Positions 1 to 49,268 of a DNA stretch of 49,268 nucleotides are shown one piece after another. A program made the position numbers and the translations under genes. How positions within the stretch are numbered: the first letter of the stretch is position 1; the number at the start of each line of letters is the position of its first letter. The DNA is from Candidatus Woesearchaeota archaeon (lineage in GTDB: Archaea; Nanobdellota; Nanobdellia; Woesearchaeales; DSVV01), in the NCBI GenBank assembly GCA_041671005.1, contig JBAZCJ010000001.1:1-49268 (forward strand). Reading direction: 5' to 3'. The notes below the pieces were generated by a model. That model made no database searches and had not been told where the DNA came from. It was given only the letters and a program-made list of their open reading frames with translations.

Positions 1-419
1 CTTTCTAGTTGTAACAATTTTGGCAATAATATTTTTTGTGTAAACTCTTGATATCGTAATGCTTCTGCTGTACAAATAATATCATTGCTTGTTACAGTAA
101 GATGAATAAATCGTTTTGTTTCTTCTGAAACATGCTTACCAAAACAATTAACTAATGCACGAACAAGGTGATGTATTCTATTTTCTTCTGTATATACATC
201 TGCTGCGGTAATTAATGGCGCTGCTTTTCTAACTTCTTCAACATGTTTTTGTGTACAAATGCCTTCTTCAGCAAAACCTTCTATTAATGCAACTTCAACT
301 CGTGCCATAAATTGAATAATTGCTTCCTCAGAAAGATATGGTTGAAGCTCTTTCATTAACATAGGATTAGTACCATAATACCTATAATCCAATGGACTGA
401 TTGCATCAAAAAAGCTCAT
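1..419 (-). CDS. purB: adenylosuccinate lyase, N-terminal part (gene runs off the left edge)
   Basis: Own minus-strand translation from ATG at 419..417: MSFFDAISPLDYRYYGTNPMLMKEL...RIHHLVRALVNCFG...IHLTVTSNDIICTAEAL. It matches the N-terminal P-x-DYRY motif and the H-x-G-x-TSND signature of archaeal PurB / fumarate-lyase family. Absent from the ORF track because it is truncated. Confidence 0.75.
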   Translation of the reverse strand, partial: MSFFDAISPLDYRYYGTNPMLMKELQPYLSEEAIIQFMARVEVALIEGFAEEGICTQKHVEEVRKAAPLITAADVYTEENRIHHLVRALVNCFGKHVSEETKRFIHLTVTSNDIICTAEALRYQEFTQKILLPKLLQLE

Positions 420-582
420 AAAAAATGGCAATAGATACAGAATTAAAAAGGTATTGTTTATTGAATGAATTTAAATTATTATATTAATTATTACACTAAT
501 CATTACACTGATTATTATATTGATTTTAGTTATTACGTTAGGTTAAATTTTATATTAATTTTGATTATTATTCTAATTTAAA

Positions 583-1218
583 TTACTGTACATATTCAAG
601 TTGAGGATTATTCCGTGGCATTAACAAACGACTACAATAAAACTCGCAATCATCTTCAAGTCTATGTTTCAATATTGATAACATTAAATTTGTTTGTTGT
701 ATATCTCCAACTCGTAATCCTGTTAAATTTCCTTCAAAGGGTTGAGTATAAAATGGATTAATTGTTCCTGAAGGATTAAGAGGAGAAGAAGAATTAAAGA
801 AATTATTTTTTATTCTTTCTAATGCTTGTTTTAATTGCATTAAAGTAAAATCTAAACATCCTGTTAATCTGCAAGCATCCCCTTCTTTTACTATAGTATC
901 ATCATCTATCGCAAGGGAAGATGAATCATAGGTTACCTCTAAAGGATTTTTAAATTGACGTAAGGAAATGTTGTTTTCATATACTAATCCTGTACTAGGA
1001 ATATCTCCCCGTACGCGAATATGAAATGTATCCTTATCTTGATAATCAGCCCCTAAATGTAAGATGTCTTCAGCATCCATATCCAATGTTTCATCTTCAA
1101 TCATAATGTCAATAGCACCAACAATATTTTGTTCTAAAGAAGATTTATATGGCATATGGACTATTGTATACTGAGAATTATCTTCATGTCTAAATCCTAA
1201 TGTAAAATTTAATGTCAT
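583..1218 (-). CDS. hypothetical protein (211 aa), no recognisable motif
   Basis: Long ORF with no competing frame. Same strand as the next orphan gene. Confidence 0.5.
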   Translation of the reverse strand: MTLNFTLGFRHEDNSQYTIVHMPYKSSLEQNIVGAIDIMIEDETLDMDAEDILHLGADYQDKDTFHIRVRGDIPSTGLVYENNISLRQFKNPLEVTYDSSSLAIDDDTIVKEGDACRLTGCLDFTLMQLKQALERIKNNFFNSSSPLNPSGTINPFYTQPFEGNLTGLRVGDIQQTNLMLSILKHRLEDDCEFYCSRLLMPRNNPQLEYVQ

Positions 1219-1314
1219 CTTTGTTTTCTCTGTTTTTTGTTTTTTCTGTTATTAGTTTAACATTATTTTTATTATATATGTAATATAAGTAAATACTTGG
1301 GCTTAAAGGAAACG

Positions 1315-1767
1315 TTATGGTTGGTCTAAAGTGTTTAACAAATAATTTATTCCTTTATCTTCTTTAAGGGTTACCGTAACATTATCTATTGTTCTTTTAT
1401 CACAATAGCTAAATAATCCATGGGCAGGACAATGAACAATAGTTGCTGGTCCTGATACTGTTACTTTATCATTAGGATTATCATATTCAACATCTACTCG
1501 ATCAAATGTAACATTAACTGTAGGAAGAGTAATAGCTAATGCATACTGCCAATTGTAATCAATTGTGTCAACAGAATATGTAGATGGATCATTTGGTAAA
1601 ACCTTAGATGTGTTATCTACATAATATGTAGGCTCAACAAACATATATATTCCTAAACCTACGGCTGATACTACTAATAATTTACCCATCAAAGTAGAAC
1701 TTATATTTCTAGAAGCTGCTCTTACTGCAAGAAGATCAACACCATGAGTTGATTGTGAGACTGCCAT
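1315..1767 (-). CDS. hypothetical membrane-anchored protein (single N-terminal TM, LLVVSAVGLGIYMF)
   Basis: ORF with one hydrophobic helix near the N-terminus followed by a beta-rich polar domain. Confidence 0.5.
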   Translation of the reverse strand: MAVSQSTHGVDLLAVRAASRNISSTLMGKLLVVSAVGLGIYMFVEPTYYVDNTSKVLPNDPSTYSVDTIDYNWQYALAITLPTVNVTFDRVDVEYDNPNDKVTVSGPATIVHCPAHGLFSYCDKRTIDNVTVTLKEDKGINYLLNTLDQP

Positions 1768-1840
1768 TTAGATTGAGAATATGCGCCGATTTATAAAGGT
1801 TATTGTGGTACTTACTATTAAGTGGTGAATTTGGATAAAA

Positions 1841-1848
1841 TTTATAAA
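1841..1848 (+). promoter_or_regulatory. TATA-like box (tttataaa) about 26 nt upstream of in-frame ATG 1871
   Basis: Same spacing seen before many first genes in this window. Implies a leaderless start at 1871 rather than 1850. Confidence 0.45.
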
Positions 1849-1870
1849 TATGTATGTTTTTTATGTAGGT

Positions 1871-3547
1871 ATGGTCACTAATTTTGAAGCTGGAACATTC
1901 GTTAAAGAGATGTATGAAGCAATAGGGTTTATAGAAGAAAGTAGAGTTCCTTTTGATCCAGATACTATTCAAGAGCGAGGATTTTCTTATTTACAAGAAA
2001 AATGCAGAGTAACAGGACCACAATTTCTCGCAGAAGTACTATTTCCATGCCCCCCAACAGCTGAAGAAGTTCAAAAACTTACTTTGCTTCTCAGATCTCC
2101 TGGAGAGTATCATAAACAATTTCCTCGAATGAGACATAAAGAAACTCCAAGGTTATGGGATATTGGAGATTTAATAGATGACTGTTTGAACCATAAAAGA
2201 CCATTAGATTTACGCAGCGAAGACACTAAACCTGAGGATTATAATTATCCTGAGCAAGTATACCATTTAACTGATGTTCGACTTGGAGATTTAGTAAATT
2301 GGGGTAGTTATCTCATTAAAATAAATCATAATAGATATGAGAGTGCATTATTATTTCATTGGAGAGGAATATTTACACAGCACCTTATTGAAAGTGACCT
2401 TCAAACACTTGCAGATGCTATAAAAATAAAAGGAAGCAGAAAAGATTGGAAAAATCTTAGAGAGTTGTATTCAATTTTAATCCCCTATAATCCTACTATT
2501 CCGTTTAATTATGCACCTCATATAACAAGCGTTATTGACGGACCATCACATCAGTCTAATTGGATACCCCCTGAAGATGACAACGACATAAAGAGTGTAT
2601 GGAAAAAATATGCACCAACCACAGATATTCTCGACAAAATTGTTGAGTTAGACAGAATATTTGCAGAACCACAAACAAAATATGATTCTCTTGCAGATAT
2701 TCTTAATGCATTAAATGTTCCTGAAGAAGTAAGAGGAAATAAAGTAATATGGGAAAATATCAGAACCATTGATGTAAATCATCGAATTAGTACACATAAA
2801 TCATATAAAGTAACAACTCGAAATGGAGAAAGATTATTCCTTAAAATTCATGACAATCCGATGAAAGCAGAGATAGAAGCTGCTGCAAATTATTATTTAT
2901 CTGGCTCTATGAGTTTTATAGTTCCTGGATTGCATCCTAAACCATTAGAAGCAAATGGATTATATGTTACTGTACAACAAGATGTTTCTCAAAGATTACA
3001 AATTGAAAAACCTGTTGAATTTTGGATTGAAGCTATAGCAATATTTCATAGAGAAGCTGAACACATTCTTACTAAATATGGTGTAAACATTCCTTCATGC
3101 ACATTAAGACAACCAGAATATTTTAGAGAAATGGTTGATAAAACTGCAGGAAGGCATCCATTAGATTATTCTGCTCGTTTAGAAGAGTCATGTGCATATC
3201 TTGCACAATTGCCACGAGGAGTTAGTATTGGTGACAGAACAGCAAGTAATTGTGAAGGAAATTTTTTATTAGATTTAGAGGGAGTTAATATGGGCCCACA
3301 AATTCTTGATTTACCATTAGTATTGATAAAAAAAAAAGTACCACCAGAAGCATGGGATCATTATATGAATCAATATCTCACTACAAGAGGAACAGATTCT
3401 TTTGACAATGATATGCGCACGTTAAGAGAAGCCATGCCTTATGCTGCAGCCTATGCTATAACTAAAGAAGTATTAGGGATATCAACTCGTAGAATAACTC
3501 CTCGGATTAAAAGACAAAGAGGTACACTTCTCAGCTATTTATGCTGA
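1871..3547 (+). CDS. large protein with C-terminal protein-kinase-like / aminoglycoside-phosphotransferase-like domain and an unknown N-terminal region of about 330 aa
   Basis: YKVTTRNGERLFLKIHD resembles the APH/kinase N-lobe. GDRTASNCEGNFLLDLEGV fits the catalytic-loop D-x-x-x-x-N followed by a D-[LF]-[EG] metal-binding motif. The track ORF starts at 1850; 1871 is preferred from TATA spacing. Confidence 0.45.
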   Translation: MVTNFEAGTFVKEMYEAIGFIEESRVPFDPDTIQERGFSYLQEKCRVTGPQFLAEVLFPCPPTAEEVQKLTLLLRSPGEYHKQFPRMRHKETPRLWDIGDLIDDCLNHKRPLDLRSEDTKPEDYNYPEQVYHLTDVRLGDLVNWGSYLIKINHNRYESALLFHWRGIFTQHLIESDLQTLADAIKIKGSRKDWKNLRELYSILIPYNPTIPFNYAPHITSVIDGPSHQSNWIPPEDDNDIKSVWKKYAPTTDILDKIVELDRIFAEPQTKYDSLADILNALNVPEEVRGNKVIWENIRTIDVNHRISTHKSYKVTTRNGERLFLKIHDNPMKAEIEAAANYYLSGSMSFIVPGLHPKPLEANGLYVTVQQDVSQRLQIEKPVEFWIEAIAIFHREAEHILTKYGVNIPSCTLRQPEYFREMVDKTAGRHPLDYSARLEESCAYLAQLPRGVSIGDRTASNCEGNFLLDLEGVNMGPQILDLPLVLIKKKVPPEAWDHYMNQYLTTRGTDSFDNDMRTLREAMPYAAAYAITKEVLGISTRRITPRIKRQRGTLLSYLC

Positions 3548-4433
3548 TTAACCGAGAGGAAATATGTTTATACAAATTAAGAAGATAATAATGATGCATA
3601 AGAACAACAACGTTTTCTTTTGAAATCTGCGCAAGACACTTGGATTCATACTGTTTTAATTCTACGCGCATAGCATATGTTTTTTTTAGATCTTTTTTTA
3701 GAAATGCTTCATACAATTCCTGAATGAAATGAATTTGATTTTCAACACACATTGTTTTTTTAATTTTTTTCTTAACTATATCTTCTGCAAGTAAATAATA
3801 TTGGGCAGTAATTTTTTCAAGAACAGTAACGAGATCATAATAATCATAAGATTTATCTCCCCCATGATTATTTAAATGAATCATACGAAGACAATGATCA
3901 CGAAGCTTCATGTTATTTATTTTTACAAGAGTTTGTATATTCTCAAGATCGGTATTTTGCCAATTCGTAACAAGTGTTTCTGCAACAAGCTTTGTTATTT
4001 GAAACATTTTAATGATTAATTGCTCTGTTTCATCAGTTTCTTTTGATAAAAATGATTTAATAATACATTGTTCTGCTGTTTGAGAAACAATTTCTAACCC
4101 AGTAAATGAACTGACTATTGTGTTAAGTTGGTCTAAAGAAGGTTGAACTGTGTATAACAAAGCGATTTCATCATATCCTGCTTTGTATGCAGATGCAATT
4201 GCTGTTCGAAGGTTAGGAAGATTTTCTTTTGTTACTTGTATTTGTGTTGTCTTTAAAGAAGCAGTTCCTTTTCCTGAGAGTACAAGAGTATTGTCTTTTG
4301 AGATTAGTTCTATATCATCTCCTTGTTTTAAAGAATGCTGTTTCACCCATTGTGCAGGCAATGAAACCATTAATGTAATGTCACCATGTTTGACTAATTT
4401 TCTCTTCATAGATGTTAAGATAACAGAAGTCAT
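3531..4433 (-). CDS. AbrB/SpoVT-domain plus PhoU-domain transcriptional regulator (archaeal PhoU-like)
   Basis: N-terminus KLVKHGDITLMVSLPAQWVKQHSLKQGDDIELISKDNTLVL is a SpoVT/AbrB swapped-hairpin motif. The helical remainder has PhoU-like repeats (MFQITKLVAE..., RDHCLRMIHL...). Confidence 0.7.
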   Translation of the reverse strand: MTSVILTSMKRKLVKHGDITLMVSLPAQWVKQHSLKQGDDIELISKDNTLVLSGKGTASLKTTQIQVTKENLPNLRTAIASAYKAGYDEIALLYTVQPSLDQLNTIVSSFTGLEIVSQTAEQCIIKSFLSKETDETEQLIIKMFQITKLVAETLVTNWQNTDLENIQTLVKINNMKLRDHCLRMIHLNNHGGDKSYDYYDLVTVLEKITAQYYLLAEDIVKKKIKKTMCVENQIHFIQELYEAFLKKDLKKTYAMRVELKQYESKCLAQISKENVVVLMHHYYLLNLYKHISSRLISINS

Positions 4434-4451
4434 ATTTAAAGTTTTCTAAAA

Positions 4452-4489
4452 ATGTAAACAATGTAAACATTGTAAACAAAATGTAAATA
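4452..4489. promoter_or_regulatory. array of four 9-bp direct repeats (ATGTAAACA x2, TTGTAAACA, ATGTAAATA) in a divergent promoter region
   Basis: Read directly: aatgtaaacaatgtaaacattgtaaacaaaatgtaaata. It lies between the AbrB-PhoU regulator start (4433, minus) and the secretome operon start (4539, plus). Confidence 0.6.
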
Positions 4490-4538
4490 TACTAGTTAAT
4501 CAAACCTACTAAGTAGTAACAACATAAGGGGAAAACAA

Positions 4539-5222
4539 ATGAAAAACACAAATATGATTACAACATTAACTGGATTAGCAGCATTAACCTTGTCTACTCC
4601 TCTATATGCACAAAGTACAAGTGAAGAAGCATATTGGGCAGATGTTCCTATAGAAGCACATGAAGTACCTATAGGAAAATATGTTCTTACAGAAAAAGAA
4701 CAGACGATAGTTTGGCAAGAAGATGTTTATGCGTGGAGAGTTCAATCAAGAACATTAGATACCTTAGATTCAAACATAATTAACAGCGTTTACCAAGTAT
4801 TGAACGGTGTTGCTGCACAAATAATTATCGTTCCTGGAAAAGATTCAATAATAAACATGAGTTGTTCTCCAAGTACATATTTACGAGAACATCCAGAAGA
4901 TGCAGATCTGTTTGTTCATACTCGTGGACTTATGGGAATTCTTGAAACCTACACAAATATTGAAACTGATCCACGCGCTGAAAAAGTTATTCAAATTATT
5001 TATGATAGAAATCATAATGGAAAATTAAGTGAAAAGGAAAAGATCAAAGGTGAAAAAAAGTTTACACACTTCTTGAGGGATGCGGTTTTAGAACAGGTTC
5101 CTCTCGACGGAAATTATCATGCAGTATTTGTAGCAGATTCGTCTTTAAACGGATTTGAAAAACAATTTGATAGATATCATCCACAACACAAATCACGTAG
5201 AGAACAAAGAAAGTATGAATGA
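4539..5222 (+). CDS. secreted protein with one canonical EF-hand Ca-binding loop (paralogue A)
   Basis: Signal peptide MKNTNMITTLTGLAALTLSTPLYAQ. EF-hand loop DRNHNGKLSEKE (nt 5004..5039). Clear paralogy with the next gene (EEAYWADVP / SVYQVLNGVAAQ / KKFTHFL / NYHAVFV). GGGG SD-like upstream. Confidence 0.7.
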   Translation: MKNTNMITTLTGLAALTLSTPLYAQSTSEEAYWADVPIEAHEVPIGKYVLTEKEQTIVWQEDVYAWRVQSRTLDTLDSNIINSVYQVLNGVAAQIIIVPGKDSIINMSCSPSTYLREHPEDADLFVHTRGLMGILETYTNIETDPRAEKVIQIIYDRNHNGKLSEKEKIKGEKKFTHFLRDAVLEQVPLDGNYHAVFVADSSLNGFEKQFDRYHPQHKSRREQRKYE

Positions 5223-5271
5223 TTCGTTCATGATCCATACAAACACATTCATCGATTAGGAGGAAATTAAA

Positions 5272-6297
5272 ATGAAAAACGCAACTATTATTCCAACATT
5301 AACAGCATTAGTTTTAAGTGCAAGTGCACCAGCATATGCACAAGAACGTGATGAAGAATATTGGGCAAACTTACCAGTTATAACTCAAGAAGTACATATT
5401 GGAAAATATACACTCACCATAACTTCTAAAGAAGATAATATGTATACATTAAATATAGATACTCCTGAACGAAGAGTAAGAGCCAGCGTTTACCAAGCAT
5501 TAAACGGTGTAATAGCACAAGTAGATGCATTCCCTGGAAGAGATACTACATCAAAAATATGGTATGGTTCCAGCAGAGCATTAATAGAAGACCCAGAATA
5601 CGGGGCAATGTCATTAGAAAATGGAATGGTCTTAGAGTATACTATATTAGACTTAGCAACTAATTCTGATGCAGAACAATTTGTTGAATTTGTTTATGAT
5701 AAAAATCATGATGGACTACTTACTGAAAGAGAAATGAAAGAAGGGGGAGAAAAATTTAGCTACTTTTTATTTGACGCAGAAATTGAAGCTGCCCCACCTG
5801 ATGAAAAATACCACACGGTATTTGTTACAAGTCCTGGGTTAACAAGATTCAAAGAAAAATTTGGAGCATATCAGTATGACAAAAAAAAGTATGAACCAAC
5901 AGAGCATGAACGAAAATTAGGTGCAGTTATTGATTATATGATAGCTCATCCTGATGAACGGGGCATTTTTTCCTTAACACTAGGAGAAGGAATTTTCCAC
6001 ACTGATTTGTACCTGTCTTCTGCACCTGTAGATGCAGGAAGTATTTTTACGATTCGATTGAATGATGGAGATGAATATGTAGATTCTGGAAATAATATGT
6101 ATTCTTCCATTGAACAACGATGTTATCTCGACGGACAATTAGATGAAGTTTCTTCAAGAGATTATGATAAATTTCGTATGCACGATAGTACTTGGCATAG
6201 TGGAGAAAGTTTCACTCGAACGATAACTGATGATATGCAATCAGAATACGAGCAAACGATTGACTTGGCATACAAAGAAGTTCAAAAATTAAAGTGA
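5272..6297 (+). CDS. secreted protein with one canonical EF-hand loop (paralogue B, with a C-terminal extension of about 140 aa)
   Basis: Signal peptide MKNATIIPTLTALVLSASAPAYAQ. EF-hand loop DKNHDGLLTERE (nt 5698..5733). GGAGG SD 8 nt upstream. Confidence 0.7.
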   Translation: MKNATIIPTLTALVLSASAPAYAQERDEEYWANLPVITQEVHIGKYTLTITSKEDNMYTLNIDTPERRVRASVYQALNGVIAQVDAFPGRDTTSKIWYGSSRALIEDPEYGAMSLENGMVLEYTILDLATNSDAEQFVEFVYDKNHDGLLTEREMKEGGEKFSYFLFDAEIEAAPPDEKYHTVFVTSPGLTRFKEKFGAYQYDKKKYEPTEHERKLGAVIDYMIAHPDERGIFSLTLGEGIFHTDLYLSSAPVDAGSIFTIRLNDGDEYVDSGNNMYSSIEQRCYLDGQLDEVSSRDYDKFRMHDSTWHSGESFTRTITDDMQSEYEQTIDLAYKEVQKLK

Positions 6298-6302
6298 AGA
6301 AA

Positions 6303-6938
6303 ATGAGCTTGAAAGATATAGTTGATTTATTATTAAGACAAAATCAACCACAACAAGACGTTCCACAAGCCCCAGGAATAATACCTCCGGAAAAATCAGC
6401 TATTTCAATTTTATCAAGAAATTGTATGGTATGGGATCCTGCAGGAAAACCAACATTAGAAGTTGATTTAAATTTATATTACGAACTTGTTGAATTTGGA
6501 TATCATTCATATGCTCATTTAGGACATGAAAAAGAATTAAGTAAACAAATTCCTAAAGAAAGAATTAAACCAGGTAATGAAAGATATACTCTATTCTTCG
6601 CATATAATCAACTTTGTAATGAGTTACCTCACGTAGGAGATATAATCCCTGTTGAATCATATATTCATGCAAAGAGTTCTTCAACACCATTAGAATTATC
6701 TTCCTCTGAAGAAGGATTATGCAGGCAATTAGGATTAAAGGCAATACCAGAAAGCTTTGAACAAATAACAGGATTGTATAAAGTAGTATTAGTGAAACCT
6801 ATAGCCTTAGTAGTAGTTGATTTATATGAAGATGGGAATAGAACTTCGACTATGATTCCTTCTCGAACATTAATTCCGCATGTATACATCAGACCAGTTG
6901 TACTTGATCATAAAAATTCTCCTATATGGAAATTTTAA
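6303..6938 (+). CDS. hypothetical protein, no signal peptide (alternative GTG start 6294 overlaps the upstream stop)
   Basis: ORF packed tightly inside the operon. No recognisable motif. Confidence 0.5.
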   Translation: MSLKDIVDLLLRQNQPQQDVPQAPGIIPPEKSAISILSRNCMVWDPAGKPTLEVDLNLYYELVEFGYHSYAHLGHEKELSKQIPKERIKPGNERYTLFFAYNQLCNELPHVGDIIPVESYIHAKSSSTPLELSSSEEGLCRQLGLKAIPESFEQITGLYKVVLVKPIALVVVDLYEDGNRTSTMIPSRTLIPHVYIRPVVLDHKNSPIWKF

Positions 6939-6948
6939 AGGTGAAAAA

Positions 6949-7854
6949 ATGAAAACAACAACAGCAGTAGGATTAGTCGGATTAACACTTGCTTTAACAG
7001 CAACATCAACAGCTGAAGCAAAAAAACATTGTACAATTCAAAAAGCATTTCCACATTCTGAAACATATGGTGTTGGAACTATTCCTATGTGTGTTTGGGG
7101 ATTACCGAAACGTACAGAAGAACCTGCATATGTTGCATTTGGGAATTCTTGGACATTAAGAAGAATTAATGAATTTTATACTTTAGGACTTTTAGATGCT
7201 ACTACATATGATGTTACAATATATAACACTAGAGAAGAAGCTGAAGAAAGTAATCCTGCATTTATTGCAAAAATAGATACAGATAAACAAAGTCATACCA
7301 GAGGACAATTAGAAATTCTTACAGAGCGTTGTGGAATTCCAGACCTGGATGTACCATTGTATACTTTTCCAACATCTATATTATTATTTACAGATATGAT
7401 GTATATACAAGAAACAATTTCTATAGAGAAAGCTAGGCCATTGTGTGGTTCTCCTGATTCTTTCCCAATAAATGCTCTTGTGAAAGGATATGTTTGGAAT
7501 CCAAAATTATTATCTCATGATCGGGATGGATTGGTTTATGTAAAATTTGATGATTTTCCAAATATGGCACAAATAAATGAATTAATTCACCCATATGGTG
7601 CTCTGGAAATTAGAGTTGATTCATCAGATGGAAAATTTGAATTTCATCCGACATTTGCAGACGCACAACTTGATGTTCGTCCTGAAGAATCAACAGTTAT
7701 TGTTGAATTTGACATACAAAACAAAGAACAAACTGGGAAAGTAACAGGAGCATGGATAAAACCATTCCTTAAAACAGAGTTTGAACCTTTAGAATTAAAT
7801 CCACACTTTTGTGGAGAATTGTACAGCCCATTATTAATGGAATATTATCACTAA
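6949..7854 (+). CDS. secreted hypothetical protein
   Basis: Signal peptide MKTTTAVGLVGLTLALTATSTAEA. GGTGA SD upstream. The track ORF (6880) has an implausible N-terminal extension. Confidence 0.6.
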   Translation: MKTTTAVGLVGLTLALTATSTAEAKKHCTIQKAFPHSETYGVGTIPMCVWGLPKRTEEPAYVAFGNSWTLRRINEFYTLGLLDATTYDVTIYNTREEAEESNPAFIAKIDTDKQSHTRGQLEILTERCGIPDLDVPLYTFPTSILLFTDMMYIQETISIEKARPLCGSPDSFPINALVKGYVWNPKLLSHDRDGLVYVKFDDFPNMAQINELIHPYGALEIRVDSSDGKFEFHPTFADAQLDVRPEESTVIVEFDIQNKEQTGKVTGAWIKPFLKTEFEPLELNPHFCGELYSPLLMEYYH

Positions 7855-7870
7855 ACCTAGATGTGAAACA

Positions 7871-8578
7871 ATGAAACCAACAACAATAACAGGATTAACA
7901 TTTTTAGTATTAAGCACAGCAGCATTTGCACAAAAACCTATAACAACTTCTGTAAGTACAACAACAGATGCACCATTGTCAATTGAAGAACAGCATCAAA
8001 TTGCTGCACAGTATTTGAAAGAACATGGAACAAAAGTAAATTATAATAATGGATTAAAAGAAAGAAAACCGTTATGGAGTTATTCATCATCTTCTCCTTC
8101 ATTTTGGTCAGTAGCTGAAGAATTAACAACATATCGACAAGTATCTGGACAGAATGCAGAGCAAGTTCCTGTAACTAGCATTTCAATCACATATGTTGAT
8201 ATGAATGAGCAGTGCAGAGGAGTAGCAATAGGAATCGGTCCTGAATGTTTCAGCAACGGAAGATTAGACAAATATGATTATGTTGAAGTTTGTCTTGATA
8301 ACCCTTCTCAAACTACATTTCGATCATGCATTGTAAATTTTGGGTTAAATGAATTTGGAGATTTAGTAAATAGAGGAGCTGGCTATGACGATAGAATTGA
8401 ACAAACAACAGTGTCACCAAACCTTAAATGGCATGGAGGAATAGGCAACCCATCTACAGATTTTACAAGAAATTTCTCAAGAGGACAAGAACTTGAAAGA
8501 GGATCTTTAACATTTACTTTGACAAAAGAATTTTATGATAAATCAATTGCAGGATTTATTGATACTTTTTATCCTTAA
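7871..8578 (+). CDS. secreted hypothetical protein
   Basis: Signal peptide MKPTTITGLTFLVLSTAAFAQ, the same MK-x-TT..GLT..L type as the neighbours. Confidence 0.6.
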   Translation: MKPTTITGLTFLVLSTAAFAQKPITTSVSTTTDAPLSIEEQHQIAAQYLKEHGTKVNYNNGLKERKPLWSYSSSSPSFWSVAEELTTYRQVSGQNAEQVPVTSISITYVDMNEQCRGVAIGIGPECFSNGRLDKYDYVEVCLDNPSQTTFRSCIVNFGLNEFGDLVNRGAGYDDRIEQTTVSPNLKWHGGIGNPSTDFTRNFSRGQELERGSLTFTLTKEFYDKSIAGFIDTFYP

Positions 8579-8599
8579 ATTCATGAGGTGTAAAATCTT

Positions 8600-9286
8600 A
8601 TGAAAAAAAGATTACACAAACCTCAAGTAACTGTTGATTTTTTTATAGCAGATCTCCATAATGATTTTATGAGTGCTTCTTTTAAAAGTTCTAATCATGG
8701 AGTATGGAAAGATATTGCTCAAAGAGTACATGCAATTTATTCTTCTTATGTAGATCTTCAATTTACTTACAGTAGAACTCCATCTTCGACTACTGCTTTA
8801 CCTAATGGTCATTTTTCAGTGGAATATAATAAATCCACAGATGCATTAGATTACGATACTATTAATCATCTTCTTGATGGTCTTTCAGATGTTCCAAAAG
8901 AGGCTAATTTAAGTACTGTCTTAACAGAAGAAATAGCAAAAGGGAACACAGAAGCTCAAGCAAAAAAAACAATTGTGTTAAGATTCTGTGAACATGTTAA
9001 TACAAAAGGGTTGTCATATCCTTCTGGACACAAATCATGGATATTTTCAACTACTCCTACAATTGATTCTCGACTAGAAGCATATTCTCATAAATTATTA
9101 GTTGAAGCATATGCTACTACAATCTCACATGAGTTAGGTCATTTGTTTGGTTTAGAGCATAATGACGCATATAACAATTTTATGAACGCTCAAGGAGTTG
9201 TTATCGATCCACCTAAATTTAAGTTTTCCCAATCTATAACCGCAGAGCAAGGAAGACAAATTCAACAATATCTCAAAACACAATAA
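8600..9286 (+). CDS. metzincin-type zinc metallopeptidase (HEXXHXXGXXH)
   Basis: HELGHLFGLEHN extended zinc-binding motif, followed by a candidate Met-turn (NNFMNA). GAGGTG SD upstream. No obvious signal peptide. Confidence 0.65.
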   Translation: MKKRLHKPQVTVDFFIADLHNDFMSASFKSSNHGVWKDIAQRVHAIYSSYVDLQFTYSRTPSSTTALPNGHFSVEYNKSTDALDYDTINHLLDGLSDVPKEANLSTVLTEEIAKGNTEAQAKKTIVLRFCEHVNTKGLSYPSGHKSWIFSTTPTIDSRLEAYSHKLLVEAYATTISHELGHLFGLEHNDAYNNFMNAQGVVIDPPKFKFSQSITAEQGRQIQQYLKTQ

Positions 9287-9389
9287 CAATAATACAAATA
9301 TACATTTCAGCATCAGATCAAGATCGATTTAAGCAATTTTTAGTTATAGATTCATAACTCTTAAATATATCTTTTTCTTTTTTACTTTT

Positions 9390-10184
9390 ATGAATGCAAT
9401 TTCTGTTCAAAATCTTACAAAAAAATTTAATGGATTGACTGCTGTCGACCATATTTCTTTTTCTGTAGGTAAAGGAGAAATTTTTGGATTTCTTGGTCCA
9501 AATGGCGCAGGAAAGACAACAACTATCAAAATGTTGACCACACTTCTTGACCCCTCTGGAGGATCAATAGAATTATACGGTGCAGATCCTTCAAAAGATA
9601 AAAATACTGTACGAAAAAATTTTGGGATTGTCTTTCAAGACCAAAGCCTTGATGATGAATTAACAGCATATGAAAATATGGAATTTCATGGAATCCTTTA
9701 TGATGTCCCAAAAATCTTGCTCAAACAACGGATAGAAGAATTGTTAAAATTTGTTGAATTATGGGACAGAAAAAATAGTTATGTTAAAACATTTTCAGGA
9801 GGCATGAAACGCAGACTTGAACTGGCACGGGGATTGCTTCACCACCCTAAAATTTTGTTTATGGACGAACCAACACTTGGTCTTGATCCACAAACACGAA
9901 ATCATATCTGGTCATATATTAATGAATTAAATAAAAAAGAAAAAATCACTGTATTTTTTACAACACATTACATGGAAGAAGCAGAAAAAAATGCAACGAA
10001 AACTGCAATAATAGATCATGGAAAAATTATAACTACCGGAACACCACAGCAATTAATGAAAAAAACAAAATCTGCATCTTTAGAAAATGCATTTATTAAA
10101 CTGACAGGCCATGCTATTCGTGAAGAAGAAGCAAATAACAGCGATCATTTAAGAGAAGTTATGAAAATGAGGAATAGACAATGA
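9390..10184 (+). CDS. ABC transporter ATP-binding protein (ABC-2 / DrrA-like exporter subunit)
   Basis: Walker A GPNGAGKTT, signature FSGGMKRRL, Walker B ILFMDEPTLGLD. Confidence 0.9.
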   Translation: MNAISVQNLTKKFNGLTAVDHISFSVGKGEIFGFLGPNGAGKTTTIKMLTTLLDPSGGSIELYGADPSKDKNTVRKNFGIVFQDQSLDDELTAYENMEFHGILYDVPKILLKQRIEELLKFVELWDRKNSYVKTFSGGMKRRLELARGLLHHPKILFMDEPTLGLDPQTRNHIWSYINELNKKEKITVFFTTHYMEEAEKNATKTAIIDHGKIITTGTPQQLMKKTKSASLENAFIKLTGHAIREEEANNSDHLREVMKMRNRQ

Positions 10185-10942
10185 ATCGCCATTATTTCAA
10201 GGTCATGTACATAATGTGGTTACGACAATTAAAACGATATTCTCGTTCAAAATCACGTCTTATTGGCGCACTTGGTCAGCCATTATTATTTTTATTTGCG
10301 TTAGGATTTGGTCTTGGACCTGTATTTGCACAAGCAGGAAAAGGTGATTATATCACATTTTTAGTCCCAGGCATTGTTGCAATGTCTGTTTTATTTACAT
10401 CTATGTTTTCAGGAATTGAAATTATTTGGGATAGACAATTCGGATTTTTAAAAGAAACACTTGTTGCACCAGTATCACGATTTCAAATTATGGTTGGCAG
10501 AACATTTGGCGGGGCAACCATTTCAATTTTCCAAGGTTTTGTTATTCTTTTACTCGCACATATTGTAGGATTTCGATTGCCAACCCTTACTGCTTTATTT
10601 TTCACATTTCTATTTATGGCATTAATTGCGTTAACATTTACTGCATTAGGAACTGCAATTGCATCCCGAATGCAGGACTTTCATGGATTTCAACTTATAA
10701 TGAATTTTCTTGTGATGCCATTAGTATTTTTATCAGGAGCATTATTTCCTATCGATGGCCTGCCAAAAGTAATGGAAATTATTGTTAAATGCAATCCCCT
10801 TTCTTACGGAATTGATGGTATGCGCGGAGCATTAAGCGGAACAGATGTCTATGGATTAATACCTGACCTCTGTGTTCTTGGCGTAACAACTGCAGTATTA
10901 TTTATTATTGGCAGCTATATGTTTTCTAAAATACAAGTTTGA
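10181..10942 (+). CDS. ABC-2 type transporter permease
   Basis: Six hydrophobic segments. ATGA start/stop overlap with the ATPase gene. Confidence 0.85.
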   Translation: MNRHYFKVMYIMWLRQLKRYSRSKSRLIGALGQPLLFLFALGFGLGPVFAQAGKGDYITFLVPGIVAMSVLFTSMFSGIEIIWDRQFGFLKETLVAPVSRFQIMVGRTFGGATISIFQGFVILLLAHIVGFRLPTLTALFFTFLFMALIALTFTALGTAIASRMQDFHGFQLIMNFLVMPLVFLSGALFPIDGLPKVMEIIVKCNPLSYGIDGMRGALSGTDVYGLIPDLCVLGVTTAVLFIIGSYMFSKIQV

Positions 10943-10958
10943 AGAAAAATTATTTAAG

Positions 10959-11765
10959 TTATATTTTTAAAAATCCATCCAATTCTTCTTCTTTCTTTGG
11001 CACTTTCAATGCTTTGCCTGTAAGTTTTTTATATAGGAAAAGATATTCATCTGATGCTTTCTTTTTTATATCATTAGGAATAGGTGGCGCAGGACCATTG
11101 CCTGTAAACCCTGCATCTGTTAGCCAATCTATAATAACATGTGGTTGAAACACAACATTATTTTCCCAATACACTGCAGTTTTTAGACAATGAAATCCTG
11201 GAATGATATTTCCTTCAACATCAAATTGATACGTTGCTGAAACAAGAACCAATCCTTGCTTTTCTGCATGTTCAGTTGCTTTTTGAAATAATTGTGCTGT
11301 TGTTTCTTCAATTTTTTCAAAAATATCTTCGTCAACAAGCCCTTCTGCATAAATTGCTTGTTTAGAATGAGTATGATCTTTCATAACAGGAATTAAAATT
11401 GGATTTTCTAATTTTTGATTTTCTTTTAATCCTGGAGGTAAAGTATGATCACAAACAGTCCTAATCCCTTTTTGATATTGTGTCCAAATGTTTAGTTGGT
11501 TTGTTAAATACCCCAGCATAATACAAGAAATAGGTAATTGCGGGAGGTTTTGAGTTATTATAACTCTTGGGTGTGGCAGATCAAGTTTTGCAAAATATGC
11601 TGTCAATGCTGCTAAAACATATCCTTTTAACGGAATTGTCCCTACTGAACGACCAGATACAACTTCTCTATCAGTTGCAATACATACTTTTTTTCCATTG
11701 AGAGGATAATAATCCCACTCATCATCCTGGATTTTTCCTGGAAAATTTGTTTTTTCGATTTCCAT
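10959..11765 (-). CDS. purC: SAICAR synthetase (PurC, long type) homologue with degenerate active-site motifs
   Basis: Collinear with long-type PurC: IPLKGYVLAALTAYF (cf. IPGKGxVLtxxSxFWF), GYLTN...TLPPGLKENQKLENPILIP (cf. GYLTGS...LPeGLxexxkLpePIFTP), GLVLVSATYQFD (cf. GIILADTKFEFG), IIDWLTDAGF...PAPPIPNDI...YLFLYKKLTG. DRISAFD, DTKFEFG and TPDSSR are not conserved. Confidence 0.55.
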   Translation of the reverse strand: MEIEKTNFPGKIQDDEWDYYPLNGKKVCIATDREVVSGRSVGTIPLKGYVLAALTAYFAKLDLPHPRVIITQNLPQLPISCIMLGYLTNQLNIWTQYQKGIRTVCDHTLPPGLKENQKLENPILIPVMKDHTHSKQAIYAEGLVDEDIFEKIEETTAQLFQKATEHAEKQGLVLVSATYQFDVEGNIIPGFHCLKTAVYWENNVVFQPHVIIDWLTDAGFTGNGPAPPIPNDIKKKASDEYLFLYKKLTGKALKVPKKEEELDGFLKI

Positions 11766-11771
11766 TGTAAG

Positions 11772-11797
11772 AATGACTCAAGTAAATGACTCAAGTA
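11772..11797. repeat. perfect 13-bp tandem direct repeat (AATGACTCAAGTA x2) immediately upstream of the PurC-like start
   Basis: Read directly: gaatgactcaagtaaatgactcaagtaac. It lies 7-32 nt upstream of ATG 11765 (minus strand). Confidence 0.6.
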
Positions 11798-12041
11798 ACA
11801 TATAGTTAACAGTATTCCTGAGAATAATACTTCTTATTGACCTTTGATTTATATAGTTTGTGATGGAAAATATATATTTAAAAAAAAGTTATCCATTGAA
11901 AAATAATATTTTACCACTTTTTAATAGTAAACTATATAAATAAGCTGACAACCATTTGTTCTAGGAGTCCAGAAAGTAGATATGAAAGTATGACTGTTCT
12001 GTTAACAGATAAGTTACAACTTGAGATAGGAACAGGAGTTA

Positions 12042-12764
12042 TTGATAATAATGATACTTGAAAATAAAATAGCACAATTACAACGAGAGAATGGAACTGT
12101 TGAATTTTCTTTAACAAATACCACTAATACAAATGAAGGATTAACAGTTGTCGTTGATAAGATCGATGATCAAGCATATGTTTATTTAAAATTTTATTCA
12201 ATAATGGGATTTCATTATGTTCCTTTAAATGAATCAGCATTTAATGATTGTTTTATAACAAGTCAGAGAAAAAATACACGAGAAGGGATTGCTATTTTTG
12301 ATATTAAAAAAAATCTCACCAATGCAAATTATAGTTTAGCAGGATTAGTTGATTATTTTGATAGACAATATGGAATCATTGAAGACGCAGCTGATTTAGG
12401 GTTCCTCTCTGATTCTCATGTATTTGATTTATTTGGAATTGGAAAACGTGCGAATAGAAGAGTTGTTGACAAATATGGACAAATTGCATTAGGGTGGGCG
12501 ATTGTTGAATATTGTACTGGAGAATTAAGTAATTTATTATCTGAACAAAGAGAAATGGGACATAGTAACTTTTATGGAGACATACAAATCATAGCAGAAC
12601 ATGCCTTAAGAAAAATGCATAGATTATATTCAAGAAGTCTTGACATGCACGGATTATTATATCAGGATCCTCATTTTATTATGGAACAGGAAAAACCAGC
12701 AGATTATACAACCTGGACAAGAAAACTCTTTGGAACAGGAATTCTTGAATCTCAAACCATCTGA
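12042..12764 (+). CDS. hypothetical protein (ATG at 12051 more likely than the TTG at 12042)
   Basis: Long ORF, no recognisable motif. Confidence 0.5.
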   Translation: MIIMILENKIAQLQRENGTVEFSLTNTTNTNEGLTVVVDKIDDQAYVYLKFYSIMGFHYVPLNESAFNDCFITSQRKNTREGIAIFDIKKNLTNANYSLAGLVDYFDRQYGIIEDAADLGFLSDSHVFDLFGIGKRANRRVVDKYGQIALGWAIVEYCTGELSNLLSEQREMGHSNFYGDIQIIAEHALRKMHRLYSRSLDMHGLLYQDPHFIMEQEKPADYTTWTRKLFGTGILESQTI

Positions 12765-14002
12765 ATAATCGTTGCACCGACCATTGTCATTGTAACAAGA
12801 ATTAAAAGAACAGTAGCTCCCCAGCAAATAATATTGTAAAATCTGCTATTTACATGTTCACCCATAATTTTTTCTTTGTTAATTAAATACAACATAGCAA
12901 CAAGAACAAAAGGTAATGCTAACCCATTGACAACTTGTGAAATAATTATCACGGGAATAAGTGGAACATTTGGAATTAAAACAATCATTGCAGATAAAAT
13001 AACCATTGCAACAATAATAACGTAAAATTTAGGTGCTTCATGATATTTTTTATTAACACCAGATTCCCATCCAAATGCTTCACAAATATAATACGCAGTT
13101 GAAAGAGGAAGAATAAATGCACCAAAAAAAGCAGCTGCAAATAATCCTACTGCAAAAAGCATTGATGCAAGATGACCTGCAAATGGTTCAAGAGCAATTG
13201 CAGCTTGATCAGCTGTTTCAATATGTATTCCATGAGGGAATAATGTTGCTGCTGCTGCAAGCATAATAAAAAAGGAAATACCCATAGAAATAATTCCACT
13301 AATAATTATTTCCCATTTTGCATACACATATTCAGATAATTTAACCCCTTTTTCAACAATAGCAGATTGAAGATAAAATTGCATCCACGGAGTGATAGAA
13401 GTTCCTAAAATCCCAACAAGAATAATCCAATAGTTCATACCAAACTGCAGAGTAGGAGTTATCATATTCCATCCCACTGTTGGCCAATCAGGATGCGCTA
13501 AAATTCCAGACAAAATATATGTTACATAAAATAAGCAAAGTCCTAAAAAAACACGTTCTAAATATTTGTAATTAACACGAATAATTAAAAATAAAACAAT
13601 AACAGCAGAACCAAAAACAACAAGATATTTGTTTAATCCAAAAATTTGCGCTGCAGCAGTAATTCCTGCAAACTCTGCAACTGTTGTTCCAAAATTTGCA
13701 ACAAATAAACCTATCATAAGCAAAACTGTTGTTCGCAACCCTACATTTTCACGAATTAAATCTGCAAGACCTTTTCCTGTCACAACACCCATACGCGCAC
13801 ACATTTCTTGAACAATAATCAACAATAACGCAAGAGGAATAATTGTCCAAAACATACTGTATCCATAGGACGCACCTGCAACTGAAAAAGTTGTAATCCC
13901 CCCAGCATCATTATCAGCAACTGCACTAATAATCCCCGGACCAATAATTGAGAAAAAAAACATAATGTTTCGAAAACTATTTCGAAAATCAAATTTGGCC
14001 AT
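12752..14002 (-). CDS. NRAMP/SLC11-family transporter with NRMT-like (putative Mg2+) substitutions
   Basis: 11-12 TM. The helix-1 motif reads D-A-G-G (nt 13898..13909) instead of DPGN. The helix-6 motif reads SITPWMQFYLQS (TPW at 13385..13393) instead of A-x-x-MPHN-x-x-LHS. AGGAGG SD sits 6-7 nt upstream, inside the preceding gene. Confidence 0.75.
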   Translation of the reverse strand: MAKFDFRNSFRNIMFFFSIIGPGIISAVADNDAGGITTFSVAGASYGYSMFWTIIPLALLLIIVQEMCARMGVVTGKGLADLIRENVGLRTTVLLMIGLFVANFGTTVAEFAGITAAAQIFGLNKYLVVFGSAVIVLFLIIRVNYKYLERVFLGLCLFYVTYILSGILAHPDWPTVGWNMITPTLQFGMNYWIILVGILGTSITPWMQFYLQSAIVEKGVKLSEYVYAKWEIIISGIISMGISFFIMLAAAATLFPHGIHIETADQAAIALEPFAGHLASMLFAVGLFAAAFFGAFILPLSTAYYICEAFGWESGVNKKYHEAPKFYVIIVAMVILSAMIVLIPNVPLIPVIIISQVVNGLALPFVLVAMLYLINKEKIMGEHVNSRFYNIICWGATVLLILVTMTMVGATIIQMV

Positions 14003-15329
14003 TGATGCCTCCTGATTTTAATTCTAATTTAAGATCGAGCTTAGGATCTATTTTATGTTTTCTTTTTGCTCGTTTAATGATTAGTTTTCTTCTAATCCAA
14101 GATTCAGGAATCACTTTTGTGAGAATTTCATCAGCAGTAATCATGCCTTTAAGCTTACTACTTTCATCTATAACAGGGATAACATAAAAATTATATTTTT
14201 CCAATGCAATTGCAATATCTTGTTTTGTCGCAGAGAGACCTACTGCCATAGGATGTTTTTTCATACTCAATTTTAACTTTTGACGAGGAGAAGCATTAAG
14301 CAACGTACGCACAGACAAGGTACCAACAAGATGATGGTCATGGTCAATAACAAAAAGAACGTGAATTTTATCTGCAGAAGGTTTTGATTTTTTAATATAT
14401 GAAATTGCTTGTGTCGCAGTCAAGTCATCATATAATGTAAAAACATCAGTTCTCATCAGTGCTCCTGCACTATTTTCAGGATATTGATGCAACTCCTGAA
14501 TACTTTTTGCTTTTTCAGGAGACATATGCTGCAAAATAAATTTAGCTTTTTCCTGATCCATTAAAATAAGAAGGTCTGCAGCTTTATACACAGGCATGCT
14601 TTCTAGCAATTCAACAATGCGAGGCACTTTTAATCCTTTGAAAAAAGATTCCTGGACTTCAGGCTGTGCTTCTACAAGTGTTTTTGCAGCAGTTTTTTTA
14701 TCAAGTTTGTTAAAAATAATCATCTGTTCTTTAGGAGTTAATTCTCCCATTAAATCCGCAATATCTCCTGGATGCATTTCTGCAATTTTTGTATGACTTT
14801 CTTTCAAATGAAGATGTTTATTTACTTCTAATGGTTCAACAAATTTCCAGGGAATAATACGTTCAGAAGTCATTGAATAAATAAATCGCCCAAAAACGTT
14901 TTGCTTAACACCTAATCGTCTAAAAAAACTTGTTGTACCAACACAAACCCCGGTAATACATAATTCTTCGTCTACTTTATTGAGCAATAAATCATTAACT
15001 CGAACAACTTTAACACCAGCAACATCAATTATTTGTTTATCTAGTAATTCATGTGCAAGAAGATCATGTTCATGAACAAATGTAAAATCCACATTTGAAG
15101 AAATAGTATTCAAAGAAATACTAAAGATTCCTGTAACTGTATCTTGTTTAATTCCTTGGACATAATCCCACGATACTCTTTTTTTATAATTATCTTTTGC
15201 AAGAAAAACAAAATAAATTATTTTTGCTGATTCCAATCCATCAACAAAAACAAGGTCACACAGTTTTCCAAGTATTTTTTTTTCGCTATCAATAACATCC
15301 TGATTAAATAATTCTGTGTAAAATACCAT
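13989..15329 (-). CDS. soluble PRC-barrel + MgtE N-domain + tandem CBS protein (MgtE cytosolic sensor module without a pore)
   Basis: ADLLILMDQEKAKFILQHMSPEKAKSIQELHQYPENSAGALMRTDV is the MgtE_N-to-CBS junction. Two CBS motifs follow (HVLFVIDHDHHLVGTLSVRTLL, YVIPVIDESSKLKGMITADEIL). There are N-terminal PRC-like repeats and a K-rich tail, but no TM segment. It overlaps the NRAMP start by 14 nt. Confidence 0.75.
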   Translation of the reverse strand: MVFYTELFNQDVIDSEKKILGKLCDLVFVDGLESAKIIYFVFLAKDNYKKRVSWDYVQGIKQDTVTGIFSISLNTISSNVDFTFVHEHDLLAHELLDKQIIDVAGVKVVRVNDLLLNKVDEELCITGVCVGTTSFFRRLGVKQNVFGRFIYSMTSERIIPWKFVEPLEVNKHLHLKESHTKIAEMHPGDIADLMGELTPKEQMIIFNKLDKKTAAKTLVEAQPEVQESFFKGLKVPRIVELLESMPVYKAADLLILMDQEKAKFILQHMSPEKAKSIQELHQYPENSAGALMRTDVFTLYDDLTATQAISYIKKSKPSADKIHVLFVIDHDHHLVGTLSVRTLLNASPRQKLKLSMKKHPMAVGLSATKQDIAIALEKYNFYVIPVIDESSKLKGMITADEILTKVIPESWIRRKLIIKRAKRKHKIDPKLDLKLELKSGGINGQI

Positions 15330-15495
15330 GGTTCCCCTTTTTTTTGATTCTCTTTAACATATAAAAAGCTTTTGTATTTGTTACCCCTTGATTGCAAACA
15401 ATAAAATGAAGTATCAAATTTTTTCAATAAATTTATATACCTGGTTTGGAAAGAGTCATAGTGAAAAAGATGATTCTTTTTCGAGGTGGTTTATT

Positions 15496-16167
15496 ATGCC
15501 AAAAAAAACAGTCAAAAAAGTAATAAAAAAAACAGCTAAAAATGTTCGAAAGATGCCACGAAAAGCAGTGAATGTAAAACCAGTTAATTCTATAACGCCT
15601 GTAACATTACCAGTTCAACCAACACAAACAGTTGAAACACAAGCACCACTCGTGCAAGAAGTTGTTCAACCTGTTACAGAAGCACCAGTCCAAAATGTTC
15701 CTACAGAACCAATTGTTCAAATAAAGGAGGAGTCTAAAATGACAGATGATAAAGGAGTTGGAAAAGATTATGACCCAACAGAATTTTCCCAGCCTGCAGT
15801 TCAGGCAGGAGACAGTAGTGGCTCAAAAATATTTTTATATGTCGGAATTAGTGTTGTCGTTATTGCATTAATTGTTGGCGGGTTATTTTTAGGAGGAGTC
15901 TTTAAACAAGGTTCATCCCAATCATTAACAGGCGCAACTGTTATTACAGCATACTGCACAGATTCAGATGGCGGATACAATAGATTCACCAAAGGTGTTG
16001 CAGAAGGAACATATTACCTTGATTATCAAGATGGAACATTTATGGATGAATGTGCATCTGGCGAAGAAAATAAATTAACAGAATATTACTGTAAAAATGA
16101 TCTTGTTGTCTATGTAACAGAACCATGCCCAGATGGAATGACATGCACTGATGGCATTTGCCAATAA
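15496..16167 (+). CDS. type II membrane protein: K-rich N-tail, P/V/Q-rich linker, one TM, Cys-rich C-terminal domain
   Basis: GAGGTGG SD 6 nt before ATG 15496. TM is IFLYVGISVVVIALIVGGLFLGGVF. The C-terminus CTDSDGG...DECASG...YYCKND...PCPDGMTCTDGIC has 8 Cys. The track start 15388 looks like a spurious extension. Confidence 0.6.
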   Translation: MPKKTVKKVIKKTAKNVRKMPRKAVNVKPVNSITPVTLPVQPTQTVETQAPLVQEVVQPVTEAPVQNVPTEPIVQIKEESKMTDDKGVGKDYDPTEFSQPAVQAGDSSGSKIFLYVGISVVVIALIVGGLFLGGVFKQGSSQSLTGATVITAYCTDSDGGYNRFTKGVAEGTYYLDYQDGTFMDECASGEENKLTEYYCKNDLVVYVTEPCPDGMTCTDGICQ

Positions 16168-16205
16168 AAATTTTTTTAATTTTATTTTCTTTTTAATTTT
16201 CTATT
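16168..16205 (+). terminator. oligo-T tract terminator candidate
   Basis: aaatttttttaattttattttctttttaattttc immediately after the stop codon. Archaeal termination typically uses T-runs. Confidence 0.35.
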
Positions 16206-16252
16206 TCTGAATATTTTAAGGAATTAAAAGTTGATTGAATTAAAATATACCT

Positions 16253-16837
16253 TTAAAGATCAAGAATATCCGGACAAACTATTTTTACATCTGCAGAGGC
16301 ATATCTAGAATAAAAAGCACCAATATGTCCTAACCCAAAAACTACAACATGGGGCTGATGTTCTTCCATTAATTTTAAAGCAGTTAAGTCACCTAAAAGA
16401 GGATTACAATTAGTTCCATAAAAACCACGATCGAAAAATAATAATTTCATCATGTTGCCACGAATTATCTCTCCAGTTAGAAAGTCCTTAGCAATTCCTG
16501 CTTTTCTTAAGAGTTCCCTTTCAAACGTATAAATATCTAAACCCACCTCGCTTGCCATGGTTAGTTCTTCAATATGCCTAATACAATTAATATGATCGTC
16601 CAAAGGAACAACGCGTCCACCATGAAAATTTACATATGCTCCAAGACTATTATAAAAATCACAAAAGGCAGGACGATGAATCTCCTTAGAAGTACTATCA
16701 GGCGTTACTGGATACTGACATGCTTCAGTACCAACAATTATTCCTTGTTTAACTATTTTTTCTAATAAACTAATAACTCCGGGAAGTTGATCGGGTGTAT
16801 GCTGAACACCTATAAACAATTGCGGAGAGTAAACCAT
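16253..16837 (-). CDS. hypothetical protein; weak resemblance to TraB/ChaN-type fold
   Basis: FIGVQHTPDQ...EAC near the N-terminus and VVVFGLGHIGAF near the C-terminus resemble TraB/GumN motifs. This is eye-level only. Confidence 0.35.
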   Translation of the reverse strand: MVYSPQLFIGVQHTPDQLPGVISLLEKIVKQGIIVGTEACQYPVTPDSTSKEIHRPAFCDFYNSLGAYVNFHGGRVVPLDDHINCIRHIEELTMASEVGLDIYTFERELLRKAGIAKDFLTGEIIRGNMMKLLFFDRGFYGTNCNPLLGDLTALKLMEEHQPHVVVFGLGHIGAFYSRYASADVKIVCPDILDL

Positions 16838-16954
16838 CTAAACAAAGGGTTAATTCTCTCTCTTTAAAGGTTATTATTAAAAATAAACAAAAAAAAATAA
16901 TTAAGAAAAAATAGTGAAAAGAAAATAAACAAAAGAATTAAAACAAAAAATCAA

Positions 16955-17704
16955 TCAAGCATATTCTTCTGCTTCAATAACAGTCAATGCAAGCTTTTTA
17001 TAATCCATTGCACCAGGTGAACGCTTTGCATAATCAAAAATATCTTTTCCTTGGCTTGGCGCTTCACGCAACTTTGAATTCATACGAATTGGATTGCTGA
17101 CTAATTCTTCATACCCTCGCTTGATTTCTTTCAATGTTTCAGTGCATGATTTGTTCCTTCGATCATACAACGTTGGAATAACTTGCGTAATTTTAATGTC
17201 ATGATCAAATAATTCATTAATTTCTGAAATTGTCTGGGACATTTTTTTCAATGCATCTAACGCAAGAAATTCTGTTGCAACAGGAACAAACGCTTCATTT
17301 GCATACAATAATGCATTAACATTAAGTAAACTTAATGATGGCGGGCAATCGATAATAACATAATCATAATTAAAAATAGGTTCTAACTTTCTTCTGAGAA
17401 TTGTTTCTCGACTTGTTTGACCACCCATAATTAATTCTGCTTTTGCCAAGGCACTATCACTTGTAATTATATCTAAATTTGGTCCTATATTAACAATACA
17501 ATCATATGGATCAACATCATTTATCAAAAGATCATACATTGTTTTTTCACTTTGAACACAAAGACATGTACCAAGATTTCCTTGTGGATCAAGGTCAATC
17601 ATAAGAACTCGTTTTTCATTTGCGGCAAGAGCAGTTGCCAGATTAATAGTCGTTGTTGTTTTTGCAACGCCCCCCTTCTGATTAATAATACAAATTTTCC
17701 TCAT
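16955..17704 (-). CDS. parA: ParA/Soj/MinD-family P-loop ATPase
   Basis: Deviant Walker A NQKGGVAKTTT, DLDPQGN, IIDCPPS. Confidence 0.85.
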   Translation of the reverse strand: MRKICIINQKGGVAKTTTTINLATALAANEKRVLMIDLDPQGNLGTCLCVQSEKTMYDLLINDVDPYDCIVNIGPNLDIITSDSALAKAELIMGGQTSRETILRRKLEPIFNYDYVIIDCPPSLSLLNVNALLYANEAFVPVATEFLALDALKKMSQTISEINELFDHDIKITQVIPTLYDRRNKSCTETLKEIKRGYEELVSNPIRMNSKLREAPSQGKDIFDYAKRSPGAMDYKKLALTVIEAEEYA

Positions 17705-17826
17705 ATCATCACCCTCTTTTTGTCATTACTATTATGAACGGATATGTATTCGCAACAACGGCAAAGTATTTAAAGTTTATCATTGTCTCGATAGAAAAGA
17801 AATTAAATTTTATCACAGGTGTACGT

Positions 17827-19536
17827 ATGGACAAAGAAATGAAACATATTGCAAAAAAATATGCATTGCAAAATGCAGTAAAATTCAACGGCACAGCAAC
17901 TATTGGCAATGTTTTGGGCAAAGTCCTTGGAGCACATCCTGAATATAAAACAGAAATTAAACAATTACAGCCAATAATCACAGCAGTTGTGAATGAAATC
18001 AATGCATTATCTCGAGATGAACAAAAATGCCAGCTGACAGTTTTTGCACCGGAATTAGTAGGAGAACATAAAAAATCTGAGAAACATGAATTAAAAGAAC
18101 TTCCTCATCATCCTTCTGGAGAAAAATTAACCTTTAGATTTGCACCATCTCCTTCTGGACCACTACACATTGGTCATGCATATGTTATTTCATTAAATTC
18201 ATTGTATGCAAAAAAGTACAAAGGCAAATTTATTCTGCGAATAGAAGATACAAACCCTGAAAATATTTATCCTGATGCCTACGATATGATTGAAACAGAC
18301 GCACGCTGGTTGACAAACAACAATATCAGTGAAGTGATTGTACAATCTGACCGAATGGAATTATATTACAAACATGCATTGCAATTATTAGAAGAAGGCC
18401 ATGCATATGTCTGCTTATGCGATTCAGAAGAATTCAGAAAACTTTCTCAAAGCATGGAAGCATGCCCTTGTAGAAATAATAATCCAGATGAAAATGTCAA
18501 ACGATGGGAACACATGCTTTCTACAACTAAACAAGGAGAAGCAGTTGTACGATTTAAAACAGATATAGCTCACAAAAATCCTGCAATGCGTGACTTTCCA
18601 ATATTGCGGATAAATGAAACGTCTCATCCGCGACAAGGAGAGAAATATAGGGTTTGGCCATTAATGAATTTTGCAGTATCAATTGATGACATGGACTTAG
18701 GAATTACACATGCATTACGAGGAAAAGATCATGCAGATAATGCAAAACGACAAGAATTCATTCACAACGCTCTTCAAGTTGACACCCCAATTCCAATTTC
18801 AGTGGGGAGAATTAATTTTACTGGGACTTCAGTCGAGGTTTCCTGCTCTAAAACCAGAGCAATGATTGAAAATAAAGAATTTGAAGGATGGGATGATATT
18901 AGATTACCATTTGTCGGAGCATTACGTCGCAGAGGATATCAACCTGAAGCATTTCAAAAATATGCAACAGAAATTGGAATTTCCACAGCAGACAAAACTG
19001 TTGACATTACAGAATTTTTTAAAACAATTAATTCTTTCAATAAAGAAATTATTGATCCAATTTCCAACAGATATTTTTTTATTAATAATCCTGTTGAAAT
19101 TAAAATAAAGAATGCACCGCATAAACATATACGAATGGATTTACATTCTGAAACAAAAAAAGGTGGAAGAACCTTGGAAACAACAGATGTATTTTATCTC
19201 ACTCAGGAAGATGTGCAGGCATTTGCATCTGAAGAAGTATATCGATTAATGGATTGTCTCAATTTCATGAAACATGGAACAGAATATGGGTTTATGAGCG
19301 AAGATTATGAAACCTACAAGAAAAATGGCAAAAAGATAATGCATTGGTTGCCTAAAAATAATAAACTCATTGATATTGAAGTGCTTATGCCTGATAACAC
19401 AATTGCAAAAGGATATGGTGAAGAAGCAGTTGCAGAATTAGAAGTAGGAGCAATTGTACAGTTTGAACGATTTGGATTTTGCAGATTAGATTCTATTGAA
19501 GGAAATCTATACAAATTTTGGTTTGGACATAAGTAA
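17827..19536 (+). CDS. gltX: glutamyl-tRNA synthetase, archaeal type
   Basis: RFAPSPSGPLHIGHA (HIGH motif), ILRIEDTNPE, VQSDRMELYY, WPLMNFAVSIDD, and archaeal N-terminus YALQNAVKFNG. The start is moved to MDKEMKH (17827); the track start 17734 adds a non-conserved extension. Confidence 0.9.
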   Translation: MDKEMKHIAKKYALQNAVKFNGTATIGNVLGKVLGAHPEYKTEIKQLQPIITAVVNEINALSRDEQKCQLTVFAPELVGEHKKSEKHELKELPHHPSGEKLTFRFAPSPSGPLHIGHAYVISLNSLYAKKYKGKFILRIEDTNPENIYPDAYDMIETDARWLTNNNISEVIVQSDRMELYYKHALQLLEEGHAYVCLCDSEEFRKLSQSMEACPCRNNNPDENVKRWEHMLSTTKQGEAVVRFKTDIAHKNPAMRDFPILRINETSHPRQGEKYRVWPLMNFAVSIDDMDLGITHALRGKDHADNAKRQEFIHNALQVDTPIPISVGRINFTGTSVEVSCSKTRAMIENKEFEGWDDIRLPFVGALRRRGYQPEAFQKYATEIGISTADKTVDITEFFKTINSFNKEIIDPISNRYFFINNPVEIKIKNAPHKHIRMDLHSETKKGGRTLETTDVFYLTQEDVQAFASEEVYRLMDCLNFMKHGTEYGFMSEDYETYKKNGKKIMHWLPKNNKLIDIEVLMPDNTIAKGYGEEAVAELEVGAIVQFERFGFCRLDSIEGNLYKFWFGHK

Positions 19537-19540
19537 AATA

Positions 19541-19606
19541 AAAAATCCCAATCGCTCCAATAGGCTTGGTATTTTGTGGATGGATCCCTTTGCGATTGGA
19601 ATTTTT
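19541..19606 (+). other. long-range stem (14 of 15 bp) enclosing a 36-nt structured loop and ending in a T5 run; 3' UTR element, terminator or small RNA candidate
   Basis: aaaaatcccaatcgc ... gcgattggaattttt. The loop contains ccaa-taggc-ttgg. Confidence 0.4.
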
Positions 19607-19614
19607 AGTGTTAT

Positions 19615-19670
19615 GAATTTACCGTGTATAAGAATAATTCACCCAACCACTGCAAGCAGGGGGTAAATTC
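19615..19670 (+). other. second long-range stem (9 bp perfect, gaatttacc/ggtaaattc) enclosing a 38-nt loop
   Basis: Read directly. It lies just upstream of the TATA (aatttataaaat, about 19676) of the next gene. Confidence 0.35.
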
Positions 19671-19707
19671 GAAACAATTTATAAAATATGCTTGATTACT
19701 TTGCAGA

Positions 19708-20073
19708 ATGTGTAGACTTCAAGGAAATATTGCAACATTATTGACAGACCTACCTGAATTAGACCCTAGTTTATTTGAACAACGACAATATACGCAAGAA
19801 AGTAGACCTGATATATTTATGTGGCTGGATAATTTTCGTTTAATTGGTCCAACAACTAATCCTCTTCCTGTTGTAACAACTGTTTTGATAACTGATTCTG
19901 ATGGAACATACCAACAATATGTTTTAGGAAAAATTGGACCAGATCTGGTAGTAGGAAATCCAACTTCAAGATTAGGGAGTTCTTATAACGCACCATATAT
20001 TACAGGAAATCCTGTAATTATAAAACCTAACGGGACCATGTTCCAATGGTATCCAAAAGATCATAGATTTTAG
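19708..20073 (+). CDS. hypothetical protein (121 aa)
   Basis: ORF with a TATA-like box centred about 27 nt upstream of the ATG. Confidence 0.5.
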   Translation: MCRLQGNIATLLTDLPELDPSLFEQRQYTQESRPDIFMWLDNFRLIGPTTNPLPVVTTVLITDSDGTYQQYVLGKIGPDLVVGNPTSRLGSSYNAPYITGNPVIIKPNGTMFQWYPKDHRF

Positions 20074-20095
20074 AAATAATAAATAATCGTACCTA

Positions 20096-20119
20096 TTTAA
20101 ATTGATGAATCAATTTAAA
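20096..20119. other. 11-bp perfect inverted repeat (TTTAAATTGAT ga ATCAATTTAAA) between convergent genes
   Basis: Read directly. It overlaps the stop codon of the MazF-like gene. Confidence 0.5.
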
Positions 20120-20421
20120 CATTGTAATTTTTTTACAAAGATGTCAAAGATAATCTTCTTCTTTTCCTTCGACACAGTAAATAATACTTTTTCAATCATT
20201 GCAGAAGAAATAGTAAAAATATAATTGAGTTTTATCACGCTGTCTTTTATTGCACCCTCTTTTTTTGTTAATGGAACTCCTTCCATTGTTACATTGCTTG
20301 TTATCCCAGCAACAACAATATTACCAAATTCTTCAAATAAAACTACTGCAGGTCTTTTTTTAATTTCAAACGTATCTGTGAATTGTATCTGTGCTAACAC
20401 AACATCTCCTGGTTTAGGCAT
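20110..20421 (-). CDS. PemK/MazF-family toxin (type II TA)
   Basis: MPKPGDVVLAQIQFTDTFEIKKRPAVVL...ITSN is the typical MazF/PemK N-terminal SH3-like motif. The start is chosen at MPKPGD. Confidence 0.75.
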   Translation of the reverse strand: MPKPGDVVLAQIQFTDTFEIKKRPAVVLFEEFGNIVVAGITSNVTMEGVPLTKKEGAIKDSVIKLNYIFTISSAMIEKVLFTVSKEKKKIIFDIFVKKLQCLN

Positions 20422-20638
20422 GTTCCCACGCCTCATCGTCTTTATTATCCCATAATTCTTTCATTTTAACTTGTTGAATTTTATGAAGAAACTCATCATA
20501 TTGATTTTTTTTCTTTACAGTTTTATACACTTGTATCAATTGTTTAATTAGTTCATTATAAGTCTGACGAGGATATTCCTGTATTTCTTTTAATGAGGTT
20601 ATTATTGACTTATCGAGCTGTATTGTTGTTTTAACCAT
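20414..20638 (-). CDS. cognate antitoxin candidate (ribbon-helix-helix-like N-terminus)
   Basis: MVKTTIQLDKSIITSLKE is a beta-strand-plus-helix pattern typical of RHH antitoxins. It overlaps the toxin start by 8 nt. Confidence 0.6.
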   Translation of the reverse strand: MVKTTIQLDKSIITSLKEIQEYPRQTYNELIKQLIQVYKTVKKKNQYDEFLHKIQQVKMKELWDNKDDEAWEHA

Positions 20639-20831
20639 TATATACCATTTATAATTAGTATATAAGATATTATATATAAACTTTTTCATAGATCTTATTG
20701 AGTATTACTTCTTAAAAAAGTCGATTGAGAAAAAGAGGAAAGATTTTCAGGAATTATTAGAACCCATAACTATCAAATATAAATAAAAGTAAAATTAAAA
20801 TGAATAAAACAAAAAAATGAATAGAACAAAA

Positions 20832-21680
20832 TCAAAACAACATTCTTTTTCTTGAAATAGGTTGTTCTTGCTGTGGCACTGACGTAAATGGCGGCAATGG
20901 TGCATTATACTGCCTCATCGGCTGTGGTTGCTCTTGTTGCTGCTGATTACTATAATTGCCAAAATCAGGAGGAACTTGCATAGGTTCTGATGGTAATGGC
21001 ATCTGTGGTCTGATTTGCATAGGTTCTGGACCCATTCGTTGCATATACGGATTAAAATCTTTTATAACTGCAGGAGGAGTTTGCTTTTCATTTACTAACC
21101 CTGCAACAGTCAAAATTGCCTCAGCAATCTTTTCATTCTGTTCAGTTATTTCCCCTAACTTTACAAATAATGGACCATCTTCAGCATCCATCTTTTGATT
21201 AAACAAAACTACCATTTGTTTAACAACAGCTGTTAATTTATTCATCGATTCAATTAACACTTGGGTTTCAAGAGTTAATTTTGGTATATGCTGGTAATGT
21301 GCTTTTGTTTCAAGAACATCCTGTTGGACCTGCTGCATTTGATCCATATGCACATCAAATTTCTTTTGAAGATCTGTTTCCCTTTTTTTTACCTGTTTTG
21401 ATAATGAAGACATATTCTTTTTTAAATCCCTAACATGTTTCAAAGGAACTGATTTTCCAATCTTTTTTTGTGATTTTATAATTACGACCTGTTTTATTGG
21501 TTTTTTAATGGACTTTTTGATAACTTTTTTTGTTTGTTTTGTTGAATATGTTGTAACTTTCTTTTTCACAACTGTGCCTTTTTTTGGCTTCGTTTCAGTG
21601 GTAATCTCTTGTTTTATAATTTGAGGAGAAGATTGTTTATCAATGACATCCAATATATTTTTGCTTATAACATCGCTCAT
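20832..21680 (-). CDS. low-complexity protein: K-rich N-region, coiled coil, P/Q/M-rich C-terminus
   Basis: Start moved to MSDVISKN (21680); the upstream 55 codons of the track ORF overlap the divergent promoter. Function unknown. Confidence 0.5.
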   Translation of the reverse strand: MSDVISKNILDVIDKQSSPQIIKQEITTETKPKKGTVVKKKVTTYSTKQTKKVIKKSIKKPIKQVVIIKSQKKIGKSVPLKHVRDLKKNMSSLSKQVKKRETDLQKKFDVHMDQMQQVQQDVLETKAHYQHIPKLTLETQVLIESMNKLTAVVKQMVVLFNQKMDAEDGPLFVKLGEITEQNEKIAEAILTVAGLVNEKQTPPAVIKDFNPYMQRMGPEPMQIRPQMPLPSEPMQVPPDFGNYSNQQQQEQPQPMRQYNAPLPPFTSVPQQEQPISRKRMLF

Positions 21681-21781
21681 AAAGCCACCCCATTGTATTT
21701 TTAAATAAAGACTATATAAATAGTTTTCGAAAATGAGGTTTACAAAACACTTAAATACTTCTTTTCTTAAAAAAATAGAAT

Positions 21782-22936
21782 ATGGTAGATAGTAGGCTCG
21801 TCTCATATATCCAACAGCAGTTAAAAAACGGCTATGACATAGCAATTATACGCAATTCTCTTCTTCAAAATAATTATCCCCCTGAAGAAATAGATGCAGC
21901 GTTTCAATCCTTAGGAGGAATTTCAAAACAACAGATTCAACAGCTTACTGAATATATTAAACAAAATATTACAAAGGGATACTCTGGTCAACAAATTCAA
22001 CAATTTTTACTCCAACAAGGATATCCTTCTACTGCTATTAACAATGCATATCAACAGGCCATGAAAAAATCATTTGGATTATCTGTCAAAACACTCCTCA
22101 TTGCATTTCTTATTATTCTCGTTATTGCTGCACTTGGTGCAACTGCATGGTTTTTTATGAATATGGAACCAACAGTTAAACAAGAACCATCATTCAGCAT
22201 TTCTCTTGATATTGACACAGTCGCACCAGGAGATACTCTGTATGTTAATAATGATTTTACATATTTTCCTTCAATACGTGAATACCCTATCACAGTCTAT
22301 TATACTCTTAATGATAATACCCAAACTCGCATAGACAGCTGGCAGATTTCCATGGGAACTTCAGATGCATTACTTAAAAATACAAAATATATTATTCCCC
22401 GAACAACAATTTCCGGAACATATACTCTTGATGCAACAATGAATTATGGCACACTTTCTCGTCAAGCATCTGCACTCTTTACTGTTTCTATTGATCAAGA
22501 GGAAATAGCTGCTGCTGAAGTGCGTTCAGAAACTACGCAAGAAGAAACGTCAGAACCTGCGACAACAAAAACAATAGAAGTTGTAGAAACTGCAACTGAA
22601 ACAATAATCCCTGGCCAAGATGATTACAAAAATCTTGCTTTTGCTAAAGAAAGTGCACCAACAGACCCAGCAACTGCACTTCAATATTGTGCTCTTATTT
22701 CAACTCAAACAAAAATAGATGAATGTTATTGGAATGTTGCAAAATTGAGCACAGATAAATCATATTGTGAAATTATTGTTGCAGACCATACACGAGATTC
22801 ATGCTGGATAGGTTTTGCATTTGAACAAAATGATTATTCTGTATGTGAAGAAATTTCAAATCCATTCTTAAAACAAAGCTGTGATCAACTGAAAAAAGTT
22901 GCTGAGTTAAAAGCAATGCAAGAACAAACATACTAA
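21782..22936 (+). CDS. membrane protein with two N-terminal helical repeats of about 40 aa, one TM, extracellular domain and Cys-rich C-terminus
   Basis: Repeats YIQQQLKNGYDIAIIRNSLLQNNYPPEEIDAAFQ and YIKQNITKGYSGQQIQQFLLQQGYPSTAINNAYQ. TM is LLIAFLIILVIAALGATAWFF. Confidence 0.55.
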   Translation: MVDSRLVSYIQQQLKNGYDIAIIRNSLLQNNYPPEEIDAAFQSLGGISKQQIQQLTEYIKQNITKGYSGQQIQQFLLQQGYPSTAINNAYQQAMKKSFGLSVKTLLIAFLIILVIAALGATAWFFMNMEPTVKQEPSFSISLDIDTVAPGDTLYVNNDFTYFPSIREYPITVYYTLNDNTQTRIDSWQISMGTSDALLKNTKYIIPRTTISGTYTLDATMNYGTLSRQASALFTVSIDQEEIAAAEVRSETTQEETSEPATTKTIEVVETATETIIPGQDDYKNLAFAKESAPTDPATALQYCALISTQTKIDECYWNVAKLSTDKSYCEIIVADHTRDSCWIGFAFEQNDYSVCEEISNPFLKQSCDQLKKVAELKAMQEQTY

Positions 22937-22950
22937 AAAACATGTTGTAT

Positions 22951-23400
22951 TTATTCTAAAAGAGATATTGTCAGCGTAGCAATATACTCTGATTGTTGTA
23001 TTTCTTTCCCAACTTCATGTACTGGAGATAAAGAATTAAGTGAAACAACATATCCAAACGTATCTTTATTATCTGGTGCAAGATAGGTAAGTGCATCTGT
23101 TGTTTGTGTTGATATATGAACTTCATCATACATGATATCATTATCTTGTGGAACTAATACAACTGTTGCTTCCCCAGCCCAAATACATTTTACATCGATA
23201 GGACAGCGTGAATCAGAATCCACTCTGTTAAATGTAAGATAATGACCTTCAAAACTTACTGTTTCTCCAACTGCTATTTGAAACGGAACTCCTATTGAAA
23301 CAATTGAAGGAGCATCAGAAACAGTATCTGCTTGTTCAAGAGAGCAAGAACTAATGAAAATAACAAGAAAAAACAATGTTAATATTTTTTGTAGGTTCAT
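22951..23400 (-). CDS. lipoprotein (lipobox ISSC)
   Basis: MNLQKILTLFFLVIFISSCS. Start moved to 23400. Confidence 0.6.
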   Translation of the reverse strand: MNLQKILTLFFLVIFISSCSLEQADTVSDAPSIVSIGVPFQIAVGETVSFEGHYLTFNRVDSDSRCPIDVKCIWAGEATVVLVPQDNDIMYDEVHISTQTTDALTYLAPDNKDTFGYVVSLNSLSPVHEVGKEIQQSEYIATLTISLLE

Positions 23401-23500
23401 AGTACTATGTATTATTGGTAAGTATTTATAGTTATTGAAGACTTCGAATAGAATGAGAGTAATATCTATAATCAAATGATCCTTTAACTGACCAAAAACA

Positions 23501-24466
23501 TCATTTTAAACTTTTCTTACATATCTTTGCTTTTGGATCATCTATACATTTCTTTGATTTCCAGAAAAAGAATCCTATGACTCCAAACGTCATAACTGGT
23601 GAAACCCATTGAGGAATATGGACTCCGAAACTATCGGCAAGCATTATAGCCCCAAGAAAAAAGATTGAATACATTGCACCATTCTTGAGATATTTGTACT
23701 TTTTTATTGTACTTATGTTACTTACAGTAATATTTCTTAACACAAAAGCACCAATACCATTACCTATTAAAATTAAAGGAACTGAAAGTGTAAATGCGAA
23801 TGCACCAAGAACCCCATCTATTGAAAATGTTGCATCAATGACTTCTAAATAAAAGATTTTACTTAAATCAGTTCGTGTTTTTTCTAATAAGTTCTTTTCC
23901 TGCTCTTCGGCATTTTGCTTAAAACCATGAGTAATAAAAAATGCTGTTGAACCAACAACTGCACTAAAAGCCATAAATGGATTAACTTTTAATGCAAACC
24001 AAACAAGGATAGAAAGGAAAACAGAAACAACTGCAAAAAACCACACTCCTTTTTTCTGGATATATTCTTCACCAACCATACCATAATTTTTTGACTCAAG
24101 GAATAACCAATGAAAAAACAAAAAGACAAGAAATACACCTCCACCTGTCAGTAAAATAGGAGCGGAAAGTTCAATAGCTTCAATAATTTTAGGATCATTG
24201 CTAAATGTAGCTGTTAATGCTCCTATTGGACCAAGAGAAGGAGTGACTGCATACACAATCATCCACGGCAACATACCTCTAATAACAAAAACTGCAAATA
24301 AGATACCCCAAATTAAAAACCAACGACGAGCTTTTTCACCCATTGTTGATAATACTTCTGCATTAATAATTGCATTATCAATACTGCTGATTATTTCAAA
24401 TAAACAAAGACCAGCAATTGTTAAAATCATTAAAAGGATATCCATTATGCTTTTTTGATATGTCAA
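23501..24466 (-). CDS. integral membrane protein, DUF475 / TerC-superfamily-like
   Basis: N-terminal EIISSIDNAIINAEVL motif and multiple TM helices, typical of the DUF475/TerC fold. Confidence 0.55.
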   Translation of the reverse strand: MTYQKSIMDILLMILTIAGLCLFEIISSIDNAIINAEVLSTMGEKARRWFLIWGILFAVFVIRGMLPWMIVYAVTPSLGPIGALTATFSNDPKIIEAIELSAPILLTGGGVFLVFLFFHWLFLESKNYGMVGEEYIQKKGVWFFAVVSVFLSILVWFALKVNPFMAFSAVVGSTAFFITHGFKQNAEEQEKNLLEKTRTDLSKIFYLEVIDATFSIDGVLGAFAFTLSVPLILIGNGIGAFVLRNITVSNISTIKKYKYLKNGAMYSIFFLGAIMLADSFGVHIPQWVSPVMTFGVIGFFFWKSKKCIDDPKAKICKKSLK

Positions 24467-24569
24467 GTTTAATAAAGATTTCTATCTTTTATGAGTACAA
24501 TATAATAAATGAGATAACAAATAATCCTTCGAACATCACATTTTTAAATTCACAGCATTTTGTCTTTTT

Positions 24570-25646
24570 ATGCAACATCGATTAACAGAATTACAACCAA
24601 CAATCTCTTTATGTATGATAATAAAAAATGAAGAAGAATGGCTTCAACAATGTTTAGATTCTGTTAAAGACCTTGTTTCTGAAATGATTATTGTTGATAC
24701 GGGAAGCACAGATAACACAAAAGCAATAGCAAAAAAAAATGGTGCAAAAGTATTTGATTTTACATGGACAGATGATTTTGCTGCTGCTCGAAACTTTTCC
24801 ATCAGCAAAGCAACATGTGACTGGATACTCTGGATTGATGCTGATGAAACTATTGCTTCAATAGATCACGATATAATAAAAAAACTTATTGAAGAAGCGC
24901 AATTTCCATTAATTATTCTTGAACAAAGACATTACACTCATGACTCCAAAAACCTGCTTTTCAAAAAAATTGATGATAGGTATAAACAACAAGCAAAAGG
25001 ATTTGAAGGATACACATCAACACTCACAACACGATTATTTAAAAATAAAATAGGACTTCAATTTGAGGGAGTAGTACATGAAACATTAGATAAAAGCATG
25101 TTAAAATTAAAATTAAAATTTTTACGAACGGATATTCCAATTCACCATTATCAAAATATGAAAAGCGATTCACGCATGAAGATGAAACAAGAAAAATATG
25201 ATACTCTTCTCGTAGAAAAAGAAAAACAAGACCCAAAAGATATTAAAAATCTTCATGATCTTGCCATTACTGCAATGCAACAAGAAGATCTTAGTAAAGC
25301 ATTTTCTTATTTTAAAAAAATATATGACCTCGATGCAGAGCTTTTAGAACCGCATCTTGGCATGGGCCTTATTTGGGCAAAACGAGGAGATTATCCACGT
25401 GCAATTAAATTTTTTCTTACTGCCATGAGTAAAAAAACAACACGAACAATTGAATTATCCATCCCTATCACAATGGTCCGTGAAACAATAATTTTTAATC
25501 TTGCACTGTGTTATCTAAGAGTAGGCAACCGCAGTCAAGCATTGCACATCTTCAAAGATATGATACGATTAAATAGTAGGTTTACTCCACAAATTCAAGA
25601 AAAAATGCGACAGATGGGTATCACAGGAACAAAACCTGCAGCTTAA
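24570..25646 (+). CDS. family 2 glycosyltransferase fused to a TPR region
   Basis: ISLCMIIKNEEEWLQQCLDSV...IIVDTGSTDNT...DDFAAARNFS...WIDADE, followed by TPR-like helices. Confidence 0.8.
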   Translation: MQHRLTELQPTISLCMIIKNEEEWLQQCLDSVKDLVSEMIIVDTGSTDNTKAIAKKNGAKVFDFTWTDDFAAARNFSISKATCDWILWIDADETIASIDHDIIKKLIEEAQFPLIILEQRHYTHDSKNLLFKKIDDRYKQQAKGFEGYTSTLTTRLFKNKIGLQFEGVVHETLDKSMLKLKLKFLRTDIPIHHYQNMKSDSRMKMKQEKYDTLLVEKEKQDPKDIKNLHDLAITAMQQEDLSKAFSYFKKIYDLDAELLEPHLGMGLIWAKRGDYPRAIKFFLTAMSKKTTRTIELSIPITMVRETIIFNLALCYLRVGNRSQALHIFKDMIRLNSRFTPQIQEKMRQMGITGTKPAA

Positions 25647-26344
25647 TGTTTTGTGAGAAAATAATAAATTCCTTTTGGAGCAAAATATGTTACATGTGTA
25701 ACAAATTCTTTTAAAGAATATGGATGCGTAACATATTGTACTTTCTTTTTATTTATTCCAACTGCTTTCTTTTTTAAGATATATACAATTGCATCTTGAT
25801 TTGGCACTGTATCAAGAAGCGTATAATCTTTCCCAAACCAATCAAGATTATGTAAATCTGAATTTGCAACAATATGTTTTTGCAATTGGTCTGCAACACG
25901 CACTGCTTTTGCATTCAAATTAAAATGTTTAGTGTAAAAATGTGAATATTCAATAAAACTAAACAATTCTTTGTGCTCAATAACTGATTTTCCCAAACAG
26001 GAAGGGATGAGAAAAAACGGATGTGGTGCACCAATAAGTGCATGATCTTTTATTTTATACAAATCATCAAAGGTGTTTGTTTGAAGCGCCTCTTCTTTTG
26101 TAATATTATATACTAACGTATGTTTTTTTTCAATATCAAGCTCAGCACCTGCAAGCAACAGAATATTTTTCTTTTTTGCATAGCTTTTCCAGGGAGAAAT
26201 ATCTGATATCCCCTTATGCCAGGTTATTGCAAGAACATCATATTTTAATTTTACGGCACAATCAATAAGCTCTTTTGTTGTATACTGTAAATCTGTATCA
26301 ACTGGATCTCCGGGAGTGTGAATATGCAAATCAACTTTGAGCAT
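25643..26344 (-). CDS. PHP-domain metal-dependent phosphoesterase
   Basis: MLKVDLHIHTPGDP plus downstream H/D-containing motifs (AITWH, GAPHP, NSDLH). Confidence 0.7.
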   Translation of the reverse strand: MLKVDLHIHTPGDPVDTDLQYTTKELIDCAVKLKYDVLAITWHKGISDISPWKSYAKKKNILLLAGAELDIEKKHTLVYNITKEEALQTNTFDDLYKIKDHALIGAPHPFFLIPSCLGKSVIEHKELFSFIEYSHFYTKHFNLNAKAVRVADQLQKHIVANSDLHNLDWFGKDYTLLDTVPNQDAIVYILKKKAVGINKKKVQYVTHPYSLKEFVTHVTYFAPKGIYYFLTKH

Positions 26345-26424
26345 TAGGATGTTTATTTTGTGTTTGTTTTTAAAACTTATGAAGAATGAATGTAACCACT
26401 GAATAAGGGTTAATCACCATAATA

Positions 26425-26432
26425 TTTATAAA
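26425..26432 (+). promoter_or_regulatory. TATA-like box (tttataaa) about 27 nt upstream of ATG 26455
   Basis: Spacing consistent with a leaderless transcript. Confidence 0.45.
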
Positions 26433-26454
26433 CCATTGATTTTTACAATTAAGA

Positions 26455-27936
26455 ATGACACCAAATCAGGCACTTTTAAGAAAACCTAAGACAATATATG
26501 GATATGGTTCTACTCCCAATCCATTAAGTCAAGTTAGTTTAGAAGAGTCTATTCGTCGATTTAATGGAATTCAAGATCACTTTGAAGAATTTTACAGAAC
26601 AGTTGAAGAGTCTAAACTTTTAAACGCAATCCTTGGCTTAACAACGAATGAATCATTTCTTGGAATGACTCTTGAAGAAGCACAAAGAGATGCAAGTTTT
26701 CGAAATTCAATGGCTGGATTTCTTCATGGAGAACATACAAGCTATCGTTCTATTTCAGATAACCTTGGTTGGTTCGGATTTTATGCTTCTTTTTTTAGTT
26801 CAACACCAATTCCAGAAAATTTACAAGTTATAGAACGAGGAAGAAAATCTTTAGAACTTCTTACAGCAATAACTGAAACAGATTCTAAATTTTACGAACA
26901 TGTTTTGAAAGGGGTTTATGCTGCAGAATTACAAAAACAAGGACTTCTTGCTGCAGAGAATATTTTTATTTCAGTTGCATCTGTTCCTGAAGTAGGACAT
27001 GAAATTCTTAAACCTCAAATGGTAAAACCTGGATCAGATACTATTCGTTATAGGCGCCAAGAATTTTATAATGGTCTTCCAGGAGATCGATCGCGATTTC
27101 CTACTTATATTGTACCAGAGGGAACACGTATTCGTGTTGCTGTAAAAAATACTAGTACAGACAAAGTATATCTTATTGTCCCAACAATAAATGGAATTCC
27201 TTTTCATTTACAATGTGCAGTTTTTAAGTATGATAATTTTAAAGATACAACGTTTCCACTTGAAGGAGTAGAATCTGTGAAACACTATCTTAAACCTGGA
27301 GAAGAACTTATTTTAGATCATTTTCAAGTAGATCGAACATCTATTGGGGATAATCCAAAAAGTTTTACTTCATCAGATATAGGAGATTATGGTTCACATG
27401 GATCTTTAGAAGAGCTTGCATTTGTTGCAGAACCATTAATTTTAGAAAAATATTCCGTATCTGATCTTGAATTATTAGAACGTGTTCCTGAATCAATGAG
27501 AAGACAAATTATTTATGAATCTAATTTAGGATACCTCAAAACCTGGTTAAGACAATTAAAAGAAGCAAAAAAAACTGAAATTTATGTCAGCCGTCCAGTT
27601 CTTGCTGGAAAAACAGAATCTTCAGAATTAGATAATCCATTCCTTGGATCGTTAGGATTTACTATAATCAGTGTTGAAAGACCTCCTGTTAAAGCTGTGC
27701 ATACAATGGCATTTGAAGGTATATATAGAGAAAGTGGAGCACATAGTTTTAGTGGAGCAACTAAAGGTATGGGAGGAGGTATTGCCGGTCTTGCAACATT
27801 TAGTGGAGGAAGCGACTTAGGAGCTATTAGAGCAGATCGCTTTAATTTTGATTATGACTCCGCAATACATAGAGTTATTGGGTATTATCCTGTTAATTTA
27901 ATGTCAACATCAGGAATTATGCGTGTTGTTCAGTAA
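26455..27936 (+). CDS. orphan protein (493 aa) with Gly-rich C-terminal segment
   Basis: Long uninterrupted ORF. No motif recognised. C-terminus reads GATKGMGGGIAGLATFSGGSDLG. Confidence 0.55.
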   Translation: MTPNQALLRKPKTIYGYGSTPNPLSQVSLEESIRRFNGIQDHFEEFYRTVEESKLLNAILGLTTNESFLGMTLEEAQRDASFRNSMAGFLHGEHTSYRSISDNLGWFGFYASFFSSTPIPENLQVIERGRKSLELLTAITETDSKFYEHVLKGVYAAELQKQGLLAAENIFISVASVPEVGHEILKPQMVKPGSDTIRYRRQEFYNGLPGDRSRFPTYIVPEGTRIRVAVKNTSTDKVYLIVPTINGIPFHLQCAVFKYDNFKDTTFPLEGVESVKHYLKPGEELILDHFQVDRTSIGDNPKSFTSSDIGDYGSHGSLEELAFVAEPLILEKYSVSDLELLERVPESMRRQIIYESNLGYLKTWLRQLKEAKKTEIYVSRPVLAGKTESSELDNPFLGSLGFTIISVERPPVKAVHTMAFEGIYRESGAHSFSGATKGMGGGIAGLATFSGGSDLGAIRADRFNFDYDSAIHRVIGYYPVNLMSTSGIMRVVQ

Positions 27937-27987
27937 TTAAATTTAAAATCTAAACACATAAATAATCTAACATATTTCTTATTACCT

Positions 27988-28722
27988 ATGCTCAAACATA
28001 TAGACCAGTTAACACCTGCAGACATCGCATCTATCTGTGATCATACATTTTTACAACGAAGTGAAGCATACAGAAAAGAAACAAAACCTGGGGAAAGTGC
28101 AACACGATTACGAGAAAGGGCATTTCATACATTTCTTGAACAAACTAAAATATTAACATATAGACCATATGCAGTGTGCGTACGACCAGAAGATGTTGCA
28201 GAAGCAGTAACTTATTTACAAGATACAGGGATTATAATTGCATCTGTGGTGGGATTTCCAAATGGAAATAAATATTCTACTGTGTTCAAGGTTGCTGAAA
28301 CACTTCTTGCAATAGAAAATGGTACTGATGAAATTGATATGGTAATGAATTATGACAAATTCAAAGAACATGATTTTGAATTTGTAAAACAAGATATTAA
28401 TGCTGTTGTTGATGCAGCAGGTGATTCTCCTGTTAAATTAATTATTGAAACATCCGAACTTACAGAAGACCAACTGATTGTTGCCTGCAGAATTGCAGTG
28501 GAATGCAATGTCCCATTTATTAAAACATCAACAGGATTTGGGAGTCATGGTGCAAAGCCAGAACATTTACAAATCATGAAACAACATTTTAAACGAGGCA
28601 TTAAAATGTCCGGAGGAATTACAAAAGAGAATGTCAAAGAATTACTTTTTGCTCTTTCTGATAATGGGATTATTGATATTGATCCACTTAAAATTAGAAT
28701 TGGAGAAAGCAGTTTGCTTTAA
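27988..28722 (+). CDS. deoC: deoxyribose-phosphate aldolase
   Basis: CVRPEDV, EIDMVMNY, and FIKTSTGF with the Schiff-base Lys. Confidence 0.85.
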   Translation: MLKHIDQLTPADIASICDHTFLQRSEAYRKETKPGESATRLRERAFHTFLEQTKILTYRPYAVCVRPEDVAEAVTYLQDTGIIIASVVGFPNGNKYSTVFKVAETLLAIENGTDEIDMVMNYDKFKEHDFEFVKQDINAVVDAAGDSPVKLIIETSELTEDQLIVACRIAVECNVPFIKTSTGFGSHGAKPEHLQIMKQHFKRGIKMSGGITKENVKELLFALSDNGIIDIDPLKIRIGESSLL

Positions 28723-29057
28723 TAGTTGAAACGCCGCTCGTATTCTTTGTGAGTCATCCATTCAAGAACAATACATAAAACAATAACTTCATTACTTTTA
28801 ATTGTATAAATTAATCTCCATGAATGAGGAAGATTATATTTCCATAAATTATCAAGGGGACCAAATTTAGCAATATACTCTTTTGGGATTAATCTTTTCG
28901 ATAATTGAACTCCAGAAAATGCATTTTTTTTTAAGTCATCTGAAGCCCTGTCTAACCATTCTTTCAATTGCTTATCTTCAAATTTTCCAGTTTCAAGTTT
29001 TAGATAAGCGTTCTTAAGATTTTCATCAATAAATTTTATTTCTGATGCTATTTCCAT
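28719..29057 (-). CDS. RelE/ParE-superfamily toxin-like protein
   Basis: C-terminal LWKYNLPHSWRLIYTIKSNEVIVLCIVLEWMTHKEYERRF fits the RelE/ParE core (x-y-RliY-x-i...v-x-il-x-i-x-H). It overlaps the upstream small gene by 10 nt. Confidence 0.6.
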   Translation of the reverse strand: MEIASEIKFIDENLKNAYLKLETGKFEDKQLKEWLDRASDDLKKNAFSGVQLSKRLIPKEYIAKFGPLDNLWKYNLPHSWRLIYTIKSNEVIVLCIVLEWMTHKEYERRFNY

Positions 29058-29317
29058 GAAAGATCAGGTCTCCTCAAATATTTCTTCACGAATTCAGGAT
29101 TCCATATCCAACAAATTGTACCTTTTTTGTCTACACCAATTTTGTTGATGCTGAGCAAATAGTCTATGACAACAACATATGTCTGCCACATGACTTTTTT
29201 TGGTAGTTTTTTCCACAACTGTGTTCTGTTGAACTCACCACTGTACTTTTCTATTGCATGCTCTACCATCAAAACAGTATCTAAGGTAGGCGACCTACTG
29301 TAAATAGTTTTTACCAT
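29048..29317 (-). CDS. small putative antitoxin / winged-helix partner
   Basis: Start at MVKTIYSRS (29317) has a TATA-like gtttatatatc about 25 nt upstream on the minus strand. It is translationally coupled to the RelE-like gene. Confidence 0.5.
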   Translation of the reverse strand: MVKTIYSRSPTLDTVLMVEHAIEKYSGEFNRTQLWKKLPKKVMWQTYVVVIDYLLSINKIGVDKKGTICWIWNPEFVKKYLRRPDLSWK

Positions 29318-29477
29318 AACCTTATTGTATATCAATTGATATATAAACATTACGCCTTTTTCGAACAATAACATATTAATAATTTTATTTGATGATTTAA
29401 AAAACAATTTGATTTGAAGGAGTCAGAGTGGAACCTTTTTTTGAAAGATTTTCAATAAATTTTATCTTCCACAAAGC

Positions 29478-29485
29478 TTATAAAT
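29478..29485 (+). promoter_or_regulatory. TATA box (ttataaat) about 27 nt upstream of the lonB ATG
   Basis: aagcttataaataaattatcattaatttaaaaccATG. Confidence 0.5.
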
Positions 29486-29507
29486 AAATTATCATTAATT
29501 TAAAACC

Positions 29508-31367
29508 ATGGCAGATTATGAAACAACAAAAGACATTCAAATTGATCCTAAAGTTATCAATCAAGTCATTGGCCAAGATGAAGCTGTTGAAATTATTAAA
29601 AAAGCTGGAGACCAACGAAGACATGTCCTTCTTATAGGAGAACCAGGAACAGGAAAATCTCTTCTTGGCATGGCACTTGCGGAATTATTGCCAAAAGAAA
29701 AACTTGTTGATATTGTTGCATTCCCTAATCCTCATGATGAAAATCAACCTTTAATTAGAACAATGCCAGGTGGCTCTGGCAGAGAACTTGTAATGAGAGC
29801 ACGCATTGAAAGTGCATCAATGTTCAAAAATCAAAATTTAATATTCCTCATTATTATTTTTATTATTTCACTTATTCCATTCTGGCTTTGGAAAACTGGA
29901 AAAATTTCTGACATTATTTTTGCTGCATCTATTATTACCACTTCAGTTGCATTCATCGGCATTGTTTTTGCTATGAATCTTGGCAAACGTATGGGTGGTG
30001 AAAAAATACAAGTACCAAAAGTCATTGTTGATAATTTTGATAAAAAAAATGCACCATTTTTTGATGCAACAGGAGCACATGCAGGAGCATTATTAGGGGA
30101 TGTTCTTCACGATCCATTCCAATCTGGAGGATTAGGAACACCTGCACATGAACGTATTATTGCCGGCATGATTCATAAAGCACATATGGGTGTCTTATTT
30201 GTTGATGAAATAGCAACACTCCAACCACATACACAGCAAGAATTACTTTCAGCATTGCAAGAAGGGCGTTATCCTATTACAGGCCAATCTGAACGAAGTG
30301 CTGGTGCAATGGTTAGAACAGAATTTGTCCCTTGTAATTTTATTCTTGTTGCTGCAGGGAACATGGAAACAATGAAGCAAATGCATCCTGCATTGCGAAG
30401 CAGAATCAGAGGTTATGGGTATGAAGTATATATGAAAGAAACTATGCCTGACAATGAAGAAAATAGATTCAAATTAGCACGATTTGTTGCACAAGAAGTT
30501 GTAAAAGATAAAAAAATACCTCACTTTAACAAAGAAGCTGTAGAAGCAATCATTGAAGAAGCAAAACGCAGAGCAAACAGAAAAGGACATTTGACATTAC
30601 GATTACGTGATTTAGGCGGGATTATCCGAGCAGCTGGGGATTTAGCACTTGAAGAAAAAGCAAAATTTGTTGAACGTAAACATGTTCTTGCTGCTAAAAA
30701 ACTTGCACGAACTCTTGAACAACAACTTGCCGATAAATATATTGAACGAAAAAAAGAATATGAAATTATTATCACAGAAGGAGAAAAAGTTGGCAGAGTC
30801 AACGGTCTTGCTGTTATTGGCGGTGGCGATGCATATTCTGGAATCATTCTTCCTATAGAAGCAGAAGTAACTCCTGGCGGTAAGCGAGGAGAATTTATTG
30901 CAACAGGAAAACTTGGAGAAATTGCAAAAGAAGCAGTAAAGAATGTTTCAGCTATTATTAAAAAATATTTTGGAGAAGATATTAAAGAAAAATATGATAT
31001 TTATGTTCAATTTTTACAAACATACGAAGGTGTTGAAGGGGATTCAGCAAGTATTGCTGTTGCAGTCGCAATAATTTCTGCATTGAAAGATGTCCCTATT
31101 AAACAAGAATATGCAATGACTGGAAGTCTTTCTGTTAGAGGAGAAGCACTGCCAATCGGCGGAGTTACTGCAAAAGTTGAAGCAGCAATTGATGCAGGTA
31201 TCAAAAAAGTTATTGTTCCAAAATCAAACATGCAGGACATTGTTTTAAACGAAAAACAGCTTGGACAAATAAAAATAATTCCAGTAGAAACATTAGATGA
31301 AGTTCTTAAAGAAGTCTTAAACTGGAAAGGTAAAGAAGCAATCTTGAAAAAGATATTAAAGAAATAA
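29508..31367 (+). CDS. lonB: archaeal membrane-bound Lon protease (LonB)
   Basis: Walker A GEPGTGKS. Two TM helices are inserted in the AAA+ module ([16 protein letters not shown] / [21 protein letters not shown]). Walker B is LFVDEI. The catalytic Ser is in EGDSASIA and the Lys in [10 protein letters not shown]. Confidence 0.92.
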
Positions 31368-31420
31368 TATTAGTTTCACTAATGCTGCAATAATCCTATT
31401 AGTGTCAATAACTATTTTCA

Positions 31421-31654
31421 TTATGCACAATTATGTTTTTTAGCAATGCCTTTTTTTATTTTATTCCCTATCTCATTTGCATCAGTTTCTGTTAATTCAC
31501 TATTCGCAAGAAGCTTATCCATTAACTCTAACTTTTTTGCTTTTTCCCACATTGCCTGGCGAACTACTTCACTCCATTTTATGTCTTTATGTTTGCGTAT
31601 TATTGTGTATAAATTTTCAGGCACTGCAAATGTTACATTAGTCATAAAAATCAC
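31421..31654 (-). CDS. orphan RHH/VapB-like antitoxin-type small protein
   Basis: VTFAVPENLYTIIRKHKDIKWSEVVRQAM...SELTETDANEIGNKIK resembles PIN-associated archaeal antitoxins. No toxin gene is adjacent. Alternative start at 31645. Confidence 0.45.
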   Translation of the reverse strand: MIFMTNVTFAVPENLYTIIRKHKDIKWSEVVRQAMWEKAKKLELMDKLLANSELTETDANEIGNKIKKGIAKKHNCA

Positions 31655-31776
31655 CTTTACTTATTTATGTGAAATAAGTATAATTACTTATTTATATACT
31701 TTTCTATGAATTCTTTTGGTTATTAATTCTTTTGGCTTTTTTAATTAGTGTTATAATGTTAATAGAATAATTTTTT

Positions 31777-32502
31777 TCAAAAAAATAACAACACTAACCC
31801 TGTTAAGACTATCATATTTCCAAAATCAGCAACAGAGGTTGTAATCGGAATAAGAAAATTGTTTGGATCTTTTTCTTTTTTAAAATAATATAGTCCTGCA
31901 TAAATTGAAAGAACACATAACAATGCAACGATAATTAATACATCCAACAAAGTAATAACCAATATCTTCGCTGCGACAACAGGATTTACTGAATGTTCAA
32001 CAAAATATGTTACTCCAAGAGCTGTACATGCACTGAGGACTGCTGTAATTGATGCAATGATAAATATTTGAGTTAACAACTGCTGTACAATAAGATTTTT
32101 CCACCATAATTTTGTTATTTCCCTTTTATGGAGCATTGTTGAAAATCGTGAAGACACAATAGTTCCATAATCCCCAATCATATCATTTAATGTTGGAAGC
32201 AAAATAACTAACGGCATGATAGAAATAAATATTGTTTTTACTTCTTCTAATGCAAAACCTCCTAATGAACTAACAAGAGATGCTAATATAATTATTTTTA
32301 TACTTTCTTTAAGAATTGTTTTAGGAACATTACTATGCGCACCATATTCTTTAATATAAAACAAAGTTTTCTTGGAAATCTTATGAATATGATGAATATG
32401 GTGAATGAGAGGATGGTGTTTATGACGAGCAATTAGTTGAAGTTTTTTTAATTTTTTTTTCAGAGTATCTCTTTTGATTATCTTGTGAAAATGAAAGTTC
32501 AT
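31777..32502 (-). CDS. MgtE-type transmembrane (pore) domain protein with His-rich N-terminus
   Basis: DPNNFLIPITTSVADFGNMIVL is the MgtE TM5-type motif. The N-terminus contains HKHHPLIHHIHHIHK. There is no MgtE_N or CBS region. ATGA overlap with the upstream gene. Confidence 0.7.
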   Translation of the reverse strand: MNFHFHKIIKRDTLKKKLKKLQLIARHKHHPLIHHIHHIHKISKKTLFYIKEYGAHSNVPKTILKESIKIIILASLVSSLGGFALEEVKTIFISIMPLVILLPTLNDMIGDYGTIVSSRFSTMLHKREITKLWWKNLIVQQLLTQIFIIASITAVLSACTALGVTYFVEHSVNPVVAAKILVITLLDVLIIVALLCVLSIYAGLYYFKKEKDPNNFLIPITTSVADFGNMIVLTGLVLLFF

Positions 32503-33050
32503 ATGACCACCACCAATGCAAGTAAAATAGAAATAATACTAATGATATCTCCGGATGACGTTAAAAATGGGCCCATAATATTATTTGGATCATGACCTTT
32601 TTTGAACAAGTAAAATGTTGCAAAAAGAGTAAGAGGAATTTCTATTGCATTAGCAAGAATTCCTGCAAATAAAACAACAACAATAAGTTTTGGTGTGTAT
32701 ACTTGAAGAAAAAAATAATTGACAAAAAAAACAATAAGTCCTAATAGCAACGATACAATACCACTTAACACAAAAGATGCAATAACATTGCCTTGAATTA
32801 TTTTTGTTCTTGTAGGATTTGACTTCGCATGGATTACCCCTAAAAATAACCCTGAACTTAATCGTGATGCCAAAGGAGCAGTAATATTTGCACGCATTTC
32901 TAAAAATCCTGGCAACAAAATAAGCATACTAGGAATAAGAAGAATTTTTTCTGTATAAATTGCAAGCACTGTTCCTGCAATAAGACCCCCTGCAACTGAA
33001 ACTATTTGCGAAAAAAAGATTTCTTTAAAATTCATATCAAATATTTTCAT
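32499..33050 (-). CDS. MgtE-type transmembrane (pore) domain protein
   Basis: DPNNIMGPFLTSSGDIISIISILL, five hydrophobic helices, no cytosolic domains. Confidence 0.7.
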   Translation of the reverse strand: MKIFDMNFKEIFFSQIVSVAGGLIAGTVLAIYTEKILLIPSMLILLPGFLEMRANITAPLASRLSSGLFLGVIHAKSNPTRTKIIQGNVIASFVLSGIVSLLLGLIVFFVNYFFLQVYTPKLIVVVLFAGILANAIEIPLTLFATFYLFKKGHDPNNIMGPFLTSSGDIISIISILLALVVVI

Positions 33051-33147
33051 TCGATATAAATTTATGAAGAAGATTCCTTATAATACTTTTGAAAAAAATC
33101 CACTCTTTTTGTCTTCTTACTCCCCCTTACAATGAAATGTTATTATT

Positions 33148-33161
33148 TGTAATGCATTACA
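33148..33161. promoter_or_regulatory. perfect 14-bp palindrome TGTAATGCATTACA upstream of the MgtE-TM gene pair
   Basis: Read directly. About 100 nt upstream of ATG 33050 (minus) and about 80 nt downstream of the sigma-like gene stop. Confidence 0.35.
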
Positions 33162-33240
33162 TCTTGTTAATAGATTTTTTCACTGCAACAATATGAACCG
33201 TATTTAAGTGAGGAAGAGAACAATGAGAACAATACACAAA

Positions 33241-34230
33241 TTATAAACCGTGATTTAACTCATCTGCAATAGACTTTAATTTATCTAAAGAACCTACTAA
33301 AAGCTGCCTTACTCGTTCTTTACTAATGGGGGAGTCTAAACTAGTTCCTATATCTTTTAAGTATTGTTCACAAAAATAACGTTTATAAATAATCTCAATA
33401 ACACGGTTACTAAGCCCGGCTTTTGAAAGTAAAGTATGAATTTCTACATAGTCCATATCAACTTTAGAACTTGGATCCGGAAGATGATCATGTAATGTAT
33501 GACTTGAATCATCAACATCTATCGGTGCATCAAGAGAAGCAAATGAGGGTTTACTTCCTAAAATTTTTCTGCATTTATCAACATCCATTCCTTCTTGTTC
33601 TGCAAATTCTTCTAATGTTGCATCTGGATTATAACCTCTCATTAACTCTAACTTTTTTTCTGTACTCCAATGAGCATACCATTTATGTCTTGTCCACCTA
33701 GAATAAACCCCATTTGCTGCAGATTGAATAGTGCGATACATTTTATCATACACATATCCACTTAATTGAGTCCCATACGCAGGATCAAATTGCTTAATTG
33801 CTAACAATAATCCAATACTTCCTTCTTGCATTAAATCAGAAAGATCACACTCAGGTAAATTTAATATATGAAGAAAACGAGAAGCTATTGTACGCCTAAA
33901 TCCTTCATATTTCTTGGCAAGTTCACTAGGCGTAGCATGAAAATCAACACCATACAAATGAACAACATCAGTTTTAAGATAATATAGTCTTCCATTAATT
34001 TCATGTTGAGGGTTTGAACGAACACGATTTCGAATAATATCATTCAAACAAAAGTTTAAAGCATCTTGAACAGGAATAACTTCAATAAGAGGAGCTGAAG
34101 GCATTTCTAAAAGATCTCCAAAAATAGCTGCAAGATCAGAATCTAAAAAAGATAAACTTTCTGAAGGAACAAAGGCAGGATCAGGAACTGTTTTTACTAT
34201 ATCTGAAAGGGATATCACATCAATCACCAA
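33241..34230 (-). CDS. sigma-70 family RNA polymerase sigma factor homologue (regions 2, 3 and 4 recognisable)
   Basis: Region 2: DLMQEGSIGLLLAIKQFDPAYGTQLSGYVYDKMYRTIQ. Region 3: TLEEFAEQEGMDVDKCRKILGSKPSFASLDAPID. Region 4: LKDIGTSLDSPISKERVRQLLVGSLDKLK. Confidence 0.8.
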   Translation of the reverse strand: MVIDVISLSDIVKTVPDPAFVPSESLSFLDSDLAAIFGDLLEMPSAPLIEVIPVQDALNFCLNDIIRNRVRSNPQHEINGRLYYLKTDVVHLYGVDFHATPSELAKKYEGFRRTIASRFLHILNLPECDLSDLMQEGSIGLLLAIKQFDPAYGTQLSGYVYDKMYRTIQSAANGVYSRWTRHKWYAHWSTEKKLELMRGYNPDATLEEFAEQEGMDVDKCRKILGSKPSFASLDAPIDVDDSSHTLHDHLPDPSSKVDMDYVEIHTLLSKAGLSNRVIEIIYKRYFCEQYLKDIGTSLDSPISKERVRQLLVGSLDKLKSIADELNHGL

Positions 34231-35282
34231 CGAGCCCCATTAAATCCTTTATCCACTAAATATATTAAACATTGATTTGCAACTTCCCTTTCTAAAAAAA
34301 ACTGTTTTCCATGCCCGGTTTCATGAGGTTGTACTCTTCTTCCTTCTTGAGTATACCTCATATTTCCTGCAGTAGTTTTTTGTATATGATTTCTTAACTT
34401 TCCTTGAAAGTTTCTTGCCTCTTGCACAGATAGTGATTCTTGTGTAAATCGTGCAAAAATATTTCCAAAAGGAATTCTTTCTCCTTCTGCTTCTGAAAAC
34501 AAACGAACAGATTTTTCATCATAAGAATATGCACTACCAGAATTTCTAATTTCATTAAGAGGAATATATTTTTGAATATCAACAAGAGTTGGTGTAGGTA
34601 AAACACGTTCAGATACGCTGAAAAAACTAGCTCCATTAAATCCTTTATCCACTAAATACCTTAAACATTGGTTTGCAACCTCTCTGTTTAATAAATATTT
34701 TTTTCCGTGCCCTGTTTCATGGATTTGTACTCTTGTTCCATCTTGAGTATACCTAAGATATCCTGCAGTAGTTCGTTGCATCTTATTTCTTAGGCTACAT
34801 TGAAATCTTCTTATTTCTTGTCCACTTAACGATTCAGGTGTAAATCGTGCAAAAATTTCTCCATAAAATATTCTTTCTCCTTCTGCTTCTGAAAACAAAT
34901 TGACAGATCTTCCATTGTGAGAATATACTTCATCAGAATCTCTAAGTTCATTAAGAGGAGTATAGTTTTGAATATCAACCAAATTTGCAGGTAAAACAAG
35001 TTCAGTTACATTGAAAAAACTAACTCCTATAATTTTAAATGGTTTACTTGGTTCAGAAGAATATTCAAAATGAAGACTCCCTTTACTTTCGTCTATTGGG
35101 AATACTGCTATTCTTACAGAATTAAGATAAATCTGGATATGGGTTCCATGAATTACACAATCTAAAATCCCATTTTCCAATCCTCTTAATCCATAATGTT
35201 CAAGAGGAACAAGCCTATATCTTTTCGTTGTTGGATCAACAAGAGGAACTTCAACTGTTTTAACAATAGCATCAATACTCAT
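34224..35282 (-). CDS. unknown protein: N-terminal domain of about 95 aa plus two tandem copies of a 132-aa domain (HETGHGK motif)
   Basis: Internal repeat ...LVDIQxYxPLNExRxS...LFSEAEGERI..G.IFARFT.ESLS.QE.R.FQ..LRN..Q.TTAG..RYTQ.G.RVQ.HETGHGK..L.REVANQCL.YLVDKGFNGA occurs twice. The stop overlaps the sigma-like start by 7 nt. Confidence 0.65.
   Translation of the reverse strand: MSIDAIVKTVEVPLVDPTTKRYRLVPLEHYGLRGLENGILDCVIHGTHIQIYLNSVRIAVFPIDESKGSLHFEYSSEPSKPFKIIGVSFFNVTELVLPANLVDIQNYTPLNELRDSDEVYSHNGRSVNLFSEAEGERIFYGEIFARFTPESLSGQEIRRFQCSLRNKMQRTTAGYLRYTQDGTRVQIHETGHGKKYLLNREVANQCLRYLVDKGFNGASFFSVSERVLPTPTLVDIQKYIPLNEIRNSGSAYSYDEKSVRLFSEAEGERIPFGNIFARFTQESLSVQEARNFQGKLRNHIQKTTAGNMRYTQEGRRVQPHETGHGKQFFLEREVANQCLIYLVDKGFNGARW
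34235..35022 (-). repeat. intragenic tandem duplication, 2 x 396 nt, diverged copies that are still clearly alignable by eye
   Basis: Copies start at 34235 (ccccattaaatcctttatccactaaat) and 34631 (ctccattaaatcctttatccactaaat). The period is exactly 396 nt, so it is in frame. Confidence 0.8.
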
Positions 35283-35369
35283 ACATGAAGAATCTGAATT
35301 TCTTTTTTAAATGTTATTCTCATTTAGAAGTAAAAGAAGAGTAAATTTTAATGAACTGCCCCCTAAACA

Positions 35370-35377
35370 TTTATAAA
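35370..35377 (+). promoter_or_regulatory. TATA box (tttataaa) for the S27e operon; GGAGG SD precedes the ATG
   Basis: cccctaaacatttataaagaag ... tagggaggaataaccATG. Confidence 0.5.
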
Positions 35378-35425
35378 GAAGTTATTGTTTTTTCTTCTTC
35401 AGATTATTGTTAGGGAGGAATAACC

Positions 35426-35608
35426 ATGAAAGTACGAGAATCTTCAAGTAAATTTATCAAAATCCGCTGTCCAAAATGCAAAAACGAGCAGATTACATTC
35501 GGCAAAAGTTCAACAATAGTTAAATGCCTTGTTTGCACAAAACCACTCGTTGAACCAACAGGCGGAAAATCTCGCGTTAAAGCACGTATATTAGAGGTCC
35601 TTGAATAA
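35426..35608 (+). CDS. rps27e: 30S ribosomal protein S27e
   Basis: C4 zinc ribbon CPKCKNEQ...CLVCTKPL, 60 aa, at the conserved position upstream of aIF2-alpha. Confidence 0.9.
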   Translation: MKVRESSSKFIKIRCPKCKNEQITFGKSSTIVKCLVCTKPLVEPTGGKSRVKARILEVLE

Positions 35609-35609
35609 G

Positions 35610-36404
35610 ATGTTTTACAAACGAGAAGGATATCCAGACGAAGGCGAAGTTGTCCTGTGCACAGTCACAAAAGTTCAGCCTCATTCTGTTTTTGTCCGTC
35701 TCGATGAATTTGATAAAGGTGGCATGATCCACATCAGTGAGGTTTCTCCTGGACGTATTCGAAACATCAGAGACTTTGTTGTTGAAGACAAAGTTATTGT
35801 CTGTCAAGTACTTCGCGTCAATAAAGACCGTGGATATATTGATCTTTCTCTCAGAAGAGTCAACGACAATCTCAAAAGAAAAAAGATTGAAGTAATCAAA
35901 CAAGAACAAAAAGCAGAAAAAATTGTTGAAGCACTTGCTAAAGAAGTTCAAAAACAACCATTAGCAGTATACAAAGAAATATTTACTCCAATCTCAGCAC
36001 ATTATACCCATTTGAGTCAATGCTTCCAAGAGGTTTCTACAGGAGAAATCACATTAGAAGAAGTTGGCGTTCCAAGTATATATATTAAACAATTAAAAGA
36101 AATAATCGGACAACGTATCAAACCAAAAGAAGTTTATGTTGGCGGAAAATTAATGATTCAAAGTTACCTCCCTGATGGCGTTGAAGTTATCAAACAAGTT
36201 CTTCTTGCAGGAATTGCAAAAGGAAAAGATATGCTTACCATGACATATTTAGGTGCAGGTGTATTTAACGTTCTTATCAAAGGCGAAGAATACAAAGAAG
36301 CAGAACATATTTTGGATTCAGTTCTTACTACTATTCAAACTGAACTCGGTAAAAAAGGAACATACGGTTTTACACGCGAAGAAAAGAAAGCAACAGTTGC
36401 ATAA
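35610..36404 (+). CDS. eif2a: translation initiation factor aIF2 alpha subunit
   Basis: S1 domain YPDEGEVVLCTVTKVQPHSVFVRLDEF..GGMIHISEVSPGRIRNIRDFV...GYIDLSLRRV. ATG 35610 has a GAGGT SD. The track TTG start at 35601 is less likely. Confidence 0.9.
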   Translation: MFYKREGYPDEGEVVLCTVTKVQPHSVFVRLDEFDKGGMIHISEVSPGRIRNIRDFVVEDKVIVCQVLRVNKDRGYIDLSLRRVNDNLKRKKIEVIKQEQKAEKIVEALAKEVQKQPLAVYKEIFTPISAHYTHLSQCFQEVSTGEITLEEVGVPSIYIKQLKEIIGQRIKPKEVYVGGKLMIQSYLPDGVEVIKQVLLAGIAKGKDMLTMTYLGAGVFNVLIKGEEYKEAEHILDSVLTTIQTELGKKGTYGFTREEKKATVA

Positions 36405-36427
36405 TTAAAAATCATTTTTAAATTCCT

Positions 36428-36604
36428 ATGGCAAAACACATACTTTATTGCTCAACATGTCAACGATACACAATGCAGCCAGTCTGCACTTGTGGAGAGA
36501 AAACTGCTGAACGAAAACCTGCAAAATTTTCTCCTGAAGATAAATACGCACAATATCGCAGACAGGTAAAACAAGAACAACGCAAAAAAGAGGGATTAGT
36601 ATGA
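36428..36604 (+). CDS. nop10: H/ACA RNP protein Nop10 (58 aa; below the ORF-track cutoff)
   Basis: Own translation: MAKHILYCSTCQRYTMQPVCTCGEKTAERKPAKFSPEDKYAQYRRQVKQEQRKKEGLV. It has a zinc ribbon plus the KFSPEDKY..YRR signature. The GTATGA overlap links it to the next gene. Confidence 0.88.
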   Translation: MAKHILYCSTCQRYTMQPVCTCGEKTAERKPAKFSPEDKYAQYRRQVKQEQRKKEGLV

Positions 36605-37377
36605 ACCAAAATGAATGGCAAGTTCTTAATTTTGAAAAAAAAGTTTCTTTAAAAAATCCAATTCTTATTGTTGGTTTACCTGGCATTGGTAATGTTGGAA
36701 AAATTGTTGTTGATTTTCTTATAGATGAACTCAAAGCAAAAAAATTACATGAGTTCAGATCATTTCATTTTCCTAACACTGTTTTTGTCACAGAAGATAA
36801 CCTTGTCTCATTACCAACAATTGAATTATTTTACAAAAAAGTTGGGAAGTATGATCTCCTTCTTATGTCAGGGGATGTTCAGCCAACATCACAAGAATCC
36901 TGTTATGAATTCTGCACATTAGTACTTGATATGTTCTCTGAATTAAAAGGCAAACAAGTTATTACTCTTGGCGGTATTGGCCTTCAAGAAGTTCCAGATA
37001 CACCAAAAGTTTTCTGCACTGGAACAACAAAAAAAGAAGTTGATGCTTTTGTTAAAGGTACACAATTAAATCCACACATTTATGGTGTTGTCGGTGCATT
37101 TGTTGGTGTTGCAGGTGTCCTTGTAGGATTAGCTGGTCAAAGAAATATTCCTGCAGTATCTATGCTTGCTGAAACATTTGCACACCCATATTATATTGGG
37201 ATTAAAGGAAGCAAAGAAATATTAACTATTCTTAGAAGAAAACTTGGATTAACATTAGACGTTAACAAACTTGACAAAGAAATTAAAGAGTTTGAAAAAG
37301 AACTAATGCAGACAGCTGAACAAATAGATGAATCTCAAAAGATGGGACCTGGAAATCATCAAAGCTATATCGGTTAA
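36601..37377 (+). CDS. PAC2-family proteasome assembly chaperone
   Basis: PILIVGLPGIGNVGKIVVDFLI N-terminal motif. Conserved archaeal synteny S27e-aIF2a-Nop10-PAC2. Confidence 0.75.
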   Translation: MNQNEWQVLNFEKKVSLKNPILIVGLPGIGNVGKIVVDFLIDELKAKKLHEFRSFHFPNTVFVTEDNLVSLPTIELFYKKVGKYDLLLMSGDVQPTSQESCYEFCTLVLDMFSELKGKQVITLGGIGLQEVPDTPKVFCTGTTKKEVDAFVKGTQLNPHIYGVVGAFVGVAGVLVGLAGQRNIPAVSMLAETFAHPYYIGIKGSKEILTILRRKLGLTLDVNKLDKEIKEFEKELMQTAEQIDESQKMGPGNHQSYIG

Positions 37378-37679
37378 TATCCTTGATAATGACGTAATGC
37401 TTTATATCCTGAAGGAGTACCAGTTACTACTCTAACTTCAAGTGCTTCTACTGGTGGATAACCAGTATACATAATAATTGCTTCTTCTAAAACAGGTTCA
37501 ACTGATGCTTGTGCAGGAGTTTCAAGAACTGTAAGAGCTACTAAACCATGTCTTAATGCATGTGCATACCTTCCTTGATCAGAAATCTCTCTTATATCCA
37601 TTTTAGGGTTACCTGAACTAGATCCTTCTACCATACTTTTTAGAAAAAGCCACTTCTTTTTAAATGTTTTCATTACCAT
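37374..37679 (-). CDS. hypothetical small protein (start uncertain)
   Basis: ORF only; convergent 4-nt overlap with the PAC2 gene. Confidence 0.35.
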   Translation of the reverse strand: MVMKTFKKKWLFLKSMVEGSSSGNPKMDIREISDQGRYAHALRHGLVALTVLETPAQASVEPVLEEAIIMYTGYPPVEALEVRVVTGTPSGYKALRHYQGY

Positions 37680-37801
37680 GTGATAACATCACCAGATCAT
37701 CTACTCATAAGTAGTGTAAAAACCACAAAATATATAAATAAGCAATAGTTCACTTTTTCTACTTAAAAGAAGTGAAACCGACCCCGATATATGGTGAGAT
37801 A

Positions 37802-37939
37802 ATGAATTACGACGAAGAAAACATGGATGTAATAAGTGATATTGGTTCAGTAAAAGAGCGAAAGAACTTGCGCACTATCCTCAACAGAGGTAAAATGGAC
37901 AAGTTTGAACTTGACGAATTTCTTTCAACAGAAGTATAA
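37802..37939 (+). CDS. small acidic ORF (45 aa), not in the ORF track
   Basis: GGTGA SD 6 nt upstream. MNYDEENMDVISDIGSVKERKNLRTILNRGKMDKFELDEFLSTEV. Confidence 0.35.
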   Translation: MNYDEENMDVISDIGSVKERKNLRTILNRGKMDKFELDEFLSTEV

Positions 37940-38060
37940 TTTCTATTTTATTATTATTATTGGTTGCGGTTATATAATTGCCATAGATACCACTATTAAG
38001 TAATTAATTATAGTAAAACATATAAACGGATGTTGACACCAAGAGAATAAGTGAATTATT

Positions 38061-39221
38061 ATGACTGATACTCAACCTGATCCAAACAGAACAATTATTG
38101 TTTCTGATGAACAAGCTCTCCGTCTTTATGAAGCATCTCTCTTAGCTAACAGAAAAAAAGGATTATATGGCGCAATGACAAGCCGAAAAGGAATTACAGT
38201 ATTATCACTATTAGTCGCAGGTATGTTTTGGGAAAACATGAACCCATACAACACTAACTCTTATTTAGATCAAGCAATTTCAGCAGCAACTTGTACTGCA
38301 GGAGAACAAAGTCCTAATTTGAATCCACAATCAAGATCTGTCGATAGTATTTATCACACAATAACTGAAGAATTAGATTCCAGTTCTATTGGAGATAAAT
38401 TTATGTTCGGCAGTGAAAAAGATGGGTACTCATTAACAGTTGAAATAACTGAAAAAGGCGTACCAAAAACAGGAACACTCAAAGAATATTCATTAGATCC
38501 TATATTTCAAAGTTTTTGTCATGGATATACACAAATGACAATCACTGAATATAACCATAGTAATTATACAACAAGAACTGCAACACTTGTAGAACCAAAA
38601 GTATATGCGACATTATTTGATTTAATTGGACAAGGATTAGAAGCAGTTGGGTTAGAAGATCAAAGCAGATATGGAATATATGGTCCTGATGCAATCACAC
38701 TTTATGCAAGAAATTGGCCACAAATTTCTGTGGATAATATTCTTGATGAGGCAGGATTCAGGGTTAAAGAGCGAAGTGATATGCAAAGGTATGTAGAATC
38801 TTCTTTCAGAACTAAAAAACAGCGTGAGATAGATGAAAAAGCACAATTAATTAAAAAACAAACAGACGAAAATTATAAAGCTCATCTCACAGGGTTAGAT
38901 GAAATTACTCGAACAGAAATGACAAAATGTAATAAAGTATACAAAAAAGATGATTCTACTGGGAGAACAACATTTGAATATACAACAAAAGCAGGAGATA
39001 CTGCATCTACTGTTGCATCAACATTCAAATATTGTAATGACATCGAAGCATTTTATCCTACAAAATTTCATATATTAATTTCAGACGTCACAAACAAAAA
39101 TGGAAAATCTGCACCAAGAAATCTTAAAGTAGGAGAAAAGTTAATACTTATTCCTTCAGAACCAGGAACTAAAGACTATGCACCAGAAGATTTAACTGTA
39201 AAATATGCACCAGTACAATAA
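38061..39221 (+). CDS. hypothetical protein with C-terminal LysM-like domain
   Basis: YTTKAGDTASTVASTFKY...NLKVGEKLILIP fits the LysM pattern (y-x-V-x-x-GDT-x-x-x-IA...l-x-x-Gq-x-L-x-IP). There is a weak hydrophobic segment near residue 45. Confidence 0.5.
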   Translation: MTDTQPDPNRTIIVSDEQALRLYEASLLANRKKGLYGAMTSRKGITVLSLLVAGMFWENMNPYNTNSYLDQAISAATCTAGEQSPNLNPQSRSVDSIYHTITEELDSSSIGDKFMFGSEKDGYSLTVEITEKGVPKTGTLKEYSLDPIFQSFCHGYTQMTITEYNHSNYTTRTATLVEPKVYATLFDLIGQGLEAVGLEDQSRYGIYGPDAITLYARNWPQISVDNILDEAGFRVKERSDMQRYVESSFRTKKQREIDEKAQLIKKQTDENYKAHLTGLDEITRTEMTKCNKVYKKDDSTGRTTFEYTTKAGDTASTVASTFKYCNDIEAFYPTKFHILISDVTNKNGKSAPRNLKVGEKLILIPSEPGTKDYAPEDLTVKYAPVQ

Positions 39222-39247
39222 AAGTTACTATTCGCCTATTAAAATTT

Positions 39248-39793
39248 TCATGCAGGATTAGAATATACTCTTTCAACATAATATCTTGAAAAAGTAAGAG
39301 CTGCAACTAAGTTAGAAATAACATCCTTACCACCTTTATCTAAATATCGAGCATTTGTGGTTATGAAAAATCTTGCAGCATCTGGTCTTGTTTTTTGAAG
39401 TTGTTCTATAGTATCTGCTGATAATCCTATCAAAGGATACTCAGACAAACCATGATTCTGTAGCCACCTAATTACTTTTGTACCATTTAATGGAAAATTA
39501 GAATCACAAATTATTGCACCAGGTAAATACCGTTCTAAATATTTTCTTCCCATTTGTGCTGTTACAACATTAAGGAACGAAGGATCCTCTTCTACCTGAC
39601 CCACTAATTGATCTATTGTTGAAGATGCTAAACTATCACTTATCTCACGATCAATAGGGCAATGTACTAACTTAAGAGGTTTACCATATGCTTTTATTAA
39701 TGTCTCATTAAATTCAAGGTGATCAACAAGAGGTTCAACATAAGCATACGTGTCTTCTATCCAAAGAACTGTATTTGGTTTTAAGATTGGCAT
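39248..39793 (-). CDS. stand-alone atypical receiver (REC/CheY-like) domain protein with an insertion of about 45 aa
   Basis: VLWIEDT (acidic pocket), AIICDSNFPLNGTKVIRWLQ (cf. CheY FVISDWNMPNMDGLELLK), PLIGLSAD (cf. PVLMVTAE), ARYLDKGG (conserved Lys). Confidence 0.5.
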   Translation of the reverse strand: MPILKPNTVLWIEDTYAYVEPLVDHLEFNETLIKAYGKPLKLVHCPIDREISDSLASSTIDQLVGQVEEDPSFLNVVTAQMGRKYLERYLPGAIICDSNFPLNGTKVIRWLQNHGLSEYPLIGLSADTIEQLQKTRPDAARFFITTNARYLDKGGKDVISNLVAALTFSRYYVERVYSNPA

Positions 39794-39884
39794 AAATTAT
39801 CAGAGAAGATAAATCTTTTTTAAATATTGTCATTGGCCTGAAGAAAAGTGTACAATTAAAGCGTTGATAATTTTTTCTAAATAA

Positions 39885-42092
39885 TTACCCATATCTATAA
39901 TCAACTTCAACTTGGATAGGATATTCTTTTGTTCCCCAAGGCATCATAAACGTAGTCATACCAGAAATCTGCTTGCCATCTTCTGATCTATTGGCAACAA
40001 TACCAATAGGTGTATATCCCATCCCCGAGGTTGAACTAACAGATATCTCTGAACTACTGGGAGCATTGCCTGGTGCAAATAATCCTTCAAACTCACAGCG
40101 TTTATACTCCCTAATTCTTTTGTCAATTCCTGTAAAGTCTCTTTTAGAAATCTCCATATCAACATCATACATCCCAAACTCATCATCACTTCCTGATAAA
40201 CGAATAGGCGCATCACTATCATAAAAATTATCTCCATCAATTTCCCACTGATTATTTTGAGTTCCTTTCAATGTATTCCACAAAATTGTACTTTGCGGTC
40301 CACACTCTTCTGGATATTTTGTTGTTTGTTTTTCTTCATAATTATAATTTAACATTTGGGTTTTAACATAAAATTCATCCCACTCTTCATCATAGATTAA
40401 GGTATCATAAGAGATCATGCTGCTTTGCTGTTCATAATTCTGTGTTAATCCTCCACCAAAATCGAAATCTGTTGTAAATGACCATGAAAATTTTGTATAC
40501 CCATGCCATTCTGGATCACATTCTCCTCGGGTGTCAACAACAAAATCTTTTGTATACGTTTCTCTAGTTTGAGAGTTAGAATAAATTAAAATAACTGCTT
40601 TGACATTTTCTTCAGATCGTGTTTTGCAGAACTTTCGTTCATCAATCGTTGTCCAATCTTCAAGATGCCAAGTATTGCCAATTTTAATCAAGGCTTGACG
40701 TGCATGTTTTTCATCAGACGCAATTTTAAAATTAAAAATAACTTTTTTCAAATTGTCATTAAAAATATAATAATTGTATTTCATAGATAATGGCTGAAGT
40801 TCAACAATAGCTGGAAATTCTCCAGACTCTTCTATATAATTCTCAACAAATGCATCCCCATTTGGACTCATAGAATATGATACGAGTGTTGGTCGTGGAA
40901 AATTAGGAAGGTCTGTATATTGTTCAAATGGTTCTTTGTTCCAATTCCATAATGCATACTCTGCAAAAAAGGTATCAAAAAATTCAAACGAAGTTGCGGC
41001 AGATTCATCATCCATTGTTTTTGCATTAAACAATGGTTCTTTTACCATCTCAAGATTTCCTGTTGATTGAGTCAGGAAAAGATACCACATATATGATTCA
41101 TATTCATGACTCCCATCCCAAAAAATCATTTTTTTTTCTGTATGCTGAAAATATCCTGGTAAGTTTGCCCACTCCATGTTATAATCTGGGTACACATAAT
41201 GCTCTGACCATTCTGCTGTTGCTTCCATAAGCCACATTGTTGGATTTCCTTCATATTTCAAAGGAATTGCAAACTGAAAACAATGAAATAATTCGTGTGC
41301 TGCAGTTGATTGTGTTTTCTTTTGACTTTTATTTGGTGCAACACTCATAACACAACGAGTAAAATTGTTTGTTGTAATCATATCTGCTTCACCACTGCCA
41401 TTGACAATTGGTTTAAGATACAGATAAGACATTTCTGCAGGTCTAACACCTAACAAGGATTCAAACATTGGATACGCTAAAAGAATAGATTCATTAACCC
41501 ATTGCGCCCGCTGTTCATTGCCGGCTTTGTAAAAAATAGTTACTCGCCTATCTGGCTCTTCAGAAATAACTACTTGAAACGATTTCCATATGTCTGCTGC
41601 TTGAACTGATGGAATTATTGAGAATGATTCAAGGACTTCATTTTGTTTTTCATCACTGTAAAAAAAACTTTTAGGATCATCTGGAAGAACGTAGAAAGGT
41701 TCTAGTTTTTCTTTTGTCTGTTCGTCTAACTCATCCCAATGATGATACATCCACCATCTACTTTCCATCGTAAAATCTGTTTCAGGTGCTTCTCCTTGAT
41801 ATTCAGAAGGTAATATATCTGGAGCGTAAGATGCTAATAATGTATACAATACTGCATCTGGTTTTTCTATATTCCCTGCATTCAAGTCTTCATTGATTTT
41901 AGAAATAGAATAAACTGGCAACGGTTCTGCTATTGACAGATTTGCAATTTCTTTGAGATCTTCATCGATGTTTAATGATTGAATTAATAGTCGTGTTGCT
42001 TCTTGATCTGCACTTGTTTTTTCAATAGTTTCTTCTTCACCACAGGACATGAGTAAAAGAAAAAGAGCGAAAACAAGGAAAAATTTGTTCAT
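39885..42092 (-). CDS. large lipoprotein zinc metallopeptidase (HEXXH + downstream Glu, gluzincin-like)
   Basis: MNKFFLVFALFLLLMSCG lipobox. AAHELFHCFQF, then LMEATAEWSE about 25 aa downstream. Start moved to 42092. Confidence 0.6.
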   Translation of the reverse strand: MNKFFLVFALFLLLMSCGEEETIEKTSADQEATRLLIQSLNIDEDLKEIANLSIAEPLPVYSISKINEDLNAGNIEKPDAVLYTLLASYAPDILPSEYQGEAPETDFTMESRWWMYHHWDELDEQTKEKLEPFYVLPDDPKSFFYSDEKQNEVLESFSIIPSVQAADIWKSFQVVISEEPDRRVTIFYKAGNEQRAQWVNESILLAYPMFESLLGVRPAEMSYLYLKPIVNGSGEADMITTNNFTRCVMSVAPNKSQKKTQSTAAHELFHCFQFAIPLKYEGNPTMWLMEATAEWSEHYVYPDYNMEWANLPGYFQHTEKKMIFWDGSHEYESYMWYLFLTQSTGNLEMVKEPLFNAKTMDDESAATSFEFFDTFFAEYALWNWNKEPFEQYTDLPNFPRPTLVSYSMSPNGDAFVENYIEESGEFPAIVELQPLSMKYNYYIFNDNLKKVIFNFKIASDEKHARQALIKIGNTWHLEDWTTIDERKFCKTRSEENVKAVILIYSNSQTRETYTKDFVVDTRGECDPEWHGYTKFSWSFTTDFDFGGGLTQNYEQQSSMISYDTLIYDEEWDEFYVKTQMLNYNYEEKQTTKYPEECGPQSTILWNTLKGTQNNQWEIDGDNFYDSDAPIRLSGSDDEFGMYDVDMEISKRDFTGIDKRIREYKRCEFEGLFAPGNAPSSSEISVSSTSGMGYTPIGIVANRSEDGKQISGMTTFMMPWGTKEYPIQVEVDYRYG

Positions 42093-42135
42093 AAAGAAAA
42101 TGAAATGAAAGAAGAATATAAAGATTTGCAATAAG

Positions 42136-42143
42136 TATTTATA
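42136..42143 (+). promoter_or_regulatory. TATA-like box (tatttata) about 27 nt upstream of ATG 42166
   Basis: aagtatttataggattataaattaataacaattATG. Confidence 0.4.
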
Positions 42144-42165
42144 GGATTATAAATTAATAACAATT

Positions 42166-42774
42166 ATGTTCACTAAAAAGCAACTTGCAATACAACTTTC
42201 TAAACTAAAGAGATTTGAAAACCCTAAAATTCAATTAGAACAATATACTACTGATTCTGAAATAGCTGGAACTGTTCTTTGGGATGCAATGATGAAAGGT
42301 GACATTGCTGACAAAACTATTGCTGATTTAGGTGCAGGAACAGGTATTCTTGGTATTGGAGCATTATTAATCGGTGCAAAACACGTGTATTTTGTTGAAA
42401 AAGATAATGACGCAATAAAAATACTTAAAGAAAATTTAGCATTAATTGAAGATACGAGAACATATACAATAATCCATAAAGAAATAAATGAGTTTGATAC
42501 ACAAGTGGATACAGTACTGCAAAACCCTCCTTTTGGCACACAACAGGTTCATGCAGACAAACCATTCTTGGAAAAAGCATTTAGTATTGCAAAAGCAGTA
42601 TACAGTTTTCACAAAACAACAACTGATTCCTTTGTTCGAGCAATAGCATCTGATTTTAAATTTAAAATTGCAGAAACATATGCTTTCCTTTTTCCACTTC
42701 GAAATACCTATTCACATCACACAAAAAAAGTTGAAAAAATTGAAGTTGTGTGTTATAAATTAGTGAAAGGGTAA
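42166..42774 (+). CDS. SAM-dependent methyltransferase, COG2263 / METTL5-like (putative rRNA m6A methyltransferase)
   Basis: DLGAGTGILG (SAM motif I) and NPPFG (N6-adenine motif IV) in a protein of about 200 aa, typical of the archaeal family. Confidence 0.75.
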   Translation: MFTKKQLAIQLSKLKRFENPKIQLEQYTTDSEIAGTVLWDAMMKGDIADKTIADLGAGTGILGIGALLIGAKHVYFVEKDNDAIKILKENLALIEDTRTYTIIHKEINEFDTQVDTVLQNPPFGTQQVHADKPFLEKAFSIAKAVYSFHKTTTDSFVRAIASDFKFKIAETYAFLFPLRNTYSHHTKKVEKIEVVCYKLVKG

Positions 42775-42791
42775 AATAAAATGTTAAAGAA

Positions 42792-43892
42792 TTATTTTAA
42801 CGCTTCTTCCAGTACAGATTTATGTTGCTGTAAAAACGTTTTGTATACTTCATTTCTAATAACACAATTTCCTCGTGGGTAAGCAATTCCCTGCATAAAA
42901 GTTACTGATTGGGGTTTAATAAATCCATATGTGTGTAGTACTCCTGTTTCTAAAGCATATTGAAAAAAAACAGGATACCCCTCTAATATATCTAATAATT
43001 TACCTCTAGAACTGCTATTTAAACCATGATGTTTATCTTTTTCAGGATTTAATAAATACGAATGAAGTGTAGCAAAATGTGGATCTTGTAACGCAAATGC
43101 AGTTGATTTTAGAAGAGAAATAGCGGCTTCAACATTTTCTTTTGTAACTTTAGATTTCTTTACTTCATTACACAATTGTACACACAATTCTCCTAACCTA
43201 TTTGTTAAATATGGTTGACCAGATACCATCGCATAAATATCTTTAGGAACAGAATCGTCACATGTTAAGTTATTAGCTTTAAATCCCTTCGTTAATAATT
43301 GTAGAGATTCTTCTAATGTTAAATCCTGTAAATAAAAAGGATCTCCTGTAATGTTAAAAGGAGAAACTTCGCGGAAACTATTTTCATTATACTGTGTCGG
43401 ATGTGCTCTATCTGCAAGAACAACAACCGGACATTTTCCTTGTTCTATTGCTTGACGTAAATTATGAAAAAAAGAAGGAACACGATGAGCAACTTCTGTA
43501 AACTCATCAATAAATAAATGCGTCTTGGCAGGAATGTGATAAAAAGTTGTAATGGGTCTGGTCTTAACTTGCTCAGGAATTTCTACACCTAATGTATCTT
43601 GAAAAAGCATTACAGAAAAATCTAGCCAAAATGAGTCCTCACTTAAATCTTGTCTTCCTGCATATGTTTCTAAGGAAACATACACTGCACGGGTTCTATT
43701 TCTTCTGTTTTCCTCTTCAACTAATTTTCTCATTAATGTTGTTTTTCCTGATTGTCTTGATCCTATGACAACAGAAGATCTACGTGAATGTAACTCAGTC
43801 AAAATATGTTCTTCTTGAAAACGAGAAACACGAACTGCATCTATAGGATAATCTGATCCTCGACCTGCAAAAAATCCTTTAACCTCTGCCAT
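42792..43892 (-). CDS. STAND/AAA-type P-loop NTPase (AAA_35- or archaeal-ATPase-like)
   Basis: Walker A GSRQSGKTT, Walker B HLFIDEF, SGQPYLTN helical-domain motif, and C-terminal VIRNEVYKTFL motif common in this ATPase class. Confidence 0.6.
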   Translation of the reverse strand: MAEVKGFFAGRGSDYPIDAVRVSRFQEEHILTELHSRRSSVVIGSRQSGKTTLMRKLVEEENRRNRTRAVYVSLETYAGRQDLSEDSFWLDFSVMLFQDTLGVEIPEQVKTRPITTFYHIPAKTHLFIDEFTEVAHRVPSFFHNLRQAIEQGKCPVVVLADRAHPTQYNENSFREVSPFNITGDPFYLQDLTLEESLQLLTKGFKANNLTCDDSVPKDIYAMVSGQPYLTNRLGELCVQLCNEVKKSKVTKENVEAAISLLKSTAFALQDPHFATLHSYLLNPEKDKHHGLNSSSRGKLLDILEGYPVFFQYALETGVLHTYGFIKPQSVTFMQGIAYPRGNCVIRNEVYKTFLQQHKSVLEEALK

Positions 43893-43898
43893 AATCTG

Positions 43899-44004
43899 AT
43901 AGTAAGAAATAACGATTTAAATAGATTGTTGTGTTTACGTTGATATATCTTACTATTACATTTTAATTGAAAACAGAAGATTTAAATACTTTGTAATAGT
44001 AAGA
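43899..44004. promoter_or_regulatory. three copies of the 9-mer ATAGTAAGA (two direct, one inverted) in the ATPase/Fic divergent promoter
   Basis: Copies at 43899..43907 (+), 43948..43956 (reverse complement, tcttactat) and 43996..44004 (+). Confidence 0.45.
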
Positions 44005-44010
44005 GTTTAA

Positions 44011-44862
44011 ATGATAATAGTTAAGCGCAAAATTGGAAATGAAGAATTTTATTACATCCAATATACTTACAGAAAAAACAAGAAACCAGTTACAATAAGT
44101 AAATATTTAGGGAAAAAATTACCTTCTCAGCAAGAAATTGAAAATTTGAAAAAAAAGCTTCTCTTCGAACAAAAACAAGAACTCTACAAAAAGCTAGAGT
44201 CAGTAAAAGAAAAGTTTCAAAAAAACTGGCAAAAAATCCCTGAATCAGTAAAAGAACAGCAGCTTCATGAAATTGCAATTGCATTTACATATAACACTAA
44301 TGCAATTGAAGGATCAACAATAACACTTGAAGATACACGAGAAATTATTGAACAGCGAATTGCTCCAAAAAAACCTATGCGAGATATTAAAGAAACTGAA
44401 AATCACGCAAAAGTCTTTTTGCAAATGCTCAAAAAACCTGAACAAATAACGGTTTCACTTATTTTACATTGGCATAAAGAATTATTTGAAGAAACAAAAC
44501 TAGAAATAGCAGGAGTGTTTAGAGATTATCTTGTCAGAGTTGGGGATTACAGAGCACCTGATTGGCAAGATGTTGAAAAATTAATGAATGAATTTATTAA
44601 AAAAATTGAAAAAGAATATGAAAATCCTGTTGAACATGCAGCACGAATACATTATCATTTTGAAAAAATACATCCTTTTGGAGATGGAAATGGAAGAGTA
44701 GGAAGATTATTAATGAATCATATTCTTTGGCATGCGAGGTATCCTATGCTTATTATAGAATACAAAAAAAGAGCATCATATTACAAAGCACTGAAAGACG
44801 AAGAACGATTTGTTAAATATTTTATTCGAAGGTATTTAGCAGTACATCAATCATCACTTTGA
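44011..44862 (+). CDS. Fic/DOC-family protein (class II, with N-terminal inhibitory motif)
   Basis: Fic motif HPFGDGNGRVGRLL. Inhibitory helix motif (S/T)xxxE(G/N) = TNAIEG upstream of the core. Confidence 0.85.
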   Translation: MIIVKRKIGNEEFYYIQYTYRKNKKPVTISKYLGKKLPSQQEIENLKKKLLFEQKQELYKKLESVKEKFQKNWQKIPESVKEQQLHEIAIAFTYNTNAIEGSTITLEDTREIIEQRIAPKKPMRDIKETENHAKVFLQMLKKPEQITVSLILHWHKELFEETKLEIAGVFRDYLVRVGDYRAPDWQDVEKLMNEFIKKIEKEYENPVEHAARIHYHFEKIHPFGDGNGRVGRLLMNHILWHARYPMLIIEYKKRASYYKALKDEERFVKYFIRRYLAVHQSSL

Positions 44863-45210
44863 ACATTTCTTACAAATTCCCTTTATTTCTATCTGAAAAC
44901 TTGTAATGCTTCCCGGGATTTTATCTTTAAGAAAATCTAATGAATCTATTGCAAAATGCGTTACTTGTCCTGTTTCTTCACAAGTAAAATGACAATGACT
45001 TGTTTTTTCTTGAGAGTATACTTGTTTTCTATTACATTCATATGTATGAATATGTTTTTTTTCTTTTAATTCATTCAAATATCTGTATACAGTTGCAATA
45101 CCGATTCCTTTATTTTTTACTTGTTCATACAATTCTTCTGCAAAAAAGAATGTTTTAATTTTCTTTAATTCAACATCGAGTATTGCTTTTTGTTTTGTTT
45201 GTCTTGCCAT
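44854..45210 (-). CDS. Fur-family metalloregulator (possibly Zur)
   Basis: IATVYRYLNEL recognition helix. HCHFTCEETGQV and GICKKC are the structural Zn Cys pairs. Confidence 0.8.
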   Translation of the reverse strand: MARQTKQKAILDVELKKIKTFFFAEELYEQVKNKGIGIATVYRYLNELKEKKHIHTYECNRKQVYSQEKTSHCHFTCEETGQVTHFAIDSLDFLKDKIPGSITSFQIEIKGICKKCSK

Positions 45211-45240
45211 TGTTTAAGTATTATGTGTAGGGTAAGTTTT

Positions 45241-45265
45241 GTTATTGATAATGAGAATCAATAAC
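45241..45265. promoter_or_regulatory. Fur/Zur box: perfect 9-bp inverted repeat GTTATTGAT-n7-ATCAATAAC
   Basis: The core GATAATGAGAATCAATAAC matches the classical GATAATGATAATCATTATC at 16 of 19 positions. It abuts the TATA (tatttaaata, 45267..45276) of the ZIP gene and lies 31-55 nt upstream of the Fur-family gene start. Confidence 0.7.
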
Positions 45266-45296
45266 ATATTTAAATACGTTTCCAATAGTTTACTGT

Positions 45297-46067
45297 ATGG
45301 GATATATTATTTACACATTTGCAAGTGTTATCATAGTTTCATTAATATCTGTTATTGCTGCAATACCGTTTCTGTTAAAAAAACAAATTCCTCATTCAAT
45401 TCTTATTATTTTAATGAGTCTTTCCGTCGGGACATTATTAGGCGGAGTCTTTCTTCATTTTCTTCCTGAAATTGCAGAAAAAGGGTATAACACATCTGTT
45501 GCATTATCAATAATTATTGGATTTATGGCATTTTTACTTTTGGAAAAAATGATTCATTGGCATCATGCAAAAAAAGTAGAAGAAAACTGTGAATGTGGTC
45601 ATGGACATGGATATCATTTTGCAATACTGAATCTGCTAGGGGATGGGGTACATAATTTCCTTGATGGGTTAGTTATTGCAGGAAGTTATGCAGTTAGTAT
45701 TCCATTGGGAATTGCTGCAACAACATCTGTGATTTTTCATGAAATTCCACAAGAAATGGCTGATTTTGGGATTTTATTATACGGGGGATTAAGCAAAACA
45801 AGAGCAATAATATTTAATTTTCTTTCTGCAACTGCTGCAATTATTGGAGCAATTACTGGAATTATGTTTACAGAACATATCCAGGGTTTTTCTGCTATGA
45901 TTATTCCCTTTGCAGCAGGTAATTTTCTCTACATTGCTGCATCAAATCTTGTTCCTGAATTACACAAACATTGCAAAATTAGTGAAACAATCATGCATAT
46001 TATTGCAATTGCAGCTGGTGTTGGCTTCATGCTTTTGATTGCAGTTTTTATTCCAGAAACACACTAA
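45297..46067 (+). CDS. zupT: ZIP-family divalent metal (zinc) transporter
   Basis: HFLPE, His-rich loop HWHHAKKVEENCECGHGHGYH, and HEIPQEMADFGIL signature. Confidence 0.85.
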   Translation: MGYIIYTFASVIIVSLISVIAAIPFLLKKQIPHSILIILMSLSVGTLLGGVFLHFLPEIAEKGYNTSVALSIIIGFMAFLLLEKMIHWHHAKKVEENCECGHGHGYHFAILNLLGDGVHNFLDGLVIAGSYAVSIPLGIAATTSVIFHEIPQEMADFGILLYGGLSKTRAIIFNFLSATAAIIGAITGIMFTEHIQGFSAMIIPFAAGNFLYIAASNLVPELHKHCKISETIMHIIAIAAGVGFMLLIAVFIPETH

Positions 46068-46173
46068 AAAATTGAATTTTTCTTGTATTCAGTTGTTTAA
46101 AAAATTATTATGTGACGACTAACAAGTAATAAAGGACAGTAAAATTTATATAATCTCCTCTGTTTATTGATAT

Positions 46174-46659
46174 ATGCCAGATAAAATCTCATTAAATGAC
46201 ATAGTGGAATCAGGATTTGGAAGTTTAAGAGAACGTAGGGATTTCCAAACTGAATTTTGTCTTGATGATGGAATGCCAAAAGTATATACTCCAGAGGCTC
46301 CAAATAAAAGATATGTACTATATTCTGTTCAACAAGCTATCATTATACATTTAGTGCAGGAATATGAAACTCACGGTAAGGGAGATAGAAGAATAACTAC
46401 AACGATAGTTGAAAATACACAAATTTTACAGTTAGATCATTGTGGAGAACATATTCTTTCTGACGAAATTCAATTTTTAAACGAAACTTTAAGAAAAATA
46501 TCTGATGGCGAAGAAGTCGATGGAGGCAGATTTAGAGCAAGTGGTAATAACATGGCAGCAAGAGGATTACGGGAACAACATGGATTTATGGTATATGAGA
46601 ATATTCAGGATGGACAATACCGTGTTCGATGTACTGTCACTCTTCCCTTAATCCAATGA
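46174..46659 (+). CDS. hypothetical protein (161 aa)
   Basis: ORF with TATA-like aatttatata about 27 nt upstream. Confidence 0.5.
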   Translation: MPDKISLNDIVESGFGSLRERRDFQTEFCLDDGMPKVYTPEAPNKRYVLYSVQQAIIIHLVQEYETHGKGDRRITTTIVENTQILQLDHCGEHILSDEIQFLNETLRKISDGEEVDGGRFRASGNNMAARGLREQHGFMVYENIQDGQYRVRCTVTLPLIQ

Positions 46660-46695
46660 AAAAAACATATAAACCTCATTCTCTTCAACATTTTC

Positions 46696-47022
46696 ATGAA
46701 AAGAGGCCGTCCAGTACAATCAGCTATTAGACAGAATATTATTGATATTCTTCAACATTTAGGAGAAGGATATGGGTATCAAATTTCTTTATTGTACAAC
46801 CAAATTTATCCAAAATGCACTATGCGAAGCATTCATTACCATCTCAAAAAAGGACTTGAAACAAAAGAATTTATTGTGAAACGCGTTACTAAAGAGAAAG
46901 GAAAATATTCTTGGGGAGGCATGGCAGAAAAAATTTATTATGGATTAGGAGATAATGCTAAACCTATAATGAATGAAAGAGTAAAAGATTTTATTGATAA
47001 AAAAAAGGCACTACCTTTTTAA
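46696..47022 (+). CDS. small winged-helix DNA-binding protein (PadR/ArsR-like)
   Basis: NIIDILQHLGEGYGYQISLLYNQIY...SIHYHLKKGLETKEFI is an HTH-plus-wing pattern. Confidence 0.5.
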   Translation: MKRGRPVQSAIRQNIIDILQHLGEGYGYQISLLYNQIYPKCTMRSIHYHLKKGLETKEFIVKRVTKEKGKYSWGGMAEKIYYGLGDNAKPIMNERVKDFIDKKKALPF

Positions 47023-47045
47023 AATCAAATTGTATCTTACACTAA

Positions 47046-47912
47046 ATGAACTCAGAAGAAACATTAGTCGCATTAAAAACAAGACATTTATGGATTCCAA
47101 TAAGTAATACACATGTATCATCTTTTCCAAACCAACATGCATTAGCAGAAATAATAGCTGATGAATTTCCAGAATTACATATTCTCACAGAAGACCCACC
47201 TCGAGCAGTTTTAGATTACATACTTTCTTTAGAAAAAGTACCTATCGCAGGAGGTAAGATTTCTACTGGACCACAAGGAAAATTAGTTGCTGGTTTCGTG
47301 GACAGACCTTTAACAGCTGAATTAAGACAACAAGCTGATAGCATTACAGAATTAGTTTCTCTTGAATGTTTAGATGTATTTCAAAGAGATGTTCCTGGAT
47401 GGTATCAAGCAATAGAAACCTACCTTGGCAACGAAGCATTAGGGTCTAGATCTGAATTATTTTCTGGGGAAACTGCATTACGAATGTATAGCAACTTATT
47501 TGGTAGACGTATTATTATCTCATTTCAAACTAAATCCCAAGTAGACGATTATCTTGCAAAAGTAAACAGTTTGGAATCATTTGCTCAATATCTTCGTCTT
47601 TTAACTGTAAGAGCTAAACCAAACATACCAGAACCAACAATACTAATTGAAGAGCAACCACAAAATCATCCAGGTGCATTAACTATCCGCTATATTCCGT
47701 ATGATGTGAGTAGAACTGAAATTGAATTTTTACAACCCCTTATTACACCATATGTTGTTGCTACATTTGATACTCGACCAGATGGAGATAAACTTTTAGA
47801 AGAACAATGTCCAGCAGTTCTTGGAAAAGATACACTGCCTGTACGTATGGGTTATTTACGTAATACTATCATTTACGAAGCAATACAAACGTATATTCCT
47901 GAAGAAAAATAA
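47046..47912 (+). CDS. hypothetical protein (288 aa)
   Basis: ORF only. Confidence 0.5.
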   Translation: MNSEETLVALKTRHLWIPISNTHVSSFPNQHALAEIIADEFPELHILTEDPPRAVLDYILSLEKVPIAGGKISTGPQGKLVAGFVDRPLTAELRQQADSITELVSLECLDVFQRDVPGWYQAIETYLGNEALGSRSELFSGETALRMYSNLFGRRIIISFQTKSQVDDYLAKVNSLESFAQYLRLLTVRAKPNIPEPTILIEEQPQNHPGALTIRYIPYDVSRTEIEFLQPLITPYVVATFDTRPDGDKLLEEQCPAVLGKDTLPVRMGYLRNTIIYEAIQTYIPEEK

Positions 47913-47973
47913 TAAAATTAAATATTTCTTAAAAAATTCATCATTATAAATCTTCATACAGTATTTATTTATA

Positions 47974-48056
47974 GAGAATTTTGAATAACTCACAAAATTG
48001 TCAAAATTCTCAATAGACCCGCTTTGAATTCGTATAAAAATTGAATTATTCAAAGC
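47974..48056 (+). other. two consecutive perfect inverted repeats (11 bp with 16-nt loop; 9 bp with 18-nt loop)
   Basis: gagaattttga...tcaaaattctc (47974..48011) and gctttgaat...attcaaagc (48021..48056). Confidence 0.5.
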
Positions 48057-48110
48057 TCTCTATACTTCCTTTTCAGAAATTATTTATACCCCTTCAGTTT
48101 AACTAATGAC

Positions 48111-48926
48111 ATGAAAAAAATTATACTTGTTTTTTTATTATTTATTTTAGCTTCTTGCACTCCAGTAGATACTGAAACATCAGTAAATCTTACACCCTCT
48201 GACTCTTCAACATCCCCCTCAACAATTCTTTCAGAGTCTACTACCACAGATAAACAAGCTCAAGAATGGTATGAAAGCGGGGTAGAAAAAATAGTTCCTT
48301 ATTCTGGAACGTTAACCTATAACCTCGTTGAATATTACGATGATAGTAGTGAGTATTATGATACAGCTGAAGATAGTAGTTTTGAAGTGTCATATAGTTT
48401 TAGCGGAGACAAAGTATATTACACCTGGGAAGATGGATATACATTATATGTAAAAAAAATTGATGGACAAGCAATATATCAATATGTCAAAGATGAATTT
48501 TACAATCCAACTGGTGAAGATTTTGAAAGAAAAGTAACGCCAACAACAGGTCATTTTTCTGTAAATCTTGATAAACCACTAATAATAGGGCGATTGTATG
48601 GGAATGGAGAATATGAATTTAAGATTACTCCTGGGTTTTATGATCCTAAACAAGTAAGTTTTGATGTGATAGAAACAATCGAATATGAAGATGGTTCAAC
48701 TGAAATAAGAAAATATCCTATGTCATTTTTAGTATTAGGTGTTGGCGGAGGAACTGAAACAGAATGTCCAAGTTTATCTGATAATTTTATAACTAGCCCA
48801 AGTAGTTGCATATATACGTCAACAACTGATTCGTTAGAAGGAAGTTTTACAGACTCTTTTTTTGCTGAAGGTTCAGGATCATCTAGATCGAGCTCAAATG
48901 TTAAAATAGATTGGTTAATTAGTTAA
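48111..48926 (+). CDS. lipoprotein, S/T-rich linker then Y/E/D-rich domain
   Basis: MKKIILVFLLFILASC lipobox. Confidence 0.6.
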   Translation: MKKIILVFLLFILASCTPVDTETSVNLTPSDSSTSPSTILSESTTTDKQAQEWYESGVEKIVPYSGTLTYNLVEYYDDSSEYYDTAEDSSFEVSYSFSGDKVYYTWEDGYTLYVKKIDGQAIYQYVKDEFYNPTGEDFERKVTPTTGHFSVNLDKPLIIGRLYGNGEYEFKITPGFYDPKQVSFDVIETIEYEDGSTEIRKYPMSFLVLGVGGGTETECPSLSDNFITSPSSCIYTSTTDSLEGSFTDSFFAEGSGSSRSSSNVKIDWLIS

Positions 48927-49024
48927 ATTTTTCTTAGAAAAACAATTAATGCAAATTCTTAAAAAATCCTTAAAACCATAAAATATATATACTTCCCCAC
49001 TTATTATTAAATTAAGTGAGGAAA

Positions 49025-49268
49025 ATGCCGTACATCAGAACTCGACGAAAAGGAAAGTGTTTATACAAAGAATTAGTCGAAACAGTCTATGAAAATGGTA
49101 AGCCTGTACAGAAATTTTTAAAACATATTGGAAAAGTTGAAGCATATCCTATTACAGCCATCCTAACAAAAGAAGAATTAAGTATACTCGAAACAATTAA
49201 ACAAAAACAGATACTTGACTGGCAAAATATTCCACACAGCATTAAAGAAAAGTTTCTGCAGGAATTTG
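49025..49268 (+). CDS. partial ORF resembling the N-terminal region of the Fic protein at 44011 (runs off the right edge)
   Basis: Own translation: MPYIRTRRKGKCLYKELVETVYENGKPVQKFLKHIGK...DWQNIPHSIKEKFLQEF. Compare MIIVKRKIGNEEFYYIQYTYRKNKKPVTISKYLGK...NWQKIPESVKEQQLHE. GTGAGG SD upstream. Confidence 0.45.
   Translation, partial: MPYIRTRRKGKCLYKELVETVYENGKPVQKFLKHIGKVEAYPITAILTKEELSILETIKQKQILDWQNIPHSIKEKFLQEF

Follow-up and report, generated by a model that had tools for sequence, protein, structure and literature searches.

A pore-less MgtE-like protein encoded together with an NRMT-type SLC11 transporter in a DPANN archaeon: a candidate regulated divalent-cation uptake operon

NRMTs constitute a fourth class of prokaryotic Mg2+ importers. 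Since they act as uncoupled uniporters (PMC8806188), the question arises as to how cells that depend on them avoid Mg2+ overload, and a partner gene commonly found next to them has been the obvious candidate for a regulator since 2014. The locus considered here poses this question in an uncultured, Woesearchaeota-like DPANN archaeon, so placed by the names attached to its homologues, the window having yielded no tRNA or Rfam family of use for taxonomy. It lies in a window of 49,268 nucleotides, by which we mean the whole stretch of DNA that was analysed, and takes the form of a two-gene operon with both genes on the minus strand and overlapping each other:

13989..15329, minus strand: gene for the soluble MgtE-like partner, 446 aa (open reading frame, Pfam, AF2, Foldseek)
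12752..14002, minus strand: gene for the NRMT-clade SLC11/NRAMP transporter, 416 aa (open reading frame, Pfam Nramp, similarity to EleNRMT)
14008..14013, minus strand: AGGAGG Shine-Dalgarno-like motif, read from the sequence, within the last codons of the partner gene and 5 nt before the transporter ATG
15330..15496, no strand assigned: divergent intergenic region 5' of the operon, with a predicted TATA-like A/T-rich element, TTTTTATAT, at 15359..15367 and GGGG ahead of the ATG

The overlap amounts to 14 nt, the transporter ATG occupying 14002..14000 and the partner TGA 13991..13989; the reading frames, the overlap and the AGGAGG motif are all as a preliminary description of this DNA had given them. 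The divergent intergenic region might contain the promoter of the operon. No Rfam family scored above threshold there, the window contains no riboswitch, and an M-box was absent upstream of the operon even at E<=10.

The preliminary description further named no characterised precedent for this two-component arrangement. The arrangement itself is not new: Shin et al. (PLoS Genet 2014) had already reported "mgtE-nramp operons", proposed feedback regulation and carried out a first co-expression test (PMC4072509). In their account, most NrmT loci adjoin a gene for an MgtE cytoplasmic domain, immediately upstream and apparently co-transcribed, and an M-box precedes many such operons, albeit not all (PMC4072509). 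The window locus is a further member of this pairing, known since 2014, and its partner corresponds to their ancillary gene in being a pore-less homologue of the N-terminal cytoplasmic region of MgtE located next to nrmT in the same operon. Whereas the ancillary protein was described as a "small MgtE-like fragment", the partners seen here are ~420-450 aa long, with N-terminal 170 residues formed by tandem PRC barrels and a polybasic tail; additionally, the M-box, an optional feature in that study, is absent from the window operon. Our literature search recovered no functional work on the pairing after Shin et al. 2014, and no paper combining "PRC-barrel" and "MgtE".

To what extent the pairing is conserved was gauged in 80 GTDB loci representing the closest relatives of the transporter (48-58% identity) rather than the whole NRMT clade, 69 of which were informative. 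In 64 of these 69 (about 93%), a full-length homologue of the partner immediately precedes the transporter gene in the same orientation, with a spacing of -55 to +152 nt and an overlap in 17 loci, and the co-occurrence called for by the preliminary description is thus borne out. The paired loci span archaea and about a dozen bacterial phyla, among them Nitrospirota, Omnitrophota, Syntrophia, Geobacterales, Acidobacteriota, Bacteroidota, Ignavibacteria, Planctomycetota, Bacillota and others. An M-box riboswitch was detected 5' of the operon in four loci (L009, L037, L044, L057) and 5' of a partner-less NRMT in a fifth (L055), and none was found in five archaeal loci. Neither the top 150 tandem-PRC cluster representatives nor the long ORFs in the 80 loci include a natural fusion of the partner to an NRAMP; the candidates for such fusions turned out to be stop-to-stop artefacts or MgtE-pore fusions.

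The transporter matches the Pfam Nramp profile (PF01566) over all of its positions, 1-357 of 357, with an E-value of 3.1e-93. Its best solved relative is EleNRMT (7QIA; E 1e-100; 44% identity over 384 aa, gapless), as against ~1e-29 for Mn2+ NRAMPs such as DraNramp, and no record was found in an exact-sequence look-up. Alignment to EleNRMT and NRAMP sequences places two motifs at the metal site:

13898..13909, minus strand: helix-1 metal-site motif D32-A33-G34-G35 (canonical DPGN), aligned with EleNRMT D55..G58
13385..13402, minus strand: helix-6 metal-site motif T201-S202-I203-T204-P205-W206 (canonical A-x-x-M-P-H), from the EleNRMT alignment

The first motif stands exactly where it had been placed earlier (13909..13898) and is present in 117 of the 120 nearest transporter homologues. 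As for the second, the stretch 13385..13393 does encode T204-P205-W206, the counterparts of M-P-H, as previously proposed, but the alanine of A-x-x-M aligns with T201 and not with S202; hence the motif is T-S-I-T (TxxT) against the canonical AxxM. In EleNRMT the motif is T-T-I-A-P-W, with T224-T-I-A227 facing T201-S-I-T204. The published NRMT signature is DxxG-TxxA/T (PMC8806188), and the window transporter displays both parts of it, DxxG for DPGN and TxxT for AxxM. The earlier statement that Asn-to-Gly and Met-to-Thr changes switch the site to Mg2+ holds for its first half: the determinants put to functional test in EleNRMT were the replacements of Asn by Gly and of Ala by Thr (T224), the Met position in that protein being Ala (PMC8806188). 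NRMTs with Thr in place of this Met are an accepted variant, and the same Thr is also characteristic of NRAT (AxxT) (PMC10115441); among the 120 nearest homologues, mostly from DPANN, it is the commonest state (98). Further, W206 stands in place of the helix-6b His, a position at which W229 of EleNRMT has been noted (PMC10115441), the helix-10 Gln is kept as Q356, and E110 is also kept. These sequence criteria place the transporter in the NRMT (Mg2+) clade of SLC11, in agreement with its original assignment. It shares with the NRMTs of C. acetobutylicum (CabNRMT) and EleNRMT the fold, DxxG, TxxA/T, the helix-6b Trp and the helix-10 Gln, and differs from EleNRMT in that Thr instead of Ala fills the Met position, the host is archaeal and there is no M-box.

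By analogy with EleNRMT, an uncoupled Mg2+/Mn2+ transporter (PMC8806188), Mg2+ would be the physiological substrate. The contrary reading, in which Mn2+ or some other cation is the physiological substrate and the pair constitutes a Mn2+ system, draws on the partner-associated A. capsulatum transporter, which behaved as a Mn2+ importer in that its rescue was complete for a Mn2+ import defect and only partial for a Mg2+ defect (PMC4072509). It could also appeal to the Mn2+ transport of EleNRMT itself (PMC8806188), to the Thr in the window transporter and to its lack of an M-box. We regard this as rather unlikely: the NRMT signature is complete and includes the equivalent of T224, which EleNRMT needs for Mg2+, TxxT falls inside the published consensus (PMC8806188), and closely related paired operons carry Mg2+ riboswitches.

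The partner is composed of four regions, the first of them a tandem of two PRC barrels:

15096..15329, minus strand: PRC barrel 1, residues 1-78 (AF2 beta-barrel; Foldseek PRC matches)
14832..15062, minus strand: PRC barrel 2, residues 90-166, with the family's most conserved motif, LLDKQIID..G.KVVRVND, together with RRLG and W161
14484..14792, minus strand: MgtE_N helical domain, residues 180-282 (PF03448, E 2.5e-22; aligned to TtMgtE residues 24-126)
14112..14468, minus strand: CBS pair, residues 288-406 (PF00571, two copies; Foldseek)
13992..14111, minus strand: polybasic C-terminal tail, residues 407-446, with 12 K/R against 4 D/E, replacing the acidic plug helix of MgtE

Pfam delimits MgtE_N at residues 185-286 (E 2.5e-22) and the two CBS domains at 289-407, and recognises PRC in the window's protein weakly (residues 2-28, E 9e-5); PRC matches in its homologues span residues ~2-70. 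The AF2 model (pLDDT 86.9) matches the cytosolic domain of MgtE (2YVY) over residues ~180-406 (Foldseek: E 4e-21, TM 0.84, rmsd 2.1). The tandem-PRC region, modelled with pLDDT 88.3 and pTM 0.83, retrieves CdpB1/CdpB2 (8QZO, E 8e-6), RimM, the reaction-centre H subunit and MTH1859. CdpB1/CdpB2, archaeal tandem-PRC cell-division proteins, are the best structural match to the N-terminal 176 residues (TM 0.56-0.66), yet the likeness is one of fold only: sequence identity is 12-15%, MgtE_N and CBS are missing from them, and they have no connection with transport. PRC barrel 2 holds 17 of the 39 positions conserved at >=90% in a 60-sequence alignment of the partner family. No transmembrane segment or PF01769 match is present in the partner, and the composition first read from the sequence, i.e., PRC barrels, MgtE_N and a CBS pair without a membrane domain, therefore stands, with AF2 and Foldseek establishing the two PRC barrels. 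The partner is not an MgtE channel, because it lacks the PF01769 membrane domain with its pore Asp and stops, past a basic helix, at residue 446; rather, it comprises everything cytosolic in a PRC-type MgtE channel and omits the pore. Comparison across the family shows that stand-alone partners have a polybasic end where MgtE has its acidic plug linker.

With the Mg2+ sites of MgtE defined as in PMC5882242, the ligand positions E59, D91, D95, D226, D247 and D250 are occupied in the window's partner by K, Y, D, N, E and T, so that four of the six (the equivalents of E59, D91, D226 and D250) are lost and two acidic residues remain. The Mg6 ligand D95 has a conserved counterpart in D252, and Y248 and K216 take the places of the Mg4 ligand D91 and the Mg7 ligand E59, respectively; the acidic plug-helix ligands E258 and D259 (Mg2 and Mg3 sites) have given way to I and R. 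This loss is specific to close relatives of the window's partner. Across the family (63 pairs), D95 is retained in 61, D247 in 52, D91 in 49 and an acidic residue at E59 in 44, and the Mg4, Mg6 and Mg7 ligand positions are thus well kept. In the GTDB pairs, TxxT transporters do not correlate with partners lacking Mg2+ ligands. In relation to T. thermophilus MgtE (2YVY/2YVX), then, the partner shares the fold of the N domain and CBS pair and the D95 (Mg6) equivalent, its family also keeping D91 and D247 (Mg4), and differs in lacking the pore domain, having the extra tandem PRC barrels and having the plug-helix acidic ligands replaced. Two residues, R341 and F381, coincide with the ATP contacts R187 and F227 of TtMgtE.

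These observations bear on whether the partner could respond to a cue other than Mg2+, such as an adenine nucleotide or other metabolite bound by the CBS pair, or a ligand or protein recognised by the conserved surface of PRC barrel 2, with transport being tuned to the energy state. The depleted Mg2+ ligands of the window's partner, the two ATP-contact residues, the frequency with which CBS pairs bind adenosine ligands (as among the Foldseek neighbours) and the concentration of family-wide conservation in PRC barrel 2 instead of the Mg2+ sites all favour such a cue. Set against this, the Mg4, Mg6 and Mg7 positions persist in the family, bacterial operons are preceded by Mg2+ riboswitches, and the nucleotide contacts are themselves poorly retained: the remaining ones are not kept in the window's partner, and in the family Leu takes the place of F227 in 40 of 60 members, with N203, D188 and Y170 not kept. 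We regard a cue other than Mg2+ as rather unlikely.

In MgtE and CorA, negative feedback is built into the channels' own cytosolic domains. The explanation we favour, with a probability of roughly 0.55, is that the locus is a divalent-cation uptake operon in which an NRMT transporter is accompanied by a cytosolic partner that throttles uptake, Mg2+ being the likely signal. By homology to EleNRMT, the transporter would act as a uniporter without H+ coupling, using the membrane potential to move partly hydrated Mg2+ and also Mn2+. The partner, co-produced with it, would bind its cytoplasmic face, with the basic tail possibly helping at the membrane, and would throttle uptake when the cytosolic signal is high, thereby supplying an uncoupled uniporter with the kind of negative feedback that the cytosolic domains of MgtE and CorA provide. 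The conserved acidic sites of the family point to Mg2+ as this signal, perhaps joined by an adenine nucleotide that the CBS pair would bind.

Several observations were counted against this explanation, namely transport without the partner, the null co-expression result from A. capsulatum and the Mn2+-importing behaviour of the transporter concerned, the lost Mg2+ ligands, the partial ATP contacts, the absence of a riboswitch from the window and five archaeal loci, the absence of a natural partner-NRAMP fusion and a survey drawn from the nearest relatives.

An opposite polarity, with the partner as a positive factor that activates the transporter, assists its assembly or stability, or passes on its ions as a metal chaperone, would fit a gene overlap suggestive of stoichiometric co-production and a polybasic tail that could keep the protein at the membrane, and the chaperone alternative was raised for the ancillary protein by Shin et al. 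(PMC4072509). It seems quite improbable given that NrmT (PMC4072509) and EleNRMT (PMC8806188) transport ions with no partner present, whether in cells or in liposomes, that co-expression of the A. capsulatum partner left rescue unchanged (PMC4072509), and that the homologous module of MgtE, once Mg2+ has bound, shuts the pore (PMC5882242).

The module of the partner also occurs together with MgtE pores. Among the top 150 tandem-PRC cluster representatives, 13 are MgtE-pore fusions (~600 aa), several with the PRC barrel 2 motif. Full-length PRC-type MgtE channels (for example P0068, P0249, P0256 and P0288) have the tandem PRC, MgtE_N and CBS arrangement of the partner, and several share with it the motifs LDKQ..D..G.[KR].V[KR]VND and LRRLG; they continue into an acidic linker and the MgtE membrane domain, whereas the partner has a basic tail, a stop and an SLC11 neighbour. 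The earlier suggestion of a modular swap gains support from this, as the same module heads complete channels. The window itself contains a further MgtE-related unit:

31777..33050: pore-only MgtE pair, two adjacent ORFs (PF01769, E 5e-13 and 4e-15), with no N or CBS domain

Both ORFs keep the pore Asp, neither had a phmmer match in the PDB, and the two genes, ~18 kb from the NRMT operon, recur as a conserved unit in DPANN archaea. That the partner serves this pair as the separate cytosolic half of an MgtE split in two, with its adjacency to the NRAMP incidental, is highly improbable despite the intact pore residues and the ability of the module to work with an MgtE pore in the fused channels, for no MgtE_N or CBS neighbour accompanies the pair in four loci, none of the 80 NRMT loci has an MgtE membrane-domain ORF within 6 kb, and the partner immediately precedes the NRMT in 64 of 69 loci; lacking linkage in other genomes, the pair was rejected as the main explanation of the soluble partner.

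The window locus presents nothing new in kind, and it is the surrounding survey that sharpens the problem. What is added to the 2014 account is the conserved tandem-PRC module, its occurrence in full-length MgtE, the polybasic tail and the window's loss of four of six ligands, and the ~93% pairing, the four-part partner and the MgtE-fused module suggest constructs and mutants for studying trans-regulation of an SLC11 transporter. More tentatively, and with less confidence than we place in the throttled uptake operon, the tandem PRC, MgtE_N and CBS unit may be a self-contained, portable gating subunit, which closes MgtE pores when fused in cis and, as a free protein with a polybasic tail, docks in trans on an unrelated SLC11-fold uniporter. 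In this genome the pore-only MgtE pair may be a further target. If so, one sensor module would control two different transporter architectures, and the invariant surface of PRC barrel 2 (LDKQIID..G.KVVRVND / RRLG) would be functionally central, a role overlooked in studies of MgtE regulation.

The gene pair is encoded on the reverse strand of the window:

13989..15329, reverse strand: soluble partner, 446 aa, with its TGA at 13991..13989
12752..14002, reverse strand: transporter, 416 aa, with its ATG at 14002..14000

As the preliminary description had it, the two genes overlap by 14 nt, placing the transporter ATG within the final codons of the partner gene, and an AGGAGG read from the sequence at 14013..14008 lies 5 nt ahead of that ATG. 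The transporter is matched over its full length by the Pfam Nramp domain (PF01566, E 3e-93), and the partner by MgtE_N at residues 185-286, by a pair of CBS domains at 289-407 and, weakly, by PRC at 2-28; the absence of an MgtE membrane domain from the partner is confirmed by Pfam. A convergent 240-aa ORF without a Pfam match (12042..12764, forward strand) runs 13 nt into the 3' end of the transporter gene. A divergent ORF, likewise unmatched in Pfam (15388..16167, forward strand; likely true start an ATG near 15497), encodes a protein whose Lys-rich N-terminus is followed by a linker rich in Pro, Val and Gln, then by a single hydrophobic helix and a C-terminal domain rich in Cys.

The closest solved relative of the transporter is the Mg2+ transporter EleNRMT (7QIA, E 1e-100; 44% identity, gapless over 384 residues), with Mn2+ NRAMPs following at about 1e-29. 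As clade signatures, PMC8806188 and PMC10115441 assign DxxN-AxxM to NRAMPs, DxxN-AxxT to the plant Al3+ NRATs and DxxG-TxxA/T to NRMTs. Since its residues read D32-A-G-G35 and T201-S-I-T204, the window transporter carries DxxG-TxxT, which by this comparison is a recognised NRMT variant. Further, W206 replaces the proton-pathway His of NRAMPs (W229 in EleNRMT), and the helix-10 Gln (Q356) and helix-3 Glu (E110) are retained. The earlier placement of D-A-G-G at 13898..13909 was correct; 13385..13393 indeed codes for T-P-W, but the helix-6 register had been set off by one, as the AxxM alanine corresponds to T201 and not S202. The proposed Met-to-Thr change is an imprecise diagnostic: EleNRMT has Ala at the Met position, and the substitutions tested there (PMC8806188) were Ala-to-Thr and Asn-to-Gly, the former (T224) being needed for Mg2+. 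Of the 120 nearest homologues, mostly from DPANN archaea, 117 share the DAGG of the window transporter, and in 98 the Met is replaced by Thr.

A GTDB scan at one genome per species recovered 593 transporter relatives, the best 80 of which were retained as loci; these closest relatives (48-58% identity) are a subset of the whole NRMT clade, and TxxA is their commonest helix-6 state. A Nitrospirota subgroup (loci L005, L019, L022, L028, L033, L043, L061, L073 and L074) has D-A-S/P/T-G in helix 1 instead of D-A-G-G, in every case with TxxT in helix 6, and so forms a covarying variant of the metal site.

The pairing itself is widely conserved. A search of six-frame ORFs with the partner-family HMM found, at 64 of the 69 loci whose upstream sequence reached 1.4 kb or more, a full-length homologue that includes the PRC region and lies immediately before the transporter gene in the same orientation. 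Gaps range from -55 to +152 nt, and 17 pairs overlap, 13 of them via a 4-nt ATGA. The surveyed loci come from archaea (Woese-, Nano- and Altiarchaeota, Methanosarcinales, Methanocellaceae) and bacteria (Nitrospirota, Omnitrophota, Syntrophia, Geobacter relatives, Acidobacteriota, Bacteroidota, Ignavibacteria, Planctomycetota, Bacillota, Spirochaetota, Zixibacteria). An archaeal partner homologue (P0075) is paired, and a distant one (P0097) stands alone, without an NRAMP gene beside it. An M-box Mg2+ riboswitch precedes the partner gene at the bacterial loci L009, L037, L044 and L057; none turned up in the window, nor at five archaeal loci. The partner gene is absent upstream at five NRMT loci (L055, L018, L034, L053, L076), and because the M-box in one of these, L055 of Peptococcaceae CEB3 (5551..5717), stands immediately before the transporter, RNA-level and protein-level control appear to be interchangeable at NRMT loci.

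The suggestion that this arrangement had gone unrecognised does not hold. Shin et al. (PMC4072509) noted an MgtE-like gene beside nrmT, frequently co-transcribed under an M-box, and found it dispensable for complementation; co-expression of the A. capsulatum transporter, which resembled a Mn2+ importer, with its partner gave no better rescue, and cytoplasmic feedback regulation or chaperone activity was offered as speculation. The passages on "MgtE" or "NRMT" in the EleNRMT/NRAT structural papers and later SLC11 papers do not mention the partner, and "NRMT" and "CBS" occurred together in no paper among the literature matches listed. The arrangement, reported by Shin et al. and passed over in those later passages, is thus known yet uncharacterised, and the window pair is a new archaeal member of it. 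Its significance is modest, and derives chiefly from the tandem-PRC element and from the partner's role, putative since 2014.

An AlphaFold2 model of the partner built on 60 homologues (pLDDT 86.9) comprises β-barrels at 1-78 and 90-166, a helical domain at 180-282 and a CBS pair at 288-406, followed by an ill-defined basic helix (409-424). Over residues ~180-406 the model matches 2YVY, the cytosolic domain of MgtE (E 4e-21, TM 0.84, rmsd 2.1 Å). Modelled separately (pLDDT 88.3, pTM 0.83), the N-terminal 176 residues most resemble the archaeal tandem-PRC proteins CdpB1/CdpB2 (8QZO, E 8e-6, TM 0.56-0.66), with RimM, the reaction-centre H subunit and other PRC barrels next; the modelled barrels and these matches uphold the earlier call of PRC-barrel repeats. 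Of the 39 positions conserved to at least 90% in the family alignment, 17 belong to the second barrel, PRC2 (L96 D97 K98 Q99 I100 D102 G105 K107 V109 R110 V111 N112 D113, R137 R138 G140, W161). The C-terminus is polybasic in nearly all members, with 12 K/R per 40 residues in the window copy.

The Mg2+ sites defined for TtMgtE (PMC5882242) were transferred to the partner through a TtMgtE-partner alignment:

TtMgtE Mg2+ ligands and the aligned residues of the window partner
E59 (Mg7): K216
D91 (Mg4): Y248
D95 (Mg6): D252
D226 (Mg5): N380
D247 (Mg4): E401
D250 (Mg5): T404
E258 / D259 (plug helix, Mg2/Mg3): I412 / R413

These positions are far better kept across the family: among the partners in 63 GTDB pairs, 49 have D and 3 have E at the D91 position, the D95 and D247 positions are D in 61 and 52 respectively, and the E59 and D250 positions are D/E in 44 and 42. 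By this comparison the partner family looks like a Mg2+ binder, with a degenerate set of ligand positions in the copy from the window. Among the ATP contacts of TtMgtE (PMC5529423), R187 and F227 are matched by R341 and F381 of the window partner; no equivalents of Y170, D188 and N203 were seen in the alignment.

A profile of the tandem-PRC module, run against 1.84 billion cluster representatives at E<=1e-30, matched 364 clusters. In the best 150 of these, 77 proteins are 400-470 aa long and stand alone, and 17 are of 581-670 aa, 13 of which contain the MgtE membrane domain. The PRC2 and LRRLG motifs of the stand-alone partners often recur in these full-length channels, but the segment after the CBS pair, a basic tail in the partners, is in the channels a linker of acidic character with a mean net charge of -3. 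The stand-alone partner thus corresponds to the entire cytosolic portion of a PRC-type MgtE. Hence, the "modular swap" proposed earlier is backed at the level of architecture, whereas regulation of the transporter by the partner is the conjectural part of that proposal. The presence of the PRC2 motif in such channels also shows that NRAMP docking is not its specific function. Neither the best 150 clusters nor the long ORFs of the 80 loci included a fusion of partner and NRAMP. The channels form a ~600-650-aa MgtE subfamily with N-terminal tandem PRC (motif LDKQ..D..G.[KR].V[KR]VND / LRRLG; proteins P0068, P0249, P0256, P0264, P0279, P0288, P0322 and others, and 2614..4563 of locus L081), and a literature search found PRC-barrel and MgtE together in no paper.

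The partner could in principle find its missing pore elsewhere in the window, ~18 kb away, where a "sensor-less" MgtE pair (31777..33050) is encoded by ORFs overlapping by 4 nt:

32499..33050, reverse strand: 183 aa, MgtE membrane domain (PF01769) alone, pore Asp kept
31777..32502, reverse strand: 241 aa, MgtE membrane domain (PF01769) alone, pore Asp kept

The retained pore Asp in both ORFs favours this possibility. However, the pair is a conserved DPANN unit (180 aa + 231-244 aa) with no MgtE_N/CBS neighbour in four loci, and none of the 80 NRMT loci has an MgtE membrane-domain ORF within 6 kb; this absent linkage rules against it as the main explanation of the partner, and a regulatory action of the partner on that pair in trans would be speculative. 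The preferred reading is that an NRMT uniporter, whose physiological substrate would be Mg2+ (and Mn2+), is synthesised alongside a cytosolic regulatory subunit of the MgtE type, which would contact it and limit uptake on a cytosolic signal; the partner's ligand may be Mg2+, and is uncertain for the window copy.

The window contains other metal-related membrane proteins, a ZIP-family transporter and a TerC/DUF475 protein, at 45297..46067 (forward strand) and 23501..24466 (reverse strand). Near the pore-only pair, the ORF 33241..34230 (reverse strand) shows weak matches to regions 2 and 4 of sigma-70 (E ~1e-6) in an apparently archaeal genome, and larger sigma70-like proteins occupy the syntenic position beside that pair on related contigs (L086 1..1530 and L087 1..2526). 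The product of 34224..35282 (reverse strand; 352 aa, no Pfam match) has an evident internal duplication, its two ~150-aa halves having long stretches in common, such as LVDIQ.Y.PLNE.R.S...YS...SV.LFSEAEGERI and TTAG..RYTQ.G.RVQ.HETGHGK.

Follow-up and report, generated by a model that had tools for sequence, protein, structure and literature searches.

Sigma factors define transcription initiation in bacteria, and to our knowledge archaea have no use for them. The surface of a bacterial sigma factor that binds the β′ clamp helices of RNA polymerase (RNAP) is region 2.1-2.2. Sigma factors of groups 3 and 4 lack the W-dyad, yet they initiate transcription. In Bacillus, the anti-sigma gene of the rsbW-sigB and spoIIAB-sigF pairs lies immediately upstream of the sigma gene and overlaps it. 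Sigma genes of DPANN archaea have been an unexplained curiosity since a 2021 report. Castelle et al. (2021, Front Microbiol; PMC8204110) described sigma-70 genes (fam00359) as "particularly prevalent in Woesearchaeota" and found no anti-sigma factor for the DPANN sigma-70 genes.

We analyzed one such gene in a 49,268-nt stretch of DNA, called the window below, from a contig labeled Candidatus Woesearchaeota at NCBI. The preliminary description of this locus implied that an archaeal sigma gene was a novelty in itself. That was overstated, because sigma genes of this group were already known (PMC8204110). What is new here is a conserved partner gene and the behavior of the pair as a fast-changing, strain-variable cassette. 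The reading we favor, with a probability of roughly 0.4, is that the pair forms an accessory module that evolves fast, in which the partner would gate a DNA-binding regulator derived from a sigma factor.

A sigma-70-family gene in a Woesearchaeal chromosome

The two open reading frames first described are present at the coordinates given for them. The sigma-70-like gene lies on the minus strand at 33241..34230, begins with TTG and encodes 329 aa, and the orphan partner gene lies on the same strand at 34224..35282 and encodes 352 aa. NCBI annotates the former as a "sigma factor" of 325 aa (P0001) that starts at a GTG at 34218. With the TTG at 34230 as start, the two genes overlap by 7 nt, as claimed. 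The overlap becomes a 5-nt gap with the NCBI start, which lies four codons on and is preceded by a Shine-Dalgarno-like GGTGA motif. Judged from the sequence, the genes are tightly coupled whichever start is right.

The peptides DLMQEGSIGLLLAIKQFDPAYGTQLSGYVYDKMYRTIQ and ISKERVRQLLVGSLDKLK, quoted in the preliminary description, both occur in the 329-aa product. This product is a true member of the sigma-70 family, although a highly divergent one, and consists of sigma2, sigma3 and sigma4 domains and an acidic N-terminal extension of about 100 residues. The extension (aa 1 to 100; 33931..34230, minus strand) has a pI of 4.4 and a low-confidence predicted fold (pLDDT <56). Region 2 (aa 106 to 162; 33745..33915, minus strand) matched Sigma70_r2 (PF04542) with 28.8 bits against a cutoff of 24, and the region 4 helix-turn-helix (aa 272 to 319; 33274..33417, minus strand) matched Sigma70_r4 (PF04545) with 26.5 bits against 24.1. 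Region 3 (aa 200 to 244; 33499..33633, minus strand) scored 21.1 bits with Sigma70_r3 (PF04539), just under the cutoff of 25.3. Thus, of the three regions originally proposed, two pass their Pfam cutoffs and the third narrowly misses; the full-length NCBIfam sigma models do align through region 3, and its helices are predicted by AF2 at a pLDDT of 83 to 86. The AF2 model exceeds a pLDDT of 90 in regions 2 and 4 (residues 100 to 173 and 260 to 327), and all of its 50 best Foldseek matches in the PDB are bacterial sigma factors, with a probability of 1.00. The proposed homology is therefore upheld by both profiles and predicted fold.

The protein belongs to none of the named sigma subgroups by NCBIfam curated cutoffs (RpoS, RpoD, FliA/WhiG, SigB/F/G and ECF). 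The RpoS model aligned over residues 129 to 322 (E=2.4e-19) with 69.9 bits, far below the equivalog cutoff of 378.7. The RpoD_Cterm model matched at E=1.4e-14, and the scores for FliA/WhiG (46.9 versus 189.6 bits), SigBFG (46 versus 234 bits) and the sigma70-ECF superfamily (40.3 versus 42.9 bits) also fell short. The top-scoring profile was the sigma factor family PHROG 351 (97 bits, E=1.8e-27). Among the PADLOC defense models, the only match of the sigma-like gene was to MzaA, over region 2.2, and its 15 bits are not meaningful. Bacterial proteins are at most about 37% identical to the sigma-like protein.

The pair appears to be transcribed from an archaeal promoter. A survey of octamers in the window identified a TATA-box-like TTTAAAAAA at 35303..35311 on the minus strand, centered about 25 nt upstream of the partner ATG; its first base lies 29 nt upstream of that ATG at 35282, as had been claimed. 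Directly upstream is the purine-rich element GAATAAC (35313..35319, minus strand), a putative BRE by the archaeal promoter consensus. TATA octamers start 27 to 31 nt before the start codon in 11 of the 53 window genes, the partner gene included, and its 29 nt is the modal position. The suggestion of a leaderless archaeal promoter thus agrees with both the BRE/TATA elements and their spacing, and the cassette reads as a two-gene unit, with the sigma-like gene second, behind an archaeal BRE/TATA at the genome's leaderless-gene spacing. The sigma-like gene is followed, 143 nt beyond its stop codon, by a T7 run (33092..33098, minus strand), a candidate archaeal oligo-T terminator. The same T7 run precedes the putative promoter of the MgtE-like gene itself.

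Archaeal markers flank the cassette on both sides, and all of the neighbors first cited were found. S27e starts at 35426, which is 143 nt from the partner ATG, and is followed by aIF2alpha, a Nop10-like 58-aa zinc-ribbon ORF (36428-36604) and PAC2. LonB (29508-31367) and a class-Ic Glu/Gln-type tRNA synthetase (17734-19536), corresponding to the archaeal GluRS of the preliminary description, lie on the same contig. The GC content of the cassette is indistinguishable from that of the flanking genes. The GC3 of the two genes is 0.13 to 0.16, like that of their neighbors, and their codon-usage fit ranks 16th and 41st among 51 window genes. We conclude that the sigma-like gene is resident in a Woesearchaeota chromosome and matches its host in composition and codon usage.

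The contig is a metagenome assembly, so a bacterial sigma gene could in principle have been misjoined to archaeal sequence by chimerism or contamination. We regard this as very improbable. It conflicts with the shared GC, GC3 and codon usage and with an archaeal-style promoter at the genome's own spacing. In addition, three other independent assemblies set relatives of the gene among archaeal genes. These neighbors include EF1A, S17e and Alba (L001), archaeal-type ProRS (L001 and L006), a GatE-type set of GatB_N, GAD and GatB_Yqey (L014) and HTH_10 (the L008/L022 backbone). Mis-binning of Woesearchaeal sigmas was also ruled out by Castelle et al. (PMC8204110). The view that the gene is not a stray fragment is borne out: it is intact, it lies on a genuinely archaeal contig and it is operon-coupled to a repeat protein.

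The partner gene and the sister cassettes

The partner consists of a beta-rich N-domain (aa 1 to 85; 35028-35282, minus strand) and two alpha/beta repeats of about 131 aa (aa 86 to 216, 34635-35027, and aa 217 to 352, 34227-34634, both minus strand). The internal repeat noted at the outset is real, with a period of 396 nt (132 codons), 81% nucleotide identity and about 66% amino-acid identity. The duplication within the gene is recent (dS 0.29), and its evolution has been relaxed (dN/dS 0.71).

Searches of 5.8 billion proteins, with a single sequence and with a profile, returned only the partner itself and one homologue, P0220, so that the family comprises two clusters. P0220 is a 251-aa protein with one repeat that belongs to the sister cassette described below (31% identity, E=4e-31). 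Pattern scans of GTDB genomes, IMG/VR and JGI metagenome contigs recovered no partner homologue. In Pfam nothing rose above threshold, the best being spurious DUF matches of at most 17.9 bits, and NCBIfam, PADLOC, PHROG and PDB sequences gave nothing significant. No described anti-sigma domain (HATPase_c of the RsbW/SpoIIAB type, zf-HC2, RskA, FlgM or others) was found in the partner. Its AF2 model, from a four-row alignment, reached a pLDDT of 52 and had no Foldseek match at E<1; the model is too poor for fold comparison. The repeat carries a pattern, [FY]x[FY]...VR...GE...F..I, which we take to resemble the phage Bro-N/KilA-N DNA-binding domains. That identity was unsupported, and neither domain appeared in a Pfam hmmscan at E≤1.

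As the preliminary description had proposed checking, the pair co-occurs elsewhere. It recurs in a second Woesearchaeal lineage at 27 to 31% identity. The sister sigma-like protein, P0060, is 27% identical (E=1e-21) and maintains the full r2-r3-r4 architecture. The sister genes overlap by 26 nt, versus 7 nt in the window, and a TATA box, TTTAAAAA, is centered about 26.5 nt upstream of the sister partner ATG. It is preceded by GAATAA(Y) (L009 793-799) at the same distance as in the window. Lineages whose proteins are only 27 to 31% identical have therefore preserved the domain architecture, the order and start/stop overlap of the genes and the promoter geometry.

The sister lineages also show how variable the cassette is. 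Two strains, L008 and L022, have flanks that are 99.8% identical over 3887 bp. In the slot between them, beside a tRNA-Glu, one strain holds the cassette and the other has, downstream of the same TATA, a 286-aa gene unrelated to it. One breakpoint falls immediately after the TATA box. The other lies at or just past the tRNA-Glu 3′ end, 8 nt past it in comparison with the L009-type allele and about 98 nt past it in comparison with the L008/L004-type allele. L022 carries short repeats of the tRNA 3′ end (15/17 and 13/16 nt) that could be due to chance. No integrase was seen in the sister lineages.

Relatives that lack a partner have also changed quickly. The sigma-like genes of L001 and L006, whose stop codons are abutted by the 3′ end of a tRNA-Leu, encode proteins only 28% identical, versus 74 to 88% for the flanking SFM1-like, ThyX and ProRS proteins. 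The comparison indicates that these partner-less genes diverged far faster than their flanks.

These results bear on a different reading, in which the pair is no accessory element but a host regulator, stable and passed on vertically, that arose when Woesearchaeota domesticated an ancient bacterial gene. The variability in the sister lineages would then be irrelevant to the window locus; the pair is known from two lineages, and strain variability from the sister lineages. Host-like codon usage and promoter and housekeeping genes on both sides fit such a regulator, as does the prevalence of sigma-70 in Woesearchaeota (Castelle et al., PMC8204110). So does the absence from the window of any tRNA, integrase or flanking or att-like repeats; among RNA elements near the cassette the best Rfam E-value was 1.8, and all scores were far below gathering scores. 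Exact look-ups of the S27e and MgtE-like neighbors for a comparison strain had nothing on record. Set against domestication are the relatives, which are strain-variable or hyper-divergent inside conserved synteny, and the recent, relaxed duplication within the partner. The gene is also extremely rare: at high identity, 5.8 billion proteins yielded only self-matches. Pattern scans of GTDB species representatives found no member of the sigma-like clade, and canonical bacterial sigmas were all that clade-specific alignment scans of GTDB, IMG/VR and JGI contigs recovered. We consider stable domestication unlikely.

The same divergence could mark a gene that came from a bacterium or virus by horizontal transfer, lost its function and is drifting as a relic. 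The distribution is patchy, the profile scores are far below all equivalog cutoffs, and dN/dS is fairly high. A comparison of the two sister-lineage alleles gives 0.32 (partner) and 0.57 (sigma-like gene), each value resting on about 25 substitutions, and the partner repeats have the 0.71 given above. However, these ratios are all below 1, neither frame (329 and 352 aa) is broken, and regions 2 and 4 are confidently predicted to fold. The arrangement preserved at 27 to 31% identity also speaks against a drifting relic, and we find this explanation improbable.

Motifs kept and lost, and a proposed mechanism

The segment of the sigma-like protein best conserved relative to bacterial sigmas is region 2.1-2.2. 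The region 2.2 motif DLxQEGxxGL, the putative β′ clamp helix-binding motif, is kept as DLMQEGSIGL. Its residues D131, L132, G136 and G139 are invariant or nearly so across a 66-sequence sigma alignment, and DLMQEGSIG is identical in the CPR-like bacterial sigma P0061. In region 4.2, S-K-E-R-V-R-Q aligns with the canonical T-R-E-R-V/I-R-Q, and the -35-reading residues, for which we take E. coli R584, E585, R588 and Q589 as the reference, are kept. These region 4.2 residues are not conserved in the clade members P0059 (ISQSKASM) and P0062.

The -10 region is different. Of the residues that we take as the E. coli reference (Y430, W433, W434, Q437 and T440), the Y430 equivalent is the only one of the region 2.3/2.4 aromatic and -10-recognition residues retained. 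The ATWW of canonical sigmas aligns to a four-residue gap (D and K if ungapped). The alignment also lacks the 2.4/3.0 segment RTIRxPVH and equivalents of W433 and W434. We surveyed the 150 best-scoring representative proteins from a search of 1.84 billion. Among these, the -10 melting motif STYAxxW is missing outright only in P0001, P0059, P0060 and P0062, and is partly divergent in P0066 and P0075. Where it is missing, a W..W..KLEL-type segment is present. The clade without STYAxxW thus amounts to four 50%-identity clusters among those best 150. In a neighbor-joining tree it appeared in about 52% of bootstraps, with six or fewer taxa, and P0064 or P0075 often joined it. Because this support is weak, we defined the clade by its shared motifs and not by the tree. 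P0075, a distant relative, lies within a phage-like run of small genes.

The N-terminal extension is collinear in the window protein and P0060, the only other partner-bearing sigma-like protein; P0059 and P0062, the relatives that lack a partner, have no such extension. Its similarity to the N-terminal repeats of P0064 was not significant (E=0.03), and the partner itself did not match P0064.

A protein that keeps the core-binding and -35-reading residues but has lost the melting motif would be expected to bind DNA and not to open promoters. The protein is probably not a canonical initiation factor, as far as its motifs tell, and it has probably ceased to melt promoters, given that the aromatic -10 melting motif is missing. 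The W-dyad is likewise missing from group 3 and 4 sigmas that initiate transcription, so its loss is no proof that sigma function was lost. Similarly, since region 2.1-2.2 is retained, some contact with RNAP may persist.

The protein could be a working sigma-type RNAP subunit that docks via region 2.2 on the clamp coiled-coil and redirects transcription. Its target might be the archaeon's own RNAP (the Rpo1N/A′ clamp, in competition with TFE or Spt4/5) or that of a bacterial host or neighbor. In the bacterial version, it would be an exported effector. In both, the partner would serve as its anti-sigma factor or chaperone. The high conservation of region 2.1-2.2, the -35-reading residues, the r2-r3-r4 architecture kept across 27% identity and a rapid, strain-variable evolution, as in effector or conflict genes, are all consistent with docking. 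Nevertheless, the STYAxxW and RTIRxPVH segments are missing, and region 4.2 is far weaker in other clade members (P0059). Neither bacterial RNAP genes nor a signal or system for secretion were evident, and sigma-70-type promoters were not in excess (89 sites versus 86.8 ± 9.6 expected). We also know of no sigma docking on an archaeal RNAP. A working subunit of this kind is thus doubtful. Slimmer still is the chance of the more specific proposal that the protein docks on the clamp via region 2.2, of the archaeon's own RNAP or, as a symbiont effector, of a bacterial host's, with the partner representing a new class of anti-sigma factor or a chaperone. If the own-RNAP version were true, this would be an archaeon with sigma-type transcription control beside TBP, TFB and TFE; if the bacterial-host version were true, the sigma-like protein would be a fast-evolving symbiont effector.

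We instead suggest that the pair acts in regulation, as an accessory module that evolves fast. In this scenario, the sigma-like protein would be a sequence-specific DNA-binding transcription regulator that acts via the helix-turn-helix domains of sigma4 (and sigma3). The co-translated partner may bind it, probably through the N-terminal extension, because the extension occurs only where the partner is present. By analogy with the RsbW-SigB anti-sigma/sigma pair, this binding would gate activity, with a partner of a new fold. Three roles had been proposed earlier for the gene; the data favor a blend of two of them, a repurposed DNA-binding regulator and an accessory or mobile-element-like cassette. 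The conserved sister cassette, its variation between strains, its place beside tRNA genes and the missing tryptophan melting motif lay beyond the view of that earlier description.

Comparison with known systems

The results are evidence that at least one sigma-like clade is not a core regulator but a cassette that evolves fast and varies between strains. Either biochemical outcome would reveal how a bacterial initiation factor is reused in an archaeal cell or against a neighbor.

The window gene resembles phage sigma factors in its top profile score (PHROG 351) and in its accessory, patchy, fast-evolving behavior. It differs in that the cassette is not surrounded by phage genes, an integrase or att sites. 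The sigma-like clade was not found in IMG/VR, and a tblastn search of GenBank phages with the partner gave no significant match (noise only, E≥3). We know of no use for a sigma factor in archaeal viruses.

With bacterial group 1 and 2 sigmas (the C-terminal part of RpoD, and RpoS), the protein shares its best full-length profile matches, the region 2.1-2.2 core-binding motif, region 3 and the region 4.2 helix-turn-helix. The matches of its predicted fold include sigmaA, sigma70 and sigmaS as seen in holoenzyme structures. Unlike them, it has no region 1.2 match, no W433/W434 equivalents and no RTIRxPVH, and its host has an archaeal transcription system.

The rsbW-sigB and spoIIAB-sigF pairs share with the window the order of partner and then sigma gene, the start/stop overlap and the conservation of the pair across lineages. 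In contrast to their anti-sigma factors, the window partner has no HATPase_c, zf-HC2, RskA or FlgM-type domain.

The closest system is that of the DPANN sigma-70 genes (PMC8204110), which are likewise bacterial-type homologues on contigs with archaeal markers and for which both a recognizable anti-sigma factor and a mechanism beside TBP, TFB and TFE are wanting. A more canonical Woesearchaeal sigma (L022 4900-6270), only distantly related to the window gene, passes the Pfam cutoffs for r2, r3 and r4, with a weak r1.2 (19.3 bits versus 22). Unlike the DPANN genes in general, the window gene belongs to a small sub-clade that has the W..W..KLEL-type segment in place of STYAxxW. It also encodes an acidic N-extension and is translationally coupled to a conserved orphan partner, a candidate cognate partner where Castelle et al. 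(PMC8204110) found no anti-sigma factor, and its relatives fill strain-variable, tRNA-adjacent slots.

A native, divergent sigma-70 homologue in a Woesearchaeon

The sigma-like gene (33241..34230, minus strand) encodes 329 aa from a TTG start, and its partner gene (34224..35282, minus strand) encodes 352 aa. Both ORFs lie where the preliminary description had placed them, and both peptides quoted there were found. The NCBI gene call (P0001, "MAG: sigma factor [Candidatus Woesearchaeota archaeon]") is 325 aa long and starts at a GTG four codons after the TTG. This GTG lies 5 nt past the TGA of the partner gene and is closely preceded by a GGTGA motif. Therefore, the 7-nt gene overlap described earlier holds for the TTG start but not for the GTG start. 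The two genes are tightly coupled whichever start codon is used.

Profile searches bore out the assignment to the sigma-70 family. Pfam Sigma70_r2 (28.8 bits) and Sigma70_r4 (26.5 bits) both scored over their gathering thresholds, and Sigma70_r3 was slightly under (21.1 bits versus a threshold of 25.3). NCBIfam full-length sigma models aligned from residue 103-130 until about residue 322; RpoS was the best (2.4e-19), and all scores were well under the family cutoffs. PHROG 351 (sigma factor) matched with 97 bits. The AlphaFold model, built from a 66-sequence alignment, had pLDDT values of >90 in regions 2 and 4 and of 83 to 86 in region 3, and all 50 PDB matches listed by Foldseek were bacterial sigma factors. 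The N-terminal ~100 residues are acidic (pI 4.4), and AlphaFold gave them no confident fold. By homology, the window protein is a sigma factor.

The surroundings, on an NCBI contig of 49,268 bp labeled Woesearchaeota, are archaeal. As proposed, the neighbors include S27e (143 nt away, divergent), aIF2alpha, PAC2, and LonB with its archaeal LID domain. A Nop10-like zinc ribbon protein (58 aa) and a class-Ic Glu/Gln-type tRNA synthetase are also encoded. The GC level is flat throughout the cassette region, GC3 of the two genes is 0.13 to 0.16, and their synonymous-codon fit is mid-range among the 51 genes of the window. An assembly chimera joining the sigma gene to archaeal sequence is very unlikely. 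A TATA-like octamer starts 27 to 31 nt before the start codon of 11 of the 53 window ORFs, and few window genes have a Shine-Dalgarno motif, so many window transcripts are probably leaderless. The partner gene is among these 11, with its octamer 29 nt before the ATG. The cassette therefore obeys the leaderless promoter geometry of its own genome, in agreement with the archaeal-style TATA claimed for the pair. Sigma-70-type promoters were not enriched in the window (89 observed versus 86.8 ± 9.6 expected). The 49-kb window contained no tRNA, no Rfam family or RNA element, and no repeats flanking the cassette, and no comparison strain was found for its own slot. The window gene is a genuine sigma-70 homologue, intact and very divergent, and it is native to the Woesearchaeon.

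Other features of the window deserve mention. An MgtE transporter is seemingly split (31777-33050 and 13989-15329). Each of two tandem genes (183 and 241 aa) codes for the MgtE membrane domain alone, and a separate gene for the cytoplasmic MgtE_N and CBS domains, with a PRC-barrel, lies about 17 kb from this pair and adjoins an Nramp transporter gene. Six successive same-strand ORFs of 214 to 341 aa (4539-9286) have no Pfam match at an E value of ≤1e-4, and three large ORFs are unannotated: 1850-3547 (565 aa), 26455-27936 (493 aa), and 39885-42131 (748 aa). The window also encodes a Fic/DOC-domain protein (44011-44862; 283 aa) and a 300-aa protein (3531-4433) whose sole recognizable part is an N-terminal MazE/AbrB-type antitoxin-like domain.

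A small clade and a conserved orphan partner

An exhaustive HMMER search with the window protein against 1.84 billion representatives returned 3,974 matches, none above 37% identity. Three of the top four matches, the sigma-like relatives P0059, P0060, and P0062, share distinctive features with the window protein. All four proteins lack the FSTYAxxWIRQ segment, which appears as a 4-residue gap in the alignment, and a W..W...K.EL motif stands in for the RTIRxPVH segment. In bacterial sigmas, the tryptophans of FSTYAxxWIRQ wedge the -10 element open. STYAxxW is retained by all other top-150 representatives with a locatable region 2, except for the partly divergent P0066 and P0075. Region 2.1-2.2 (DLMQEGSIGL) is well preserved, and region 4.2 of the window protein retains S-K-E-R-V-R-Q. 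Because conservation in the protein is strongest in region 2.2, the core-binding surface of bacterial sigmas, contact with an RNA polymerase (RNAP) clamp, either the archaeon's own or that of a bacterial neighbor, is a live though rather improbable possibility. If true, it would be much more exciting than a role as a DNA-binding regulator.

The P0059 and P0062 neighborhoods are archaeal (EF1A, S17e, Alba, and an archaeal-type ProRS), and the 90%-identity cluster of that ProRS contains a Woesearchaeota MAG. The best canonical match to the window protein, P0061, has a bacterial, CPR-like genomic context. Only about half of the bootstraps of a rough NJ tree united the four clade members, and P0064 and P0075 often joined them. 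Therefore, the clade is founded mainly on common motifs.

A further relative, P0064, an archaeal sigma-like protein of 546 aa (L014:662-2302), is encoded next to a gene whose GatB_N, GAD, and GatB_Yqey domains form a GatE-type combination. Its N-terminal extension of ~300 aa is apparently duplicated internally and bears a marginal likeness to that of the window protein (E = 0.03; ..NG..YYLK motif). P0075, another sigma-like relative, has 242 aa (L007:1630-2358) and lies on a contig with a GC content of 52%. The genes around it are short, overlapping, on the same strand, and without Pfam hits, a phage-like layout very different from the Woesearchaeal loci.

The internal 132-aa repeat reported for the partner was confirmed. 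It is a tandem duplication whose period is 396 nt (132 codons), and the copies share 81% identity at the DNA level and ~66% at the protein level, with a dS of 0.29 and a dN/dS of 0.71. The partner had no match in Pfam, NCBIfam, PHROGs, PADLOC, PDB sequences, or phage genomes, and its AlphaFold model was unusably poor (pLDDT 52). In a search of 5.8 billion proteins, its family comprised only two clusters, the window partner and P0220. P0220 (251 aa) is encoded directly before P0060, with a 26-nt gene overlap, and matches the N-domain and one repeat copy of the window partner (31% identity; E = 4e-31). P0060 (335 aa) in turn can be aligned to the window protein from residue 21 onward, N-terminal extension included (27% identity; E = 1e-21). 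Thus, the pair recurs in a second Woesearchaeal lineage. The MoxR flanking P0060 clusters at ≥90% identity with proteins named Woesearchaeota or Nanoarchaeota. The window and sister loci also have in common a GAATAA(Y)-N-TTTAAAAA element centered 25 to 27 nt upstream of the partner ATG. The N-terminal extension is confined to the two sigma-like proteins with a partner; it is missing in P0059 and P0062, and no partner-like ORF was found at their loci. Together with its orphan partner, the window sigma-like gene makes up a conserved two-gene unit downstream of an archaeal-type promoter. Because this architecture is maintained over 27 to 31% identity, the sigma-like gene is unlikely to be a dead relic.

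Variable slots in related lineages

The sister-lineage backbone consists of MoxR, HTH_10, methyltransferase, HIT, tRNA-Glu(TTC), a variable slot, and a divergently placed canonical sigma gene. The slot lies between the promoter and tRNA-Glu. It holds the sigma-like gene in contig L008 and an unrelated 286-aa gene in contig L022 (3948-4808, minus strand; no Pfam or PADLOC match), in the place where other strains have the partner plus sigma-like cassette, and the flanks are 99.8% identical across 3,887 bp. On one side, allele homology breaks off immediately past the common TTTAAAAA box; therefore, one promoter drives different cargo in different strains. On the other side, it ends at or slightly past the tRNA-Glu 3' end (by 8 nt versus the L009-type allele and ~98 nt versus the L008/L004-type allele). 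In L022, two short stretches repeat the tRNA-Glu 3' end imperfectly and in direct orientation, flanking the slot or falling inside it (3784-3800 versus 4783-4799, 15/17 nt; 3775-3790 versus 3869-3884, 13/16 nt). These copies are suggestive of att-like scars of past site-specific integration, although they are short enough to have arisen by chance. Between two sister-lineage alleles, dN/dS was 0.32 for the partner, 0.57 for the sigma-like gene, and 0.33 for the neighboring canonical sigma, each value based on ~25 to 35 substitutions.

That canonical sigma (L022:4900-6270, 456 aa; partial at L009:1-738) is kept in both strain types with 92% amino acid identity and has its own TATA ~28 nt upstream. 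Its Pfam r2, r3, and r4 domains are over threshold, r1.2 is weak and under the cutoff, and FSTYATHWIRQ is present. It has region 2.2 alone in common with the window protein.

In the partner-less lineage, the sigma-like genes (L001:6001-6954 and L006:979-2040) lie in a conserved SFM1-like ... tRNA-Leu(CAG)-ThyX-ProRS synteny. The tRNA-Leu 3' end adjoins or overlaps the sigma-like stop codon, and the downstream "gene" calls of 38 and 47 aa are merely this tRNA. L006 has a tRNA-Val closely upstream as well. The two sigma-like proteins are 28% identical, with undetectable DNA homology, versus 74% for the SFM1-like protein, 79% for ThyX, and 88% for ProRS. Across the small clade that includes the window protein, the slots are variable and often lie next to a tRNA, and the clade members evolve much faster than the genes around them.

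A possible regulatory role and the known DPANN sigma genes

The observation in the preliminary description was confirmed, and its interpretation was partly supported. Our tentative reading, at a probability of about 40%, is that the pair forms an accessory module for regulation. In it, the sigma-derived protein would bind DNA via sigma4 and sigma3 as a regulator instead of melting promoters as an initiation factor. Its activity may be gated by the partner through its N-terminal extension, in the manner of an anti-sigma/sigma switch.

The presence of a sigma factor in an archaeon is not new, because Castelle et al. 2021 (PMC8204110) described DPANN sigma-70 genes, "particularly prevalent in Woesearchaeota," and ruled out mis-binning. 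They identified no anti-sigma factor and called the control mechanism unclear; we found no literature going further on these genes. The class of phenomenon is therefore published, and what is new here is the divergent clade, its conserved orphan partner, and the strain-variable behavior of the cassette. We consider the interest moderate to high, since the cassette is the first concrete, testable handle on the role of DPANN sigma-like genes.
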